Of a stretch of DNA of 64,000 nucleotides, positions 1-64,000 are shown one piece after another. The position numbers and the translations under genes were made by a program. A model generated the notes under the pieces. It worked only from the letters and a program-made list of their open reading frames with translations. It was not told the DNA's origin and made no database searches. Location of the stretch: positions 45,613-109,612 of IMG/VR virus record IMGVR_UViG_3300028805_001692, one strand, 5' to 3'. Origin of the DNA: a virus (lineage: Duplodnaviria; Heunggongvirae; Uroviricota; Caudoviricetes). Position 1 is the stretch's first letter. Every line of letters begins with the position of its first letter.

Positions 1-147
1 AACCTCCTGCTGAGCACGTACAATCTGGTCTATTTTCTTACCTCTTTCCTGTGTCTCCTTCTTGGTTTTCTCAAGCATTTCATTATTTGCAAGGAGAATC
101 TTTATCTGACTCTCCTGTTCTTCCGTTAGTTTCTTTTTAGCCATAAC

Positions 148-765
148 TTATATTCTATCAATTAAACTTATTTTCTCAACATATACGATGAACGTACCAC
201 GCTCTGAGTTATCCATTATCTTACAATTCTCAAGAACAGCATAGATGTCCTCATTTGCTTTGTTTTTGAAGTGCATCTTTACGTTCCTCTTTGGCTCTTT
301 TGATGCAACCCATTCATCTCCAGCCTTGTCTCTATAACTGTTTATGCCATTATGCTCATTTTCCCAAATCGAACACTCTGTTTCAAATTCTTCCTCTGAG
401 GTATCAAGGTCGAACTCTATCATTTCGATGAAATCCTTCTGCATGGCAAACTTCTGGATGAGACCATCAACCGTTTCATCAGCACCATCCTCATCATAGA
501 GTGATGCCTCGCATGACGAATAAGACACTTTATCGTCCTTCTCCTGGGCTTTTGTACAGAACTTGTACGTTTTCCCATCCGTTCCTGTAAAAACGCCTCT
601 AGAGCCGTTTCTATAATCATTCATATGACTTTCAACAATATCCTTGTTCCTCATGAAGTCATCATATACTGCATTGGAATACTCACCCTCTCCGTAATAC
701 GACTCATCAGCATCAAATTCACTATCGTTATAGTCATAGTATGGTAAATACAACGTAACTTTCAT
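148..765 (-). CDS. hypothetical acidic protein
   Basis: Intact 205-aa ORF with a D/E/Y-rich composition. No recognisable motifs. Confidence 0.4.
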   Translation of the reverse strand: MKVTLYLPYYDYNDSEFDADESYYGEGEYSNAVYDDFMRNKDIVESHMNDYRNGSRGVFTGTDGKTYKFCTKAQEKDDKVSYSSCEASLYDEDGADETVDGLIQKFAMQKDFIEMIEFDLDTSEEEFETECSIWENEHNGINSYRDKAGDEWVASKEPKRNVKMHFKNKANEDIYAVLENCKIMDNSERGTFIVYVEKISLIDRI

Positions 766-959
766 AATTTTAAAGTTTATGAATAAATATTAGGAATTTA
801 GTTTTATTATCTCATCCATACCATCCTGTATATAAATTATCACATCCTTTACGTTATTCTCAGTAAGATTATTAAAGTGTTGCTTATATATTTCATCCAT
901 GTATGTTTTTACATTATCCATGAATCGGTATGTCTGTTTCCAGAATCTTTCCTCTTTAT

Positions 960-1439
960 TCATTTTATTTTATTCTTATGTCTTTTATTCTTATTTTCTA
1001 AGAGGGACATTTTTGTCTTCTGAAGTCCAAGAATTTTGGCAAGCTCATCCAGAACCTGCTTTGGTTTTTCACGAATATCCTTCTCCCATATTCTTATTAA
1101 CGGTATCCCATTAGCTAATGCCCATCTGTTTTTATATTCATCAATCCTCTTATTCCTCTGCTGCATAGGATTGAGTTTATTCTCATCAACAACTCTTGGG
1201 TCACTATGATAATATCCACCATCAATTTCTATCAGCAAGTTATGCTCTGGAAGATAAAAATCATAAAACCTACCAATTTCTTTTGCTTCAAATTGATAAT
1301 GGAACTTAACCCCAAGTTTAACAAGAAAATCCCTTGCGAAGTCTTCCTCAAGTTTGGATGTGCCGAACTTGGGGTGTTTCCATTTTTGTTTTATAGTTTT
1401 CTTTTTTGCTAACGGTTTCTTTTTAATTGGCTGCTTCAT
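960..1439 (-). CDS. DUF559/Vsr-like PD-(D/E)XK endonuclease, homing-endonuclease-like
   Basis: Motif 'FYDFYLPEHNLLIEIDGGYYH...R' matches the restriction-endonuclease-like DUF559 core (DFxLP...IExDGxxH). The N-terminus is lysine-rich. It overlaps the upstream ORF by 17 nt. Confidence 0.55.
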   Translation of the reverse strand: MKQPIKKKPLAKKKTIKQKWKHPKFGTSKLEEDFARDFLVKLGVKFHYQFEAKEIGRFYDFYLPEHNLLIEIDGGYYHSDPRVVDENKLNPMQQRNKRIDEYKNRWALANGIPLIRIWEKDIREKPKQVLDELAKILGLQKTKMSLLENKNKRHKNKIK

Positions 1440-2190
1440 AACTTACGCCATCGTAGTTGATTAGAATATTAAAAATACTAGGATTTGATTCTTCATAGTT
1501 TAATGAAGACTTCAATAATTCAGAGACTATACATCCGACATATTTCTCCTTATACAGAATAACACCTGTTGGGTCAAGATGCGAAATAGTCATTGTAAAC
1601 TTTCTATTCTTGAATCTCTCAACTATCTCTGCTACTGGAACTGTCTCATACTTGTTTTTAACTAGAAAATCATAAATCACAACACCTATTCTACTTCTTG
1701 AATCATCAATGAAATCAACTGATTTAATCATTTCAACGGGAACTGACAAATCAGTAAGGTCTACAAGGAATCTGTTACAGAATATTGCATCTTTAATTGT
1801 TGGTTTGGCAGGTGTAACGTTCTGCACTATTGCAGGCTGTTGTACTGGCTTATTTTCCTTAAGAATGCGGTCATAGAACCCAGCACCTGTATTTGTATGG
1901 TGTCCGCATGTGCATGTCGATGAACAACACTCCTTAGGTTTTGATATTGAGTCAAATATATTGACAGAACTTGCTGCATTTTCTTCTCTCTCACTTTCCT
2001 TTCTAAGTTCCTCAATTTCCTTGAGTGTGCCGTCTATCTCATATTTTATAAGTGTTATGGTATCACCAGCTACATTATCTCTTCTCAATAAGTCATGAAG
2101 TGTGTTCATGAGCATCTTATGCTGGTTAATTTTCATTTCAAGTCTCTTCTTAACATTAGAGATATTGCTTTTTCTACAATGTCTTTCCAT
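1423..2190 (-). CDS. hypothetical protein
   Basis: 255-aa ORF in the minus-strand structural block. Contains a Cys/His cluster CCSSTCTCGHH. Confidence 0.4.
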   Translation of the reverse strand: MERHCRKSNISNVKKRLEMKINQHKMLMNTLHDLLRRDNVAGDTITLIKYEIDGTLKEIEELRKESEREENAASSVNIFDSISKPKECCSSTCTCGHHTNTGAGFYDRILKENKPVQQPAIVQNVTPAKPTIKDAIFCNRFLVDLTDLSVPVEMIKSVDFIDDSRSRIGVVIYDFLVKNKYETVPVAEIVERFKNRKFTMTISHLDPTGVILYKEKYVGCIVSELLKSSLNYEESNPSIFNILINYDGVSYEAAN

Positions 2191-2319
2191 TTCTCTATTC
2201 TATTATGTTAGTTATTTCTTATAAATCGATTAAATTAACTATATTTCCAAACAACCTTCTTGGGTTGTAGTTAATATCTACTGCCTTACCAAATGTTATA
2301 ACTGCGTAATGTTTCATCT

Positions 2320-3873
2320 TTAAATTGATATTTTTTCAACATCATATTTCTGTTCTGTGACAACGACATCACATATGTTGACATGGTTAACTCTTCTAAA
2401 TAGGAATATGTTTGTAAGCCTCTCAATCAAATAACCACCTATTCTGTACTGATACTCGAACGTGTCGTTAGGACTAAAGTCTTTAATATACTTATCCTTA
2501 TTATCCTCTATCCTCTTCTTAATATCTTCTCCTACAACCTTTATATACTCATCCATGATACCCCCTACAAAGCTAATATAATCCAGGAAGTCATCTCTTT
2601 TCATGATAAACATATTGTAAGGGAACATCATATCTTTCTCTACGAAGTTGGTATATATGTTGTAATATTCTGGATACTTATCACGTATGATTTCACCAAC
2701 AATATCCAAATCTTCTATGTTATGATATTTCTCATACTGGTCATGTATACTCATGATAAACTTGATAGGCTTTGCAAGTATTACGTCGCATCTTTTAAAT
2801 TCCTCATCGATGTCTGGTATATTGTCAAGAAAACTGAAGTATTTTCTATAATGACAGAATCCTACATACTCAGCGAAGTTATATCCATTCTTAACAAGAT
2901 TTCTAAGCATATAGAACTCTGAGTAGAACTTATCATCAAGAGAGTCTCCAGGATTACCGCATTCAATTATCTGTAGGTTGGTATCCATTTCAAGATTTCC
3001 ATTACCAACTATAATCTTGTACACATCATTAGTTACAGGAGGAGTAAAATTCTTGTAAGCACCAATAAATATGTCAAGTTTCTTACCATCATGAATTTTT
3101 GAATTTTCTGAAGCAAGTAATGTGTTGAAATTAAACGACTTTTTAAGGTCATTTGCATATTCTTCTCTCATTCTTTCCTCTGAAAATGAATAATGTATAC
3201 AATATCCGTTTTTCTTATTTGTTTCTGAAAGTCTATCTTTCATGATTTTCTTTTTCATGATTGAGTATTCTATGCCGAATCCCTTGTCAATATGAAGTGT
3301 ATAAATTTTATCACTAATATAAGCTTTAACTTCTCCCTTTGGAAATGCGACATGAGCACCTATACCGTATCCCATACTGTCAATCTTGTTAGGGTCGAAT
3401 AGAACAAGTTTACCAAATCCTTTATGTTGTGCATTTATAACTTGTTCGTATACAGTAGGAAGTACTTCATGTAACAGCTTACCAGGTTCATATGTAGGTT
3501 GATGGTCTCCACGAAATGCACACCACTTATTGAAAAGTACTGTGCCTCCATTTTCACGCATCTTAGTTAATTCACCTTCAAGGTCTTGTGAGAACACCAT
3601 TTCATCAAAATCACACACAACAACCCAGTCAGCCTTACCACGAGACTCATGCCAACAATCATTTTTGATGTTCATCTGAACAATGTCATTCATACCCTCT
3701 GTATCAAAATGTCTAACCTCAATCCAGTCAAACTGTTTAAGGTATTCAACACTACCGTCAGTAGAGCCATTATCATAGACAATAGCCTTAGTAACAAATC
3801 TCTTCCAATAATCAACAACGAATGGTGCTATATCCATCTCGTTCCAGCAAAGTGTGTATAAATGTATTGTCAT
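2320..3873 (-). CDS. glycosyltransferase family 2 domain fused to a DUF4422-like domain
   Basis: N-terminus has 'LCWNE...YDNGSTDGS...VVVCDFDE' (GT-A fold, DxD-like). C-terminal half has 'IFIGAYKNFTPPVTNDVYKIIVGNGN', resembling DUF4422 found in capsular polysaccharide loci. Confidence 0.55.
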   Translation of the reverse strand: MTIHLYTLCWNEMDIAPFVVDYWKRFVTKAIVYDNGSTDGSVEYLKQFDWIEVRHFDTEGMNDIVQMNIKNDCWHESRGKADWVVVCDFDEMVFSQDLEGELTKMRENGGTVLFNKWCAFRGDHQPTYEPGKLLHEVLPTVYEQVINAQHKGFGKLVLFDPNKIDSMGYGIGAHVAFPKGEVKAYISDKIYTLHIDKGFGIEYSIMKKKIMKDRLSETNKKNGYCIHYSFSEERMREEYANDLKKSFNFNTLLASENSKIHDGKKLDIFIGAYKNFTPPVTNDVYKIIVGNGNLEMDTNLQIIECGNPGDSLDDKFYSEFYMLRNLVKNGYNFAEYVGFCHYRKYFSFLDNIPDIDEEFKRCDVILAKPIKFIMSIHDQYEKYHNIEDLDIVGEIIRDKYPEYYNIYTNFVEKDMMFPYNMFIMKRDDFLDYISFVGGIMDEYIKVVGEDIKKRIEDNKDKYIKDFSPNDTFEYQYRIGGYLIERLTNIFLFRRVNHVNICDVVVTEQKYDVEKISI

Positions 3874-3950
3874 TTTTCTTTAAAAAATAAAAAAATAAGT
3901 GCAAGAAACAATAGTTTCCCACACTTATTATTATTTTTCTCGTTTTCAAA

Positions 3951-4439
3951 TTAGTATGCAAGAATTGCGTAGTCGAATCTTAAGTTGATAGAGATTGTTG
4001 CAAGGTCATCGTTGCTGTAATCCAATTCACCGAAGTCTGCCTGTGTACACATGGTATTCTTCAATATCCACTTAGATACTACAACACCAGTTGGGTCAAG
4101 CATCTCAAGCTCAACGTCACGCTTATAACCAGCTGCGTATCCCTGTCTACCACTTACTGACTCAGAGTGAAGACGAACCCACTCCATAACAGCCTGTGAA
4201 GCAGAAGGTCCAATTGGGTCACGAAGCGTAACTTGCATTTCGTCCCATGTATAACGACCAACAACGTATGTCTCGGTGTTCAAGAACTGAATTGGCTTAC
4301 CTTCCTGCTTGATAGAAGGACGCTTTGCACTCTGACACCACCACTCTTGTATACCTAGGTCTGCTGGGAATCTAAGAAGCCATCTATTTTTTCTCAGTGG
4401 CTCATAGTTCAACGGCATTTTCAAAAGTAAATCTGACAT
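3951..4439 (-). CDS. contractile tail tube protein (T4 gp19-like)
   Basis: 162 aa. The end-to-end pattern resembles T4 gp19 (N-terminal 'NRWLLRFPADLG'; C-terminal 'FGELDYSNDDLATISINLRFDYAI' vs gp19 'ELQLDWDSNNEIQTFEVTLALDYWE'). It lies immediately downstream of the sheath gene on the same strand. Confidence 0.7.
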   Translation of the reverse strand: MSDLLLKMPLNYEPLRKNRWLLRFPADLGIQEWWCQSAKRPSIKQEGKPIQFLNTETYVVGRYTWDEMQVTLRDPIGPSASQAVMEWVRLHSESVSGRQGYAAGYKRDVELEMLDPTGVVVSKWILKNTMCTQADFGELDYSNDDLATISINLRFDYAILAY

Positions 4440-4519
4440 AATTTTTTAATATTTTTAATCTAGATTATTATTATCAATTTTATTATAAATATATCATTAA
4501 CATTTTTTTAATAAAATTA

Positions 4520-4551
4520 TTTGTTATTATCATTTTTTTTATATATCTTTG
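4520..4551 (+). promoter_or_regulatory. Bacteroidota sigma-A type promoter (-33 TTTG 4520-4523, -7 TAtcTTTG 4544-4551)
   Basis: Consensus TTTG, 20-nt spacer, then TAnnTTTG. ATG at 4569. Confidence 0.6.
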
Positions 4552-4568
4552 CCAAAATTCGGTTAGAT

Positions 4569-4955
4569 ATGATAAAGGTTCTTATGTTAATGATTCTTGC
4601 ACATATAGTAGATGATTACTACTTGCAAGGTATTCTTGCTTCAATGAAGCAGAAGAAATGGTGGCTTGAGCAGAAAGGCTACAAGGACATGTATAAAAAT
4701 GACTATAAGATGGCTCTGTTAATGCACTCTATGTCATGGTCTATAGTTGTGTCCCTGCCTATAATGTTCTTCACTACAGCACCAGGAATATTTGTTTATA
4801 CGCTGTTTGTGTTAAATACCATAATGCATTACTATATAGATAATCTTAAAGCTAACGAGCTTGCAATAAACCTGGTTGAAGACCAATCAGTACATCTTAT
4901 TCAGATATTGTTAACATGGCTTTCAGTAACTATGGTGTCATCACCACTTATCTGA
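4569..4955 (+). CDS. small polytopic membrane protein
   Basis: The ORF track starts at 4521, but that reading runs through the promoter. The in-frame ATG at 4569 (MIKVLMLMILAHIV...) sits about 18 nt after the -7 box. About four hydrophobic segments. Confidence 0.4.
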   Translation: MIKVLMLMILAHIVDDYYLQGILASMKQKKWWLEQKGYKDMYKNDYKMALLMHSMSWSIVVSLPIMFFTTAPGIFVYTLFVLNTIMHYYIDNLKANELAINLVEDQSVHLIQILLTWLSVTMVSSPLI

Positions 4956-5312
4956 TTATCTCTTATTGCCAGTATCTGTCAATACCTTATCACTCTCCAA
5001 GAACACCTTCTTGAAGAACTCGTATAGCGAGCTTGTTGGGTGGTCTGCATACTTTTTCAGACCCTCAATAGCTGTCTCTCTAATCTTACCGATGATTGGC
5101 TCATGCTGGATAACCTCCTGTGCGTGCATTGCAATTTCTTCCTCTGAGTCACCTTGACCCATCATCATCTGAGGATTCTGCTGCATCATCATCTGAGGGT
5201 TTGGCTGTTCACCAGGTACTCCCTCTTCTCCATTGAATATATAGGCTTCTGAGAGCTGTGTCTTAAGTTGATTTAGCTCTTCTACCAAACTTTTAATATC
5301 CTTCTTTTCCAT
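4956..5312 (-). CDS. hypothetical protein (Q/M-rich)
   Basis: 118-aa ORF with repeated 'NPQMMMQQ' segments. Late-type A/T motif at 5328-5345 upstream. Confidence 0.4.
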   Translation of the reverse strand: MEKKDIKSLVEELNQLKTQLSEAYIFNGEEGVPGEQPNPQMMMQQNPQMMMGQGDSEEEIAMHAQEVIQHEPIIGKIRETAIEGLKKYADHPTSSLYEFFKKVFLESDKVLTDTGNKR

Positions 5313-5460
5313 ATAAACGTTTATTTTCTAATAAATATTAAATAAGGTTAAAAATAGACAATATACTTGAATAATTCAACTTTTTTTCTTAACTTTGCAG
5401 CAGAATTAATTTTAAATGGTAAAAAAATGGCAATAACATAGAAGTTGACCCAAACATATA

Positions 5461-5664
5461 TTGAATTGTATGTACCAAAAAATAGCAGACATAATAATTA
5501 TAATACTTTTAATTGCAAATTTTGCGATAGCAATATGGTATTGTTTTGACCCATCTTTTATGGATAAACTTGAAGATGACACTAGAATAACTATTGCATT
5601 ATCTATGGTGGGTAGTTGGGCTATAATAGGAGGTCTTGCGTTTTCAGCAGAAATGTCTAGATAA
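5461..5664 (+). CDS. small two-TM membrane protein (tentative)
   Basis: 67-aa ORF with two hydrophobic helices. It is followed 30 nt later by a strong hairpin terminator. Confidence 0.3.
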   Translation: MNCMYQKIADIIIIILLIANFAIAIWYCFDPSFMDKLEDDTRITIALSMVGSWAIIGGLAFSAEMSR

Positions 5665-5694
5665 AAGAAGAAAGTCAACTGATATATTATTACC

Positions 5695-5733
5695 AAAAAA
5701 AAATAGCAGTAAACCGAATTACTGCTATTTTTA
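5695..5733. terminator. bidirectional intrinsic terminator
   Basis: Perfect 10-bp stem atagcagtaa / ttactgctat with a 6-nt loop. Flanked by an A-run and a T-run. Sits at the 3' end of the sheath gene and of the small plus-strand ORF. Confidence 0.65.
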
Positions 5734-5753
5734 TGTAAGTTTTTGATAAACAA

Positions 5754-8700
5754 TTAAATATCATCGAATGAAACTCCCTCTGGTGTAAGGATGAAGTCGA
5801 TTACAATATACTCAAGAGCGTTGTAAGGCTTGAAGTAAATCTTAACTGGAAGCTCTCTTCTCTCACGTGACTCTATTGTATCGTTAATCTCAATCCTATA
5901 GTCAGAGATACCTCTGTTACTTCTGATGCTATCCATGATTGGAGTTACTGTAGACAAGAATGACTGCTTTGTTGTTGGGTCATTTGGCTCGAAGATAAGT
6001 CCTATGCAAGAGATTGCAATCAACTTTCTCATTCTAAGCAACAGTCTACGAACTGCAATACGGTTAAGCTGAGACTCGTTAATCTGAAGGTTCTTCTGTC
6101 CCCAAATCTTAGGTCCATCTTGTGCGAATGTCTTGATTGGGTTGATTCTGCCATCGTACAATACATCCTCGTCAGCCAACTTGGTTATGAAGTGTGCTCT
6201 TACGCAGTCAACATTACCACGCTCAACACCAGCAGGTGCGAACCAAGGCCAAGCTGTATTATCCGTCTGTGCGAAGTTTCTAACAGCATCCTTAGTTGGT
6301 GGCAAGTAAATGTACTGACTATTCTCTATATCTAAGTACTTAACCCAAGGGTAATATGTACAAGAGTAGTTAGAATCAATCTCACTATCCTCAAGGTTGT
6401 AAACAGCCTCTTCTGGAGTGTACATTTCGTCAACATAATCACCCGTTCCAGCTGGTTTGTCTGGAGTTGTGATAACATAGATTGAGTCAGCTCTCTCTTC
6501 CTCAATCATTTCGATTGCCTCGTTCACAAGAAGCTTCTGATTCACGTAGTCAATACCTGGAGTTGCAAATACGTTAATATCTGTCTCCTCTGGGTTTGAG
6601 AACTGTCTGATACCACTCAAGTAAGCATACCAGTCAGATGTGATACCATTCTGGTTAAGCTTAAGAAGCTCTGGGTTCTGGATTCTATTGAATGCATATC
6701 CCTCACCGCTTCCCTGGTTAACATAACCTCTGTACTGTGACATCTTATACTCGTCAGTGTTGGTTCTCTGGTCTCTGTAGTCATCCCATCCATCGAATGC
6801 ACCGTAGAAGTATACAGTGAACTTACGAAGGTTTACATACTCATAAATTGAACCATACATTTCCTCCTCAGTACCGATAAGAGGTATACCGTTAAGTATG
6901 CTTGTTCTAGAGTCTGTAGATACGCAATCGAATTCATATCCATGTTCTCCATCAACTGTTATAGCTGAAGCTGGGATACCACCGTTTGTTGCATCAATTC
7001 TTGAGTCAAGGTGGAAACCGTGTGACAAGAATCTTGGGTCATCAATATACGCCTTGTTACCTTTGAAAGTGAAGTTGTCAATGTCAACTCCAATCCATGA
7101 AGACAATCCAAAGTACTGCTTCCTGTTCTTAACGTCTGGGTTGAAGTACCTGTTGTACATCAAGGTTGGGAATGTAACACCGCTGTAAGCTTCTCCTGTA
7201 ACAGGCATTCCATCATACTTAGGTATCGGATATCCAATGAAACCTGCTGGAACTGACATTCTAGCTGCTGTAGAATCATTGACCTCAACAGTGATATACT
7301 TAGACTTAGACTCATACAATCCATCGAATGTACCAATCTTGAATCCAATGAAGTTAGAATCACCAGGAGTCATAGAACAACGTCCGAATCTCTCAAGTGG
7401 GATGATTGACTCATCAACGTCATCTATTCTACGTACAATAACGTCGAATACGCCCTCATCTGGTCTAATGTTCTCGATAGAAACCTTAACCTCGTAGTTA
7501 GCATTGTTACCATCAGTGATGGTATGAAATCTGAACAACTTGTTAAGTTCAACATGCTCATAGTCACCCTTCAAATTAGAAACAATCCAAGGAGTAGAAG
7601 CATATCTGTAAGCTGACTTGTAGTCGTTAAGGTCAAGTTCTACTGGAGCAACGTTAGTGTTTCCACTGATGTCCACTGAGTTTGACATTCTATAATAAAG
7701 TCCATCAGCATTGTTAAGAACAAGTGTTGCATATTCTTTCTTAGCCCCTATTTTATCAAACTTGTAAGCAGCATCCATATATTTATTTCCACCGTTTAGA
7801 AGGTTTCCATACATATTGGTTGGGTCTAAAAGCTTTTCATCTTTAGCATATGTATTAATAACAGCATTTACACTTTCTCCAGTATAGAATGCATAATAAT
7901 AATGTCTCTTACCATCCTGTGTTGTATACTGTTTTACAGTGTATATTTGTCCAGCTTTCATCTCAAATTGCATTGGAGTTGAAAGAAGTGCAATTTTTTC
8001 TTCATCAGTTAAACCAGATAAAGATTCTGGTTGATTGGTTGGTGTAAGTCCAGATGCATAGCTATTGAAAACAACAGCTGACGGTCTACAATTAACCCCA
8101 GGCGTAATATCAGCACAACGTGCAACCATAAGTGGTTGACCAGTAGTGTAATTAAAACCAACACAGGTGAATGCTGTATCATATTGTGCATCTAGGTCAG
8201 CAAGGAATCTCTGTCCAACATGTCTTCTTCTAAGAGCGTTAGATGGAACTGATACGATTGCACTAACTGGCTCATGGTGACAATAGTCAGCTGTGTAGTA
8301 AACCTGGTATCCCTTAAGACCGCAAGTACTACCACTGTTAGAAGTTATAGTCATTCCAGAAGTAGCTGTTTCACCACTATCAATCGATACTATATTACCA
8401 TTTGCAATACCCTGGGTAAGTGCAACATCATAAAGTGACTCGACATAAATCCAAGCATCACCATCGTATGGTTTAGTGCCAAGAACGTTAAGGATGTATT
8501 CCTTATCGTATGGATTCAATGAAACAGGATATTCGAAATATCCCTTCTCGAAGTCCTTACTATTTATGATTGTATCAACTTCAGTGTTACACCACTTACC
8601 ATAGACACCTACAAGCTTAAATCTACCATGATTATACTGTGAAACTGAGAAGCTGCTACCACCGCTTACACCATCTATTTCATATCCTTCACACTCATCG

Positions 8701-9260
8701 CCATCACTGCTGATTGGAATATACGGTTTAATCTGAAGTGCATTCAAATTATACATTTTCTTTGAACAGTCGTTTGTAGCACCACTGCAAAGTGCTGGTT
8801 CACCAACATAGTAGGACAATGCGTCGTACTTAGATGGCTCACAGGTACATACTGTTGTATCACCTGTCTGGAATGGCTTGTAAGTACCACGTGAACGGAT
8901 AAGTGCCACAGCCTGTCCATTTGCAGTAACAAGCCAAGCAGGGCCTGCATTGTAACCGCTAAGACCAAGCACACGAACAACCTTAAGTTGCTCACTCTCA
9001 GTCAGATAAGACTTAGCAATGTAAGGCAACTCATATTTAGGATACTGGCTTCCCTTAAATTTCTCAGTACTTGTTCCACCAAACACCTCCTGGAACTCAC
9101 GCCAGTTAGCAATGTCCATTGGCTGGAAGGCTGGACCTTTCAAGGTCTCACCAACAACACCAAGTGTTGTGATACCAAGGCTGCGAACAGCATAAGTCAT
9201 GTCAATCTCCCTGGTATATATACCTGGTGAAACATGTATTCCTCTTGCATTATCTGCCAT
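5754..9260 (-). CDS. tail sheath protein (T4 gp18-like), 1168 aa
   Basis: N-terminus 'IHVSPGIYTREID...LGITTLGVVGETLKGPAFQP' parallels T4 gp18 'LLSPGIELKE...AALAGKFQWGPAFQ'. Large size implies extra insertion domains. Lies upstream of the tube gene. Confidence 0.8.
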   Translation of the reverse strand: MADNARGIHVSPGIYTREIDMTYAVRSLGITTLGVVGETLKGPAFQPMDIANWREFQEVFGGTSTEKFKGSQYPKYELPYIAKSYLTESEQLKVVRVLGLSGYNAGPAWLVTANGQAVALIRSRGTYKPFQTGDTTVCTCEPSKYDALSYYVGEPALCSGATNDCSKKMYNLNALQIKPYIPISSDGDECEGYEIDGVSGGSSFSVSQYNHGRFKLVGVYGKWCNTEVDTIINSKDFEKGYFEYPVSLNPYDKEYILNVLGTKPYDGDAWIYVESLYDVALTQGIANGNIVSIDSGETATSGMTITSNSGSTCGLKGYQVYYTADYCHHEPVSAIVSVPSNALRRRHVGQRFLADLDAQYDTAFTCVGFNYTTGQPLMVARCADITPGVNCRPSAVVFNSYASGLTPTNQPESLSGLTDEEKIALLSTPMQFEMKAGQIYTVKQYTTQDGKRHYYYAFYTGESVNAVINTYAKDEKLLDPTNMYGNLLNGGNKYMDAAYKFDKIGAKKEYATLVLNNADGLYYRMSNSVDISGNTNVAPVELDLNDYKSAYRYASTPWIVSNLKGDYEHVELNKLFRFHTITDGNNANYEVKVSIENIRPDEGVFDVIVRRIDDVDESIIPLERFGRCSMTPGDSNFIGFKIGTFDGLYESKSKYITVEVNDSTAARMSVPAGFIGYPIPKYDGMPVTGEAYSGVTFPTLMYNRYFNPDVKNRKQYFGLSSWIGVDIDNFTFKGNKAYIDDPRFLSHGFHLDSRIDATNGGIPASAITVDGEHGYEFDCVSTDSRTSILNGIPLIGTEEEMYGSIYEYVNLRKFTVYFYGAFDGWDDYRDQRTNTDEYKMSQYRGYVNQGSGEGYAFNRIQNPELLKLNQNGITSDWYAYLSGIRQFSNPEETDINVFATPGIDYVNQKLLVNEAIEMIEEERADSIYVITTPDKPAGTGDYVDEMYTPEEAVYNLEDSEIDSNYSCTYYPWVKYLDIENSQYIYLPPTKDAVRNFAQTDNTAWPWFAPAGVERGNVDCVRAHFITKLADEDVLYDGRINPIKTFAQDGPKIWGQKNLQINESQLNRIAVRRLLLRMRKLIAISCIGLIFEPNDPTTKQSFLSTVTPIMDSIRSNRGISDYRIEINDTIESRERRELPVKIYFKPYNALEYIVIDFILTPEGVSFDDI

Positions 9261-9300
9261 AATTTCTATAATATTTAAATTTTATTAGTTATTTTTCCTA

Positions 9301-9314
9301 TATATAAATATTTA
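9301..9314 (-). promoter_or_regulatory. late-type A/T motif TATATAAATATTTA upstream of the sheath gene
   Basis: One member of a recurrent TATAAATATT-like motif found 15-50 nt upstream of minus-strand structural gene starts. Confidence 0.4.
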
Positions 9315-9659
9315 ATGTGTCTCATTAATTCCCCAGAATTTATTTTTTACCACAAGATTTTTAAATTCTTCATCATCTGTTGTTTCATTCATCCAATCTA
9401 TAAATCTAATCATCTTGGACACATTCAAGTTCACTTTATCGTTAAGTAATTTCTCATGATATTCCTTGAGTTTTTCCTTATCCTTAAACCTATTGTAGTA
9501 ATCTTCCTGGAGCATGAAGAAAAGGTTAGTTACCTTTCCAACAGTCTTTAAATAATCATATAACAAACGAACATTCTCGAAAGACAGTAAAAACTTGAAC
9601 CTGTTTTCAATTTCCAATAGTAGTCTCTCTATAGTCATTAATTCACTTACTTTAGTCAT
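9312..9659 (-). CDS. hypothetical protein
   Basis: 115-aa ORF. Late-type motif at 9677-9690 upstream. Confidence 0.4.
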   Translation of the reverse strand: MTKVSELMTIERLLLEIENRFKFLLSFENVRLLYDYLKTVGKVTNLFFMLQEDYYNRFKDKEKLKEYHEKLLNDKVNLNVSKMIRFIDWMNETTDDEEFKNLVVKNKFWGINETH

Positions 9660-9741
9660 TGTAACAATATTTTATTAATAATAAATATTACCCCAAAGTC
9701 GAAAAAACAAAATGGATGGTAACATTACCACCCATTTATTT

Positions 9742-20101: not shown

Positions 20102-22432
20102 TTAAATCTGTCCAAAGCTACCATAGAAGTTAACCTTTATAAAGTGTTCTGGGTTTTCATCCTTAGTCTCAAGAACAAGGTTATTTTCATCCTTTGCAAC
20201 TGCTGCATGTAGTTCGAATGGGTTCTTTGACCAATCAACCAACTGACCGTCGATTTCATTCTCCCTTGCGATAGCACGCTCAATCTCAGCATTGATTGCA
20301 TCCCAAAGCTGTGCTTCAACTTCCTGTGCTCTTGCAGTCTCTCCATTGATACCGTCCCAAAGCTGAGCCTCAACCTCCTGTGCTCTGTTTGTTTCAGCCT
20401 CAATTGCAGCCCACTGCTGGTTGTCAATCTCTTCTCTAATTCTAGCCTCCTCGTTAATTGCTGCCCACATCTGAGAATCAACCTCAAGTCTATCATTGAT
20501 TTCCTTATTAAGAGCATCCCAAATCTGGTTGTCAACATCTGTCCTAGCTGAAGTTTCCTTAGCAATAGCCTCCCAAAGCTGATTATCAACATCCGTTCTT
20601 GCAGAAGCCTCCTGTGCGAGTGCATCCCAAAGCTCCATATCAGCCTCTGTTCTAGCAGAAGCCTCCTGTGCAAGAGCATTCCAAAGGTCTGTATCACCAC
20701 TGATTCTCTCTTCACGTTCTGTGATAATCATACCACTAAGGATAATATCACTCTCGATACGCTCCTCACGTTCTTGCTGAATCATTGGAACGATAATCTG
20801 TACAATTCTCTCAACAACAAGGTCATCGGTATTTACAAGAATCTTGTTACAACCTTCATCCTCAGTGAATACCCTGTACTCAATGTTACTCTGTGCAGCC
20901 TTTGGTATCTCTACCTCAATGCAGTGAGGAAGATTCTCCTTGTCAGTCCAACAAACGTTGGTAGTAGTTCCTGTACCCTGGTCGAAACATGGGTTTTCAA
21001 CAACAACTGTGTCACCCTCATGCATAATCTTCTTCTCCCAATAGTAACCATTCCACTCGTTGATGAACATTTCAACTCTCTTCTCAAGAACCTCACCGTT
21101 GTTAACCTCAAGAACCTCTGGAGTTTCACCACCAACCTCATACTCAATGAATCCTTCCTTGTCAGCGTAGTTTGAAGCAAGCCAAATCTGTCCGCTTTCT
21201 GGGAATAGGATAGTCTTATAAAGAACACCGTCTATATATTCACTGTCATAGTAGTTGTTACCATCGTAGTCCTTGACAAGCCTTACTGAATAGTAAGGAC
21301 TTGGACACTCTGCAACCTGTGAAACGCCACCCTTATTCCAGTCAAATATCTTTACGTATACATCCTGGTCTGGGTCATTGTAAACTGGCGTTGTTGTCCA
21401 GAATACAGCCTGCTCCTTGAAGTTAAATGCCTGTGGCCTTCCGTGTGTATCAAGACTTGCTACACCAGCTGGAAGTATTGACATTCCATATTTGTCAACA
21501 CCTACTGGAGACTCTGGATTATATGCAGGAACGTTGTCTGCTGTGTAACCAGACTCATCAGTAACGTATGATTCATCCTCCCAGGTACATCCTGTATTAG
21601 GTTTAGTAATTGTACATTCACAATCTGGCTGTCCAAGCCAACCACATTCTGACTTAAGGAACTTGCCAGCATACTTACCAAGCTCTACATGACACTTAGC
21701 TGAGTTGTGGTTCTGATACTCACAAGGTTCAAGGGAATTAAGTAATGCATCCCAGTCTGCCTTGGTAGGAACTCTCCAACCATAACGTCTTTCATAGATT
21801 TGGTGTTTCTTGTTCTTCTGGCTGTACCTGTCATCAAGCTTCTTCTGAATCTTAGCAAGACCAGCACCATTGTAAAGATAACCATAATCGTTTACATACT
21901 CCTTGGTAATATATCTTGTACCAAGCTTTGCAACCTCTGGAAGCGTACCGCCAGTCGTGAGGTCGAATACCTCCAACACTGGAGCGTACATACCAGTCTT
22001 CTCGACACCTGCTATTCCAAGTGGGGCATCGAGAGTACCATTACCCTTAAGAGTACCGTCAGTGATTACCTTCGTAAGTATGTCACTTCCTATAATGTCC
22101 ATTAGGTTGTCGGCAGTCAAGATGTTAGCAATTGTAACCGTCTTCTTACCTTCAGTACCGTCATATGAAATCGTAAGTGTGACACCACTTTCACCACATT
22201 CAGCATCGACATTAAGATTGTAGGTAACATCAGTAAGAGGCACAATAAGCTTCTCACCGTTGTTTCTTGTAAGTACAAGAATCTTCTCGTCCCTTACAAA
22301 TTCAGCAGACTTGATGTCGTTGTCCTTAAGAGTTAAGAAGTTGCTATCTATCTCGTTGATAGTCAATTTGCAATTCTTTGTAACGTCCTCTGGATAAGGA
22401 GATACTAATTTGTAATAGTAAAGTCCATTCAT
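20102..22432 (-). CDS. tail fiber protein with ~17-residue tandem repeats (776 aa)
   Basis: N-terminal module related to the 1535-aa fiber. C-terminal repeats 'LWDALAQEASARTEADME / LWDALAQEASARTDVDNQ / LWEAIAKETSARTDVDNQ...'. Confidence 0.55.
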   Translation of the reverse strand: MNGLYYYKLVSPYPEDVTKNCKLTINEIDSNFLTLKDNDIKSAEFVRDEKILVLTRNNGEKLIVPLTDVTYNLNVDAECGESGVTLTISYDGTEGKKTVTIANILTADNLMDIIGSDILTKVITDGTLKGNGTLDAPLGIAGVEKTGMYAPVLEVFDLTTGGTLPEVAKLGTRYITKEYVNDYGYLYNGAGLAKIQKKLDDRYSQKNKKHQIYERRYGWRVPTKADWDALLNSLEPCEYQNHNSAKCHVELGKYAGKFLKSECGWLGQPDCECTITKPNTGCTWEDESYVTDESGYTADNVPAYNPESPVGVDKYGMSILPAGVASLDTHGRPQAFNFKEQAVFWTTTPVYNDPDQDVYVKIFDWNKGGVSQVAECPSPYYSVRLVKDYDGNNYYDSEYIDGVLYKTILFPESGQIWLASNYADKEGFIEYEVGGETPEVLEVNNGEVLEKRVEMFINEWNGYYWEKKIMHEGDTVVVENPCFDQGTGTTTNVCWTDKENLPHCIEVEIPKAAQSNIEYRVFTEDEGCNKILVNTDDLVVERIVQIIVPMIQQEREERIESDIILSGMIITEREERISGDTDLWNALAQEASARTEADMELWDALAQEASARTDVDNQLWEAIAKETSARTDVDNQIWDALNKEINDRLEVDSQMWAAINEEARIREEIDNQQWAAIEAETNRAQEVEAQLWDGINGETARAQEVEAQLWDAINAEIERAIARENEIDGQLVDWSKNPFELHAAVAKDENNLVLETKDENPEHFIKVNFYGSFGQI

Positions 22433-22573
22433 ATTCTGTTATTATTTTTAATAATAAATATAAAAAACTATTGATTATATTTTGTTTTTTAGCACTATTT
22501 ATATGCATAAAAGTTTATAAACACAACAATTTTATATTCTTACTAGAAAAATAAGTAAAAAAAAAACAATAAT

Positions 22574-23995
22574 ATGTCTAAAAAAAATTATAAGTCTAAA
22601 AATTACTGGTTAATAAAAGAAAACGCCATTAATGAATCAAAAAAATATTCATCAAGAGCAGAGTTTTGTAAAGGTTCTTACGGAGCATATAAAAGGTCTC
22701 TTAAGAACGGTTGGCTAGATGAGATGACGTGGTTGACTAAAAAGAATGTATGTAAAGACCCAGTTGATACTGTATACAGATATTATTTTGAAAATGAGAA
22801 TGCTGTGTATGTTGGCAGAACAATATATCTAGAATTAAGAGACCATCAACATAGAACAAGAGAAAAAGATACTGTTTATAAATTTGCCAAAGAATTTAAT
22901 GCGGAAATTCCTAAAATCGAAGTATTGGAAGAAGGGCTGACTGTATTACAAGGTGCTGAAAGAGAAGATTATTGGGAGAAATATTATAGAAATAAAGGGT
23001 TTACTATAATAAACAAACAACCTTGCGGAAGTCTTGGCCATATGTGCAAGAAGTGGAGTAAAGAAAAATGCTTTGAAGAAGGTAAAAAATATAAAACAAG
23101 AAGCGAATTCCAAAAAAATGCACCGCAAGCATATCATTTATCGATTACAAACAACTGGATTGATAACATGACTTGGTTACCAAAAATACAAAATGTTCCA
23201 AATAAGTTTTGGAATGATAAAAATAACATAATTAATGAAGCAAAAAAATATAAAACTAGGGGTGAATTTAGAAATAAGTCTTGTGGGGCATATCGTGCTG
23301 CAATAAATCATGGCTACATAAATGAATTAACTTGGCTGAATAAAAAAAAGAATGTACCAAATGGCTATTGGCAAAAGAAAGAAAATGTTATAAACGAGGC
23401 AAAAAAATATAAAACTAGGGGTGAATTTCAAAAAAACAATGTGGGGGCATATGAATCAGCTAGAAAAAACAAATGGTTCGATGAAATGAACTGGTTCGAA
23501 AAACCAAAAGAAAGAAAACCAAAAGGTTATTGGAAAAACAAAGAAAATGTTATAAATGAATCAAAAAATTTCAAAACTAGAAGTGAATTTAAATTTTTAT
23601 CACAGAGAGCTTATGAGTCAGCTAGAAAAAACAAATGGCTCGATGAAATGATATGGCTAAATAATGATGATGGAAAACACCCAAAAGGATACTGGAAAAA
23701 TGAAAAAAACATTATGCACGAAGCAAAAAAATATTCTAATAAAGAAGAGTTCAAGGAAAAAAATTTAACAGCATTTCTAATGTCATATAGATACGGTTTA
23801 AATGAAAAAATGGACTGGATGGTTAAACAGAAGCAGCATAAGAAGGGATACTGGACTTACAACCACATAGAAGAGGAGGCACTGAAATATAATACAAAGA
23901 GTGAGTTCTTCAAGGGAAATCAGACAGCATACAGGGCTGCACTGAAGATGGGTATTATTGATGATTTCTTCGGACTTAATGACTATGTACAATAA
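22574..23995 (+). CDS. GIY-YIG-like homing endonuclease with eight ~48-aa tandem repeats
   Basis: 'VYRYYFENENAVYVGRTIYLELRDHQH' resembles I-TevI 'GIYQIKNTLNNKVYVGSAKDFEKRWKRH'. Repeats of 'EAKKYKTRGEFxKxxxGAYxAAxKNxWxDEMTWLxKK' are probably DNA-binding modules. Confidence 0.45.
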   Translation: MSKKNYKSKNYWLIKENAINESKKYSSRAEFCKGSYGAYKRSLKNGWLDEMTWLTKKNVCKDPVDTVYRYYFENENAVYVGRTIYLELRDHQHRTREKDTVYKFAKEFNAEIPKIEVLEEGLTVLQGAEREDYWEKYYRNKGFTIINKQPCGSLGHMCKKWSKEKCFEEGKKYKTRSEFQKNAPQAYHLSITNNWIDNMTWLPKIQNVPNKFWNDKNNIINEAKKYKTRGEFRNKSCGAYRAAINHGYINELTWLNKKKNVPNGYWQKKENVINEAKKYKTRGEFQKNNVGAYESARKNKWFDEMNWFEKPKERKPKGYWKNKENVINESKNFKTRSEFKFLSQRAYESARKNKWLDEMIWLNNDDGKHPKGYWKNEKNIMHEAKKYSNKEEFKEKNLTAFLMSYRYGLNEKMDWMVKQKQHKKGYWTYNHIEEEALKYNTKSEFFKGNQTAYRAALKMGIIDDFFGLNDYVQ

Positions 23996-24094
23996 AAAAT
24001 GAGCGAATCAGAGAGATTCGCCCATATGTTCGACAAGCCCATTGGACTTGTTTATAAATGGTCTGAAATTAGAATAGGTCTTGTGGCTGCTTAA

Positions 24095-24469
24095 TTAGAA
24101 TTTGCTAACACCTCTAAGATAATTATTTCTTACATTGGCTTGATAGTTTCCTATTGAACCGCCATTAGTCATCATATCTTGTGAGTGTTGTGGGTTTCTT
24201 TCATCATTATACCCAATTTGATTGGCAGTTTCTGCTGCATCATACGTTTGGAAATTTTGTGGTGTTCTATTACCTCTTGCTTTATACGCATAATCATCAG
24301 TGTTCATAGCAGCATCTCTATTTCCATTATTCATTTGTCTACCTTGAAGTCTTCCAAGCATATATTGACCTTTGGCGGTATCACCAATCTCATTTAGCAC
24401 TCTGTTTACAGATTCTTTCACAATCCTGTGAAGGTCACTCTCTGTAAGTCTTATAATCTTCTTAGTCAT
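24095..24469 (-). CDS. conserved-leader family protein (member 1)
   Basis: N-terminus 'MTKKIIRLTESDLHRIVKESVNRVLNE', shared with 32489-32878. Divergent N/Q-rich C-terminus. Confidence 0.5.
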   Translation of the reverse strand: MTKKIIRLTESDLHRIVKESVNRVLNEIGDTAKGQYMLGRLQGRQMNNGNRDAAMNTDDYAYKARGNRTPQNFQTYDAAETANQIGYNDERNPQHSQDMMTNGGSIGNYQANVRNNYLRGVSKF

Positions 24470-24553
24470 AATCTTCCTCGTTTTCTATATAAATATCTTT
24501 ATTTTCTCGTTTGTTTACTTCCTTGGCATATTAATTTATGTTATTGCCTTTAA

Positions 24554-25186
24554 TTATTTCAATTTAACTCTTGATAAAAAATCTTTTAAACAAGCATCCT
24601 CATCATAGTCTATGTCTCTAACTATTGAATATAAATCATCACAGTCCAAATTCTGTGTCTTCAAGAATTCAACATCTTCATTATCACCATTTCCAAATGC
24701 CCTCTTTAGTTTCCTATTAAATGCATTTCCATATGTGGGTATATATCCTCTGAAACGTTTTCCATCCCAATATATGAAAAACAATATAGGACACTCCCAA
24801 TCACCGCCAGCGTAGCATTTCAGATATGTTATACCTTTCCGTGTTTCAACTTTACCTATTGCGCCAAGATTTTCGCAATCATAGTCTATCTTAGATATAT
24901 CGTCCAGCAATATTGACAATTCTTTTGGTTTTTCCTTATTGTAATTATTACAAAACCTATACACAAAACTATCTAAAGAAAATTTTCTATCATCTTCTTT
25001 ATTTCTTTCATAAATCTCTTTAATTTTCTCCTCAAATTCTTTTGCCGAAATCTTTGCTGCCGTTCTACCGCCATTAGGAAGTTCAACATCTAGATTAACA
25101 ACATACCTTTTTCTGCCACCCTCTATAATTAATCTCAGTTGGGATTCATTTAACATTATTCTTTTCATACTTGTAATTATTCTCAA
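24554..25186 (-). CDS. conserved-leader family protein (member 2)
   Basis: N-terminus '...MKRIMLNESQLRLIIEGG'. Unrelated C-terminal domain. Confidence 0.45.
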   Translation of the reverse strand: MRIITSMKRIMLNESQLRLIIEGGRKRYVVNLDVELPNGGRTAAKISAKEFEEKIKEIYERNKEDDRKFSLDSFVYRFCNNYNKEKPKELSILLDDISKIDYDCENLGAIGKVETRKGITYLKCYAGGDWECPILFFIYWDGKRFRGYIPTYGNAFNRKLKRAFGNGDNEDVEFLKTQNLDCDDLYSIVRDIDYDEDACLKDFLSRVKLK

Positions 25187-27134
25187 TTATCAGTTGTTCC
25201 ATAAAACAGTTATATATCTTGAAAGACTTGAGATATCCTATAAAACTTCCAGCAAAGTTCTTCTCAATTGGATAAACCCTGGTAGGATTCAGCATATAGT
25301 TAGGTTGTATTGTTTCAGCAAGTCCCTGTGTTCCACCTCCAAGAGAAATATTGTATGGTATTCCCTCCTGTTTCTCATATAGCTCATGTAATGCCCTAAG
25401 CTCTATAGGTGGTAAATCCTGCGAAATATATACAAGTTTACCGTTTACGTAGAACATGAGCTTCATTTTACCCATAACAAACATCATCCTAACCATTACA
25501 GTAACCCATTCACAGTCTGGTATTACATTCTCGAATGAATATCCTTCTATAATCTTTGTCTTGTCACGCCCCTCTGCTTCGCAATCAACTGAAAGCATCC
25601 TGTATCCTATCTCACCATTATCAGTTATTCTAAATGCAAGTGCGTTATTATACAGGTCAGTGTATGGGTTGTAATAGTTAGCTGACTGGTCTCTAAGAGT
25701 ATCAATATCGCTCACCGTATATCCAGTCTTAGTTCTGTTCATGAGTATAAACAGATTGCCAGTAAACTGGCTTCTCCTTCCATAATACATAATTTGAGTA
25801 CCTTCTATCCAATCCTTAATAGTGTGACCATGCTTCGTGCGGTCAAAAATCATAAATTTATTATCAGTGTAGAAGTAGTACTGGTTAGCTTCAAACAAGG
25901 AGAAACCATTGTCTGTATAATAGATAAAATCTGTTATGTCAAGTTCTGGCTCAAGATATGCCTGGCATTCCTCAAGACTTCCAAGGTCTCCGAAATCACC
26001 TATGTATTCGTCTCCGAACTCAGTTCCCATCTTAAGTGGATTTGGGTCGAATGGGTCATCAGACTTCTTAGGTATCCTCTTATACGATATAGGGCATCCA
26101 CAGCCTCTGAAATACCTCTTGAGTATATATTCCTCACCAACCTCTCCGCAACACCATGTAAGTGTCTTATGAGGTTCGTCTTCATCAATTATTTTAGGTT
26201 GTTTTCCTGGACAATCACCACCACCAAGTACTTCCATTTCAAGGTAGTCTTCCATATCGTTCCAGTCACAGTAGTCATCTGCATACAACTCATCGTCGTA
26301 GTAGTTGTAATTGGTGTAGTCTCCAAGCTCGAATGGGTCATATCCGTCAAAATCTGGATTAGGGCTGTAGAAGTATCCTATTATGTAATCTTTCTTATCA
26401 ATTTCTCCACCTTCTACGAAATCTTCAACTCCAAGTTGGTAGCATTCTTCAAGACCGTCAACATCATCCTTATCATACTGATAAATCCATTTATTCTCAG
26501 ACCTTGTTCCAATGTAGAAAAATATACCCTTGTTCTCTGGGTATTTGTCATTAAGCGTTTTAGTTGACTCTGGCTCAAAATCACACTTCTTAAGCGTGAA
26601 CTCAAAATACATGTTATCACCACTCTTGAACGTAGATGGAAGTATCTTGTACTTATCACACTCGGTCTCAAAAAATCCCTGGAAGAAACCACCATTAAGC
26701 TTTGTCTGGCACTCTTCAATGGATAAAGGATACTCATACTGTAGCGTGTTTCCACTTACCGCATGAAGCTTAAGTCTTTTATCTTCTATTTCATACTTAT
26801 TTTCTTGAAATATTCTTATAAAATCCTTATTAGCAATCCTGTCTTTTCTGAATCTGAAGAGTCCATTGTCAACTCCAGTATATGTAATATTATATAAGGT
26901 GTATGGGTTGAATACAGCATCATCCCATGAATAACTATCTTTGCTATATAGCCACTCAGCACCATCGGTACATTCCTCATCACACAGGTCTATGTATGAG
27001 ATAAGACAGCCATCATATAAACCATCCGTCTTAAAAGAACCATATGAGTCCTTATTAACAAAGAAGTCCCAATATTCATCCTTGTTAATCCTAAGTCTGA
27101 GATTATGATAATTATTAACCTTTAAATTTGCCAT
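25146..27134 (-). CDS. hypothetical large protein (662 aa), acidic Y/D-rich
   Basis: Intact long ORF with a late-type motif upstream (27146-27173). No recognisable catalytic motifs. Confidence 0.45.
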   Translation of the reverse strand: MANLKVNNYHNLRLRINKDEYWDFFVNKDSYGSFKTDGLYDGCLISYIDLCDEECTDGAEWLYSKDSYSWDDAVFNPYTLYNITYTGVDNGLFRFRKDRIANKDFIRIFQENKYEIEDKRLKLHAVSGNTLQYEYPLSIEECQTKLNGGFFQGFFETECDKYKILPSTFKSGDNMYFEFTLKKCDFEPESTKTLNDKYPENKGIFFYIGTRSENKWIYQYDKDDVDGLEECYQLGVEDFVEGGEIDKKDYIIGYFYSPNPDFDGYDPFELGDYTNYNYYDDELYADDYCDWNDMEDYLEMEVLGGGDCPGKQPKIIDEDEPHKTLTWCCGEVGEEYILKRYFRGCGCPISYKRIPKKSDDPFDPNPLKMGTEFGDEYIGDFGDLGSLEECQAYLEPELDITDFIYYTDNGFSLFEANQYYFYTDNKFMIFDRTKHGHTIKDWIEGTQIMYYGRRSQFTGNLFILMNRTKTGYTVSDIDTLRDQSANYYNPYTDLYNNALAFRITDNGEIGYRMLSVDCEAEGRDKTKIIEGYSFENVIPDCEWVTVMVRMMFVMGKMKLMFYVNGKLVYISQDLPPIELRALHELYEKQEGIPYNISLGGGTQGLAETIQPNYMLNPTRVYPIEKNFAGSFIGYLKSFKIYNCFMEQLIIENNYKYEKNNVK

Positions 27135-27145
27135 ATTCAGTCATT

Positions 27146-27173
27146 AATATTTGTCATAAATAAATATTTATTT
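27146..27173. promoter_or_regulatory. palindromic late-type A/T motif in a divergent region (CATAAATAAATATTTATTTAATAATAAA)
   Basis: Self-complementary core TAAATATTTA. Lies between divergent genes 25146-27134 (-) and 27195 (+). Confidence 0.4.
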
Positions 27174-27194
27174 AATAATAAAACAGGAGTTATT

Positions 27195-27428
27195 ATGAAA
27201 ATAATTAATTTACATGAGTCCCAATACAATAGGCTCTTCGAGGACATAGAGAACTGGGGAAAGAGTCCTATAGCTGACTATCAGACACAGGATGAGGTCG
27301 TTACCACTTCGAAGATACATGATAAGGATGGTGATATAACAGACTCAGAACCTAAGGATACACAGGCTAAGCAAGACCAGATGTCAATGCAAGACTTTGG
27401 TGCAAGAACTAAAAATCGTAACTGGTAA
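27195..27428 (+). CDS. small protein with leader-family-like N-terminus
   Basis: 'MKIINLHESQYNRLFEDIEN' resembles the IIRLTES...(L/I)xE leader. The stop overlaps the next gene's start (TAATG). Confidence 0.4.
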   Translation: MKIINLHESQYNRLFEDIENWGKSPIADYQTQDEVVTTSKIHDKDGDITDSEPKDTQAKQDQMSMQDFGARTKNRNW

Positions 27429-27967
27429 TGGCATTATTTTTTGAAGACAGTGAGAAAGTAACCCAGAAGCAAATTCCAATACCTCAGAAATCCAAGGAGG
27501 TATTTAAAGCAATGGACATGCTTTATAAGCCTTATGAGGATAAGGCTGAGGGGGGTCATGTACTTAAGTCTCTAGCTAGCGACAAGCAATATAACAAAAA
27601 AGGTGAAAAAGCCGCAAAGAACGGTCAAACTGGCAACACCGATACCGTAAGTGTAGAGGATGCAAAGAAGAGACTTGAGAGAATGGATAAATTCGCACCT
27701 AATACGCCACAGTATCAAATGTACGGTGGTCAACTTGGTCATGACATCTACAAGAAGGGTATTGAGAAAGCTAGGAGAATCAATACTGTAAGTCCAGTTA
27801 AACCAGTGATGCCTACAGCACAGGGAGCGACAAAGCCTGCTGGAGTGGAAACAAAAGAAATATCAAAACCAAATGGTAAGATAACATACAATGTTACAGC
27901 TGAAAGCAAGAAAATATATGTGACAGAATCACAGGTTATGAAAATAAAAGAAAATCAAGATAAATAA
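27428..27967 (+). CDS. hypothetical K-rich protein
   Basis: 179-aa ORF, translationally coupled to its neighbours. Confidence 0.4.
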   Translation: MALFFEDSEKVTQKQIPIPQKSKEVFKAMDMLYKPYEDKAEGGHVLKSLASDKQYNKKGEKAAKNGQTGNTDTVSVEDAKKRLERMDKFAPNTPQYQMYGGQLGHDIYKKGIEKARRINTVSPVKPVMPTAQGATKPAGVETKEISKPNGKITYNVTAESKKIYVTESQVMKIKENQDK

Positions 27968-27969
27968 CT

Positions 27970-28452
27970 ATGGCAACAAGTCCAATTGAGAGAACTCTAA
28001 ATAAGATAGGAAATGTCGTACAGGATATTTTCACAGGACCTAGTGAACCGCCAGCAAAAGTTAGTAAATACCTAACTGGACAAACATGTCTTGAGAAGGT
28101 TGGAATGGAAGCAAGGAAAACTCACCTTCTGAGAAATGAGTGGAGAAAAGACCTTGAGTACTCAAAACCACTAGTACTTGCTGAATATCAGATACAAACA
28201 GAATTCAAGGTTTCAACATCTGATGATGATGTGGCAACGCAGATGCAGAATGCTGAAAAGAAACAACAAGAGAAAGATAGGAAGGCACGTGAAAAGGCTC
28301 AGAAGAAAGCTGATAAGAAAGCAAGGAAAGAAGAGAAAAAGTCTAATACAGTACAAGGCGTTGATGTACAACCAGGGGGTGACAATACAAAATCAAAACC
28401 TAACGAGCTTCTTAGTGGCATGATGACACAGCAGATGCTTGGTATTCATTAA
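27970..28452 (+). CDS. hypothetical protein carrying the 'GQTCLEKVGMEAR' motif
   Basis: Shares 'GQTCLEK(V/R)GME' with the next ORF. Lys-rich C-terminus. Confidence 0.4.
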   Translation: MATSPIERTLNKIGNVVQDIFTGPSEPPAKVSKYLTGQTCLEKVGMEARKTHLLRNEWRKDLEYSKPLVLAEYQIQTEFKVSTSDDDVATQMQNAEKKQQEKDRKAREKAQKKADKKARKEEKKSNTVQGVDVQPGGDNTKSKPNELLSGMMTQQMLGIH

Positions 28453-28510
28453 ATTAATAGAATAAAACTATTTATATTAAAAATAAAGTATTTAAAATTT
28501 ATAGAGAATT

Positions 28511-28939
28511 ATGGCAAATACAGTTCAAAACGGACAGACCTGTCTTGAGAAGAGAGGCATGGAAGAGAGACACCAGGAAATTACCCGTAGTGACTATAAC
28601 ATCGAAAACCAGTATGGTCCTACTCACAAGGATGCCATCAGTGACGGTGACGCACAGGGTAAGGGAACTGGACACGGTGGACACACACACTTCCTCCCAG
28701 ACTGCACAAAACCAACTACAATGATTAACTACAGTAACTTCGACACTGAAAACGGTGGAGGATGCTACGATATAAAGGGTAGAAATGGAATAAGTGGACG
28801 TGAGAGAGCTATGGCAATCTCAATCTATAACAAAGAGAACCCTTATGGAGCAAACTTGGTTGATACCAGTGCAAACGTTGCTGATGGTCAGTACTATGTA
28901 GGACAGCAGATTGGTAGTCCTAACTCAACTTGTGGATAA
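28511..28939 (+). CDS. hypothetical protein carrying the 'GQTCLEKRGMEER' motif
   Basis: Paralogous N-terminal motif. Gly/His-rich segment 'GKGTGHGGHTHF'. Confidence 0.4.
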   Translation: MANTVQNGQTCLEKRGMEERHQEITRSDYNIENQYGPTHKDAISDGDAQGKGTGHGGHTHFLPDCTKPTTMINYSNFDTENGGGCYDIKGRNGISGRERAMAISIYNKENPYGANLVDTSANVADGQYYVGQQIGSPNSTCG

Positions 28940-28960
28940 TAGATTTAAGTAATCTAGTAA

Positions 28961-29776
28961 ATGAATCACATTAACCTGTCTTTATCCCACATCCTAGAAT
29001 CAATACAACTAAACGAAGATTCTAACCTCGTTGATTTCAAGGATGCTAAGGATAAAATCAATTATGCCATCGACAATAGACTCATGATTTCTCTGTACTA
29101 TGACGATGGTAAAGGAAATGAAGGATATACACCAGCCTACGGAAACCCAAGAGGATTCCGTAGGATTGTTCCTTATTGCCTTGGAAGTAGGAATGGCAGG
29201 TTAGCACTAAGAGGCTTTCACGCATTCAAGAAGCACACGAAGAAAGGTCCGTTTAAGTGGAAGTTCTTCTACCTCGACAGAATGAAAAACGTAAGGGTTT
29301 ACCAAAACATGCATATAGATGAGATTCCAGCACTTGCGAATCCAAACGGAGACAAGCATATGGATAAAATTATCAACTACATAGGTATGAACAGATTCGT
29401 AAGCCCACTCGAAAGGGAAAGACGTAATACTAATGCAATTAAAAATTCAAAACCATCACAGACCAATAAAAAAGGTGCTGTAAAGACTGTAGGTAATGGT
29501 AATATAAACTCACTTCAAAACCTCAAACCTATACCTTCTAAGACCAAGAAATTACAATATAATTTCCAGAATACAAAGAAGAATATAGAAGACTTTGAGA
29601 AGCAGAATACACCTATGGTTAAACAGCAGAGATGGGCTGATTACGACAAGGCTGAAAGGGAAAGACAAGAACAGTTGAAACAAAGCCAAGCACCTAACCC
29701 TCCAACCAGTAATGCTGGACCTGTCAATAAAAATGATATGGAAGGTTACGAACAGAACATAAATAACAAGAAATAA
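28961..29776 (+). CDS. hypothetical protein
   Basis: 271-aa ORF. Confidence 0.4.
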   Translation: MNHINLSLSHILESIQLNEDSNLVDFKDAKDKINYAIDNRLMISLYYDDGKGNEGYTPAYGNPRGFRRIVPYCLGSRNGRLALRGFHAFKKHTKKGPFKWKFFYLDRMKNVRVYQNMHIDEIPALANPNGDKHMDKIINYIGMNRFVSPLERERRNTNAIKNSKPSQTNKKGAVKTVGNGNINSLQNLKPIPSKTKKLQYNFQNTKKNIEDFEKQNTPMVKQQRWADYDKAERERQEQLKQSQAPNPPTSNAGPVNKNDMEGYEQNINNKK

Positions 29777-29792
29777 TATATAATCATTTAAT

Positions 29793-30422
29793 ATGACAAG
29801 CCAGGAAGAAAGAGCAGCAAGAATTAAGGCTGCAAGAAGCAAATCTCTTAAACTTATGCAGATGGATGCAAACGGAACGTTAGATAAGATTGCAGAGGGT
29901 AAGAAGGATAGCATAAACAAATCATTCGATGATAATAATATAACTACAGATAGTCTACTATCATCATCAAAAGTTGATAGAACTAGTAGGATGTCTACAG
30001 GAAGGATGAGTGTAGCTGCTGGTAATGTTCCGTCAATAATTAGAGAATCATTCCAGTCACAGCCACCACTTGCGCAACAAGAGATGACAAGTTCAGTACT
30101 AGACGGTATGTTCGGTGATTTACTTACAGAACAAATTACACGCCCAGTCATGGAAGAGGATACACAACAGCCACAAGTACAGCAGGTTGTTCCTCAGTAT
30201 TCAGCACAAATTGATTATCCTATGATTAGAACTATTGTTGAGGAGATTGTAAGAAAATACACTACGTCACTAAGCAAGAAAATGGTGAATGAGAATAAAA
30301 GTAGTGAAGTAAATACAATAAGTCTTGGGAAAACATTTAAATTCCTTGCAAACAATGGTGACATTTATGAATGTACAATGAAAAAAGTTGGTAATATAAA
30401 TAAGAAGAGTGTTAACGGCTAA
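29793..30422 (+). CDS. hypothetical protein
   Basis: 209-aa ORF with a terminator hairpin overlapping its stop. Confidence 0.4.
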   Translation: MTSQEERAARIKAARSKSLKLMQMDANGTLDKIAEGKKDSINKSFDDNNITTDSLLSSSKVDRTSRMSTGRMSVAAGNVPSIIRESFQSQPPLAQQEMTSSVLDGMFGDLLTEQITRPVMEEDTQQPQVQQVVPQYSAQIDYPMIRTIVEEIVRKYTTSLSKKMVNENKSSEVNTISLGKTFKFLANNGDIYECTMKKVGNINKKSVNG

Positions 30423-30440
30423 CACTCTTTTTTTTTTATT
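30406..30440 (+). terminator. intrinsic terminator
   Basis: 9-bp stem agagtgtta / taacactct, loop acggc, followed by T10. Confidence 0.6.
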
Positions 30441-30489
30441 TTTATTATTTGATTATATGTTTTTTTAACTATTTTTTAAAGAAAAACAT

Positions 30490-31704
30490 ATGGATAAGAA
30501 AATCAAAATGTTAGTAATCCCTTCTGACAGAACTGGTGTTGGTAAGTTCCGTTCAGTTGACCCTCATGTTTATATTGCAGAGCACTATGGGGACGAGTTC
30601 GACGTAGATGTTGTATATAGTATGCCTAACGGAGACCTGGAGTCGTTCTTAAGGCAATATGATTTGGTACACATCCATAAACAACTTGATAAACAATGTA
30701 AAATTATTGATATGCTGAAGTTCCTTGGTATACCAGTAATTATTGACATTGATGACCATTATAAATTAGGTAATGACCACCCTATGTCCATCACAGCAAA
30801 CAAGGAAAAGTGGCATGAACCTATCATAGAACACTTGAAAAGAGCAGACTATGTTACTACAACAACTCCTATCTTCGCAGAAGTTATAAAGAAGCATAAC
30901 AAGAATGTGAAGGTTTTCCCTAATGCAATTAATCCAGAAGAGCCTCAGTATAAAATACCTAAGACGCAAGGCGATGGAAGACTTAGAGTGGGTATTATAT
31001 GTGGTTCTTCACATTTGAAGGATTTAGAGTTACTTAATGGCATTGCAGTACAAGTAAACAAGAATAAGGTTCAGTTTGTACTGTGTGGATTTGATACAAG
31101 AGGAAATAGAACAATCTATAACCAGCAAACTGGAGAAAAAACAACAAGACCTATTCTTCCAGAGGAAAGTGTGTGGTGTGACTATGAGAAGATATTCACT
31201 GATAACTATAAGACAGTATCTCCAGCACACCTTGAGTTTCTTAAAAAGTATATGGCAAACGTAGATGACCCGTTCACAAATGAACCATATAGGAGAATGT
31301 GGACTAGGGACATCAATAATTATGCTTCACACTATGCAAATGTTGATGTGCTTATTGCACCACTTAAGGAGAATGAGTTTAACAAGGTTAAGTCAGAACT
31401 TAAAGAAATAGAGTGTGGTTTTACACATACAGCATTCATTGCACAGAATTTCGGTGCTTATACCATAAACTTAATTCCAATGATTGAGAAGGGTGGAAAG
31501 ATTAACGAAGAAGGAACTGCACTTCTAGTTGATTCATCCAAGAATCACAAACAGTGGGCAAAGTATATTAACAAGCTTGCTGATGATAGGGATATGCTTA
31601 AGAAACTACAGGATAACCTTTATAATTTTGTAAAGGATAGATATTCTCTAGAAGAAGTATGTAGACAAAGAGTAGAATTCTATAAGAGTATAGTAAATAA
31701 ATAA
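30490..31704 (+). CDS. GT-B fold glycosyltransferase (GT1/GT4-like)
   Basis: Two Rossmann-like halves: N-terminal 'KMLVIPSDRTGVGKF'; C-terminal half starting 'GRLRVGIICGSS' with an E-rich 'EIECGFTH...LVDSS' region typical of the GT4 donor-binding domain. Confidence 0.45.
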   Translation: MDKKIKMLVIPSDRTGVGKFRSVDPHVYIAEHYGDEFDVDVVYSMPNGDLESFLRQYDLVHIHKQLDKQCKIIDMLKFLGIPVIIDIDDHYKLGNDHPMSITANKEKWHEPIIEHLKRADYVTTTTPIFAEVIKKHNKNVKVFPNAINPEEPQYKIPKTQGDGRLRVGIICGSSHLKDLELLNGIAVQVNKNKVQFVLCGFDTRGNRTIYNQQTGEKTTRPILPEESVWCDYEKIFTDNYKTVSPAHLEFLKKYMANVDDPFTNEPYRRMWTRDINNYASHYANVDVLIAPLKENEFNKVKSELKEIECGFTHTAFIAQNFGAYTINLIPMIEKGGKINEEGTALLVDSSKNHKQWAKYINKLADDRDMLKKLQDNLYNFVKDRYSLEEVCRQRVEFYKSIVNK

Positions 31705-31749
31705 AAAAAAAAATAAATGGAGATAGACTCGGTTCTATCTCCATTTTTA
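31703..31749. terminator. bidirectional intrinsic terminator
   Basis: 9-bp stem ggagataga / tctatctcc, loop ctcggt. A-run before and T-run after, between convergent genes. Confidence 0.6.
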
Positions 31750-32496
31750 TTATATTCTACCAGTATTGTATGATATATTGCTATGTTTACTTCCATGTTC
31801 AAGATTATCCCCAAACTTATTACGTATGAACTCGGCACATTTCATAAGTTTACTGGTGACTTCACTTACACCCTTAGGGCTTCCAGCTATAACAAGATTA
31901 GATAAGCCATTTGAGGTATTATAACCATCTATAATATTACCTCTTTTATTATCATTAGGTTTTAAAACAGGGTGGAACTGTCTCATTTTTTTCAATTCCT
32001 TGAACTTGTTAAACATGTTGTTAACAATTGTTGCCAGTTCCTCAAGAGGCTTTGGTAAGTCACACAGTCTATAGTTAACACCACTCTCATCACCTTCCTT
32101 AGCCCAAGTCTCTATATCCCTGGTAAGCTTAACAATGTTGTTATACTTAGTCTGGAACTGTACAAACATGTTACCGTTAGCATCATTAAAGAAATTATAG
32201 ACAGCATCAGCATTAGCAACACCAAATATACCAGCACTATTCCTATTGAATCCAGCAATTGCCCTAAGCTTAGGGCAATCCCATGTCTTTCTAAGAGTAG
32301 CACCGACATCTCTAACAGTCCTTGAATCATAAAGGCTGGTAGCTGCTGGTCTCTTCTGTCTCTTCACAGGTTCTCCACTAGCGGTTCTTCTCCTGTGATA
32401 AGGTCTTTTATAGCCCTCTATACTAGCCCAATCCTCAAATGATTCTGATATGAGTCTGTTAATTTCCTCTGTTATTATTTTATCAATCCTATTCAT
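31750..32496 (-). CDS. conserved-leader family protein (member 3)
   Basis: N-terminus 'MNRIDKIITEEINRLISES'. 248-aa divergent body. Confidence 0.45.
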   Translation of the reverse strand: MNRIDKIITEEINRLISESFEDWASIEGYKRPYHRRRTASGEPVKRQKRPAATSLYDSRTVRDVGATLRKTWDCPKLRAIAGFNRNSAGIFGVANADAVYNFFNDANGNMFVQFQTKYNNIVKLTRDIETWAKEGDESGVNYRLCDLPKPLEELATIVNNMFNKFKELKKMRQFHPVLKPNDNKRGNIIDGYNTSNGLSNLVIAGSPKGVSEVTSKLMKCAEFIRNKFGDNLEHGSKHSNISYNTGRI

Positions 32497-32878
32497 TTAG
32501 TCCCTCATTCATTAAGTTATTGATTGATTCAGTAACGGCACGTGCAATCTTACCCTCGTAGTAACCATTAGCTTCTTTCCAGCCAATAGTATCTGCTGGT
32601 AACTTTCCCTGTGGAGAACCAAATTCGTCTCTGACAGCCTGGTTAATCTCCTGTTGTTCTGGATTAACCTCTGGTTCGTCATCATTAAGGTATGTGTTTC
32701 CAGCAACTGTAGCAAGTCCAGCTGCTCCAAGTCCACCTGCCATAAGTGCATCGTTTCTAAAATCTTTCCATCCGTATTCGTTTACAGCACCCTCTGTTAT
32801 GGCACGTCTAACGGACTGTTCTACAATATTCTTAAGTTCTGATTCTGTAAGTCTTACAATCTTTTTCATAATGTACAT
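32489..32878 (-). CDS. conserved-leader family protein (member 4)
   Basis: N-terminus 'MKKIVRLTESELKNIVEQSVRRAITE', near-identical in pattern to member 1. Confidence 0.5.
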   Translation of the reverse strand: MYIMKKIVRLTESELKNIVEQSVRRAITEGAVNEYGWKDFRNDALMAGGLGAAGLATVAGNTYLNDDEPEVNPEQQEINQAVRDEFGSPQGKLPADTIGWKEANGYYEGKIARAVTESINNLMNEGLNE

Positions 32879-33084
32879 ATTTTCTTTATAAATATCTCTT
32901 TATTCCAGTTTTTAATGTTTTTTAACCTTGGTAATAGCATATATTACCATATTTTTGGATATAATATAAGTGAATGGGAACTGCAATATAATATTATAAT
33001 AGATATTACTATAAGATATTAATATATTATATAATATTATTAAATTATATTAAATATCATTCTATTAAAAAATATTAATAAATC

Positions 33085-33116
33085 CTTGTTTTTTTAATAA
33101 ATTTTATATATCTTTG
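33085..33116 (+). promoter_or_regulatory. Bacteroidota sigma-A type promoter (-7 TAtcTTTG 33109-33116)
   Basis: -33-like CTTG at 33085-33088, 20-nt spacer, -7 TAnnTTTG. ATG at 33144. Confidence 0.5.
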
Positions 33117-33143
33117 CATTGTGAAACTTAAATTTTAACAAAA

Positions 33144-33884
33144 ATGAAGTTAAAACCACTTAAACACTACTACGGGCAGGAGTTGAAGAACTGTCTTCAT
33201 GACGGTGACAATAAGTACATTAAAAAGTACACGACTGACGGTTTCAAGAAATCTTACCAGATGTGGAATGATTACAGCCATGACTCCATCGAAAGTTTCT
33301 TCAGTGATTTCATAAAAGAGTATCCAGAGGAATACCTTATTGAAAACTGTAAGAAGTGTCACCAGGTTATGGAACACGTTGAGTTTGATGACCTGTTCGA
33401 TATTTTGCTAAGGAGGCTGGTAATTGACGCATTCATAGGCTTTAAGGCAGAGGACATTGTTAGAGAAATGCTTATCAAGGCTGGTAAGAAACTCCATGAT
33501 TATGACGTATTATCAGTTAAAGATGAGATAGAACTTGATACCAAGTATGGAATTGATATGATGACGTTCAAGGACGGAAAAGTTGAAGCTTTTTTCCAGG
33601 TTAAGAATATGTCAACATTCAGTCATGACGGAAACTACATTAAGGAAAAAAGAGCTGAATTTTTCGACAAGGAGTATAAAGCTAACCAGTATGTAGGTGG
33701 AGATAATTACAAGATGTTAATATTCTATGTTTACGACAAAAATTATTACATCAATCATGGTGAGTTCAGATTCTATGTAAACCCAGACGTTGATAAGTGT
33801 GGATTCTTTCTTCAGCACTTGATTAGGAAGAATGGTAGTTTGAGATTAAATGTTAAACGGTTAAAATCAAGAGTATTAGTATGA
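33144..33884 (+). CDS. hypothetical protein
   Basis: 246-aa ORF, first gene after the promoter. ATGA overlap with the next gene. Confidence 0.4.
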   Translation: MKLKPLKHYYGQELKNCLHDGDNKYIKKYTTDGFKKSYQMWNDYSHDSIESFFSDFIKEYPEEYLIENCKKCHQVMEHVEFDDLFDILLRRLVIDAFIGFKAEDIVREMLIKAGKKLHDYDVLSVKDEIELDTKYGIDMMTFKDGKVEAFFQVKNMSTFSHDGNYIKEKRAEFFDKEYKANQYVGGDNYKMLIFYVYDKNYYINHGEFRFYVNPDVDKCGFFLQHLIRKNGSLRLNVKRLKSRVLV

Positions 33885-34444
33885 TTACAGAAGAAATTAA
33901 AGAGAAAAACTTTGAGATTTATGTCAAAAAGTTAGGACAAATTGGCGTTAATTTAGACTCGCTTATTGAACAGGGACTTAACCTTAAGGATGCGAGTTTC
34001 ACAAACTCGAATGAGCACGGTAATGCATATCCAGGTTCTTTACTGGAGATTGTCTTAAAAGTGCTTACGCCCTATGCAGTTAAGCTTAACGAGTTGTTAC
34101 CAGAAAACATGAGAGTTGACAAGAATACGTTGGTTAAAGTTTGTCTACTTCACCACATTGCAAAGGCTGTTAGGTTAGTTCCTAACGATAACCAGTGGGA
34201 AGTTGAAAAGAGACAATTAGTTTACAAATATGCTGAAGGTCAGCCTTCTATTAGAACAGGATTACATTCACTAATTCTTGCTCAACAGGCTGGTGTTTCA
34301 TTTACCCCAGAGGAAGCAGAGGTAATGACTGTAAACGATAGAGACTTAACAGATGACCAGGCAAGATGGCATTCAAGTGTTATGGCTACGATTGTAAGAG
34401 AGGCTAACGAATTAACATACATACAAATTAACAACAATGAATAA
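33881..34444 (+). CDS. hypothetical protein
   Basis: 187-aa ORF, translationally coupled. Confidence 0.4.
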   Translation: MITEEIKEKNFEIYVKKLGQIGVNLDSLIEQGLNLKDASFTNSNEHGNAYPGSLLEIVLKVLTPYAVKLNELLPENMRVDKNTLVKVCLLHHIAKAVRLVPNDNQWEVEKRQLVYKYAEGQPSIRTGLHSLILAQQAGVSFTPEEAEVMTVNDRDLTDDQARWHSSVMATIVREANELTYIQINNNE

Positions 34445-35102
34445 TATAGACGAATTGAGTGATGACAGAAAAGATTTTTTCACTATTGCGAAGGAAGCAA
34501 TAGGTATGACAAAACTTGAAGTTGGATTTAAGAAATTGAGCAAGGACGCTGTCATACCCACATATGCACATGAAGGTGATGTAGGTATGGACTTAACAGC
34601 AATATCAGTTGAATATGACCAGGAAAATGATATGTATATCTATCACACTGGTTTAGCATTTGAGACTGATAAACACTACGGAATATTTCTCTTCCCAAGA
34701 AGCTCAAATAGGAAGACTGATGCATACCTGTGCAATCATGTTGGTATAGCTGATTCAGCAATATACAGGGGAGAGATTATGCTGTGTTATAAGAACAGAA
34801 CATCACTTGAAGTTAGGGCTGAAATGGGGAAGATGAGGAATTTCTTTAATGCTGCGATGTTTAGGGCATTTACAGTTATAAACGGAAATACCATTGAATA
34901 CACATGGCCAGATTTATTGAAAGACGCAATGGGCAGTGCTGATTGGATTTACCAGAATCCAATGAATTATGCCCCATATCAAGTGGGAGATAGGGTTGCT
35001 CAGATGGTGGTGTTTCCATATCCAGATGTAGAACTTATACAAAAAGCCGAATTATCTGAAACCGTTAGGGGTAGCGGAGGTTTTGGTTCAACAGGAAATT
35101 AA
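34437..35102 (+). CDS. dut: dUTPase (trimeric dUTP diphosphatase family)
   Basis: All five dUTPase motifs are present: 'DVGMDL', 'FPRSS', 'GIADSAIYRGEI', 'DRVAQMV', 'RGSGGFGSTG'. Confidence 0.75.
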   Translation: MNNIDELSDDRKDFFTIAKEAIGMTKLEVGFKKLSKDAVIPTYAHEGDVGMDLTAISVEYDQENDMYIYHTGLAFETDKHYGIFLFPRSSNRKTDAYLCNHVGIADSAIYRGEIMLCYKNRTSLEVRAEMGKMRNFFNAAMFRAFTVINGNTIEYTWPDLLKDAMGSADWIYQNPMNYAPYQVGDRVAQMVVFPYPDVELIQKAELSETVRGSGGFGSTGN

Positions 35103-35105
35103 GAT

Positions 35106-35621
35106 ATGAAACCAATAGAAGTATTTATCAAATATGCAAAGATTAGAGGCATAATGTCATTCCTTAAGGCTAAGGAACGAAACAAGGTAATAGCAAAACC
35201 AGACTGGCACTCATGGGATATAGTATATAGGAATTTTAAAACTTATACAAACGAATATGTACTCCATAATGGGTTCTATGGTTTATTCTCAGAACTTGAA
35301 TATTATTTCTTTGGGCATGATTCAATGTATAACCAGGATTATAATAAAGCAATAAGGTTGTGGCCTGGATTTGTTTCCCGAAACATCCTCATAAAGAATC
35401 CTCCAAAAGAAGGTGATACCATAACCGTTACTACGTTTGCCAATGACGAACATGATTATAAATTTATTCAATTCTGGGATGCATATCGTTCCATACAAGT
35501 GAAGGATGAACTAGGAAGAAGATTTTTCTATAATACTGATAGAATAAAGAAACTCAACGGAGAACCATATGAAATGGATTTTTATATAAAATGGAAACGT
35601 AAAACTTATGGCATTGATTAA
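35106..35621 (+). CDS. hypothetical protein
   Basis: 171-aa ORF between dut and guaC-like genes. Confidence 0.4.
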   Translation: MKPIEVFIKYAKIRGIMSFLKAKERNKVIAKPDWHSWDIVYRNFKTYTNEYVLHNGFYGLFSELEYYFFGHDSMYNQDYNKAIRLWPGFVSRNILIKNPPKEGDTITVTTFANDEHDYKFIQFWDAYRSIQVKDELGRRFFYNTDRIKKLNGEPYEMDFYIKWKRKTYGID

Positions 35622-36735
35622 TGAAATTTACTATACTTACAAGGATGTCACAATCCTTCCAGGTAAAAAAAGTAATATAGAGCATAGGGCAGAGTGTGAC
35701 CCATTTAACCCAGACGGAATGTTGCCTCTGTTCACTGCTCCTATGGATACAGTTGTAAGCCCAGCAAACTTTTATAGATTCCAGGATAACGGTATTATTC
35801 CTATACTACCAAGAACTGAAGACCTAGATGTGAGAACTAAATATGCCTTTGACGGATTTTGGGCTGCTTTCTCACTCAAAGAGTTTGAGTATATTTTCTG
35901 TAACAGTAGTAAGAAGGTATTCGATGACCACACGGTGAAGGTACTAATAGACGTTGCAAATGGGCATATGGCTAAAATAACTAAGCTTGTGTGGATAGCT
36001 AAACAAATCTATGGTGATAGAATAGAGATAATGGCAGGAAACATAGCTAACCCAGAAACTTACTATGATTATGCTAATGCTGGTGTAGATTATATAAGAT
36101 GCGGAATAGGAAGTGGCATGGGTTGCTTATCTACAAGTAATACTGGTATCCATATGCCTATGGCATCACTCATAGATAAAGTAGCTGAGGCAAAGAGGAA
36201 GGTTAAGTCATTTGTTTCGCTAAGTCCAAGTTCATATAAGTCAGTCCCTAAGATTGTTGCGGACGGTGGAATAAGGGGTTACTCAGATGTTATAAAAGCA
36301 CTAGCACTTGGTGCTGACTACGTTATGATAGGTGGATTGTTTGCAAGTATGCTAGAATCGGCAGCACCTAAAACTTGTAATAGCGGTTACAGCAGACCTC
36401 TTATCGATTATGATAATATGTATATGAAGGATAAGGCGTGGTATCTTAAGAGTGGTAAGAAAGAAGACCATTTCCTTGGTGATATATCAGCCATATTCTA
36501 TGGTATGGCATCTAGGGAAGGGCAGATTGCGATGAATGGTTCTAAGACCAAGACAAGTGAAGGTGTAAGTAAGGTTATATTAATTAGATACACTATGGCT
36601 GGTTGGGTTGAAAACTTTAAAGATTACCTACGTTCAGCTATGTCATACGTAGGTGCGAAGAATCTGAGACAGTTTAGGGAATTAGCTAAACTTATAGTTA
36701 ATTCAAAAAATGCTGTCTCTGTGGTAAATAAATAA
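35608..36735 (+). CDS. GMP reductase / IMPDH-family TIM-barrel enzyme (GuaC-like, no CBS insert)
   Basis: 'YKDVTILPGKKS', 'LIDVANGH', catalytic-Cys loop 'CGIGSGMGCLST' and 'VADGGIRGYSDVIKALALGADYVMIGG' align with E. coli GuaC 'FKDVLIRPKRS', 'IDVANGY', 'VGIGPGSVCTT', '[27 protein letters not shown]'. Confidence 0.75.
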   Translation: MALINEIYYTYKDVTILPGKKSNIEHRAECDPFNPDGMLPLFTAPMDTVVSPANFYRFQDNGIIPILPRTEDLDVRTKYAFDGFWAAFSLKEFEYIFCNSSKKVFDDHTVKVLIDVANGHMAKITKLVWIAKQIYGDRIEIMAGNIANPETYYDYANAGVDYIRCGIGSGMGCLSTSNTGIHMPMASLIDKVAEAKRKVKSFVSLSPSSYKSVPKIVADGGIRGYSDVIKALALGADYVMIGGLFASMLESAAPKTCNSGYSRPLIDYDNMYMKDKAWYLKSGKKEDHFLGDISAIFYGMASREGQIAMNGSKTKTSEGVSKVILIRYTMAGWVENFKDYLRSAMSYVGAKNLRQFRELAKLIVNSKNAVSVVNK

Positions 36736-36754
36736 TTTTTTCATATTTTTTTTT

Positions 36755-36790
36755 AGTGGTTAAGACTTTGTTCTTGACCACTTTTTTTTA
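36755..36790 (+). terminator. intrinsic terminator
   Basis: 11-bp stem agtggttaaga / tcttgaccact (one G-U pair), loop ctttgt, T8 run. Confidence 0.6.
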
Positions 36791-36811
36791 TTTTTTAAAT
36801 AAAATGTTTAT

Positions 36812-37501
36812 ATGGAGACAAATATTGCAATAGTTCTTTGTTCTAAGAAAAGTAACGAACAAATTAAACCATTTATAGAACACTTGAAGGAGACCTGTAG
36901 TTGTAATGCACATGTTTACTTTATTCACAACCCAGAAGGTGTCAGCTTGTCAAAGATATATGCCGACATGACAGTATCCAAGGATATAGCTGAAGACATC
37001 ATTGTATTCATACATGATGATATTGAGTTCTTAAGAAACGGCTGGGGTGCTGAGATTTTAAGACAATTTAATACCCATGAGGAATATGGAATCATCGGAG
37101 TTGCTGGCTCAGCTCAGTTCGATGAAAATGGTGCATGGTGGAACTATGAAAAGAAATTCGGACAAGTTCTCCATAGGAGTGAAGGTAAGTCATGGCTTAC
37201 AGTATTTTCCCCACTACTTACAAAGGACTTACAGGATGTTGTTGTTATAGATGGTTTATTTATGGCTGTTCATAAGAAGAGAATAAGTGATAACTTTAAT
37301 AGAGACCTGGAGGGATTCGATTTCTACGATATTGCATTCTGTCTTGCAAATTTCTTTTCTGGTAAATGTAAGATTGGCGTGACAACCAATATAAGGATGG
37401 CACACAACTCTGTTGGTAAACTAAAGGATACATGGTATAGGAATAGGGATATTATTAATAAACTATATGGAGATAAATTCCCAATTGATATTTTAAAATA
37501 A
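36812..37501 (+). CDS. GT-A fold glycosyltransferase-like protein
   Basis: 'IAIVLCSKK...FIHDDIEF' (DxD-type motif) and overall GT2-like layout. Confidence 0.4.
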   Translation: METNIAIVLCSKKSNEQIKPFIEHLKETCSCNAHVYFIHNPEGVSLSKIYADMTVSKDIAEDIIVFIHDDIEFLRNGWGAEILRQFNTHEEYGIIGVAGSAQFDENGAWWNYEKKFGQVLHRSEGKSWLTVFSPLLTKDLQDVVVIDGLFMAVHKKRISDNFNRDLEGFDFYDIAFCLANFFSGKCKIGVTTNIRMAHNSVGKLKDTWYRNRDIINKLYGDKFPIDILK

Positions 37502-37521
37502 TTTGGCACGATTTTTGCTGT

Positions 37522-37773
37522 ATGAAACTAAGTGAAATGAGCTTTGAGCAGTTGACAGCTATGTATAATGTTGCAACTGACATTTGTAAAGAATATTCAA
37601 GAATGACAGACGGTTATATCCTTGCAACAGGAGATAACGTATTAGATACTTCTCATAGATTACCAGCCGATGTGCAGAATACAATTAATGAGAGGCAGAT
37701 GTATTTTGCTGTCAAGGATATGATAACTAACGAACTTAAGAAAAGATTACTAACCGAAATAGAATATGAATAA
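37522..37773 (+). CDS. hypothetical small protein
   Basis: 83-aa ORF. Confidence 0.35.
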   Translation: MKLSEMSFEQLTAMYNVATDICKEYSRMTDGYILATGDNVLDTSHRLPADVQNTINERQMYFAVKDMITNELKKRLLTEIEYE

Positions 37774-38767
37774 GATTAAGAAATACCTTCTTAACCTATG
37801 GTATGGTCTCCCATTTGCCGTAAAAGGTGGTGAAGATGCCATCTTTATAAATCCACACTGCGGAGTTGCAGGAACACATGTTTCACAAGAGGTATCAGAC
37901 CAAAGGGTAGGAAGACACCTTCTAAAGGGTGAAGTTACACAAGAGGTAGAGGAATTAAGGTATAGAACATATAAGGTTTCTAACGAGTCTGAAAAATACA
38001 AATACCTGGGTAATGGAGTTGCTATCAAAGAAGAAATACCAGAAGTAAAATCCAGTGAAGTAAATAAGATAAAGTTTTCCCAGGAAAATAATCTAATATG
38101 TTCATCTGTACTGGAAGAACTTAAGCGTGTCGATGACTATGGTGTTGATAAATATAGGTTTGAAATGATGTATGATGGTACTGTTAAGTTCAAACTTGAA
38201 CAGTTTGCAACATCCATAGATGTCCTTATTGATACCAGGAAGAGAGGAGAGTCATCAATTATGGAGACAACACTTCACTTCGAGAAACAGGCAAATCCAT
38301 ATAACGCTAAATCCAAACCATTTATTAACGAGCTTGCAAAGATAAAGGACGTTAATAATGAATATGAAATAAAGAGAAATGAGATATTGTCATCATTATT
38401 GTCTATCTCATTCACCACATACAAGGCAAATGGAGAGGATAATTTTGTAAACTACAGCTTCGTGGAGAAGAATAAGTTTGAGAGGTTCGAAGAGACGGAG
38501 CATGAATATCTTCTTACATTCTCCTGGAACGGATACATAAGACTTCCATTAAATCTTGAGGATAAATATTACTCTAAGGAAATGGATGAGAAATACAAGA
38601 ATAAGGAGAAGAAGGACACACCAGTAGAAATGGTGAATACTGAGAGAAAGGCATACTGTTCAGCTTGTGGAAAAGAAATGTCAGTTTATGATGCCGACAT
38701 TATGTCTGCTAACGGTCAACAAGTAATTTGTAAAGAATGTTTGGAAAAAGCCTTGAACGCTAAATAA
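37766..38767 (+). CDS. hypothetical protein with C-terminal zinc ribbon
   Basis: C-terminal 'CSACGKEMS...VICKEC' four-Cys ribbon. Confidence 0.4.
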   Translation: MNKIKKYLLNLWYGLPFAVKGGEDAIFINPHCGVAGTHVSQEVSDQRVGRHLLKGEVTQEVEELRYRTYKVSNESEKYKYLGNGVAIKEEIPEVKSSEVNKIKFSQENNLICSSVLEELKRVDDYGVDKYRFEMMYDGTVKFKLEQFATSIDVLIDTRKRGESSIMETTLHFEKQANPYNAKSKPFINELAKIKDVNNEYEIKRNEILSSLLSISFTTYKANGEDNFVNYSFVEKNKFERFEETEHEYLLTFSWNGYIRLPLNLEDKYYSKEMDEKYKNKEKKDTPVEMVNTERKAYCSACGKEMSVYDADIMSANGQQVICKECLEKALNAK

Positions 38768-38796
38768 TAACCATTATTTTTTATAGAAAGAGATAT

Positions 38797-39423
38797 ATGC
38801 TTACAATTGGAATAGAATTGAATCATGTTGTTAGAAATGTAAACAAACAGATTCTTAAATATTATCAGAAGGAATTTGACCCTTCACTTGATATTGATGA
38901 ACTTGATGACAGAGTTGATGTTATTGAGAAATACACTAAGTTTAAAAGCAAAAAAGAAAAAAATAACTTCATCTATATAGATTATCCATACGAAATTTTT
39001 GGATGTGCTGGTACTGTTGAGAAGAAGTTAGCAGTGAAGATTACGAACTGGCTGGCAGATATTACAAATATAGAGGATGAGGATATTAGAATAATATTCT
39101 ACAGTCTTAACGAAGAGGCACTTACCATCCAATCAACCTTTTTCTTCTTGAGCAAGATTGGGGCTAGGGTACGAAAGGTGATATTCCCTAAAGATGTTTC
39201 TGAGGTTTGGGATGAGTGTGATTTTGTTATCACAACCAACAACCAAATGTTTGAGAAAGAACCTCCTGCTGGTAAGAATATAATCTTAATTAATAGAGAA
39301 TATAACGAGAAAAATAAAAACAAGGCTTTCTTGAATTATGATAATTTGAGTGATGCTATTGATGATAATAATTTTTTAAACGATTTAATCAATGAAAAAA
39401 GGGGAGACCAATCTTATATTTGA
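38797..39423 (+). CDS. hypothetical protein
   Basis: 208-aa ORF. Confidence 0.4.
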   Translation: MLTIGIELNHVVRNVNKQILKYYQKEFDPSLDIDELDDRVDVIEKYTKFKSKKEKNNFIYIDYPYEIFGCAGTVEKKLAVKITNWLADITNIEDEDIRIIFYSLNEEALTIQSTFFFLSKIGARVRKVIFPKDVSEVWDECDFVITTNNQMFEKEPPAGKNIILINREYNEKNKNKAFLNYDNLSDAIDDNNFLNDLINEKRGDQSYI

Positions 39424-39733
39424 TATTAACAAAATCAGTGAGTTTGTATTCGGTGATGCCGACAAGCGAACAAGCGAAGTTGAAATTACAGAGAATTTTA
39501 TCTACGATAAAGATGAAAATAAGATGATTCCTAACACCAGAGAGGTTAAGGAAGTTAAGGTAAAGGATGATGTGGGTAAGTTCTCAATAAGATATGACAT
39601 GATTAAGATGTTCATTGACATCATGGATTCCGTTGAAGACCTGTCAAATCTGACACTTGGACAAGAGGTTACAGTAAACACAATGGAAGCATACGAACTA
39701 ATAAAAGAATTAAAACAAGATAACGATGAGTGA
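39392..39733 (+). CDS. hypothetical protein
   Basis: 113-aa ORF. Overlaps the upstream gene by 32 nt, so the true start may be downstream. Confidence 0.3.
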   Translation: MKKGETNLIFDINKISEFVFGDADKRTSEVEITENFIYDKDENKMIPNTREVKEVKVKDDVGKFSIRYDMIKMFIDIMDSVEDLSNLTLGQEVTVNTMEAYELIKELKQDNDE

Positions 39734-40808
39734 TAAGAACTTGAAGGTAATCGAAAATATAGAGAAAGAGATTGCCAGAATAGACAAAAAGGAAAATAGA
39801 CTATATTTCTTTGTTATTGATAGTAAAGGAGTTCCTTCTGGGTCATTGGAATATATCTATAACCTTGCATTGATTGCAAAGGCAGAGGGTTATGACGTTA
39901 GCATGCTTCATACAGAGGAAGAATTTGTTGGTGTTGGAGCATGGCTTGGTGAAGAATACACATCACTACCTCACTATAACGTAAATAAGGGAGAGGTTGG
40001 CACTTCACCTTCTGACATACTGTTTATACCAGAGATATACTCACAGGTGATGAATCAGACAAAGAATCTTCCTTGTAAGAGAGTTGCTATTCTCCAGAAC
40101 TATGACTATGTAGTTGAACAAATGCCGTATGCTGCACAATGGGGCGATTTCGGTATCATGGAGGGTATAACAAACTCAGACTACCAGGCAGCGGAGCTTA
40201 ATGAAGCTTTCCCCTATGTAAAGCTTAAGAAGGTAACTCCTTATATCTCAAAGATTTTTGGAAGCACCATTACTCCTAAGAAGATGGTCATCAATGTTAT
40301 TTCAAAAGACCAATCTGACATCAAGAGAATTGTTAAGCCGTTCTACTGGAAATACCCATACTTCAAGTGGGTGTCATTCAAGGAACTTAGAAATCTATCA
40401 AAGGAAGACTTTGCAGCAGCACTTCGTGAGGGTGCTATCACCATCGTTGTCGATGAGTCTGCAAGCTTCTCATATGCAGCCCTTGAAGCAATAAAGAGTG
40501 GAAGTATAACAATGGTTAAAGTACCAGACACAACCCTTGACTGGGCTGACGGAGACGAACTTCCAAACTGTTGCGTATGGTTCAATGACTATGATACACT
40601 CCACAAGCAGCTTGCAAGTGTTGTGCGCTCATGGATAACGGACAAGATACCATCAGTACTTGACGAAGAGGGGAAGAAGGTTCTGGCTAACTACTCGTAT
40701 GATAAAACCAAGAAAGAGTTTATGGAGTATGTTGACAGTGTTCTTGCAAAGAGAAAGGCTGAAATGGAAGAGTTACTAACACAAGTTAAAAAGCAGGAGG
40801 AAAAGTAA
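39726..40808 (+). CDS. putative GT-B-like glycosyltransferase
   Basis: Two alpha/beta halves. Second half 'ITIVVDESASFSYAALEAIKSGSITMV' resembles the GT-B C-terminal domain. Weak call. Confidence 0.3.
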   Translation: MSDKNLKVIENIEKEIARIDKKENRLYFFVIDSKGVPSGSLEYIYNLALIAKAEGYDVSMLHTEEEFVGVGAWLGEEYTSLPHYNVNKGEVGTSPSDILFIPEIYSQVMNQTKNLPCKRVAILQNYDYVVEQMPYAAQWGDFGIMEGITNSDYQAAELNEAFPYVKLKKVTPYISKIFGSTITPKKMVINVISKDQSDIKRIVKPFYWKYPYFKWVSFKELRNLSKEDFAAALREGAITIVVDESASFSYAALEAIKSGSITMVKVPDTTLDWADGDELPNCCVWFNDYDTLHKQLASVVRSWITDKIPSVLDEEGKKVLANYSYDKTKKEFMEYVDSVLAKRKAEMEELLTQVKKQEEK

Positions 40809-41602
40809 TGAAAGAACTAGGAATAATAATACCGATGCATGAGTTCGGTAAGGAAAATATAGAGTTGTTAAAGAAGGCTGTTGCATCAATACCAGAAGAT
40901 ACTCCAGTATGTTTATCAGTGCCTAAGGGTACTAAGGCAACACAGTTCAATGGATTGTCAAATGTCCCACTTGTAGTATCAACAGAGGACGGCACAACGT
41001 TCGCTGACCTTGTTAACAACGGTGTTAATGCATTCAACAACAACCCAGATGTAAAGTGGTTCTCAATTCTTGAGTTCGATGACACATACACACCTATTTG
41101 GCTAACTAATGTAAAAAAGTACATAGACTTTATGCCAGACACCAGTGTATTCATGTGTCTTGAGGATATTACAGAGTTCGGTACTGGCAAGTACATTGGC
41201 TTCGGAAACGAGGCTGCGTGGGCTTCTGCATTCTCAAACGAGCTTGGTTACATAGACCTGGACTGTCTTCAGAACTACTTTGACTTCTATCTTACTGGAA
41301 GCGTGTTCAACAAGGCTGACTGGAATGAGGTGGGCGGTCTTAAGCCATCAATCAAGATTACATTCTGGTATGAATGGCTTATGCGTCTGACAAACAAGAG
41401 TAAGAAGGTATTCGTAATACCTAAGGTTGGATATAATCACACCCTTGGCAGAAAGGGTTCTCTTGTTGATACATATAAGAACACCATGAGTAAGGAGGAA
41501 ACACAGTGGTGGTTCGACCTGGCAAAGCGTGAATTTTACCATAAAAATGATAGAAACAAAACATATGAGGATTATATAAAAAATGCTGAAAATAAAGAAT
41601 AA
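40808..41602 (+). CDS. GT-A fold glycosyltransferase-like protein
   Basis: 'LGIIIPMHE...' N-terminus and 'ILEFDDTY' DxD-like segment. ATGA overlap with the previous gene. Confidence 0.4.
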   Translation: MKELGIIIPMHEFGKENIELLKKAVASIPEDTPVCLSVPKGTKATQFNGLSNVPLVVSTEDGTTFADLVNNGVNAFNNNPDVKWFSILEFDDTYTPIWLTNVKKYIDFMPDTSVFMCLEDITEFGTGKYIGFGNEAAWASAFSNELGYIDLDCLQNYFDFYLTGSVFNKADWNEVGGLKPSIKITFWYEWLMRLTNKSKKVFVIPKVGYNHTLGRKGSLVDTYKNTMSKEETQWWFDLAKREFYHKNDRNKTYEDYIKNAENKE

Positions 41603-41654
41603 ATTTAATGGTTTTTTCTAACTAAGTGATATTTATAAGTAAAGAAATATTGCT

Positions 41655-42659
41655 ATGTTAAGAAGAATTACTAATAATGAGTTTATTAAAAGGGCTAAAG
41701 AAGCTCACGGAAATACTTATGACTACTCGAAAGTAGAATATACTAAAATGCACGAAAAGGTGTGTATTATATGCCCAGAGCACGGTGAATTTTGGCAAAC
41801 ACCACATAACCACCTTAAAGGGCAAAAATGCCCAAAATGTGCTAATGCTATGAGAGGTGATACGTTTAGAGATAGCCAAGATGAATTTGTAAGAAGGGCA
41901 AGAGAAGTTCACGGAGATAAATATGATTACTCCAAAGTTGAATACATAAACAACAGAACAAAAGTTTGTATAATATGCCCAGAACACGGTGAATTTTGGC
42001 AAAGACCATACTCTCATCTACAAGGATTTGGTTGTAAAAAATGTAACAATTTTGTTTATGATACAAGGTCATTCATAGCAAAGGCAAAAGAATTGTATGG
42101 TGAAAAATATGATTATTCTAGTGTGATATATAGACATAGTAAGGAAAAGGTGTGTATCATATGCCCAGAACACGGTGAATTTTTTATAACACCTAATAGT
42201 TTTTTGAGAGGCCATTCTTGTCCAATTTGCAAACAAAGTATGCTGGAAAATGAGATAGAGGAAATACTAATTGAAAATGAAATAAACTTTGTTAGACAGC
42301 AAATGTTTAATTGGTTAGGCTCTAAAAGAATTGATTTTTATTTACCAGAATATAAAACTGGTATAGAATGCCAAGGTGGGCAACACTTTAGAAATGTAGA
42401 ATGGTTTGGTGGAACTGACGGATTTACATATCGTAAGAAATGCGATAAAGAAAAGAAACTACTCTGTGAGGAACATAGTATTAAAGTGCTGTATTTCACA
42501 CACGAGAATTATGACTATTTTTTAGGTGAGAAAACAATCAAAACCGCCATTGAACTTTTAGAACGTATAAAGGAAGATAGAAAGAAGGAATATAACCCAG
42601 AAATACCAGGAAGCGACGAAGAGTATGCCCCTAACTCAGAAATAGGAGTTAAAGAGTAA
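41655..42659 (+). CDS. homing-endonuclease-like protein: triple zinc-ribbon repeats plus DUF559/Vsr-like nuclease domain
   Basis: Three repeats of 'YDYSKVEY...KVCIICPEHGEFWQxPxxHLxGxGCPKC'. C-terminal 'IDFYLPEYKTGIECQGGQHF' is the PD-(D/E)XK DUF559 core. Confidence 0.55.
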   Translation: MLRRITNNEFIKRAKEAHGNTYDYSKVEYTKMHEKVCIICPEHGEFWQTPHNHLKGQKCPKCANAMRGDTFRDSQDEFVRRAREVHGDKYDYSKVEYINNRTKVCIICPEHGEFWQRPYSHLQGFGCKKCNNFVYDTRSFIAKAKELYGEKYDYSSVIYRHSKEKVCIICPEHGEFFITPNSFLRGHSCPICKQSMLENEIEEILIENEINFVRQQMFNWLGSKRIDFYLPEYKTGIECQGGQHFRNVEWFGGTDGFTYRKKCDKEKKLLCEEHSIKVLYFTHENYDYFLGEKTIKTAIELLERIKEDRKKEYNPEIPGSDEEYAPNSEIGVKE

Positions 42660-42696
42660 GATTTAGTAATACGTGTATTTATATTTTGTTAGTTTC

Positions 42697-42732
42697 AATG
42701 GCATTAGTTGTGATGGTTAATGCCATTTTTTA
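42697..42732 (+). terminator. intrinsic terminator
   Basis: 10-bp stem aatggcatta / taatgccatt, 11-nt loop, T6 run. Confidence 0.55.
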
Positions 42733-42875
42733 ACACATCAAGAAGGCACACGAAGATTTTCTTTGGAAAATGTGAAAGAAAGTGTGTTTTAATTACGCAG
42801 ATTTGCCTTTGATGAAATATTTAGTATTATAAAATAAACGGGGGCAAAACCCCACATTTATAAATATTATCAAAG

Positions 42876-43649
42876 ATGTCAGAAGTTTGTGTAACTGAAG
42901 AAAAAGTAAAGAAAAAGAGAGGAAGGAAACCATCCAAGGAGAGAAAGGGTTATTTCTATGAGCGTGAGGAGCAGGCAGTAGTTGATTATATTTCAACTGA
43001 AGACGAGAGAGAGAAGAACCAGATTTTCAATACCATCTTGAAACCAGCCTTCACGAAGATGATTGAATCAATCATAAGAAGATATAACCTTTATCCACCA
43101 GATGAAGAATTCCAGGAGACATTTGATGACACGATTTCTTTCCTCATGACAAAGCTATCGTGTTTTGACCCTACTACAAACTACAAGGCATATTCGTATT
43201 GTGGAACAATATGCAAGAACTACCTTATCTACAAAATTAATCAGTTTACGAAAAACCAGAAGAGGAACACCTCATATGATAATCCCTTTGACAACTCACA
43301 GGGAGGATTTAACGATGATATAAGGTATTCCTATAGTGACTATGACACTGGTAAGACATTCATGTCGGAACTTACTGGAAGTACTGTTGACAGTATAAAG
43401 AAGATTCTGGATGACGGGGAAAGACTCAGACTTAATGCAAACGAGAAGAAAGTTGGTCTTGCCCTTATACAACTCATGACTAATTGGGAGGAACTATTCG
43501 CTCAAATGGGAAGTAATAAGTTCAACAAGAGTTCCATTCTGTTATATCTTAAGGAAACCACTATGCTCAATACAAAGGAGATTAGGGATGCCATTAGGGT
43601 TTATAAGAAAAAATACTACGACGTGAAGTGGAATCTTATCAATGAATAA
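42876..43649 (+). CDS. gp55-like late sigma factor (sigma region-2-like)
   Basis: 'IFNTILKPAFTKMIESIIRRYNL' and 'TNYKAYSYCGTICKNYLIYKINQFTKNQKR' parallel sigma regions 2.1/2.2 and T4 gp55 '[25 protein letters not shown]' (gp55 sequence recalled from memory). A TTTATAAATATTA motif lies immediately upstream (42857-42869). Confidence 0.45.
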   Translation: MSEVCVTEEKVKKKRGRKPSKERKGYFYEREEQAVVDYISTEDEREKNQIFNTILKPAFTKMIESIIRRYNLYPPDEEFQETFDDTISFLMTKLSCFDPTTNYKAYSYCGTICKNYLIYKINQFTKNQKRNTSYDNPFDNSQGGFNDDIRYSYSDYDTGKTFMSELTGSTVDSIKKILDDGERLRLNANEKKVGLALIQLMTNWEELFAQMGSNKFNKSSILLYLKETTMLNTKEIRDAIRVYKKKYYDVKWNLINE

Positions 43650-43679
43650 TCCAATTTACAATATTTATAACAAAAAACT

Positions 43680-44081
43680 ATGGCTAAGCTAAAAATAGAA
43701 CTAAACGACATACAGAACATTAGGGATTTGCTACAGGAAACCTACAGGCTTGCAGACGAGCAGATTGTTCAGTCACAGAATGAAATTAACAAGCTATCAA
43801 CTGCAACTAACCTACAGGAAGAACCTATGGATAGCAAAGCCAAGTATGCCAAGGCAATAAACGACTACCTTGGACTTAAGGATAAGGCTATTGCCAAGAA
43901 ACTCGATATTGCAAAACTCCTTACAGACATCCTTCACCACAATGGTGATGTAAAGGGTGCTCTTGAGAATGGAGAAGCAGCTAAAAACGTATCATTCAAC
44001 TTCGAGGATATAAGGAAGATTGTGGATGATTCACTTAATGAACAGGAAAAAACTAAAACTATACAGCTTAATAAGAAGTAA
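43680..44081 (+). CDS. hypothetical coiled-coil protein
   Basis: 133-aa ORF. TAATG coupling to the next gene. Confidence 0.4.
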   Translation: MAKLKIELNDIQNIRDLLQETYRLADEQIVQSQNEINKLSTATNLQEEPMDSKAKYAKAINDYLGLKDKAIAKKLDIAKLLTDILHHNGDVKGALENGEAAKNVSFNFEDIRKIVDDSLNEQEKTKTIQLNKK

Positions 44082-46288
44082 TGGCTAGTCTAAAGACCAT
44101 ACAGGCTGATACAATGGCTTCAATCGATACAGCCAAAGCGTTGACAGATAAGGTTTTAAGCATTCTTACTATAATGTTAGAATCACCTTCTTTGTCACTC
44201 ACTTTTGCGACTAATCCTATCGGTTACCTGTTACAGCTACTTGAGCACCTTGGTGTTACATATGAAGAGCTACAGGAATTCCTAACAAAGCTCCTCATAT
44301 ACATAATACCAGCCCTTGAAATAAGTGTTAAGGCGATTCTTCTTACCAATCTTAAGAAGATGATTTCATGCTCTATAGACCCAAGAATACCAGAGCAGTA
44401 TAGAAAAAGACATGTAACACCTACAGACCAGAATACCGTAAATAGGTATGGAATAGAAATCAATATAGAATCTATAGACCTGCTTGACAAACTGTCAACC
44501 AACCCTCTTTCAGATGAAGGTAGGGATATGTATTTCGGTCTACAGAACGTTGATGATGTATACAAGTTTGCAAGGGCTGATGACTTTGATGCATTCCTGT
44601 GGTTTGTAATGCACAAGGGAAAATTCCCTAATTCTTCTAATATTAGTGTTGATAATACAACATTCAATGACCCAATACACGGTCTTGGAAACGAAGGAAT
44701 AGAGGCGGTCGTAACACCAGCGTCTGGAACGCTTTTATCTGCACTTGAAATAACCATACCGCAAAATACTAGTGCAAAAAGGAAAAGTTCTACTATCTTA
44801 CCAGGAAACACATTTAGATATTCTGGTGCAAGTCCTAACGTTATTTCAATGTGTATTGACGCACAGCGTAATGAGAAAAATGAAATTATCAGCAATACCC
44901 TTGTTCCTGTGTCAGATGACTGGGCTAGTGTAAACTGGTATATAAGACGTGCCGACCAACTTGGTAAGAACCTTGGATTTGGTTGGCACTATGACAAGGA
45001 CTCAAAAACGGTTAACAGCAATAAACAATCAAGGGATTTCTCAAAGGAGAGGGCTATATGTAACCTTCAGTATATGGGCATTGTTGATGAAGCACCTATT
45101 ACTGGACTAGTAAACAACAAGATAAGGTTTACGATATTACCAAAACCATTAATACACATCCCAGATTTGGCACAGGGAGAACCGCCTTGGAGATTCAAGA
45201 GGATGCTATTTAATGCACAGGGTGATTATGATGCTAATGGAAAGTACACTCTTGCAGACATTTCAGACAGTCAAGACCTAACATATCTTGGCGGTGCTAT
45301 TACAATAGAGCCTAAGAGTGGAAAGGTTACTGTTAACAATAAGGAAGAGGTCGTTAAAAACTTGATAGAGTGCTACCCAGGACTTACAGTATACGAGTTC
45401 AACTATGACTATGTAATGGGTCTTAAACTCTTCGATGCAAAGGTACTTGCTACAACCCTTATAGACTCTGTTGTTAACATGAGAATGGGTATAACCCTTG
45501 GACTTGATGCAAGACACCAGGAAGCTACAGAGGAACTGAAACAAATCATCAAGTCAATAATCAATACAGATGATTCTGAAATTAATGATTGCTTCTTTAC
45601 ATTTGATAACAGTAAATATGATGCACTGTTACAGAAAACACAGGAGAAAAAGGCTAAACAGCAGAAGTTCGGTAATGTAACAAGGGATAGTGGATTATTC
45701 AATTCAGTCAGTGAAATACTTGCTGAGTATGATACGAAGACAGAGCTTCATGAACAGATGGATGTGCTTCATAGAGCCATTACACAGGCTGCTGTGACAA
45801 TCAGTGAAGGTAGTGATGAGAAAGACCAGTACGGTATTAAATATGCATTCGTATTTGACCTTATAGAGAACCTTGTACTTGCTATCGTTAATGCCATACT
45901 GAGTCCTAAGGTTATGATGCTCCTTGAGGTTAACCAGCAATTGATGGGTGGTACTTGGGAGAAGATTACCTTTAAGGATATTATCGTTGCAATGCGTAGC
46001 ATCATAGTTGCAATAATCAATGAGGTTAAGGACTTGATTATACAGGAATTACTTAAATTCTTGCTTGATAAACTTCGTCCTATCATTGAAATGCTTTCTT
46101 CACTTATCGTTAGAGAAAGACTTGATGATATTGCAGAAGCTATGGCAGAAATCATACGTAACTGTCCTGTCATATGGTTCAAATTCGGAAATCAGAATCT
46201 TGAAACAAAACTTGATACAGTTGATTATGCTGATATAGATGTCAGTTCAAATAAGAATGGCGAACAACCTTCAACTAATAAGTGTTAA
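44081..46288 (+). CDS. hypothetical large structural protein, possibly baseplate
   Basis: 735-aa ORF. Co-directional and coupled with the downstream spike-like gene. Confidence 0.4.
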   Translation: MASLKTIQADTMASIDTAKALTDKVLSILTIMLESPSLSLTFATNPIGYLLQLLEHLGVTYEELQEFLTKLLIYIIPALEISVKAILLTNLKKMISCSIDPRIPEQYRKRHVTPTDQNTVNRYGIEINIESIDLLDKLSTNPLSDEGRDMYFGLQNVDDVYKFARADDFDAFLWFVMHKGKFPNSSNISVDNTTFNDPIHGLGNEGIEAVVTPASGTLLSALEITIPQNTSAKRKSSTILPGNTFRYSGASPNVISMCIDAQRNEKNEIISNTLVPVSDDWASVNWYIRRADQLGKNLGFGWHYDKDSKTVNSNKQSRDFSKERAICNLQYMGIVDEAPITGLVNNKIRFTILPKPLIHIPDLAQGEPPWRFKRMLFNAQGDYDANGKYTLADISDSQDLTYLGGAITIEPKSGKVTVNNKEEVVKNLIECYPGLTVYEFNYDYVMGLKLFDAKVLATTLIDSVVNMRMGITLGLDARHQEATEELKQIIKSIINTDDSEINDCFFTFDNSKYDALLQKTQEKKAKQQKFGNVTRDSGLFNSVSEILAEYDTKTELHEQMDVLHRAITQAAVTISEGSDEKDQYGIKYAFVFDLIENLVLAIVNAILSPKVMMLLEVNQQLMGGTWEKITFKDIIVAMRSIIVAIINEVKDLIIQELLKFLLDKLRPIIEMLSSLIVRERLDDIAEAMAEIIRNCPVIWFKFGNQNLETKLDTVDYADIDVSSNKNGEQPSTNKC

Positions 46289-46292
46289 AATT

Positions 46293-46649
46293 ATGGGTAT
46301 ATCACAAATTTGTCAGACTATTAAAAATTATTTCGAAAACATAAGAACCCCTTTCCCACAAGTTCCAAGAATTCTATTGGTTTGTTCTATGATTAGGAGA
46401 CCTGGGCTTTCGGTAGTTAGCTCAGTCTCAAATGTTGTAAAAGACTTGAACAGGCTTGGAATACCAACAGAACCAATGCCAGATGGAAGTGCGAATCTTA
46501 CCGTTGGATTTGTATTCTCATCAACAAAGGAAACCTATAGAGCCATAAGGAAAGATATGTCTATACAGGTTGGAATACAGCCTGGAAGTATAAATAATGT
46601 TGGAACAACAAATATGAGTCCTGGTATGGGATTCGGTGCTGCATTTTAA
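46293..46649 (+). CDS. hypothetical small protein
   Basis: The ORF track starts at 46239 and overlaps the upstream gene. The internal ATG at 46293 (MGISQICQ...) follows the upstream stop. Confidence 0.35.
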   Translation: MGISQICQTIKNYFENIRTPFPQVPRILLVCSMIRRPGLSVVSSVSNVVKDLNRLGIPTEPMPDGSANLTVGFVFSSTKETYRAIRKDMSIQVGIQPGSINNVGTTNMSPGMGFGAAF

Positions 46650-46651
46650 TT

Positions 46652-46840
46652 ATGAAGAAAGTAGATTTCACAAAGTTATCGAATGCTGAGATTAACCTAA
46701 AGATTATGGGTTATGAAAACGAGTATGAGATAAAAAAAGGTAAAATATTAGACTTAGTTATGGAGCTTCAAGAACTTGATGCCCTGTACATAGAAGCAAA
46801 TAAGGAACTTGAAAAAAGAGGAGTGTTAAACGATGGGTAA
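46652..46840 (+). CDS. hypothetical small protein
   Basis: 62-aa ORF, coupled to its neighbours. Confidence 0.3.
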   Translation: MKKVDFTKLSNAEINLKIMGYENEYEIKKGKILDLVMELQELDALYIEANKELEKRGVLNDG

Positions 46841-47750
46841 AGTATTAGTTAAAATAGGTACTGTTATCGAGGTAGAGGATAAGTTCTCTGCCAATGGTGC
46901 TGATTCTCTCAGAGTACGTGTTAAACTTAACGAAGATAAGGCTAGAACGCCTAACAACATACCTTGGGCATGGCCTCTCCTTCCTAAGACACTACAGAGT
47001 GTACCAAAAATAGGTGAGGGTGTATTAGTAATTGCTGATGCTGTTGATGAATTTGCAGAAGGACAAAGATACTACATAGGACCACTTATCTCACAACCAC
47101 AATATCATGAGTTCTGTCCTGGTAAATATGGCACTTCATTATTGCAGGCTTCAGAACATCTTCCACTTGAAAAGATTTCGGACGAGGCAATGACAAATGG
47201 TGCTTTTCCAAAAGCAGAAGATATTGCACTCATAGGTAGAGGACAGGAAGATGTTGTACTTAAATTCGATAAGGATTCTAAGACTAGTGAGGTTGACTTG
47301 AGGGCTGGAATAAGACAAAACCCTATGTCTTCTGATAATCCTAATATGATAGGCAATATCATATTCAACGGTGCTGACCCAGCATATATACAGTTGAAGT
47401 ATAAAAACGGTCTTGCAACCCAGCAAAAGCACCCTTGTTGTAGTGCTGTAAACATCGTCGCTGATTATGTCAATATAATGAGTAACTACGACTATAATGT
47501 ATCAGATAATATTCATAATAGAGATACACTTGTTGATGAGTCGAAATTCGATGAGACAATGAATAAACTGCACCAAGTTCCAAAGGGAGATAAACTGGTA
47601 GAATTGTTAACCATTATAAAGGGTGCTATAATGCACCACGTACACCCTTGGGCAGGAATGGAGCAATGTGGCGACTGGTCTGGCTTTATCAAGAAACTGG
47701 AAGGTTATGACATTGAATCAATACTATCAGATTTTGTTAGAATATCATAA
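46833..47750 (+). CDS. baseplate central spike/hub protein (gpV / gp5 N-terminal OB-fold-like)
   Basis: 'KIGTVIEVED...SLRVRVKL...IPWAWPLLP...VPKIGEGVLVI' follows the Phage_base_V pattern (GTVxxVD...RVRV...WLPW...P.VGExVxVL). Confidence 0.5.
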   Translation: MGKVLVKIGTVIEVEDKFSANGADSLRVRVKLNEDKARTPNNIPWAWPLLPKTLQSVPKIGEGVLVIADAVDEFAEGQRYYIGPLISQPQYHEFCPGKYGTSLLQASEHLPLEKISDEAMTNGAFPKAEDIALIGRGQEDVVLKFDKDSKTSEVDLRAGIRQNPMSSDNPNMIGNIIFNGADPAYIQLKYKNGLATQQKHPCCSAVNIVADYVNIMSNYDYNVSDNIHNRDTLVDESKFDETMNKLHQVPKGDKLVELLTIIKGAIMHHVHPWAGMEQCGDWSGFIKKLEGYDIESILSDFVRIS

Positions 47751-47755
47751 TGAAA

Positions 47756-47789
47756 ATGCAGCCACGTGGTGACTGCATTTTTTTTTATT
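47756..47789. terminator. bidirectional intrinsic terminator
   Basis: Hairpin atgcagccacgtggtgactgcat followed by T9, between the convergent spike-like and PhoH genes. Confidence 0.55.
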
Positions 47790-48591
47790 CCCAATTGTCT
47801 AGTATTTTTGTTATTAATGGATTCCTTACTATATCATCCCTGGTGAATTCAGTTACGCCAACCTCATCAAGTTCTCCAAGGCGTTCTGTTGCATATTCAA
47901 GACCACATACAGCCTTTTTGTTTACTATATCACGCCTGTTAACCTGTTCACAGTCACCAGTAATAATCACCTTACTATTTTCTCCTATTCTAGTAAGCAA
48001 TAGTTTCATGTTTTCCTTGGTATATTGTTCAGCTTCATTAACAAGGATAAGTGAGTCATCGAATGTTTTGCCAAGTACGTAGTTTATAAATTCATACCTT
48101 ATGTACCCACTGTTAATTAAATTACCAGCTATTACGGTGTAATCTGCATTACCACTGTTCTTAAGAATTTTAGATATTGTTTCCTGGTCACATTCCTTAA
48201 ATGGTCTAGTTTTATCCTCGAAATCACCCTTTAAATAACCAAGGTTTAGGTCTATACCACCCGCTGGGGCTGTAGGTACAATCATAACGATGTTTGAGAA
48301 CCTACCCTCTTTCAATTCCTTTAGGGCAAATGCCAAGGATATGTAGGATTTTCCTGTACCAGGAGCACCTATACCAAAACATATCTGGTTATTTTTATTC
48401 TTCAGAACATTAAGAAACTCTTTCTGCCTCTCATTCTTGCACTTGATTTCTAATTTAAAACTTAAGGCTTTTAAGTGAGTTGCGTACCCACAAGACGTAA
48501 GATAATTAAGAGCACTGTCTTTTTTCATCTTTTCCTCAATGAACTCCATCTCAAGTTCATCAATGTCTTTTAAATTCTTTTTTCTACCCAT
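47785..48591 (-). CDS. phoH: PhoH-like ATPase
   Basis: Walker A 'GIGAPGTGKS' and PhoH signature 'VIITGDCEQVNRRD'. Confidence 0.85.
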   Translation of the reverse strand: MGRKKNLKDIDELEMEFIEEKMKKDSALNYLTSCGYATHLKALSFKLEIKCKNERQKEFLNVLKNKNNQICFGIGAPGTGKSYISLAFALKELKEGRFSNIVMIVPTAPAGGIDLNLGYLKGDFEDKTRPFKECDQETISKILKNSGNADYTVIAGNLINSGYIRYEFINYVLGKTFDDSLILVNEAEQYTKENMKLLLTRIGENSKVIITGDCEQVNRRDIVNKKAVCGLEYATERLGELDEVGVTEFTRDDIVRNPLITKILDNWE

Positions 48592-48738
48592 AAAAAAATT
48601 AGTTAAGAAAAAAGCGCAGTATCCTATCAGAAGGTACTGCGCTCTTTATTATGTATATATGTAATGTATTTCAATTCCATATTAGTTCCACGATTTATCT
48701 ATAAATATCTTAAAAAGCGTTAAAATAGTGCCAAAAAT

Positions 48739-48769
48739 TTTGGTATATTAGATTTTTTCTGTATCTTTG
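48739..48769 (+). promoter_or_regulatory. Bacteroidota sigma-A type promoter
   Basis: -33 TTTG at 48739-48742, 19-nt spacer, -7 TAtcTTTG at 48762-48769. ATG at 48788. Confidence 0.55.
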
Positions 48770-48787
48770 CCGAGAATTTAAAAACAA

Positions 48788-49201
48788 ATGCACATGGAGA
48801 ATAAGAGAAAGAGTTTCCATCGAGGAGTTGGTGAGTTCTACGTTGTAAAGCAACTGAACCAACCAGTGTCAATTAACAAGCAAGAACTGACCTCACATCT
48901 TAAGGAAGAGAGAGGTGAAAGGTCAGACCTAGTAGCTTCAAGACTGTCAGACCCACTCTATTCATTCGTGGTAGATACTGGTCATCCAAATGGTGATGAG
49001 ATTCACACCATAACTGAGAGGGCTGAGATTATCATCCAGAATAAGAGAACAATGAATGTTGTGACAATCCTGTTTGCGAGGCCTCCTCAGATAACAAGGT
49101 ACTGGAAGAAAATTAGGAAGGCTCTTCCTCGTGATGACTCGTTCGACCTGGTTATGAGATATGCCAAGAGCAACTTGGACAGAAACCTCAATCATATGTG
49201 A
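48788..49201 (+). CDS. hypothetical protein (moron region)
   Basis: 137-aa ORF with GC above the phage average. Confidence 0.4.
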   Translation: MHMENKRKSFHRGVGEFYVVKQLNQPVSINKQELTSHLKEERGERSDLVASRLSDPLYSFVVDTGHPNGDEIHTITERAEIIIQNKRTMNVVTILFARPPQITRYWKKIRKALPRDDSFDLVMRYAKSNLDRNLNHM

Positions 49202-49233
49202 TTTCTTAAAAGGTGTTAAAAAATACATTAAAA

Positions 49234-49265
49234 TTTGGTTAGTACAATTTTTTTATGTAACTTTG
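49234..49265 (+). promoter_or_regulatory. Bacteroidota sigma-A type promoter, copy 1 of a duplicated promoter cassette
   Basis: -33 TTTG at 49234-49237, 20-nt spacer, -7 TAacTTTG at 49258-49265. Shares the 19-mer tttttttatgtaactttgc with the 50939-50957 copy. Confidence 0.55.
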
Positions 49266-49295
49266 CACCCAGAAATAATAAAACAATAAAAGATT

Positions 49296-49451
49296 ATGTT
49301 AAGGTATACAATTTTTTTCGGAGTAGTTTTCGGAGTGATAGCAGTACTCTATTATGTGTTACTCGCACTCCAGTGTTTCGGGGTTATTAAGTTCTCCAAA
49401 GAGGATGTGAGCTTCCCCAAGGTATTAATCCCGTTCTACTATTTCTTTGTG
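49296..49451 (+). CDS. small hydrophobic protein (tentative)
   Basis: 51-aa ORF (MLRYTIFFGVVFGVIAVLYYVLLALQCFGVI...) just downstream of the promoter. GC-rich. Confidence 0.3.
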
Positions 49452-49488
49452 TAGAAACTTCATTATTAACTTTTAAAAAATAACAAAA

Positions 49489-49632
49489 ATGACAAAACAA
49501 GACGTAATTTCATTGCTGCGTAGTGTACGCAGCGTTGTTAAGGGAGAAGAAAATGGTAGTGCAGAGCACATCACCGAGTGGATTTCCAGTGACGAGGTGC
49601 AGCAGGCAATCGACTTCCTTGAAGCGGAGTAA
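49489..49632 (+). CDS. small acidic protein (tentative)
   Basis: 47-aa ORF (MTKQDVISLLRSVRSVVKGEENGSAEHITEWISSDEVQQAIDFLEAE). GC-rich. Confidence 0.3.
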   Translation: MTKQDVISLLRSVRSVVKGEENGSAEHITEWISSDEVQQAIDFLEAE

Positions 49633-49664
49633 AAGAGTATTAACAATTTAATAACATTAAGACA

Positions 49665-50888
49665 ATGAAAGAGTTTGAAAGTAGAGCAGTGACAGTACCC
49701 AAGAAGGTGCTGTGGGGTGTGGTTTCACTTGTAGCCCTGTTTGTAGTGTTGTTCGTTGGCGCTGGTGTCATGGAAGACTGTGACAAGTCCAAGAACTATG
49801 TGTGTCAGTTCCCTATCACGGGTAACTATGAGGTTTGGACTGAGGGTGGTGCTCAGTTCCAGTGGTGGGGTAACGTCTATGAGTACTCCAAGACCAACCA
49901 GGTTGAGTTTACAGGCGTAGAGAAGAACGAGGACGGTTATGTAGCCGCAGGTAACAATCCAGGTGCAGCCGTGACGTTTAATGACCGTGGTCGTGGTTTT
50001 ATTATCGGCTCACTCCGTGTAGTATTGCCTCGTGACTTTAATCATATGGCTAAGATTCAGCAGGAGTTCGGTTCTGAGGAAGCTCTTATTAGTACCCTTA
50101 TTAAACCTACACTATACAAGGTAGTAACGTCGTGCGGACCGCTTATGTCATCGCTGGAATCCGTATCAGAGACACGTACAGACCTTATTCAATACATTAC
50201 TGACCAGTTGAATGCGGGCGTGTATAAGACAAAGATTACCAAGATTAAGGTTACGAATGAACTGACAGGAGATACTGAGACTGTGGCGAAGGCAGAGATT
50301 CTCGTTGACCGCAATGGTAACTACATGCGACAAGAGGAAAGTCCGTTCCAACAGTATGGTATTACATGTAACCTCGTATCTATCACCGATATTAAGTACG
50401 ATAAGGCAACTCAAGACCAGATTGATGCCCAGAAGCAGGCTAACCTTGCAGTTGTTACCGCCAAGACCAAATCTCTTGAGGCTATCCAGAAGACCGTGCT
50501 GATTACAGAGCAAGGTAAGGCTGATGCAGAGAAGGCGAAGTGGGAACAGGAGAAGGAGAAGGCTGTGGCTGTGACGAAGGCACAACAGGAGTTCGAGGTG
50601 GCTAAGCTTGAAGCTGCAAAGGCTGAGGAAGTAGCTCGAAAGGTACGTGCCGAGGGTGAAGCAAAGGCTGCTGCAAATAGGGCATTGGTATCAGCAGGTC
50701 TTACACCTCTGGAGGCTGCAACCATCAAGAAGGAGACTGCAATCGGTATCGCACAAGCACTTGCCAAGTCAGAGGTATCCTGGGTCCCGAAGATTATGTT
50801 CGCTGGCAATGGTGGTGGCAACGGAAACGCAATGGATGCCGTTGGACTCAAGATGCTGATGGATATTGCTGACAAACTGGACAAGTAA
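49665..50888 (+). CDS. SPFH/band-7 (stomatin/HflK-like) membrane protein
   Basis: N-terminal TM segment 'VVSLVALFVVLFVGAGV', a central SPFH-like domain, and a C-terminal Ala/Lys/Glu-rich coiled coil. GC about 47% against ~33% for the phage background. Confidence 0.7.
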   Translation: MKEFESRAVTVPKKVLWGVVSLVALFVVLFVGAGVMEDCDKSKNYVCQFPITGNYEVWTEGGAQFQWWGNVYEYSKTNQVEFTGVEKNEDGYVAAGNNPGAAVTFNDRGRGFIIGSLRVVLPRDFNHMAKIQQEFGSEEALISTLIKPTLYKVVTSCGPLMSSLESVSETRTDLIQYITDQLNAGVYKTKITKIKVTNELTGDTETVAKAEILVDRNGNYMRQEESPFQQYGITCNLVSITDIKYDKATQDQIDAQKQANLAVVTAKTKSLEAIQKTVLITEQGKADAEKAKWEQEKEKAVAVTKAQQEFEVAKLEAAKAEEVARKVRAEGEAKAAANRALVSAGLTPLEAATIKKETAIGIAQALAKSEVSWVPKIMFAGNGGGNGNAMDAVGLKMLMDIADKLDK

Positions 50889-50925
50889 AGGTTTGTTAAA
50901 AAAATATAAAAAAACGGGGTAACAC

Positions 50926-50956
50926 TTTGTTATCTCGTTTTTTTTATGTAACTTTG
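50926..50956 (+). promoter_or_regulatory. Bacteroidota sigma-A type promoter, copy 2 of the duplicated promoter cassette
   Basis: -33 TTTG at 50926-50929, 19-nt spacer, -7 TAacTTTG at 50949-50956. A weak hairpin/T-run precedes it. Confidence 0.55.
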
Positions 50957-50960
50957 CGCC

Positions 50961-51105
50961 ATGAAGAAATTTATAGTAATATATTTAATTCTTGCTATCA
51001 TTATACTTGGTATGTCAATACTAATGAAAGATGGTATAATGTGTTTTGAATATAAGACAGACAATTGTCATAAGTGTTTAACAGGAGAATACTACGGATT
51101 ATGAA
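50961..51105 (+). CDS. small TM protein (tentative)
   Basis: 48-aa ORF (MKKFIVIYLILAIIILGMSIL...). Its stop overlaps the next ATG (ATGA). Confidence 0.3.
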
Positions 51106-51676
51106 CAAGAACTTAATTGTAATTCATCCGAATGACCCATCTACAGCGTTTCTGAAAATACTGTATGATTATCATTCGCCATTCAATCCACTGGTCATCG
51201 ACGAGACAACCAGTACGTCAAAGATAAGACAAATCCTTACTGCAAAGGCACTTAAGGATAGACCAGTATTGATGCTTGGACATGGATATTCTGGTGGTAT
51301 GTTTGCTCCACAGAAAGTAGGTGGAGAAATTGACCAGTTTTATAGGAAGATAATCAACCCAAGACTTGTACAGTTCCTAAGGGAGAGAACATGTATAGGC
51401 ATCTGGTGTCATGCAAAGATGTTTGCTGAACGCTATGGGCTTCATGGACTCTTCAGTGGTATGATTATATCTGACAAGGATGAAGCAAACAACTATTGTA
51501 TGGATGAGTTCACCCAAAAGGAGATTGAAATGTATAACGTAGACTTTGCTGGTGCGCTTGAGTACTGCCTTGAGACATATGATTTGAGAGAGATACCGCA
51601 CAAGATGTCTGGATTTAAGTCAGTCCAAAATAGACTGGAAGAATTTAATTTTAGTAACTTACATTATTATCCATAA
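51101..51676 (+). CDS. hypothetical protein
   Basis: The ORF track starts at 51074. The ATG at 51101 (MNKNLIVIHP...) is coupled to the upstream small ORF. Confidence 0.4.
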   Translation: MNKNLIVIHPNDPSTAFLKILYDYHSPFNPLVIDETTSTSKIRQILTAKALKDRPVLMLGHGYSGGMFAPQKVGGEIDQFYRKIINPRLVQFLRERTCIGIWCHAKMFAERYGLHGLFSGMIISDKDEANNYCMDEFTQKEIEMYNVDFAGALEYCLETYDLREIPHKMSGFKSVQNRLEEFNFSNLHYYP

Positions 51677-51680
51677 ACAT

Positions 51681-51827
51681 ATGGCAAAAAGTATATTAAC
51701 AAAAAAACTGGAGAAGATACTATATTTCTATGACAGCTATCTACCAGAAGATGGAATACCAATGTTCCAAAGGGACATGAAAGAGGTAATAGAGTTATCT
51801 AAACAATACAAAAAAGGTGGGAGTTGA
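51681..51827 (+). CDS. small hypothetical protein (tentative)
   Basis: 48-aa ORF that ends inside the terminator hairpin. Confidence 0.25.
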   Translation: MAKSILTKKLEKILYFYDSYLPEDGIPMFQRDMKEVIELSKQYKKGGS

Positions 51828-51840
51828 TTTCCCACCTTTT
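51813..51840. terminator. bidirectional intrinsic terminator
   Basis: Stem ggtggga / tcccacc, loop gttgatt. A-run and T-run, between convergent gene sets. Confidence 0.5.
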
Positions 51841-53488
51841 ATGCATATTTGTTATTAAGGTCATCCACAATGTCGAATGATAATACATCGTGATGAATTA
51901 TTGAGTTCATACCATATTTAATCCTTATATCAACGAAATATCTCTGAGGTATCAGCATATTGGTGTCAATCATATAAAAATTCTCCACATATGCCTTGTT
52001 TACACCATCCCACTCGATAACATCGATTTCTCTTGTACCATCCTTAACGTACAACCTTATATCAATTGAATCTAGAAGCTGTACTGTGTTGGTACTATTG
52101 TAGCTTGGTCTAGCATTGATAACCAGTTTCCTAATATCACCACGTTTAAGCTGTTCCTTCTCTTTAATACCGCTGATGGTTGGACTGAAGGTTATATTGG
52201 TTGTTGATAGTGAGTTTCCTATGTTAAAGAAATTAGGTGTTGCTCTAACCACAAAATCAAGCTCTACATCGTCCAAAACTGTTCCCTGGTACTGGATATT
52301 GGTCCAGGTGTCGTAAAGCATCGTATCAGCCTCAAAATCGTTTTTAGAGAGTTTTAAATCGATGTAGTAGATACCCTTGGATTGTTTCTTCGACATAATC
52401 ATTGTCATTTCCCTCCCAGAAGCATCCCTAATAATCTCTCCGTCACCGTTCCTAATAGTTACAGTAGGATTAAGTGACAAGTCCTCCAAGTGGTCTCCAA
52501 TGGTACAATATAGGTATAACCTGTTTCTCTTACTCAATACGAAGTTAGACCTGTCATCCATTACAACATCCTCGTATCTGGTTTCAACGAAAGGCTCGAA
52601 AAATGTATTTGTCTTATCTGTAAGCCAACCTATATAATTTTCATATTCACTGTTCGTTATTTCAAGAAGAGGTGAATATGCCATAGCTATACCGTAGTTA
52701 TCAAGTTCTCCAGAAAGGAATTTGTTAAACACGTCTGTAATATCGAGATTTATATTCTCGTTGCCGACATCGAAATGTTGCCTGCCAATTACTATTGATT
52801 CCTCTCCAGCTGCGAACTTGTCGTATTCCTTTGAAAGTTTCTCATTAGTGAATATACCAGGAGCATACTTAAGTGGTCTGCTATCCTCCAGGATTTTAGC
52901 AAGTTCTTTCTTCTGCTCATCTGTAAGGTCTTCAACAGTATCTGCACCAACTGAATCAAGGTATCTATCGGTAATTTCCTCTATCTCATCCTCGTCAAGC
53001 TCATCCTTGTCTCCGTTATCCCACAGGAATCCATTTTGTCTCTGAAACCAGTTGCATCCATCCTCAGAATACAGTCTCTTAGGGTCAATTACCGTCCTTG
53101 AATAAAAGTCAGTATTAAAGAAATTCTTGGAGTAATCAAATCCCTTTCCTCTATCCCAGTTCTTAGGGATAAGGAAGAATATAATATCGAATGATGTTGC
53201 CCTAATCTTCTTATTGTCATTAATGGAACTGGTCTCGCAATCATGAAGCTGTGTAAAGTCTATAGAGCCTGCATTGGTGATATGGAGAGTGTGTTTCATT
53301 TTCTTCATGTCAACCATAACACCTTCTTCCATCAGTTTCTTTACCTTGTTGTGGTCGAAGTACATCAGAACTCTTGACACAATTGTATCATGACCATATA
53401 CCAGTTCTGCGATAGGATTAAGACCTGTATTCAGTTTAGAACCAGATATAATTGTATTGAATTTACTTAAGTATGTCTTGTATATCAT
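51839..53488 (-). CDS. hypothetical protein (549 aa), last gene of the sugar/LRR operon
   Basis: Intact ORF, 12 nt downstream of the epimerase gene on the same strand. Confidence 0.45.
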   Translation of the reverse strand: MIYKTYLSKFNTIISGSKLNTGLNPIAELVYGHDTIVSRVLMYFDHNKVKKLMEEGVMVDMKKMKHTLHITNAGSIDFTQLHDCETSSINDNKKIRATSFDIIFFLIPKNWDRGKGFDYSKNFFNTDFYSRTVIDPKRLYSEDGCNWFQRQNGFLWDNGDKDELDEDEIEEITDRYLDSVGADTVEDLTDEQKKELAKILEDSRPLKYAPGIFTNEKLSKEYDKFAAGEESIVIGRQHFDVGNENINLDITDVFNKFLSGELDNYGIAMAYSPLLEITNSEYENYIGWLTDKTNTFFEPFVETRYEDVVMDDRSNFVLSKRNRLYLYCTIGDHLEDLSLNPTVTIRNGDGEIIRDASGREMTMIMSKKQSKGIYYIDLKLSKNDFEADTMLYDTWTNIQYQGTVLDDVELDFVVRATPNFFNIGNSLSTTNITFSPTISGIKEKEQLKRGDIRKLVINARPSYNSTNTVQLLDSIDIRLYVKDGTREIDVIEWDGVNKAYVENFYMIDTNMLIPQRYFVDIRIKYGMNSIIHHDVLSFDIVDDLNNKYA

Positions 53489-53500
53489 AATACGTATTAA

Positions 53501-54469
53501 TTAACTATTATATAAATAGTCTTTGAATTGTTTTAATCCTTCTTCCAGAGTAACTTTACATTTAAAACCATAATCCTTTTCTAACCTGTTCTCGTCAGCA
53601 CATGTTAATACAGCGTCATATGGTTTTCCGTTCTCATAAATAATTTTATCATAGTCTTCTTTACCACATATCTTCTTTATAATATCAATAAGCTTATTGA
53701 TGGTACATGGTTTACCCCATCCAACATTATATACCCATCCTGGACGTTTTGATTCTCTTTCATTGTCAATAACAGTCTTGAATGCGTCTGTAACGTCATC
53801 TATATATGTAAAATCTCTCTTTATAGTTCCGTCACCATAAATGTGTATAGGCTCGTCATCCAGTATAGCCTTGGTAAACTTATATATTGCAAGGTCTGGT
53901 CTCATTCTCTTACCATAAACCGTATATAATCTAAGACCTGTTATCTCCATGTCTGGGTACATATTAGCATACATATGTCCCTGTAACTCATTTGTAGCCT
54001 TTGTAATGCCATAAGTAGACTTCTGTTGATAAATTCCATTAAAGTCGCCTAAAACTGTGCTAGAGGAGGCGTAAATGAATTTCTTGACACCATGTTGGTG
54101 TGACATGCGAACCATAATATCAAATCCCTTGATATTAGTGTCTATGACTTGCAATGGATATCGCATAGAATGTCCTACTCCAGCTTGCGCTGCAAGATGT
54201 ACAACCGCATCGATTGGTTCACCATTGAACTCATAGTTTGCGTATTTAAAAAGTTGTTCTACTTTATATTCTTCAGTTATATCCCCATTAACACATTCGA
54301 AGAGTGATGAACGCCTGTTAATTTGTACATTTCTATCCTTTATCTTGATGTCATAATATGGGTCGAAATTATCTATTCCAACTATTCTATACTCTTTCGT
54401 TTTTAGTAGTTTTTCAATGAGATTTGTAGCTATAAATCCTGCTGCACCTGTAACAATTATATTTTTCAT
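53501..54469 (-). CDS. NAD-dependent nucleotide-sugar epimerase/dehydratase (SDR family)
   Basis: 'MKNIIVTGAAGFIATNL' Rossmann motif, 'YASSSTVLGD', catalytic 'YGITKAT' (YxxxK). Confidence 0.8.
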   Translation of the reverse strand: MKNIIVTGAAGFIATNLIEKLLKTKEYRIVGIDNFDPYYDIKIKDRNVQINRRSSLFECVNGDITEEYKVEQLFKYANYEFNGEPIDAVVHLAAQAGVGHSMRYPLQVIDTNIKGFDIMVRMSHQHGVKKFIYASSSTVLGDFNGIYQQKSTYGITKATNELQGHMYANMYPDMEITGLRLYTVYGKRMRPDLAIYKFTKAILDDEPIHIYGDGTIKRDFTYIDDVTDAFKTVIDNERESKRPGWVYNVGWGKPCTINKLIDIIKKICGKEDYDKIIYENGKPYDAVLTCADENRLEKDYGFKCKVTLEEGLKQFKDYLYNS

Positions 54470-54945
54470 TTCTTTCCGAATTTTTCTAACAATATTTTCT
54501 TTTTTTCCTCAAATGGTTTTGATACCATATACATAAAATCACCCTTGTGTTTCTCAATGTATTCATCGAGTGTACATATTGGTTTGCAAGGACTTCCAGC
54601 AGCAACTGTATTATCTGGTATATCCTTATTAACAATGCTACCAGCACCTATAATACAATTGTCACCAATTTTTACATTTGGTAGTATCACTGTTCTACAT
54701 CCTATGAAGCAGTTCTTTCCAATTGTAATAGGACCGTAGATTACAGTTTCCTTATTGTGTCCTGGAAGGTTTCTTATTACCCTGGTTGCTGCATCGTGAG
54801 TGACAAATGCACAATCGAATGATATTGTGGTATTATCACCAATTGTTATAAGATATGGTTCTGAACCAAAATTAGCACCACCTACAATGCTAACATTTTT
54901 TCCTAAATTTGGCTCTCCGTAATTTGGTTTATACATTTTATTCAT
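54466..54945 (-). CDS. hexapeptide-repeat (LbH) sugar O-acetyltransferase
   Basis: 'ITIGKNCFIGCRTVILPNVKIGDNCIIGAGSIVNKDIPDNTVAAGSPCK' is typical of maltose/galactoside-type acetyltransferases. 4-nt overlap with the epimerase gene. Confidence 0.75.
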   Translation of the reverse strand: MNKMYKPNYGEPNLGKNVSIVGGANFGSEPYLITIGDNTTISFDCAFVTHDAATRVIRNLPGHNKETVIYGPITIGKNCFIGCRTVILPNVKIGDNCIIGAGSIVNKDIPDNTVAAGSPCKPICTLDEYIEKHKGDFMYMVSKPFEEKKKILLEKFGKK

Positions 54946-54999
54946 ATATAAAATATAAAAAAAAGAGCAACTAATTGAATAGTTACTCTTTTTAATTTG

Positions 55000-57216
55000 T
55001 TATTGTTCTACCTTTGTCCAATTATAATATCCTAAACGATACTTACCTGTACCCATCCATGCATCATAACCACTACTACCAATAGGTACTGTTAATGTAC
55101 CACCTCTCTTTACATCTATGAATGTATCATCGTTTATAGTAGCTGCTGTTGTTGCAATACATACTATGCTTATAATACTACTAAGACCGAAAGCAGCATA
55201 ACCAATACTTGTAACACCACTTGGTATAACTATACTTGTAAGACCACTACAACTAGCGAAAGCATATTGACCAATACTTGTAACACCACTTGGTATAACT
55301 ATACTTGTAAGACCACTACAATTTTGGAAAACACCATTACCAATACTTGTAACACTATCTGGTATGTCTATACTTGTAAGGCTTCTACAATTTTGGAAAG
55401 CATACCAACCAATGCTTGTTACACCACTACCTATGGTACAACTTGTAAGACTATTACAATTTTGGAAAGCATAATTACCAATACTTGTAACACTATCTGG
55501 TATGTCTATACTTGTAAGGCTTCTACAATTTTGGAAAGCATAATTACCAATACTTGTAACACCACTGCCTATGGTACAACTTGTAAGACCACTACAACTA
55601 GCGAAAGCATATTGACCAATACTTGTAACACCACTACCTATTGTACAACTTGTAAGTCTACTACAACCATAGAAAGCAGTATTACCAATACTTGTAACAC
55701 CACTTGGTATAACTATACTTGTAAGACCACTACAATTTTGGAAAACACCATTACCAATACTTGTAACGCCATCTGGTATTGTTATACTTGTAAGGCTACC
55801 ACAACTATTGAAAGCAGTATTACCAATACTTGTAACACTATCTGGGATAGTTACACTTATAAGATTATTACAACCATAAAAAGCACTTTCACCAATACGT
55901 GTTATGTCTCTTAATTTATATCTAACAGTATGCTCACCTTTAGTACTAAATGTATATGCACTTACAACATTTGGTTGTTCAATACCGTCAATCTCAATAG
56001 CACTGAAACCACTTATATATCTATTATATCCAATTTGTGTTGAACTACTTGTACTTGTAACGTTATACTTTGCTGTTATATCCCAGGTAATTGAAGAAAC
56101 ACTATAACTAGTAGAAGCACTGTTATAGTTGCTTGTACTACTAATATTAGCTGATACTGTGGTGCTTCCACTACCAACACCACTAACAGCACCATTGTTA
56201 TCAACAGTAACAATAGACGTGTTGTTTGAACTATACGTTACAACACCATCACCTGCATTAACTGTAACAGGGTTTGACTTTGTTTCTCCAACTTCAACTG
56301 TTATATTCGTTACAGCAAATGATAATGAAGAGTTTGCCTTTGCAATTGAACAAGCAACACTCTGTTCTGCAACATCGTTAACATTACTATCACCTTCTAC
56401 CTTATAATATACGGTATGCGTTCCAGCAGTAGTTCCACTTGGTATTGCGACACTATAGTTAGTTCCATCAGTACTGTATTTTAATGTACCATAATTTGTA
56501 GAGCCAGCATTTACAAGTTCTTGAGCTGAACCATTATAAGTCAAAGATTTAGCAGTTGGTGCTACAACTGTTGGAGTCACTTTCTTGATTGTTGTTGAAA
56601 TTGATACAGAAGGTTTATTATTATGGTTACTGTCACCTACAATCTTCCAATATGTAGTATATGTTCCAGCATTTGTTTGTGAAGGTATGCTTGTACTCCA
56701 AGTGCTGTTATTATTACTGTATTGTATTGTACCGCCAGTTACAGAACCAGAGTTCAATAATTCTTGTGCAGAGGCATTATAAGTCAACGATTTAGCAGTT
56801 GGCGCAGTATACGTTGGAGTTGCCTTATTAATCACGAATGTACCTGTTGTTGTTCCGCTGTAATGTCCAATACCGTCAACTTTTACTACATAGTTTCCAG
56901 CATTTGTGCCACCAGTGTTCTCTGTAATAGTATAATCAGTATCTACTATAAGTGTATTACCGCTAAGCGTAACAACAATATTCTGTGCTGTTTGTACACT
57001 TCCATTGTATGTTGCACTATCACAAGTAACAACAGCATTTGCAATACTTGTTGCTGTGGCAGGTGTTGGAGGTATATATCCACCACAATTTTCAGAAGTA
57101 TAATACACCAGGTCACCCTCTCTACAACTAGATACGTTGTCCAGGGTGAATGCAGTGCTGGCACTGTATGCCAGGTATTCTTCTTGAGTTTTAAATGCTC
57201 TTAAATATTTTATCAT
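55000..57216 (-). CDS. BspA-type leucine-rich-repeat protein with N-terminal Ig-like repeats (738 aa)
   Basis: About 14 tandem 23-aa units 'LTSITIPDSVTSIGNxAFxxCxS'. N-terminal 'TYNGSAQELVNAGST...YYKVEGDSNVNDV' repeats are shared with the 60986 gene. Confidence 0.65.
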   Translation of the reverse strand: MIKYLRAFKTQEEYLAYSASTAFTLDNVSSCREGDLVYYTSENCGGYIPPTPATATSIANAVVTCDSATYNGSVQTAQNIVVTLSGNTLIVDTDYTITENTGGTNAGNYVVKVDGIGHYSGTTTGTFVINKATPTYTAPTAKSLTYNASAQELLNSGSVTGGTIQYSNNNSTWSTSIPSQTNAGTYTTYWKIVGDSNHNNKPSVSISTTIKKVTPTVVAPTAKSLTYNGSAQELVNAGSTNYGTLKYSTDGTNYSVAIPSGTTAGTHTVYYKVEGDSNVNDVAEQSVACSIAKANSSLSFAVTNITVEVGETKSNPVTVNAGDGVVTYSSNNTSIVTVDNNGAVSGVGSGSTTVSANISSTSNYNSASTSYSVSSITWDITAKYNVTSTSSSTQIGYNRYISGFSAIEIDGIEQPNVVSAYTFSTKGEHTVRYKLRDITRIGESAFYGCNNLISVTIPDSVTSIGNTAFNSCGSLTSITIPDGVTSIGNGVFQNCSGLTSIVIPSGVTSIGNTAFYGCSRLTSCTIGSGVTSIGQYAFASCSGLTSCTIGSGVTSIGNYAFQNCRSLTSIDIPDSVTSIGNYAFQNCNSLTSCTIGSGVTSIGWYAFQNCRSLTSIDIPDSVTSIGNGVFQNCSGLTSIVIPSGVTSIGQYAFASCSGLTSIVIPSGVTSIGYAAFGLSSIISIVCIATTAATINDDTFIDVKRGGTLTVPIGSSGYDAWMGTGKYRLGYYNWTKVEQ
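55190..55900. repeat. 69-bp tandem DNA repeats (LRR units) with high nucleotide identity
   Basis: Recurrent 'accaatacttgtaacaccacttggtataactatacttgtaagaccactacaa...' units at 69-nt period. Confidence 0.7.
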
Positions 57217-57255
57217 AATATATTTTTTATTTCTCTATAAATATTTCTAGTGGCA

Positions 57256-57290
57256 TAAAAAAATGGTAACTACTGGGTAGTTACCATAAT
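57256..57290 (-). terminator. hairpin terminator followed by a late-type motif (CTCTATAAATATTTCTA 57234-57250)
   Basis: Stem ggtaactac / gtagttacc between the dehydratase stop and the LRR gene start, flanked by A/T runs. Confidence 0.45.
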
Positions 57291-57310
57291 AATATCTTTA
57301 ATCTTTTAAT

Positions 57311-58312
57311 TTATTTCCAATAAGAATATATTCCTTTGTTTATTTCATAATCATACCATTTATATTGCGGTCTATTTGGTTGAACCTTTGCCCATTCCCA
57401 CATTTTTTCAAGACCAGTCCTTAGATTTGTGTTGTCTTTAAATCCAAGCAAATCAATTGATTTTTGATATGTAGGTACAGCCCATTTAACCTCATGCCTA
57501 GCTTCTTTATACTCTATATTATCATAGTTTGTGATTTCAGATAAAATATTTGCAGCCTCATTAATTGTATAAGGAGTTATGCCACCAAGATTGATTATCT
57601 GTTTTGAAGCTTGAGGTAACACTGCTGCATTCCATAATGGTTCTAAATTATCTTCTATATATGTAAAAGCTCTGGTTTGTTCACCATCACCATAAATGAG
57701 AATTGGTTCATTATGTAATATTTTATACATCCATATACCTAATACGTTCCTATATTTATCCCAAATATTCTGATTTTCTCCATAAATATTATGTGGGCGA
57801 ATGATGCACCAATCAAGTTTATGTTGGTCACCAGCCACTCTTATATCCATTTCGCAAGCATATTTTGATATTCCATATGGGTCAATTGGGCAAGGGGTGT
57901 CATTTTCATCAAACCTATTTAATTGTTTATCACCATGTCCATAAACAGACATTGATGATGTATAAACTAACCTCTTAACGTTATGTTCAATGCACTCGTT
58001 GATTATGTTGGCTGTGGACACAGTGTTATTTTTCCAGTTAAATTTTCTCATAAATGGAGATAAACCTTCAGCAGCATACGCAGCAAAATGAAACACGTAA
58101 TCTATCTGGTGAGAATCAAAAATATCTGTTATATCATCTTGTGACAAATCCCTTTGGTAAAATATCACCTTTTTATTTATGTTTTCGACATATCCACCAA
58201 ACAAATTGTCAATACCTATTACTTTATAGTCACTTTTGTTTTCAATCACCCAATCTGCAAGCTTGCTCCCAAGTAGTCCAGCAGCACCAGTTATCAAAAT
58301 ACATTTTTCCAT
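57311..58312 (-). CDS. NAD-dependent nucleotide-sugar dehydratase/epimerase (SDR family)
   Basis: 'ILITGAAGLLGSKL', 'YTSSMSVYGHG', catalytic 'YGISKYACE'. Confidence 0.8.
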   Translation of the reverse strand: MEKCILITGAAGLLGSKLADWVIENKSDYKVIGIDNLFGGYVENINKKVIFYQRDLSQDDITDIFDSHQIDYVFHFAAYAAEGLSPFMRKFNWKNNTVSTANIINECIEHNVKRLVYTSSMSVYGHGDKQLNRFDENDTPCPIDPYGISKYACEMDIRVAGDQHKLDWCIIRPHNIYGENQNIWDKYRNVLGIWMYKILHNEPILIYGDGEQTRAFTYIEDNLEPLWNAAVLPQASKQIINLGGITPYTINEAANILSEITNYDNIEYKEARHEVKWAVPTYQKSIDLLGFKDNTNLRTGLEKMWEWAKVQPNRPQYKWYDYEINKGIYSYWK

Positions 58313-58319
58313 AACATTA

Positions 58320-64000: not shown

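Follow-up and report, generated by a model that had tools for sequence, protein, structure and literature searches.

A probable capsid address tag on many unrelated small proteins of giant Prevotella phages

Several small proteins of a giant (~400-kb) gut/rumen phage of the T4 superfamily, a phage of Prevotella or other Prevotellaceae, carry a portable leader peptide that probably sends them into the capsid. The DNA analysed here (the window) is a stretch of 64,000 nucleotides from this phage. A capsid address tag like that of the T4 internal proteins is the best explanation of the leader, and we hold it with somewhat more belief than doubt, because of the sharp boundary at the leader's end, selection on the peptide itself, T4-type head genes in related phages, a shared late promoter and the folded, unrelated bodies to which the leader is attached. 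The canonical leader has 27 residues, MxKKLIRLTESDLHRIVKESVNR[IV][LI]xE, and short forms have 15-18. The leader genes and leader-like segments of the window are as follows:

24095-24469, minus strand: canonical leader gene, 124 aa; leader residues 1-27 at 24389-24469, MTKKIIRLTESDLHRIVKESVNRVLNE
24554-25168, minus strand: short-leader gene, 204 aa; leader at 25121-25168, MKRIMLNESQLRLIIE
27195-27428, plus strand: short-leader gene, 77 aa; leader at 27195-27242, MKIINLHESQYNRLFE
27908-27952, plus strand: C-terminal leader-like segment of gene 27428-27967, KKIYVTESQVMKIKE
31750-32496, minus strand: degenerate-leader gene, in an operon behind the 32489 gene; leader at 32443-32496, MNRIDKIITEEINRLISE
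32489-32869, minus strand: canonical leader gene; leader at 32792-32869, MKKIVRLTESELKNIVEQSVRRAITE; profile E 4e-12, two domains
32504-32551, minus strand: second leader-like copy at the C-terminus of the 32489 gene, KIARAVTESINNLMNE

The original prediction, made from the letters alone, named five open reading frames with related N-termini. All five exist with the N-termini quoted, and the pattern extends far beyond the window. Four were correctly placed on the minus strand, and 27195-27428 lies on the plus strand; the likely starts of two genes are at 25168 (MKRIML...) and 32869 (MKKIVRL...), not at 25186 and 32878. Two N-termini (24095 and 32489) are canonical, and those of the 24554, 27195 and 31750 genes are short or degenerate forms. 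With a leader profile built from metagenomic homologues, only 24095-24469 (E 1e-20) and 32489-32878 (E 4e-12) are significant among the window genes; the remaining three do not rise above noise, and their relatedness rests on homologues. A loose motif drawn from the five N-termini occurs four times in six frames against 0.06 expected, each time within 3 residues of a start Met, in a test that is post hoc, the motif having been derived from the same five sequences.

The homologues are informative for each gene. Among relatives of the 24554 gene the leader reads MKRIILTESQLKLITE; in some it is a 25-residue form with RLNE or IINE at its end, and others lack it altogether. In their alignment the leader is present or absent exactly up to the boundary of the body. 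Homologues of the 27195 gene were found at related loci L025 (MKVIKLTESQFRRLLE), L035 and L071, the last with two copies within one ORF, and the KKIYVTESQVMKIKE segment is conserved at the C-terminus of the L035 and L071 orthologues. The 31750 body has a relative at L081 (E 2e-11) that bears a canonical leader, MKNVIRLTESDLHRIIKESVGRVLNE, and both leader copies of the 32489 gene are kept in its L071 and L008 orthologues. The 24095-24469 gene has 756 homologues, none with a Pfam domain.

BLAST and predicted fold agree that the bodies are mutually unrelated, as had been claimed, and AlphaFold predicts folded bodies with higher confidence than leaders. For 24095-24469, pLDDT is ~70 in the leader and ~93 in the body, a predicted helical bundle; for 24554-25168 it is 47-58 in the leader and ~93 in the body, a predicted globular alpha/beta domain. 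The original prediction had also considered that the segment might be a helix of one homologous fold; it is instead portable, lies outside the predicted body folds and is missing from some homologues.

The proposed search with a profile of the leader found thousands more members: 7,145 clusters match in a public library of 50%-identity representatives, and none is annotated. In the window and 84 related loci there are 179 matches, 166 of which start 2-3 residues after the Met, and the 145 distinct leader proteins fall into 81 unrelated body clusters. No body of any leader protein matched a known anti-defence, effector or other domain, and no cultured relative was found among GenBank phages.

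Across the 81 unrelated bodies, information content is 2-4.3 bits per position through the terminal Glu and drops directly after it, from ~3.8 to <0.8 bits. All five leaders end in (L/I)-x-E, as originally stated; by body cluster, P3 is L, I or V in 78/81 and P1 is E in 75/81, and an internal L-T-E near the leader start is invariant in 80-81/81. Against the address-tag reading, hydrophobic-x-Glu is not rare at helix ends. The leader DNA comprises 128 distinct coding versions with high synonymous divergence, and leader Ser is encoded by both TCN and AGY codons. Codons differ in 48% of same-residue pairs, which shows that selection acts on the peptide.

Related ~400-kb phage contigs encode Peptidase_S77 (E 2e-25), Gp23 (3e-73) and Portal_T4 (6e-88), and the S77 (gp21) prohead protease of these relatives conserves GELNHP and GVSSRG, the His and Ser motifs. 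The window contains no head module, so the protease is known from the related contigs only. At the related loci, leader genes cluster between the portal and protease genes, a clustering that is biased because each locus has a leader gene at its centre and several loci nearly duplicate others. A putative late promoter motif, ATATTTAT, is common to leader, head, sheath and tube genes. In the window, with 20 matches against 4.5 expected, it stands 19-53 nt before the sheath, tube, fibre-like and other leader genes, and in relatives it precedes portal (14/15), protease (11/12) and major capsid protein (5/8) genes; it also precedes ~71/131 leader genes. Examples in the window are:

24485-24497, minus strand: putative late promoter GATATTTATATAG, 16 nt upstream of the start codon at 24469
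32884-32896: promoter motif of the 32489 gene
27164-27173: promoter motif of the 27195 gene
9302-9311, minus strand: promoter-like motif upstream of the tail sheath gene (5754-9260)
4483-4492, minus strand: promoter-like motif upstream of the tail tube gene (3951-4439)

This context also suits a different role, which we consider unlikely, in which the leader targets the prohead and the proteins it tags serve chiefly as filler of core or scaffold, like T4 gp67, gp68 and the acidic internal peptides, helping to build or fill a very large head rather than being ejected as effectors or anti-defence factors. The portal-to-protease interval is where T4 has genes 67 and 68; the bodies have a median length of only 98 aa and a very hydrophilic composition (GRAVY -1.09), about half of them being acidic; and an acidic, scaffold-like neighbour protein contains 11 (L/I)-x-E sites, about double the 5.4 expected, together with an IVKES-like N-terminus. 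However, extreme body diversity, presence or absence between close relatives and carriage by transposons would not be expected of essential structural parts, and two or more of the window bodies are domains with a confident fold, conserved even among distant giant phages; that of 24554-25168 is common to Lak megaphages (tblastn) and Bacillus phage G gp354 (BFVD, E 4e-10).

Less probable again, the leader could be a docking or oligomerisation helix that stays uncleaved and takes its proteins somewhere outside the capsid, for example to a conserved hub protein of phage or host, or to a compartment of replication or assembly. It forms an amphipathic helix, tolerated at N-terminal, internal and C-terminal positions, and its conservation far exceeds that of known capsid-targeting sequences. 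Such a role leaves unexplained why L-T-E is invariant, why the T4-protease consensus is the exact point where conservation ends, and why the genes cluster near head genes and share the late promoter of virion genes. Some proteins have two to four leaders, which, like the C-terminal copies, agrees with protease processing and with the way T4 Alt is processed at both ends.

Absent from the original prediction is the carriage of leader genes by IS1595-family transposons, which adds a selfish-element dimension. This family of insertion sequences is defined in ISfinder, and members with passenger genes are known. About one quarter of canonical leader genes lie inside IS1595-family transposons or adjoin their relics, and such elements also occur in cultured Prevotella/Segatella chromosomes without phage context. 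Intact elements have terminal inverted repeats of 23-28 nt enclosing one or two passenger ORFs and a DDE_Tnp_IS1595 transposase with an N-terminal zinc ribbon, and the element at L114 has an 8-bp target duplication; in transposase, repeats, duplication and passenger number these resemble known IS1595 elements. They differ in that the passenger is a leader-tagged, hypervariable ORF with a promoter of the phage structural type, and in that copies are common to ~400-kb phage genomes and their hosts, for which no published report was found. Long-form elements have the leader inside an ORF, between a conserved N-terminal domain of ~200 residues and a variable C-terminus, and they lack the late promoter. 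Traces of an element adjoin the first leader gene of the window:

23996-24088, plus strand: IS1595-family transposase relic, last 31 residues (tblastn E 3e-5, 52% identity, residues 298-328), convergent with the 24095-24469 gene and abutting its stop codon
24525-24548, minus strand: sequence like a left terminal inverted repeat, GGCAATAACATAAATTAATATGCC, resembling the GGCAATAACAT... consensus of intact elements of L046, L125, L117 and L098

With about a quarter of the genes as passengers and copies on bacterial chromosomes, transposition, more than any advantage to the phage, could explain the abundance of the leader, and arguments from gene position are weakened. That the leader ORF serves the transposon, as regulator, accessory factor or addiction or cargo gene, and spreads selfishly with no relation to capsids, is nevertheless improbable. 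It would account for intact elements that hold leader ORF and transposase together in phages and bacteria alike, and for a convergent arrangement, that of the window relic too, constant in 56/58 transposase-associated cases. On the other hand, 169/227 leader genes have no trace of a transposase and many others stand intact beside a decayed relic; conserved phage genes in synteny, such as 32489, 31750 and 24554, bear the leader; the cargo promoter is of the phage structural type; and transposases 97% identical in amino acids adjoin unrelated bodies, which suits a dedicated accessory factor poorly.

Polymorphic toxins and RiPP or bacteriocin precursors likewise join a conserved leader or junction to a hypervariable part, with a sharp drop at a cleavage motif. 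Least probable of all is that the leader is a junction for swapping C-terminal modules by recombination, or an export leader of this kind, with no capsid role: the abrupt boundary, the architecture of long-form passengers and unrelated bodies between near-identical flanks would suit it, but leader nucleotide identity averages only 67.5%, a poor substrate for homologous exchange, the bodies are hydrophilic, ~100 residues long and depleted in Cys, there is no Gly-Gly site, hydrophobic signal or recognisable toxin, immunity, transport, export or modification gene, and the context is phage structural genes.

The address-tag reading draws on T4, whose internal proteins are a diverse set with only a capsid-targeting sequence in common (PMC3012670). 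T4 Alt, with propeptides at both ends, is cleaved at ITE-6 and LTE-619, and gp23 has a 65-residue propeptide (PMC5694885), cut after L-T-E65 as read from its sequence. IPII and IPIII have an identical start, MKTYQEFIAE, and then diverge. As in IPI, IPII, IPIII and Alt, a short N-terminal segment ending in (L/I)-x-E precedes otherwise unrelated small proteins; related contigs encode a portal, an S77 protease and a major capsid protein of T4 type; the promoter is of late type; and, like Alt, these proteins could have a propeptide at each end. In sequence the leader does not resemble the T4 capsid-targeting sequence; it has two to three times the length (27 residues against 10) and is far more conserved. 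T4 has a handful of internal proteins, whereas the leader family has thousands of clusters, with in-frame multi-leader arrays, IS1595 carriage and host-chromosome copies. The T4 analogy of the original prediction is therefore supported in part, by portability, boundary, S77 protease and promoter; its suggestion of anti-defence proteins found no match.

Among other giant phages, SPN3US gp53 and gp54 have identical N-termini on diverged paralogues (PMC5694885). The inner-body and ejection proteins of phiKZ-like phages and SPN3US offer a parallel to the leader proteins as proposed here: they are many paralogous head-internal proteins whose propeptides are removed by a prohead protease cutting after Glu in a short motif. 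Their protease is of the S80 family and recognises (S/A/G)-x-E, in contrast to S77 and (L/I)-x-E here, their propeptides mostly exceed 100 residues, and the present phages are of another lineage, with T4-type sheath, tube, portal and major capsid protein. A further parallel is given by the cargo-loading peptides of encapsulins and the encapsulation peptides of microcompartments, short helices that can be moved between proteins and that, from either terminus, guide varied cargo into a protein shell. The analogy is functional only: those tags are not known to be phage-encoded or removed by a maturation protease, and their sequences are unrelated.

As a capsid address tag, the leader would work as follows. 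Tagged proteins would be made late, from the promoter type of head and tail genes, and the leader would dock them on the assembling prohead core, so that they are enclosed in the capsid. The S77 (gp21-type) protease would then cut after the internal L-T-E and after the terminal (L/I)-x-E, freeing the variable body inside the head, and tandem in-frame leader-body arrays would likewise be cut into separate units. The freed body, possibly an effector, may be delivered to the next host with the DNA or may remain as a core or internal peptide. IS1595 transposons, with a host-type promoter on the transposase and a phage-late promoter on the cargo, would spread and reshuffle canonical leader cassettes. 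These phages would thus have one conserved tag, with a T4-type protease cut site, on many unrelated small proteins.

The five open reading frames in which a related N-terminus had first been seen are all present in the window, with the N-termini as quoted. One of them, 27195-27428, had been grouped with minus-strand genes and lies on the plus strand; for two others, the probable starts are at 25168 (MKRIML...) and 32869 (MKKIVRL...), replacing those of the original prediction. The genes are listed below, where the leader is the conserved N-terminal tag ending in (L/I)-x-E (27 residues in the canonical form, 15-18 in short forms) and the body is the remainder of the protein.

24095-24469, minus strand: gene with a canonical leader
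24554-25168, minus strand: gene with a short or degenerate leader
27195-27428, plus strand: gene with a short or degenerate leader
31750-32496, minus strand: gene with a short or degenerate leader
32489-32869, minus strand: gene with a canonical leader

The leader belongs to a large family. The 124-residue protein encoded at 24095-24469 has 756 database relatives, none of them named and none with a Pfam domain, and in most the similarity is limited to the first 30-60 residues. A scan of IMG/VR gave 238 confirmed loci. Of 179 profile hits in 84 loci and the window, 166 start 2-3 residues past an in-frame Met, and the others are internal or C-terminal. Grouping the 145 distinct leader proteins by body gives 81 clusters, between which no similarity can be detected, in agreement with the earlier claim that the C-terminal bodies are unrelated. 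An alignment of one representative per cluster (n = 81), with the RLTE Arg as anchor, gives M-N-K-K-L-I-R-L-T-E-S-D-L-H-R-I-V-K-E-S-V-N-R-[IV]-[LI]-x-E as consensus. Between the Met and the final Glu, positions have an information content of 2-4.3 bits, which falls below 0.8 bits at the next residue (P1'). The (L/I)-x-E ending is borne out at family scale: P3 is L, I or V in 78/81 sequences, P2 can be any residue and P1 is E in 75/81, and in the 24554 family every short leader has this ending. The internal L-T-E is invariant in 80-81 of the 81. Searched against 50%-identity representatives, a 30-position leader profile finds 7,145 proteins at E <=0.001 and 895 at E <=1e-10, and the best matches contain two to four leaders per polypeptide.

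A leader HMM built from metagenomic homologues gives significant matches to 24095-24469 (E 1e-20) and to 32489-32878 (E 4e-12), and also places an additional leader-like copy at the extreme C-terminus of the latter. The proposed relationship is thus direct for two of the five genes, while the leaders of 31750, 27195 and 24554 score at noise level. Iterating the profile on 1.4 Mb of related sequence still gives no significant match to these three, so their membership rests on comparisons of homologues, which support it indirectly. The 31750 body has a homologue in a related locus (L081) that bears a canonical leader, and homologues of 27195 grade continuously into the canonical form, e.g. MKVIKLTESQFRRLLE. 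Homologues of 24554 exist in three states: with MKRIILTESQLKLITE, with a 25-residue form ending RLNE or IINE, and with the leader absent. The product of 27428-27967 has a leader-like C-terminus, KKIYVTESQVMKIKE, that is kept in its orthologues. A loose motif occurs four times in the six-frame translation of the window against 0.06 expected, each time at a start codon, in a test that is post hoc because the motif was devised with the sequences already seen. Two other genes, 28961-29776 (plus strand) and 4956-5312 (minus strand), may have additional degenerate leaders: their N-termini, MNHINLSLSHILESIQLNE and MEKKDIKSLVEELNQLKTQLSE, bear a faint likeness to the leader and finish with L-x-E.

Conservation of the leader acts on the peptide. 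There are 128 distinct coding versions, different codons are used in 48% of same-residue codon pairs, and Ser is encoded by both TCN and AGY codons. Since synonymous variation is this extensive, a DNA-level repeat, promoter or recombination site is rejected as the main cause, although in transposon copies the promoter and 5' UTR are nonetheless conserved as DNA. An ordinary helix of one homologous fold is likewise rejected, given 81 unrelated bodies, a leader pLDDT below that of the body and the existence of leaderless homologues. A ribbon-helix-helix or other DNA-binding N-terminal domain finds no Pfam or PDB sequence match; a conserved second helix is absent in most members, and AlphaFold predicts a single helix.

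Structure prediction of the bodies, which had been suggested, gave different folds for two window proteins. AlphaFold models the 24554 protein as an alpha/beta body (pLDDT ~93) with a leader at 47-58, and the 24095 protein as a helical bundle (pLDDT ~93) preceded by a leader helix at ~70; a Foldseek search of the PDB returned no match for either model. The 24554 body matches gp354 of Bacillus phage G (E 4e-10), with relatives also in Lak megaphages. Its domain (GGDWE...FFIYWDG..FRGYIPTYGNAFN) is common to Prevotella Lak megaphages, an uncultured 595-kb phage and phage G gp354, and represents a fold without annotation that is conserved in phages of very large size. The bodies of the family, with a median of 98 residues, are strongly hydrophilic and contain little I, L, V or C; roughly half of them are acidic and one third basic. 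No convincing Pfam domain was found in 128 representative leader proteins, and sequence searches of Pfam, PHROG and PDB matched no leader protein to a known family. A polymorphic toxin or bacteriocin/RiPP leader system was also considered and is not supported: no toxin, immunity, export or modification domain is found in the 128 representatives or in the window genes, with neighbouring genes covered in part; Cys is depleted, and no Gly-Gly site occurs in the leader.

The window encodes a T4-like sheath and tube and a family B DNA polymerase, with no head module within its 64 kb. It has no nucleotide match among GenBank phages, where the canonical leader protein also lacks a nucleotide or protein match. 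An uncultured 484-kb phage and T4-like phages have sheaths about 30% identical to that of the window. Contigs of 409-422 kb carry homologues of window genes, with identities of 50-97%, and it is only through such shared homologues that the window is linked to genomes bearing a head module. In the related loci, searches with T4 proteins found the portal, prohead protease and major capsid protein, and Pfam gave Portal_T4 (6e-88), Peptidase_S77 (2e-25) and Gp23 (3e-73). The S77 protease, of the gp21 type and encoded for example at 13635-14336 in L007, retains the His and Ser motifs GELNHP and GVSSRG. Near it is an acidic scaffold-like protein in which (L/I)-x-E sites are about twice as numerous as expected. 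In the major capsid protein of the relatives, the T4 cleavage site falls in an alignment gap, and a conserved HLIYE/ATA close by is only suggestive. Two further observations concern the 422-kb relative (L001): the protein at 2000-2842 has an ART-PolyVal domain, which is typical of injected polyvalent proteins, and the polymerase at 1-1882 has a weak intein match and is ~350 residues longer than that of the window.

The architecture of the leader proteins is that of T4 IPII and IPIII, which have MKTYQEFIAE in common and then diverge. The T4 internal proteins are a diverse set with only the targeting sequence in common (PMC3012670). T4 gp23 is cleaved after L-T-E65, and Alt at ITE-6 and LTE-619 (PMC5694885); Alt is thus a precedent for C-terminal propeptides, comparable with the C-terminal leader copies here. 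By inspection, the leader and the T4 capsid-targeting sequence (CTS, MKTYQEFIAE) have in common only the MK start and the hydrophobic-x-E end, and there is no Pfam or PHROG match of leader proteins to T4 internal proteins. Because the leader sequence is unrelated to that of T4, the system looks analogous by mechanism rather than a member of the T4 family by descent. The scaffold-like protein whose gene lies between those for protease and major capsid protein (14510-16021 in L007 and 11460-12929 in L045, two related loci) has an N-terminus resembling the leader core, with segments DIVKESL and KSAVKSLLSE, a likeness that is not statistically significant; in T4, the CTS (EFIAE) resembles the gp22 N-terminus (QLIAE) in a parallel way.

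Leader genes and structural genes have a promoter-like motif in common. Within the window, the octamer ATATTTAT precedes by 19-53 nt the sheath, tube and fibre-like genes, and likewise leader genes or the operons that include them; the version extended by two flanking positions has 20 matches against 4.5 expected. In related loci it is found upstream of the portal (14/15), protease (11/12), major capsid protein (5/8) and about 71/131 leader genes. A second promoter-like motif, TTTTATATATCTTTGC, is upstream of the DNA polymerase gene and three other non-structural genes at these window positions:

4500-4568
12020-12100
33080-33143
48730-48787

From sequence, we infer that ATATTTAT is a phage late promoter and TTTTATATATCTTTGC a host-type early promoter. 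The latter includes TAnnTTTG, the Bacteroidota -7 box, and points to a Bacteroidota host and an early/late promoter split. A late-type promoter also precedes 41655-42659 (plus strand). Its 334-residue product contains a treble-clef zinc finger (DUF4379), and more than 25 of the related loci encode homologues 34-63% identical to it; the gene resembles a mobile one present in multiple copies, possibly of the homing-endonuclease type. The slot between a conserved 118-residue gene and the tube gene holds a leader gene in the 422-kb relative (L001 10001-10351) and, in the window, an opposite-strand membrane-like gene with a host-type promoter (4569-4955, plus strand). This slot looks like a hot spot for cassette replacement.

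The best-supported mechanism, moderately probable on our analysis and the one first proposed, is that the leader targets proteins to the capsid (prohead core) as a propeptide, which a T4-type protease then removes. The leader would dock tagged proteins onto the prohead core and then be cleaved off; the proteins would be packaged and later ejected, and may act as effectors. In loci with both genes, the portal-to-protease interval holds 36/38 leader genes, a count raised by the choice of loci, which had leader genes at their centre and include several near-duplicates; in T4, genes 67 and 68 occupy the same interval. That the tagged proteins are core filler instead of effectors is improbable, and somewhat more so is an uncleaved docking helix serving another destination.

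A further alternative, that the leader's function serves a transposon, arises from the genomic setting of many leader genes. A scan with one genome per species found 41 leader loci, mostly in rumen Prevotellaceae bins. Three cultured strains are included (Segatella bryantii DSM 11371, Prevotella sp. MA2016 and Prevotella sp. tf2-5), where the neighbours are ordinary bacterial genes such as GH2, GH43, cyclophilin, subtilase and sulfatase. In these strains, the leader ORF is followed by a convergent 328-residue IS1595-family transposase, of which only a relic is left in S. bryantii. The transposase of one locus (L097) matches PF12762 (DDE_Tnp_IS1595, E 9e-43) and PF12760 (N-terminal zinc ribbon, E 6e-9). 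Among 227 leader genes in phage and bacterial loci, 28 are directly followed by a full transposase, 30 by a C-terminal relic of one and 169 by neither; in 56/58 associated cases the transposase is convergent with the leader gene. Transposases 97% identical in amino acid sequence adjoin unrelated bodies. Terminal inverted repeats (rough consensus AGGCAAyAAyATmGmAGTTGrCmC) flank the leader ORF and transposase together, and are 23-28 nt long with 89-100% identity in L046, L044, L121, L125 and L114. A target duplication is clear in L114 and unclear in the other elements.

Elements carrying a leader ORF and an IS1595-family transposase
L046: 1,519 bp, 28-nt repeats
L125: 1,641 bp
L121, L044 and L111: about 2.5-2.7 kb
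L114: 2,456 bp, perfect 24-nt repeats and perfect 8-bp target duplication TTAACAAG

Compact elements have the order left repeat, hairpin, ATATTTAT promoter, leader ORF, transposase, right repeat. The hairpin, AAATGCAGTCAGAAATGGCTGCATTT, is conserved directly inside the left repeat in L019, L034, L046 and L092, and could be a cargo-shielding terminator or a transposase-binding feature. In long elements, the leader is internal to an ORF with an unannotated N-terminal domain of ~200 residues (92 homologues, none annotated). TAnnTTTG is upstream of the transposase gene in 23/28 cases. The S. bryantii copy retains the phage-type promoter and 5' UTR; divergent from its leader gene is a 124-residue ORF (L101 4320-4694, minus strand) with a leader-like C-terminus, KINTIIKETIEQYLKRNL, which may be a second relic cassette within the same 1.2-kb islet.

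Judged by resemblance and a relic match, the window keeps one apparent decayed IS1595-type element:

24525-24548: sequence resembling the left repeat
24485-24497: putative promoter
24095-24469, minus strand: leader gene
23996-24088: 31-residue transposase relic (E 3e-5)

The expected place of the decayed transposase body, directly upstream of the relic, is occupied by 22574-23995 (plus strand), which encodes 473 residues with about eight repeats (KYKTRGEFxKxNxGAYxxARKNKWxDEMxW) and has no Pfam match. The other leader genes of the window have no transposon trace and keep their synteny in related phages. That the leader serves the transposon is unlikely, a reading weakened by leader genes that stay intact after the transposase decays, by conserved syntenic leader genes free of any trace, and by a cargo promoter of the phage structural type. 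Least probable is a recombination junction or export leader; a secretion signal or membrane anchor is rejected, with a hydrophobic stretch in 0/134 bodies.

A broader and distinctly tentative proposal is a mobile address-label system, in which IS1595 transposons shuttle a late promoter, a capsid-targeting leader and an exchangeable body between Prevotella and ~400-kb phages. Such cassettes would continually load new proteins into the phage head. Host-resident cargo, next to a transposase with a host-type promoter, would be silent until phage late transcription, and the host genome could then contribute proteins, helpful or harmful, to progeny capsids.

What appears to be new is that the leader is so long and so extremely conserved, that its unannotated clusters number in the thousands, that multi-leader arrays occur in frame and that IS1595 carriage is shared by giant phages and their Prevotella hosts. 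A literature search found no paper with the motif strings or such elements, and a review of jumbo-phage comparative genomics, read in part, does not mention the leader. If the leader is a capsid address, a simple sequence rule would list the packaged, and probably injected, proteins of uncultured giant Prevotella phages, which are widespread in the rumen and gut. The repertoire would comprise thousands of unannotated proteins, among which new factors for anti-defence or host takeover could be sought. Foreign proteins have already been loaded into capsids by means of the T4 capsid-targeting sequence, and the leader would be a ready tag for doing the same with the capsids of these phages. We know of no description for T4 of transposon-borne diversification or exchange of such a repertoire; the transposon link here suggests a route by which it is diversified and exchanged between phage and host.
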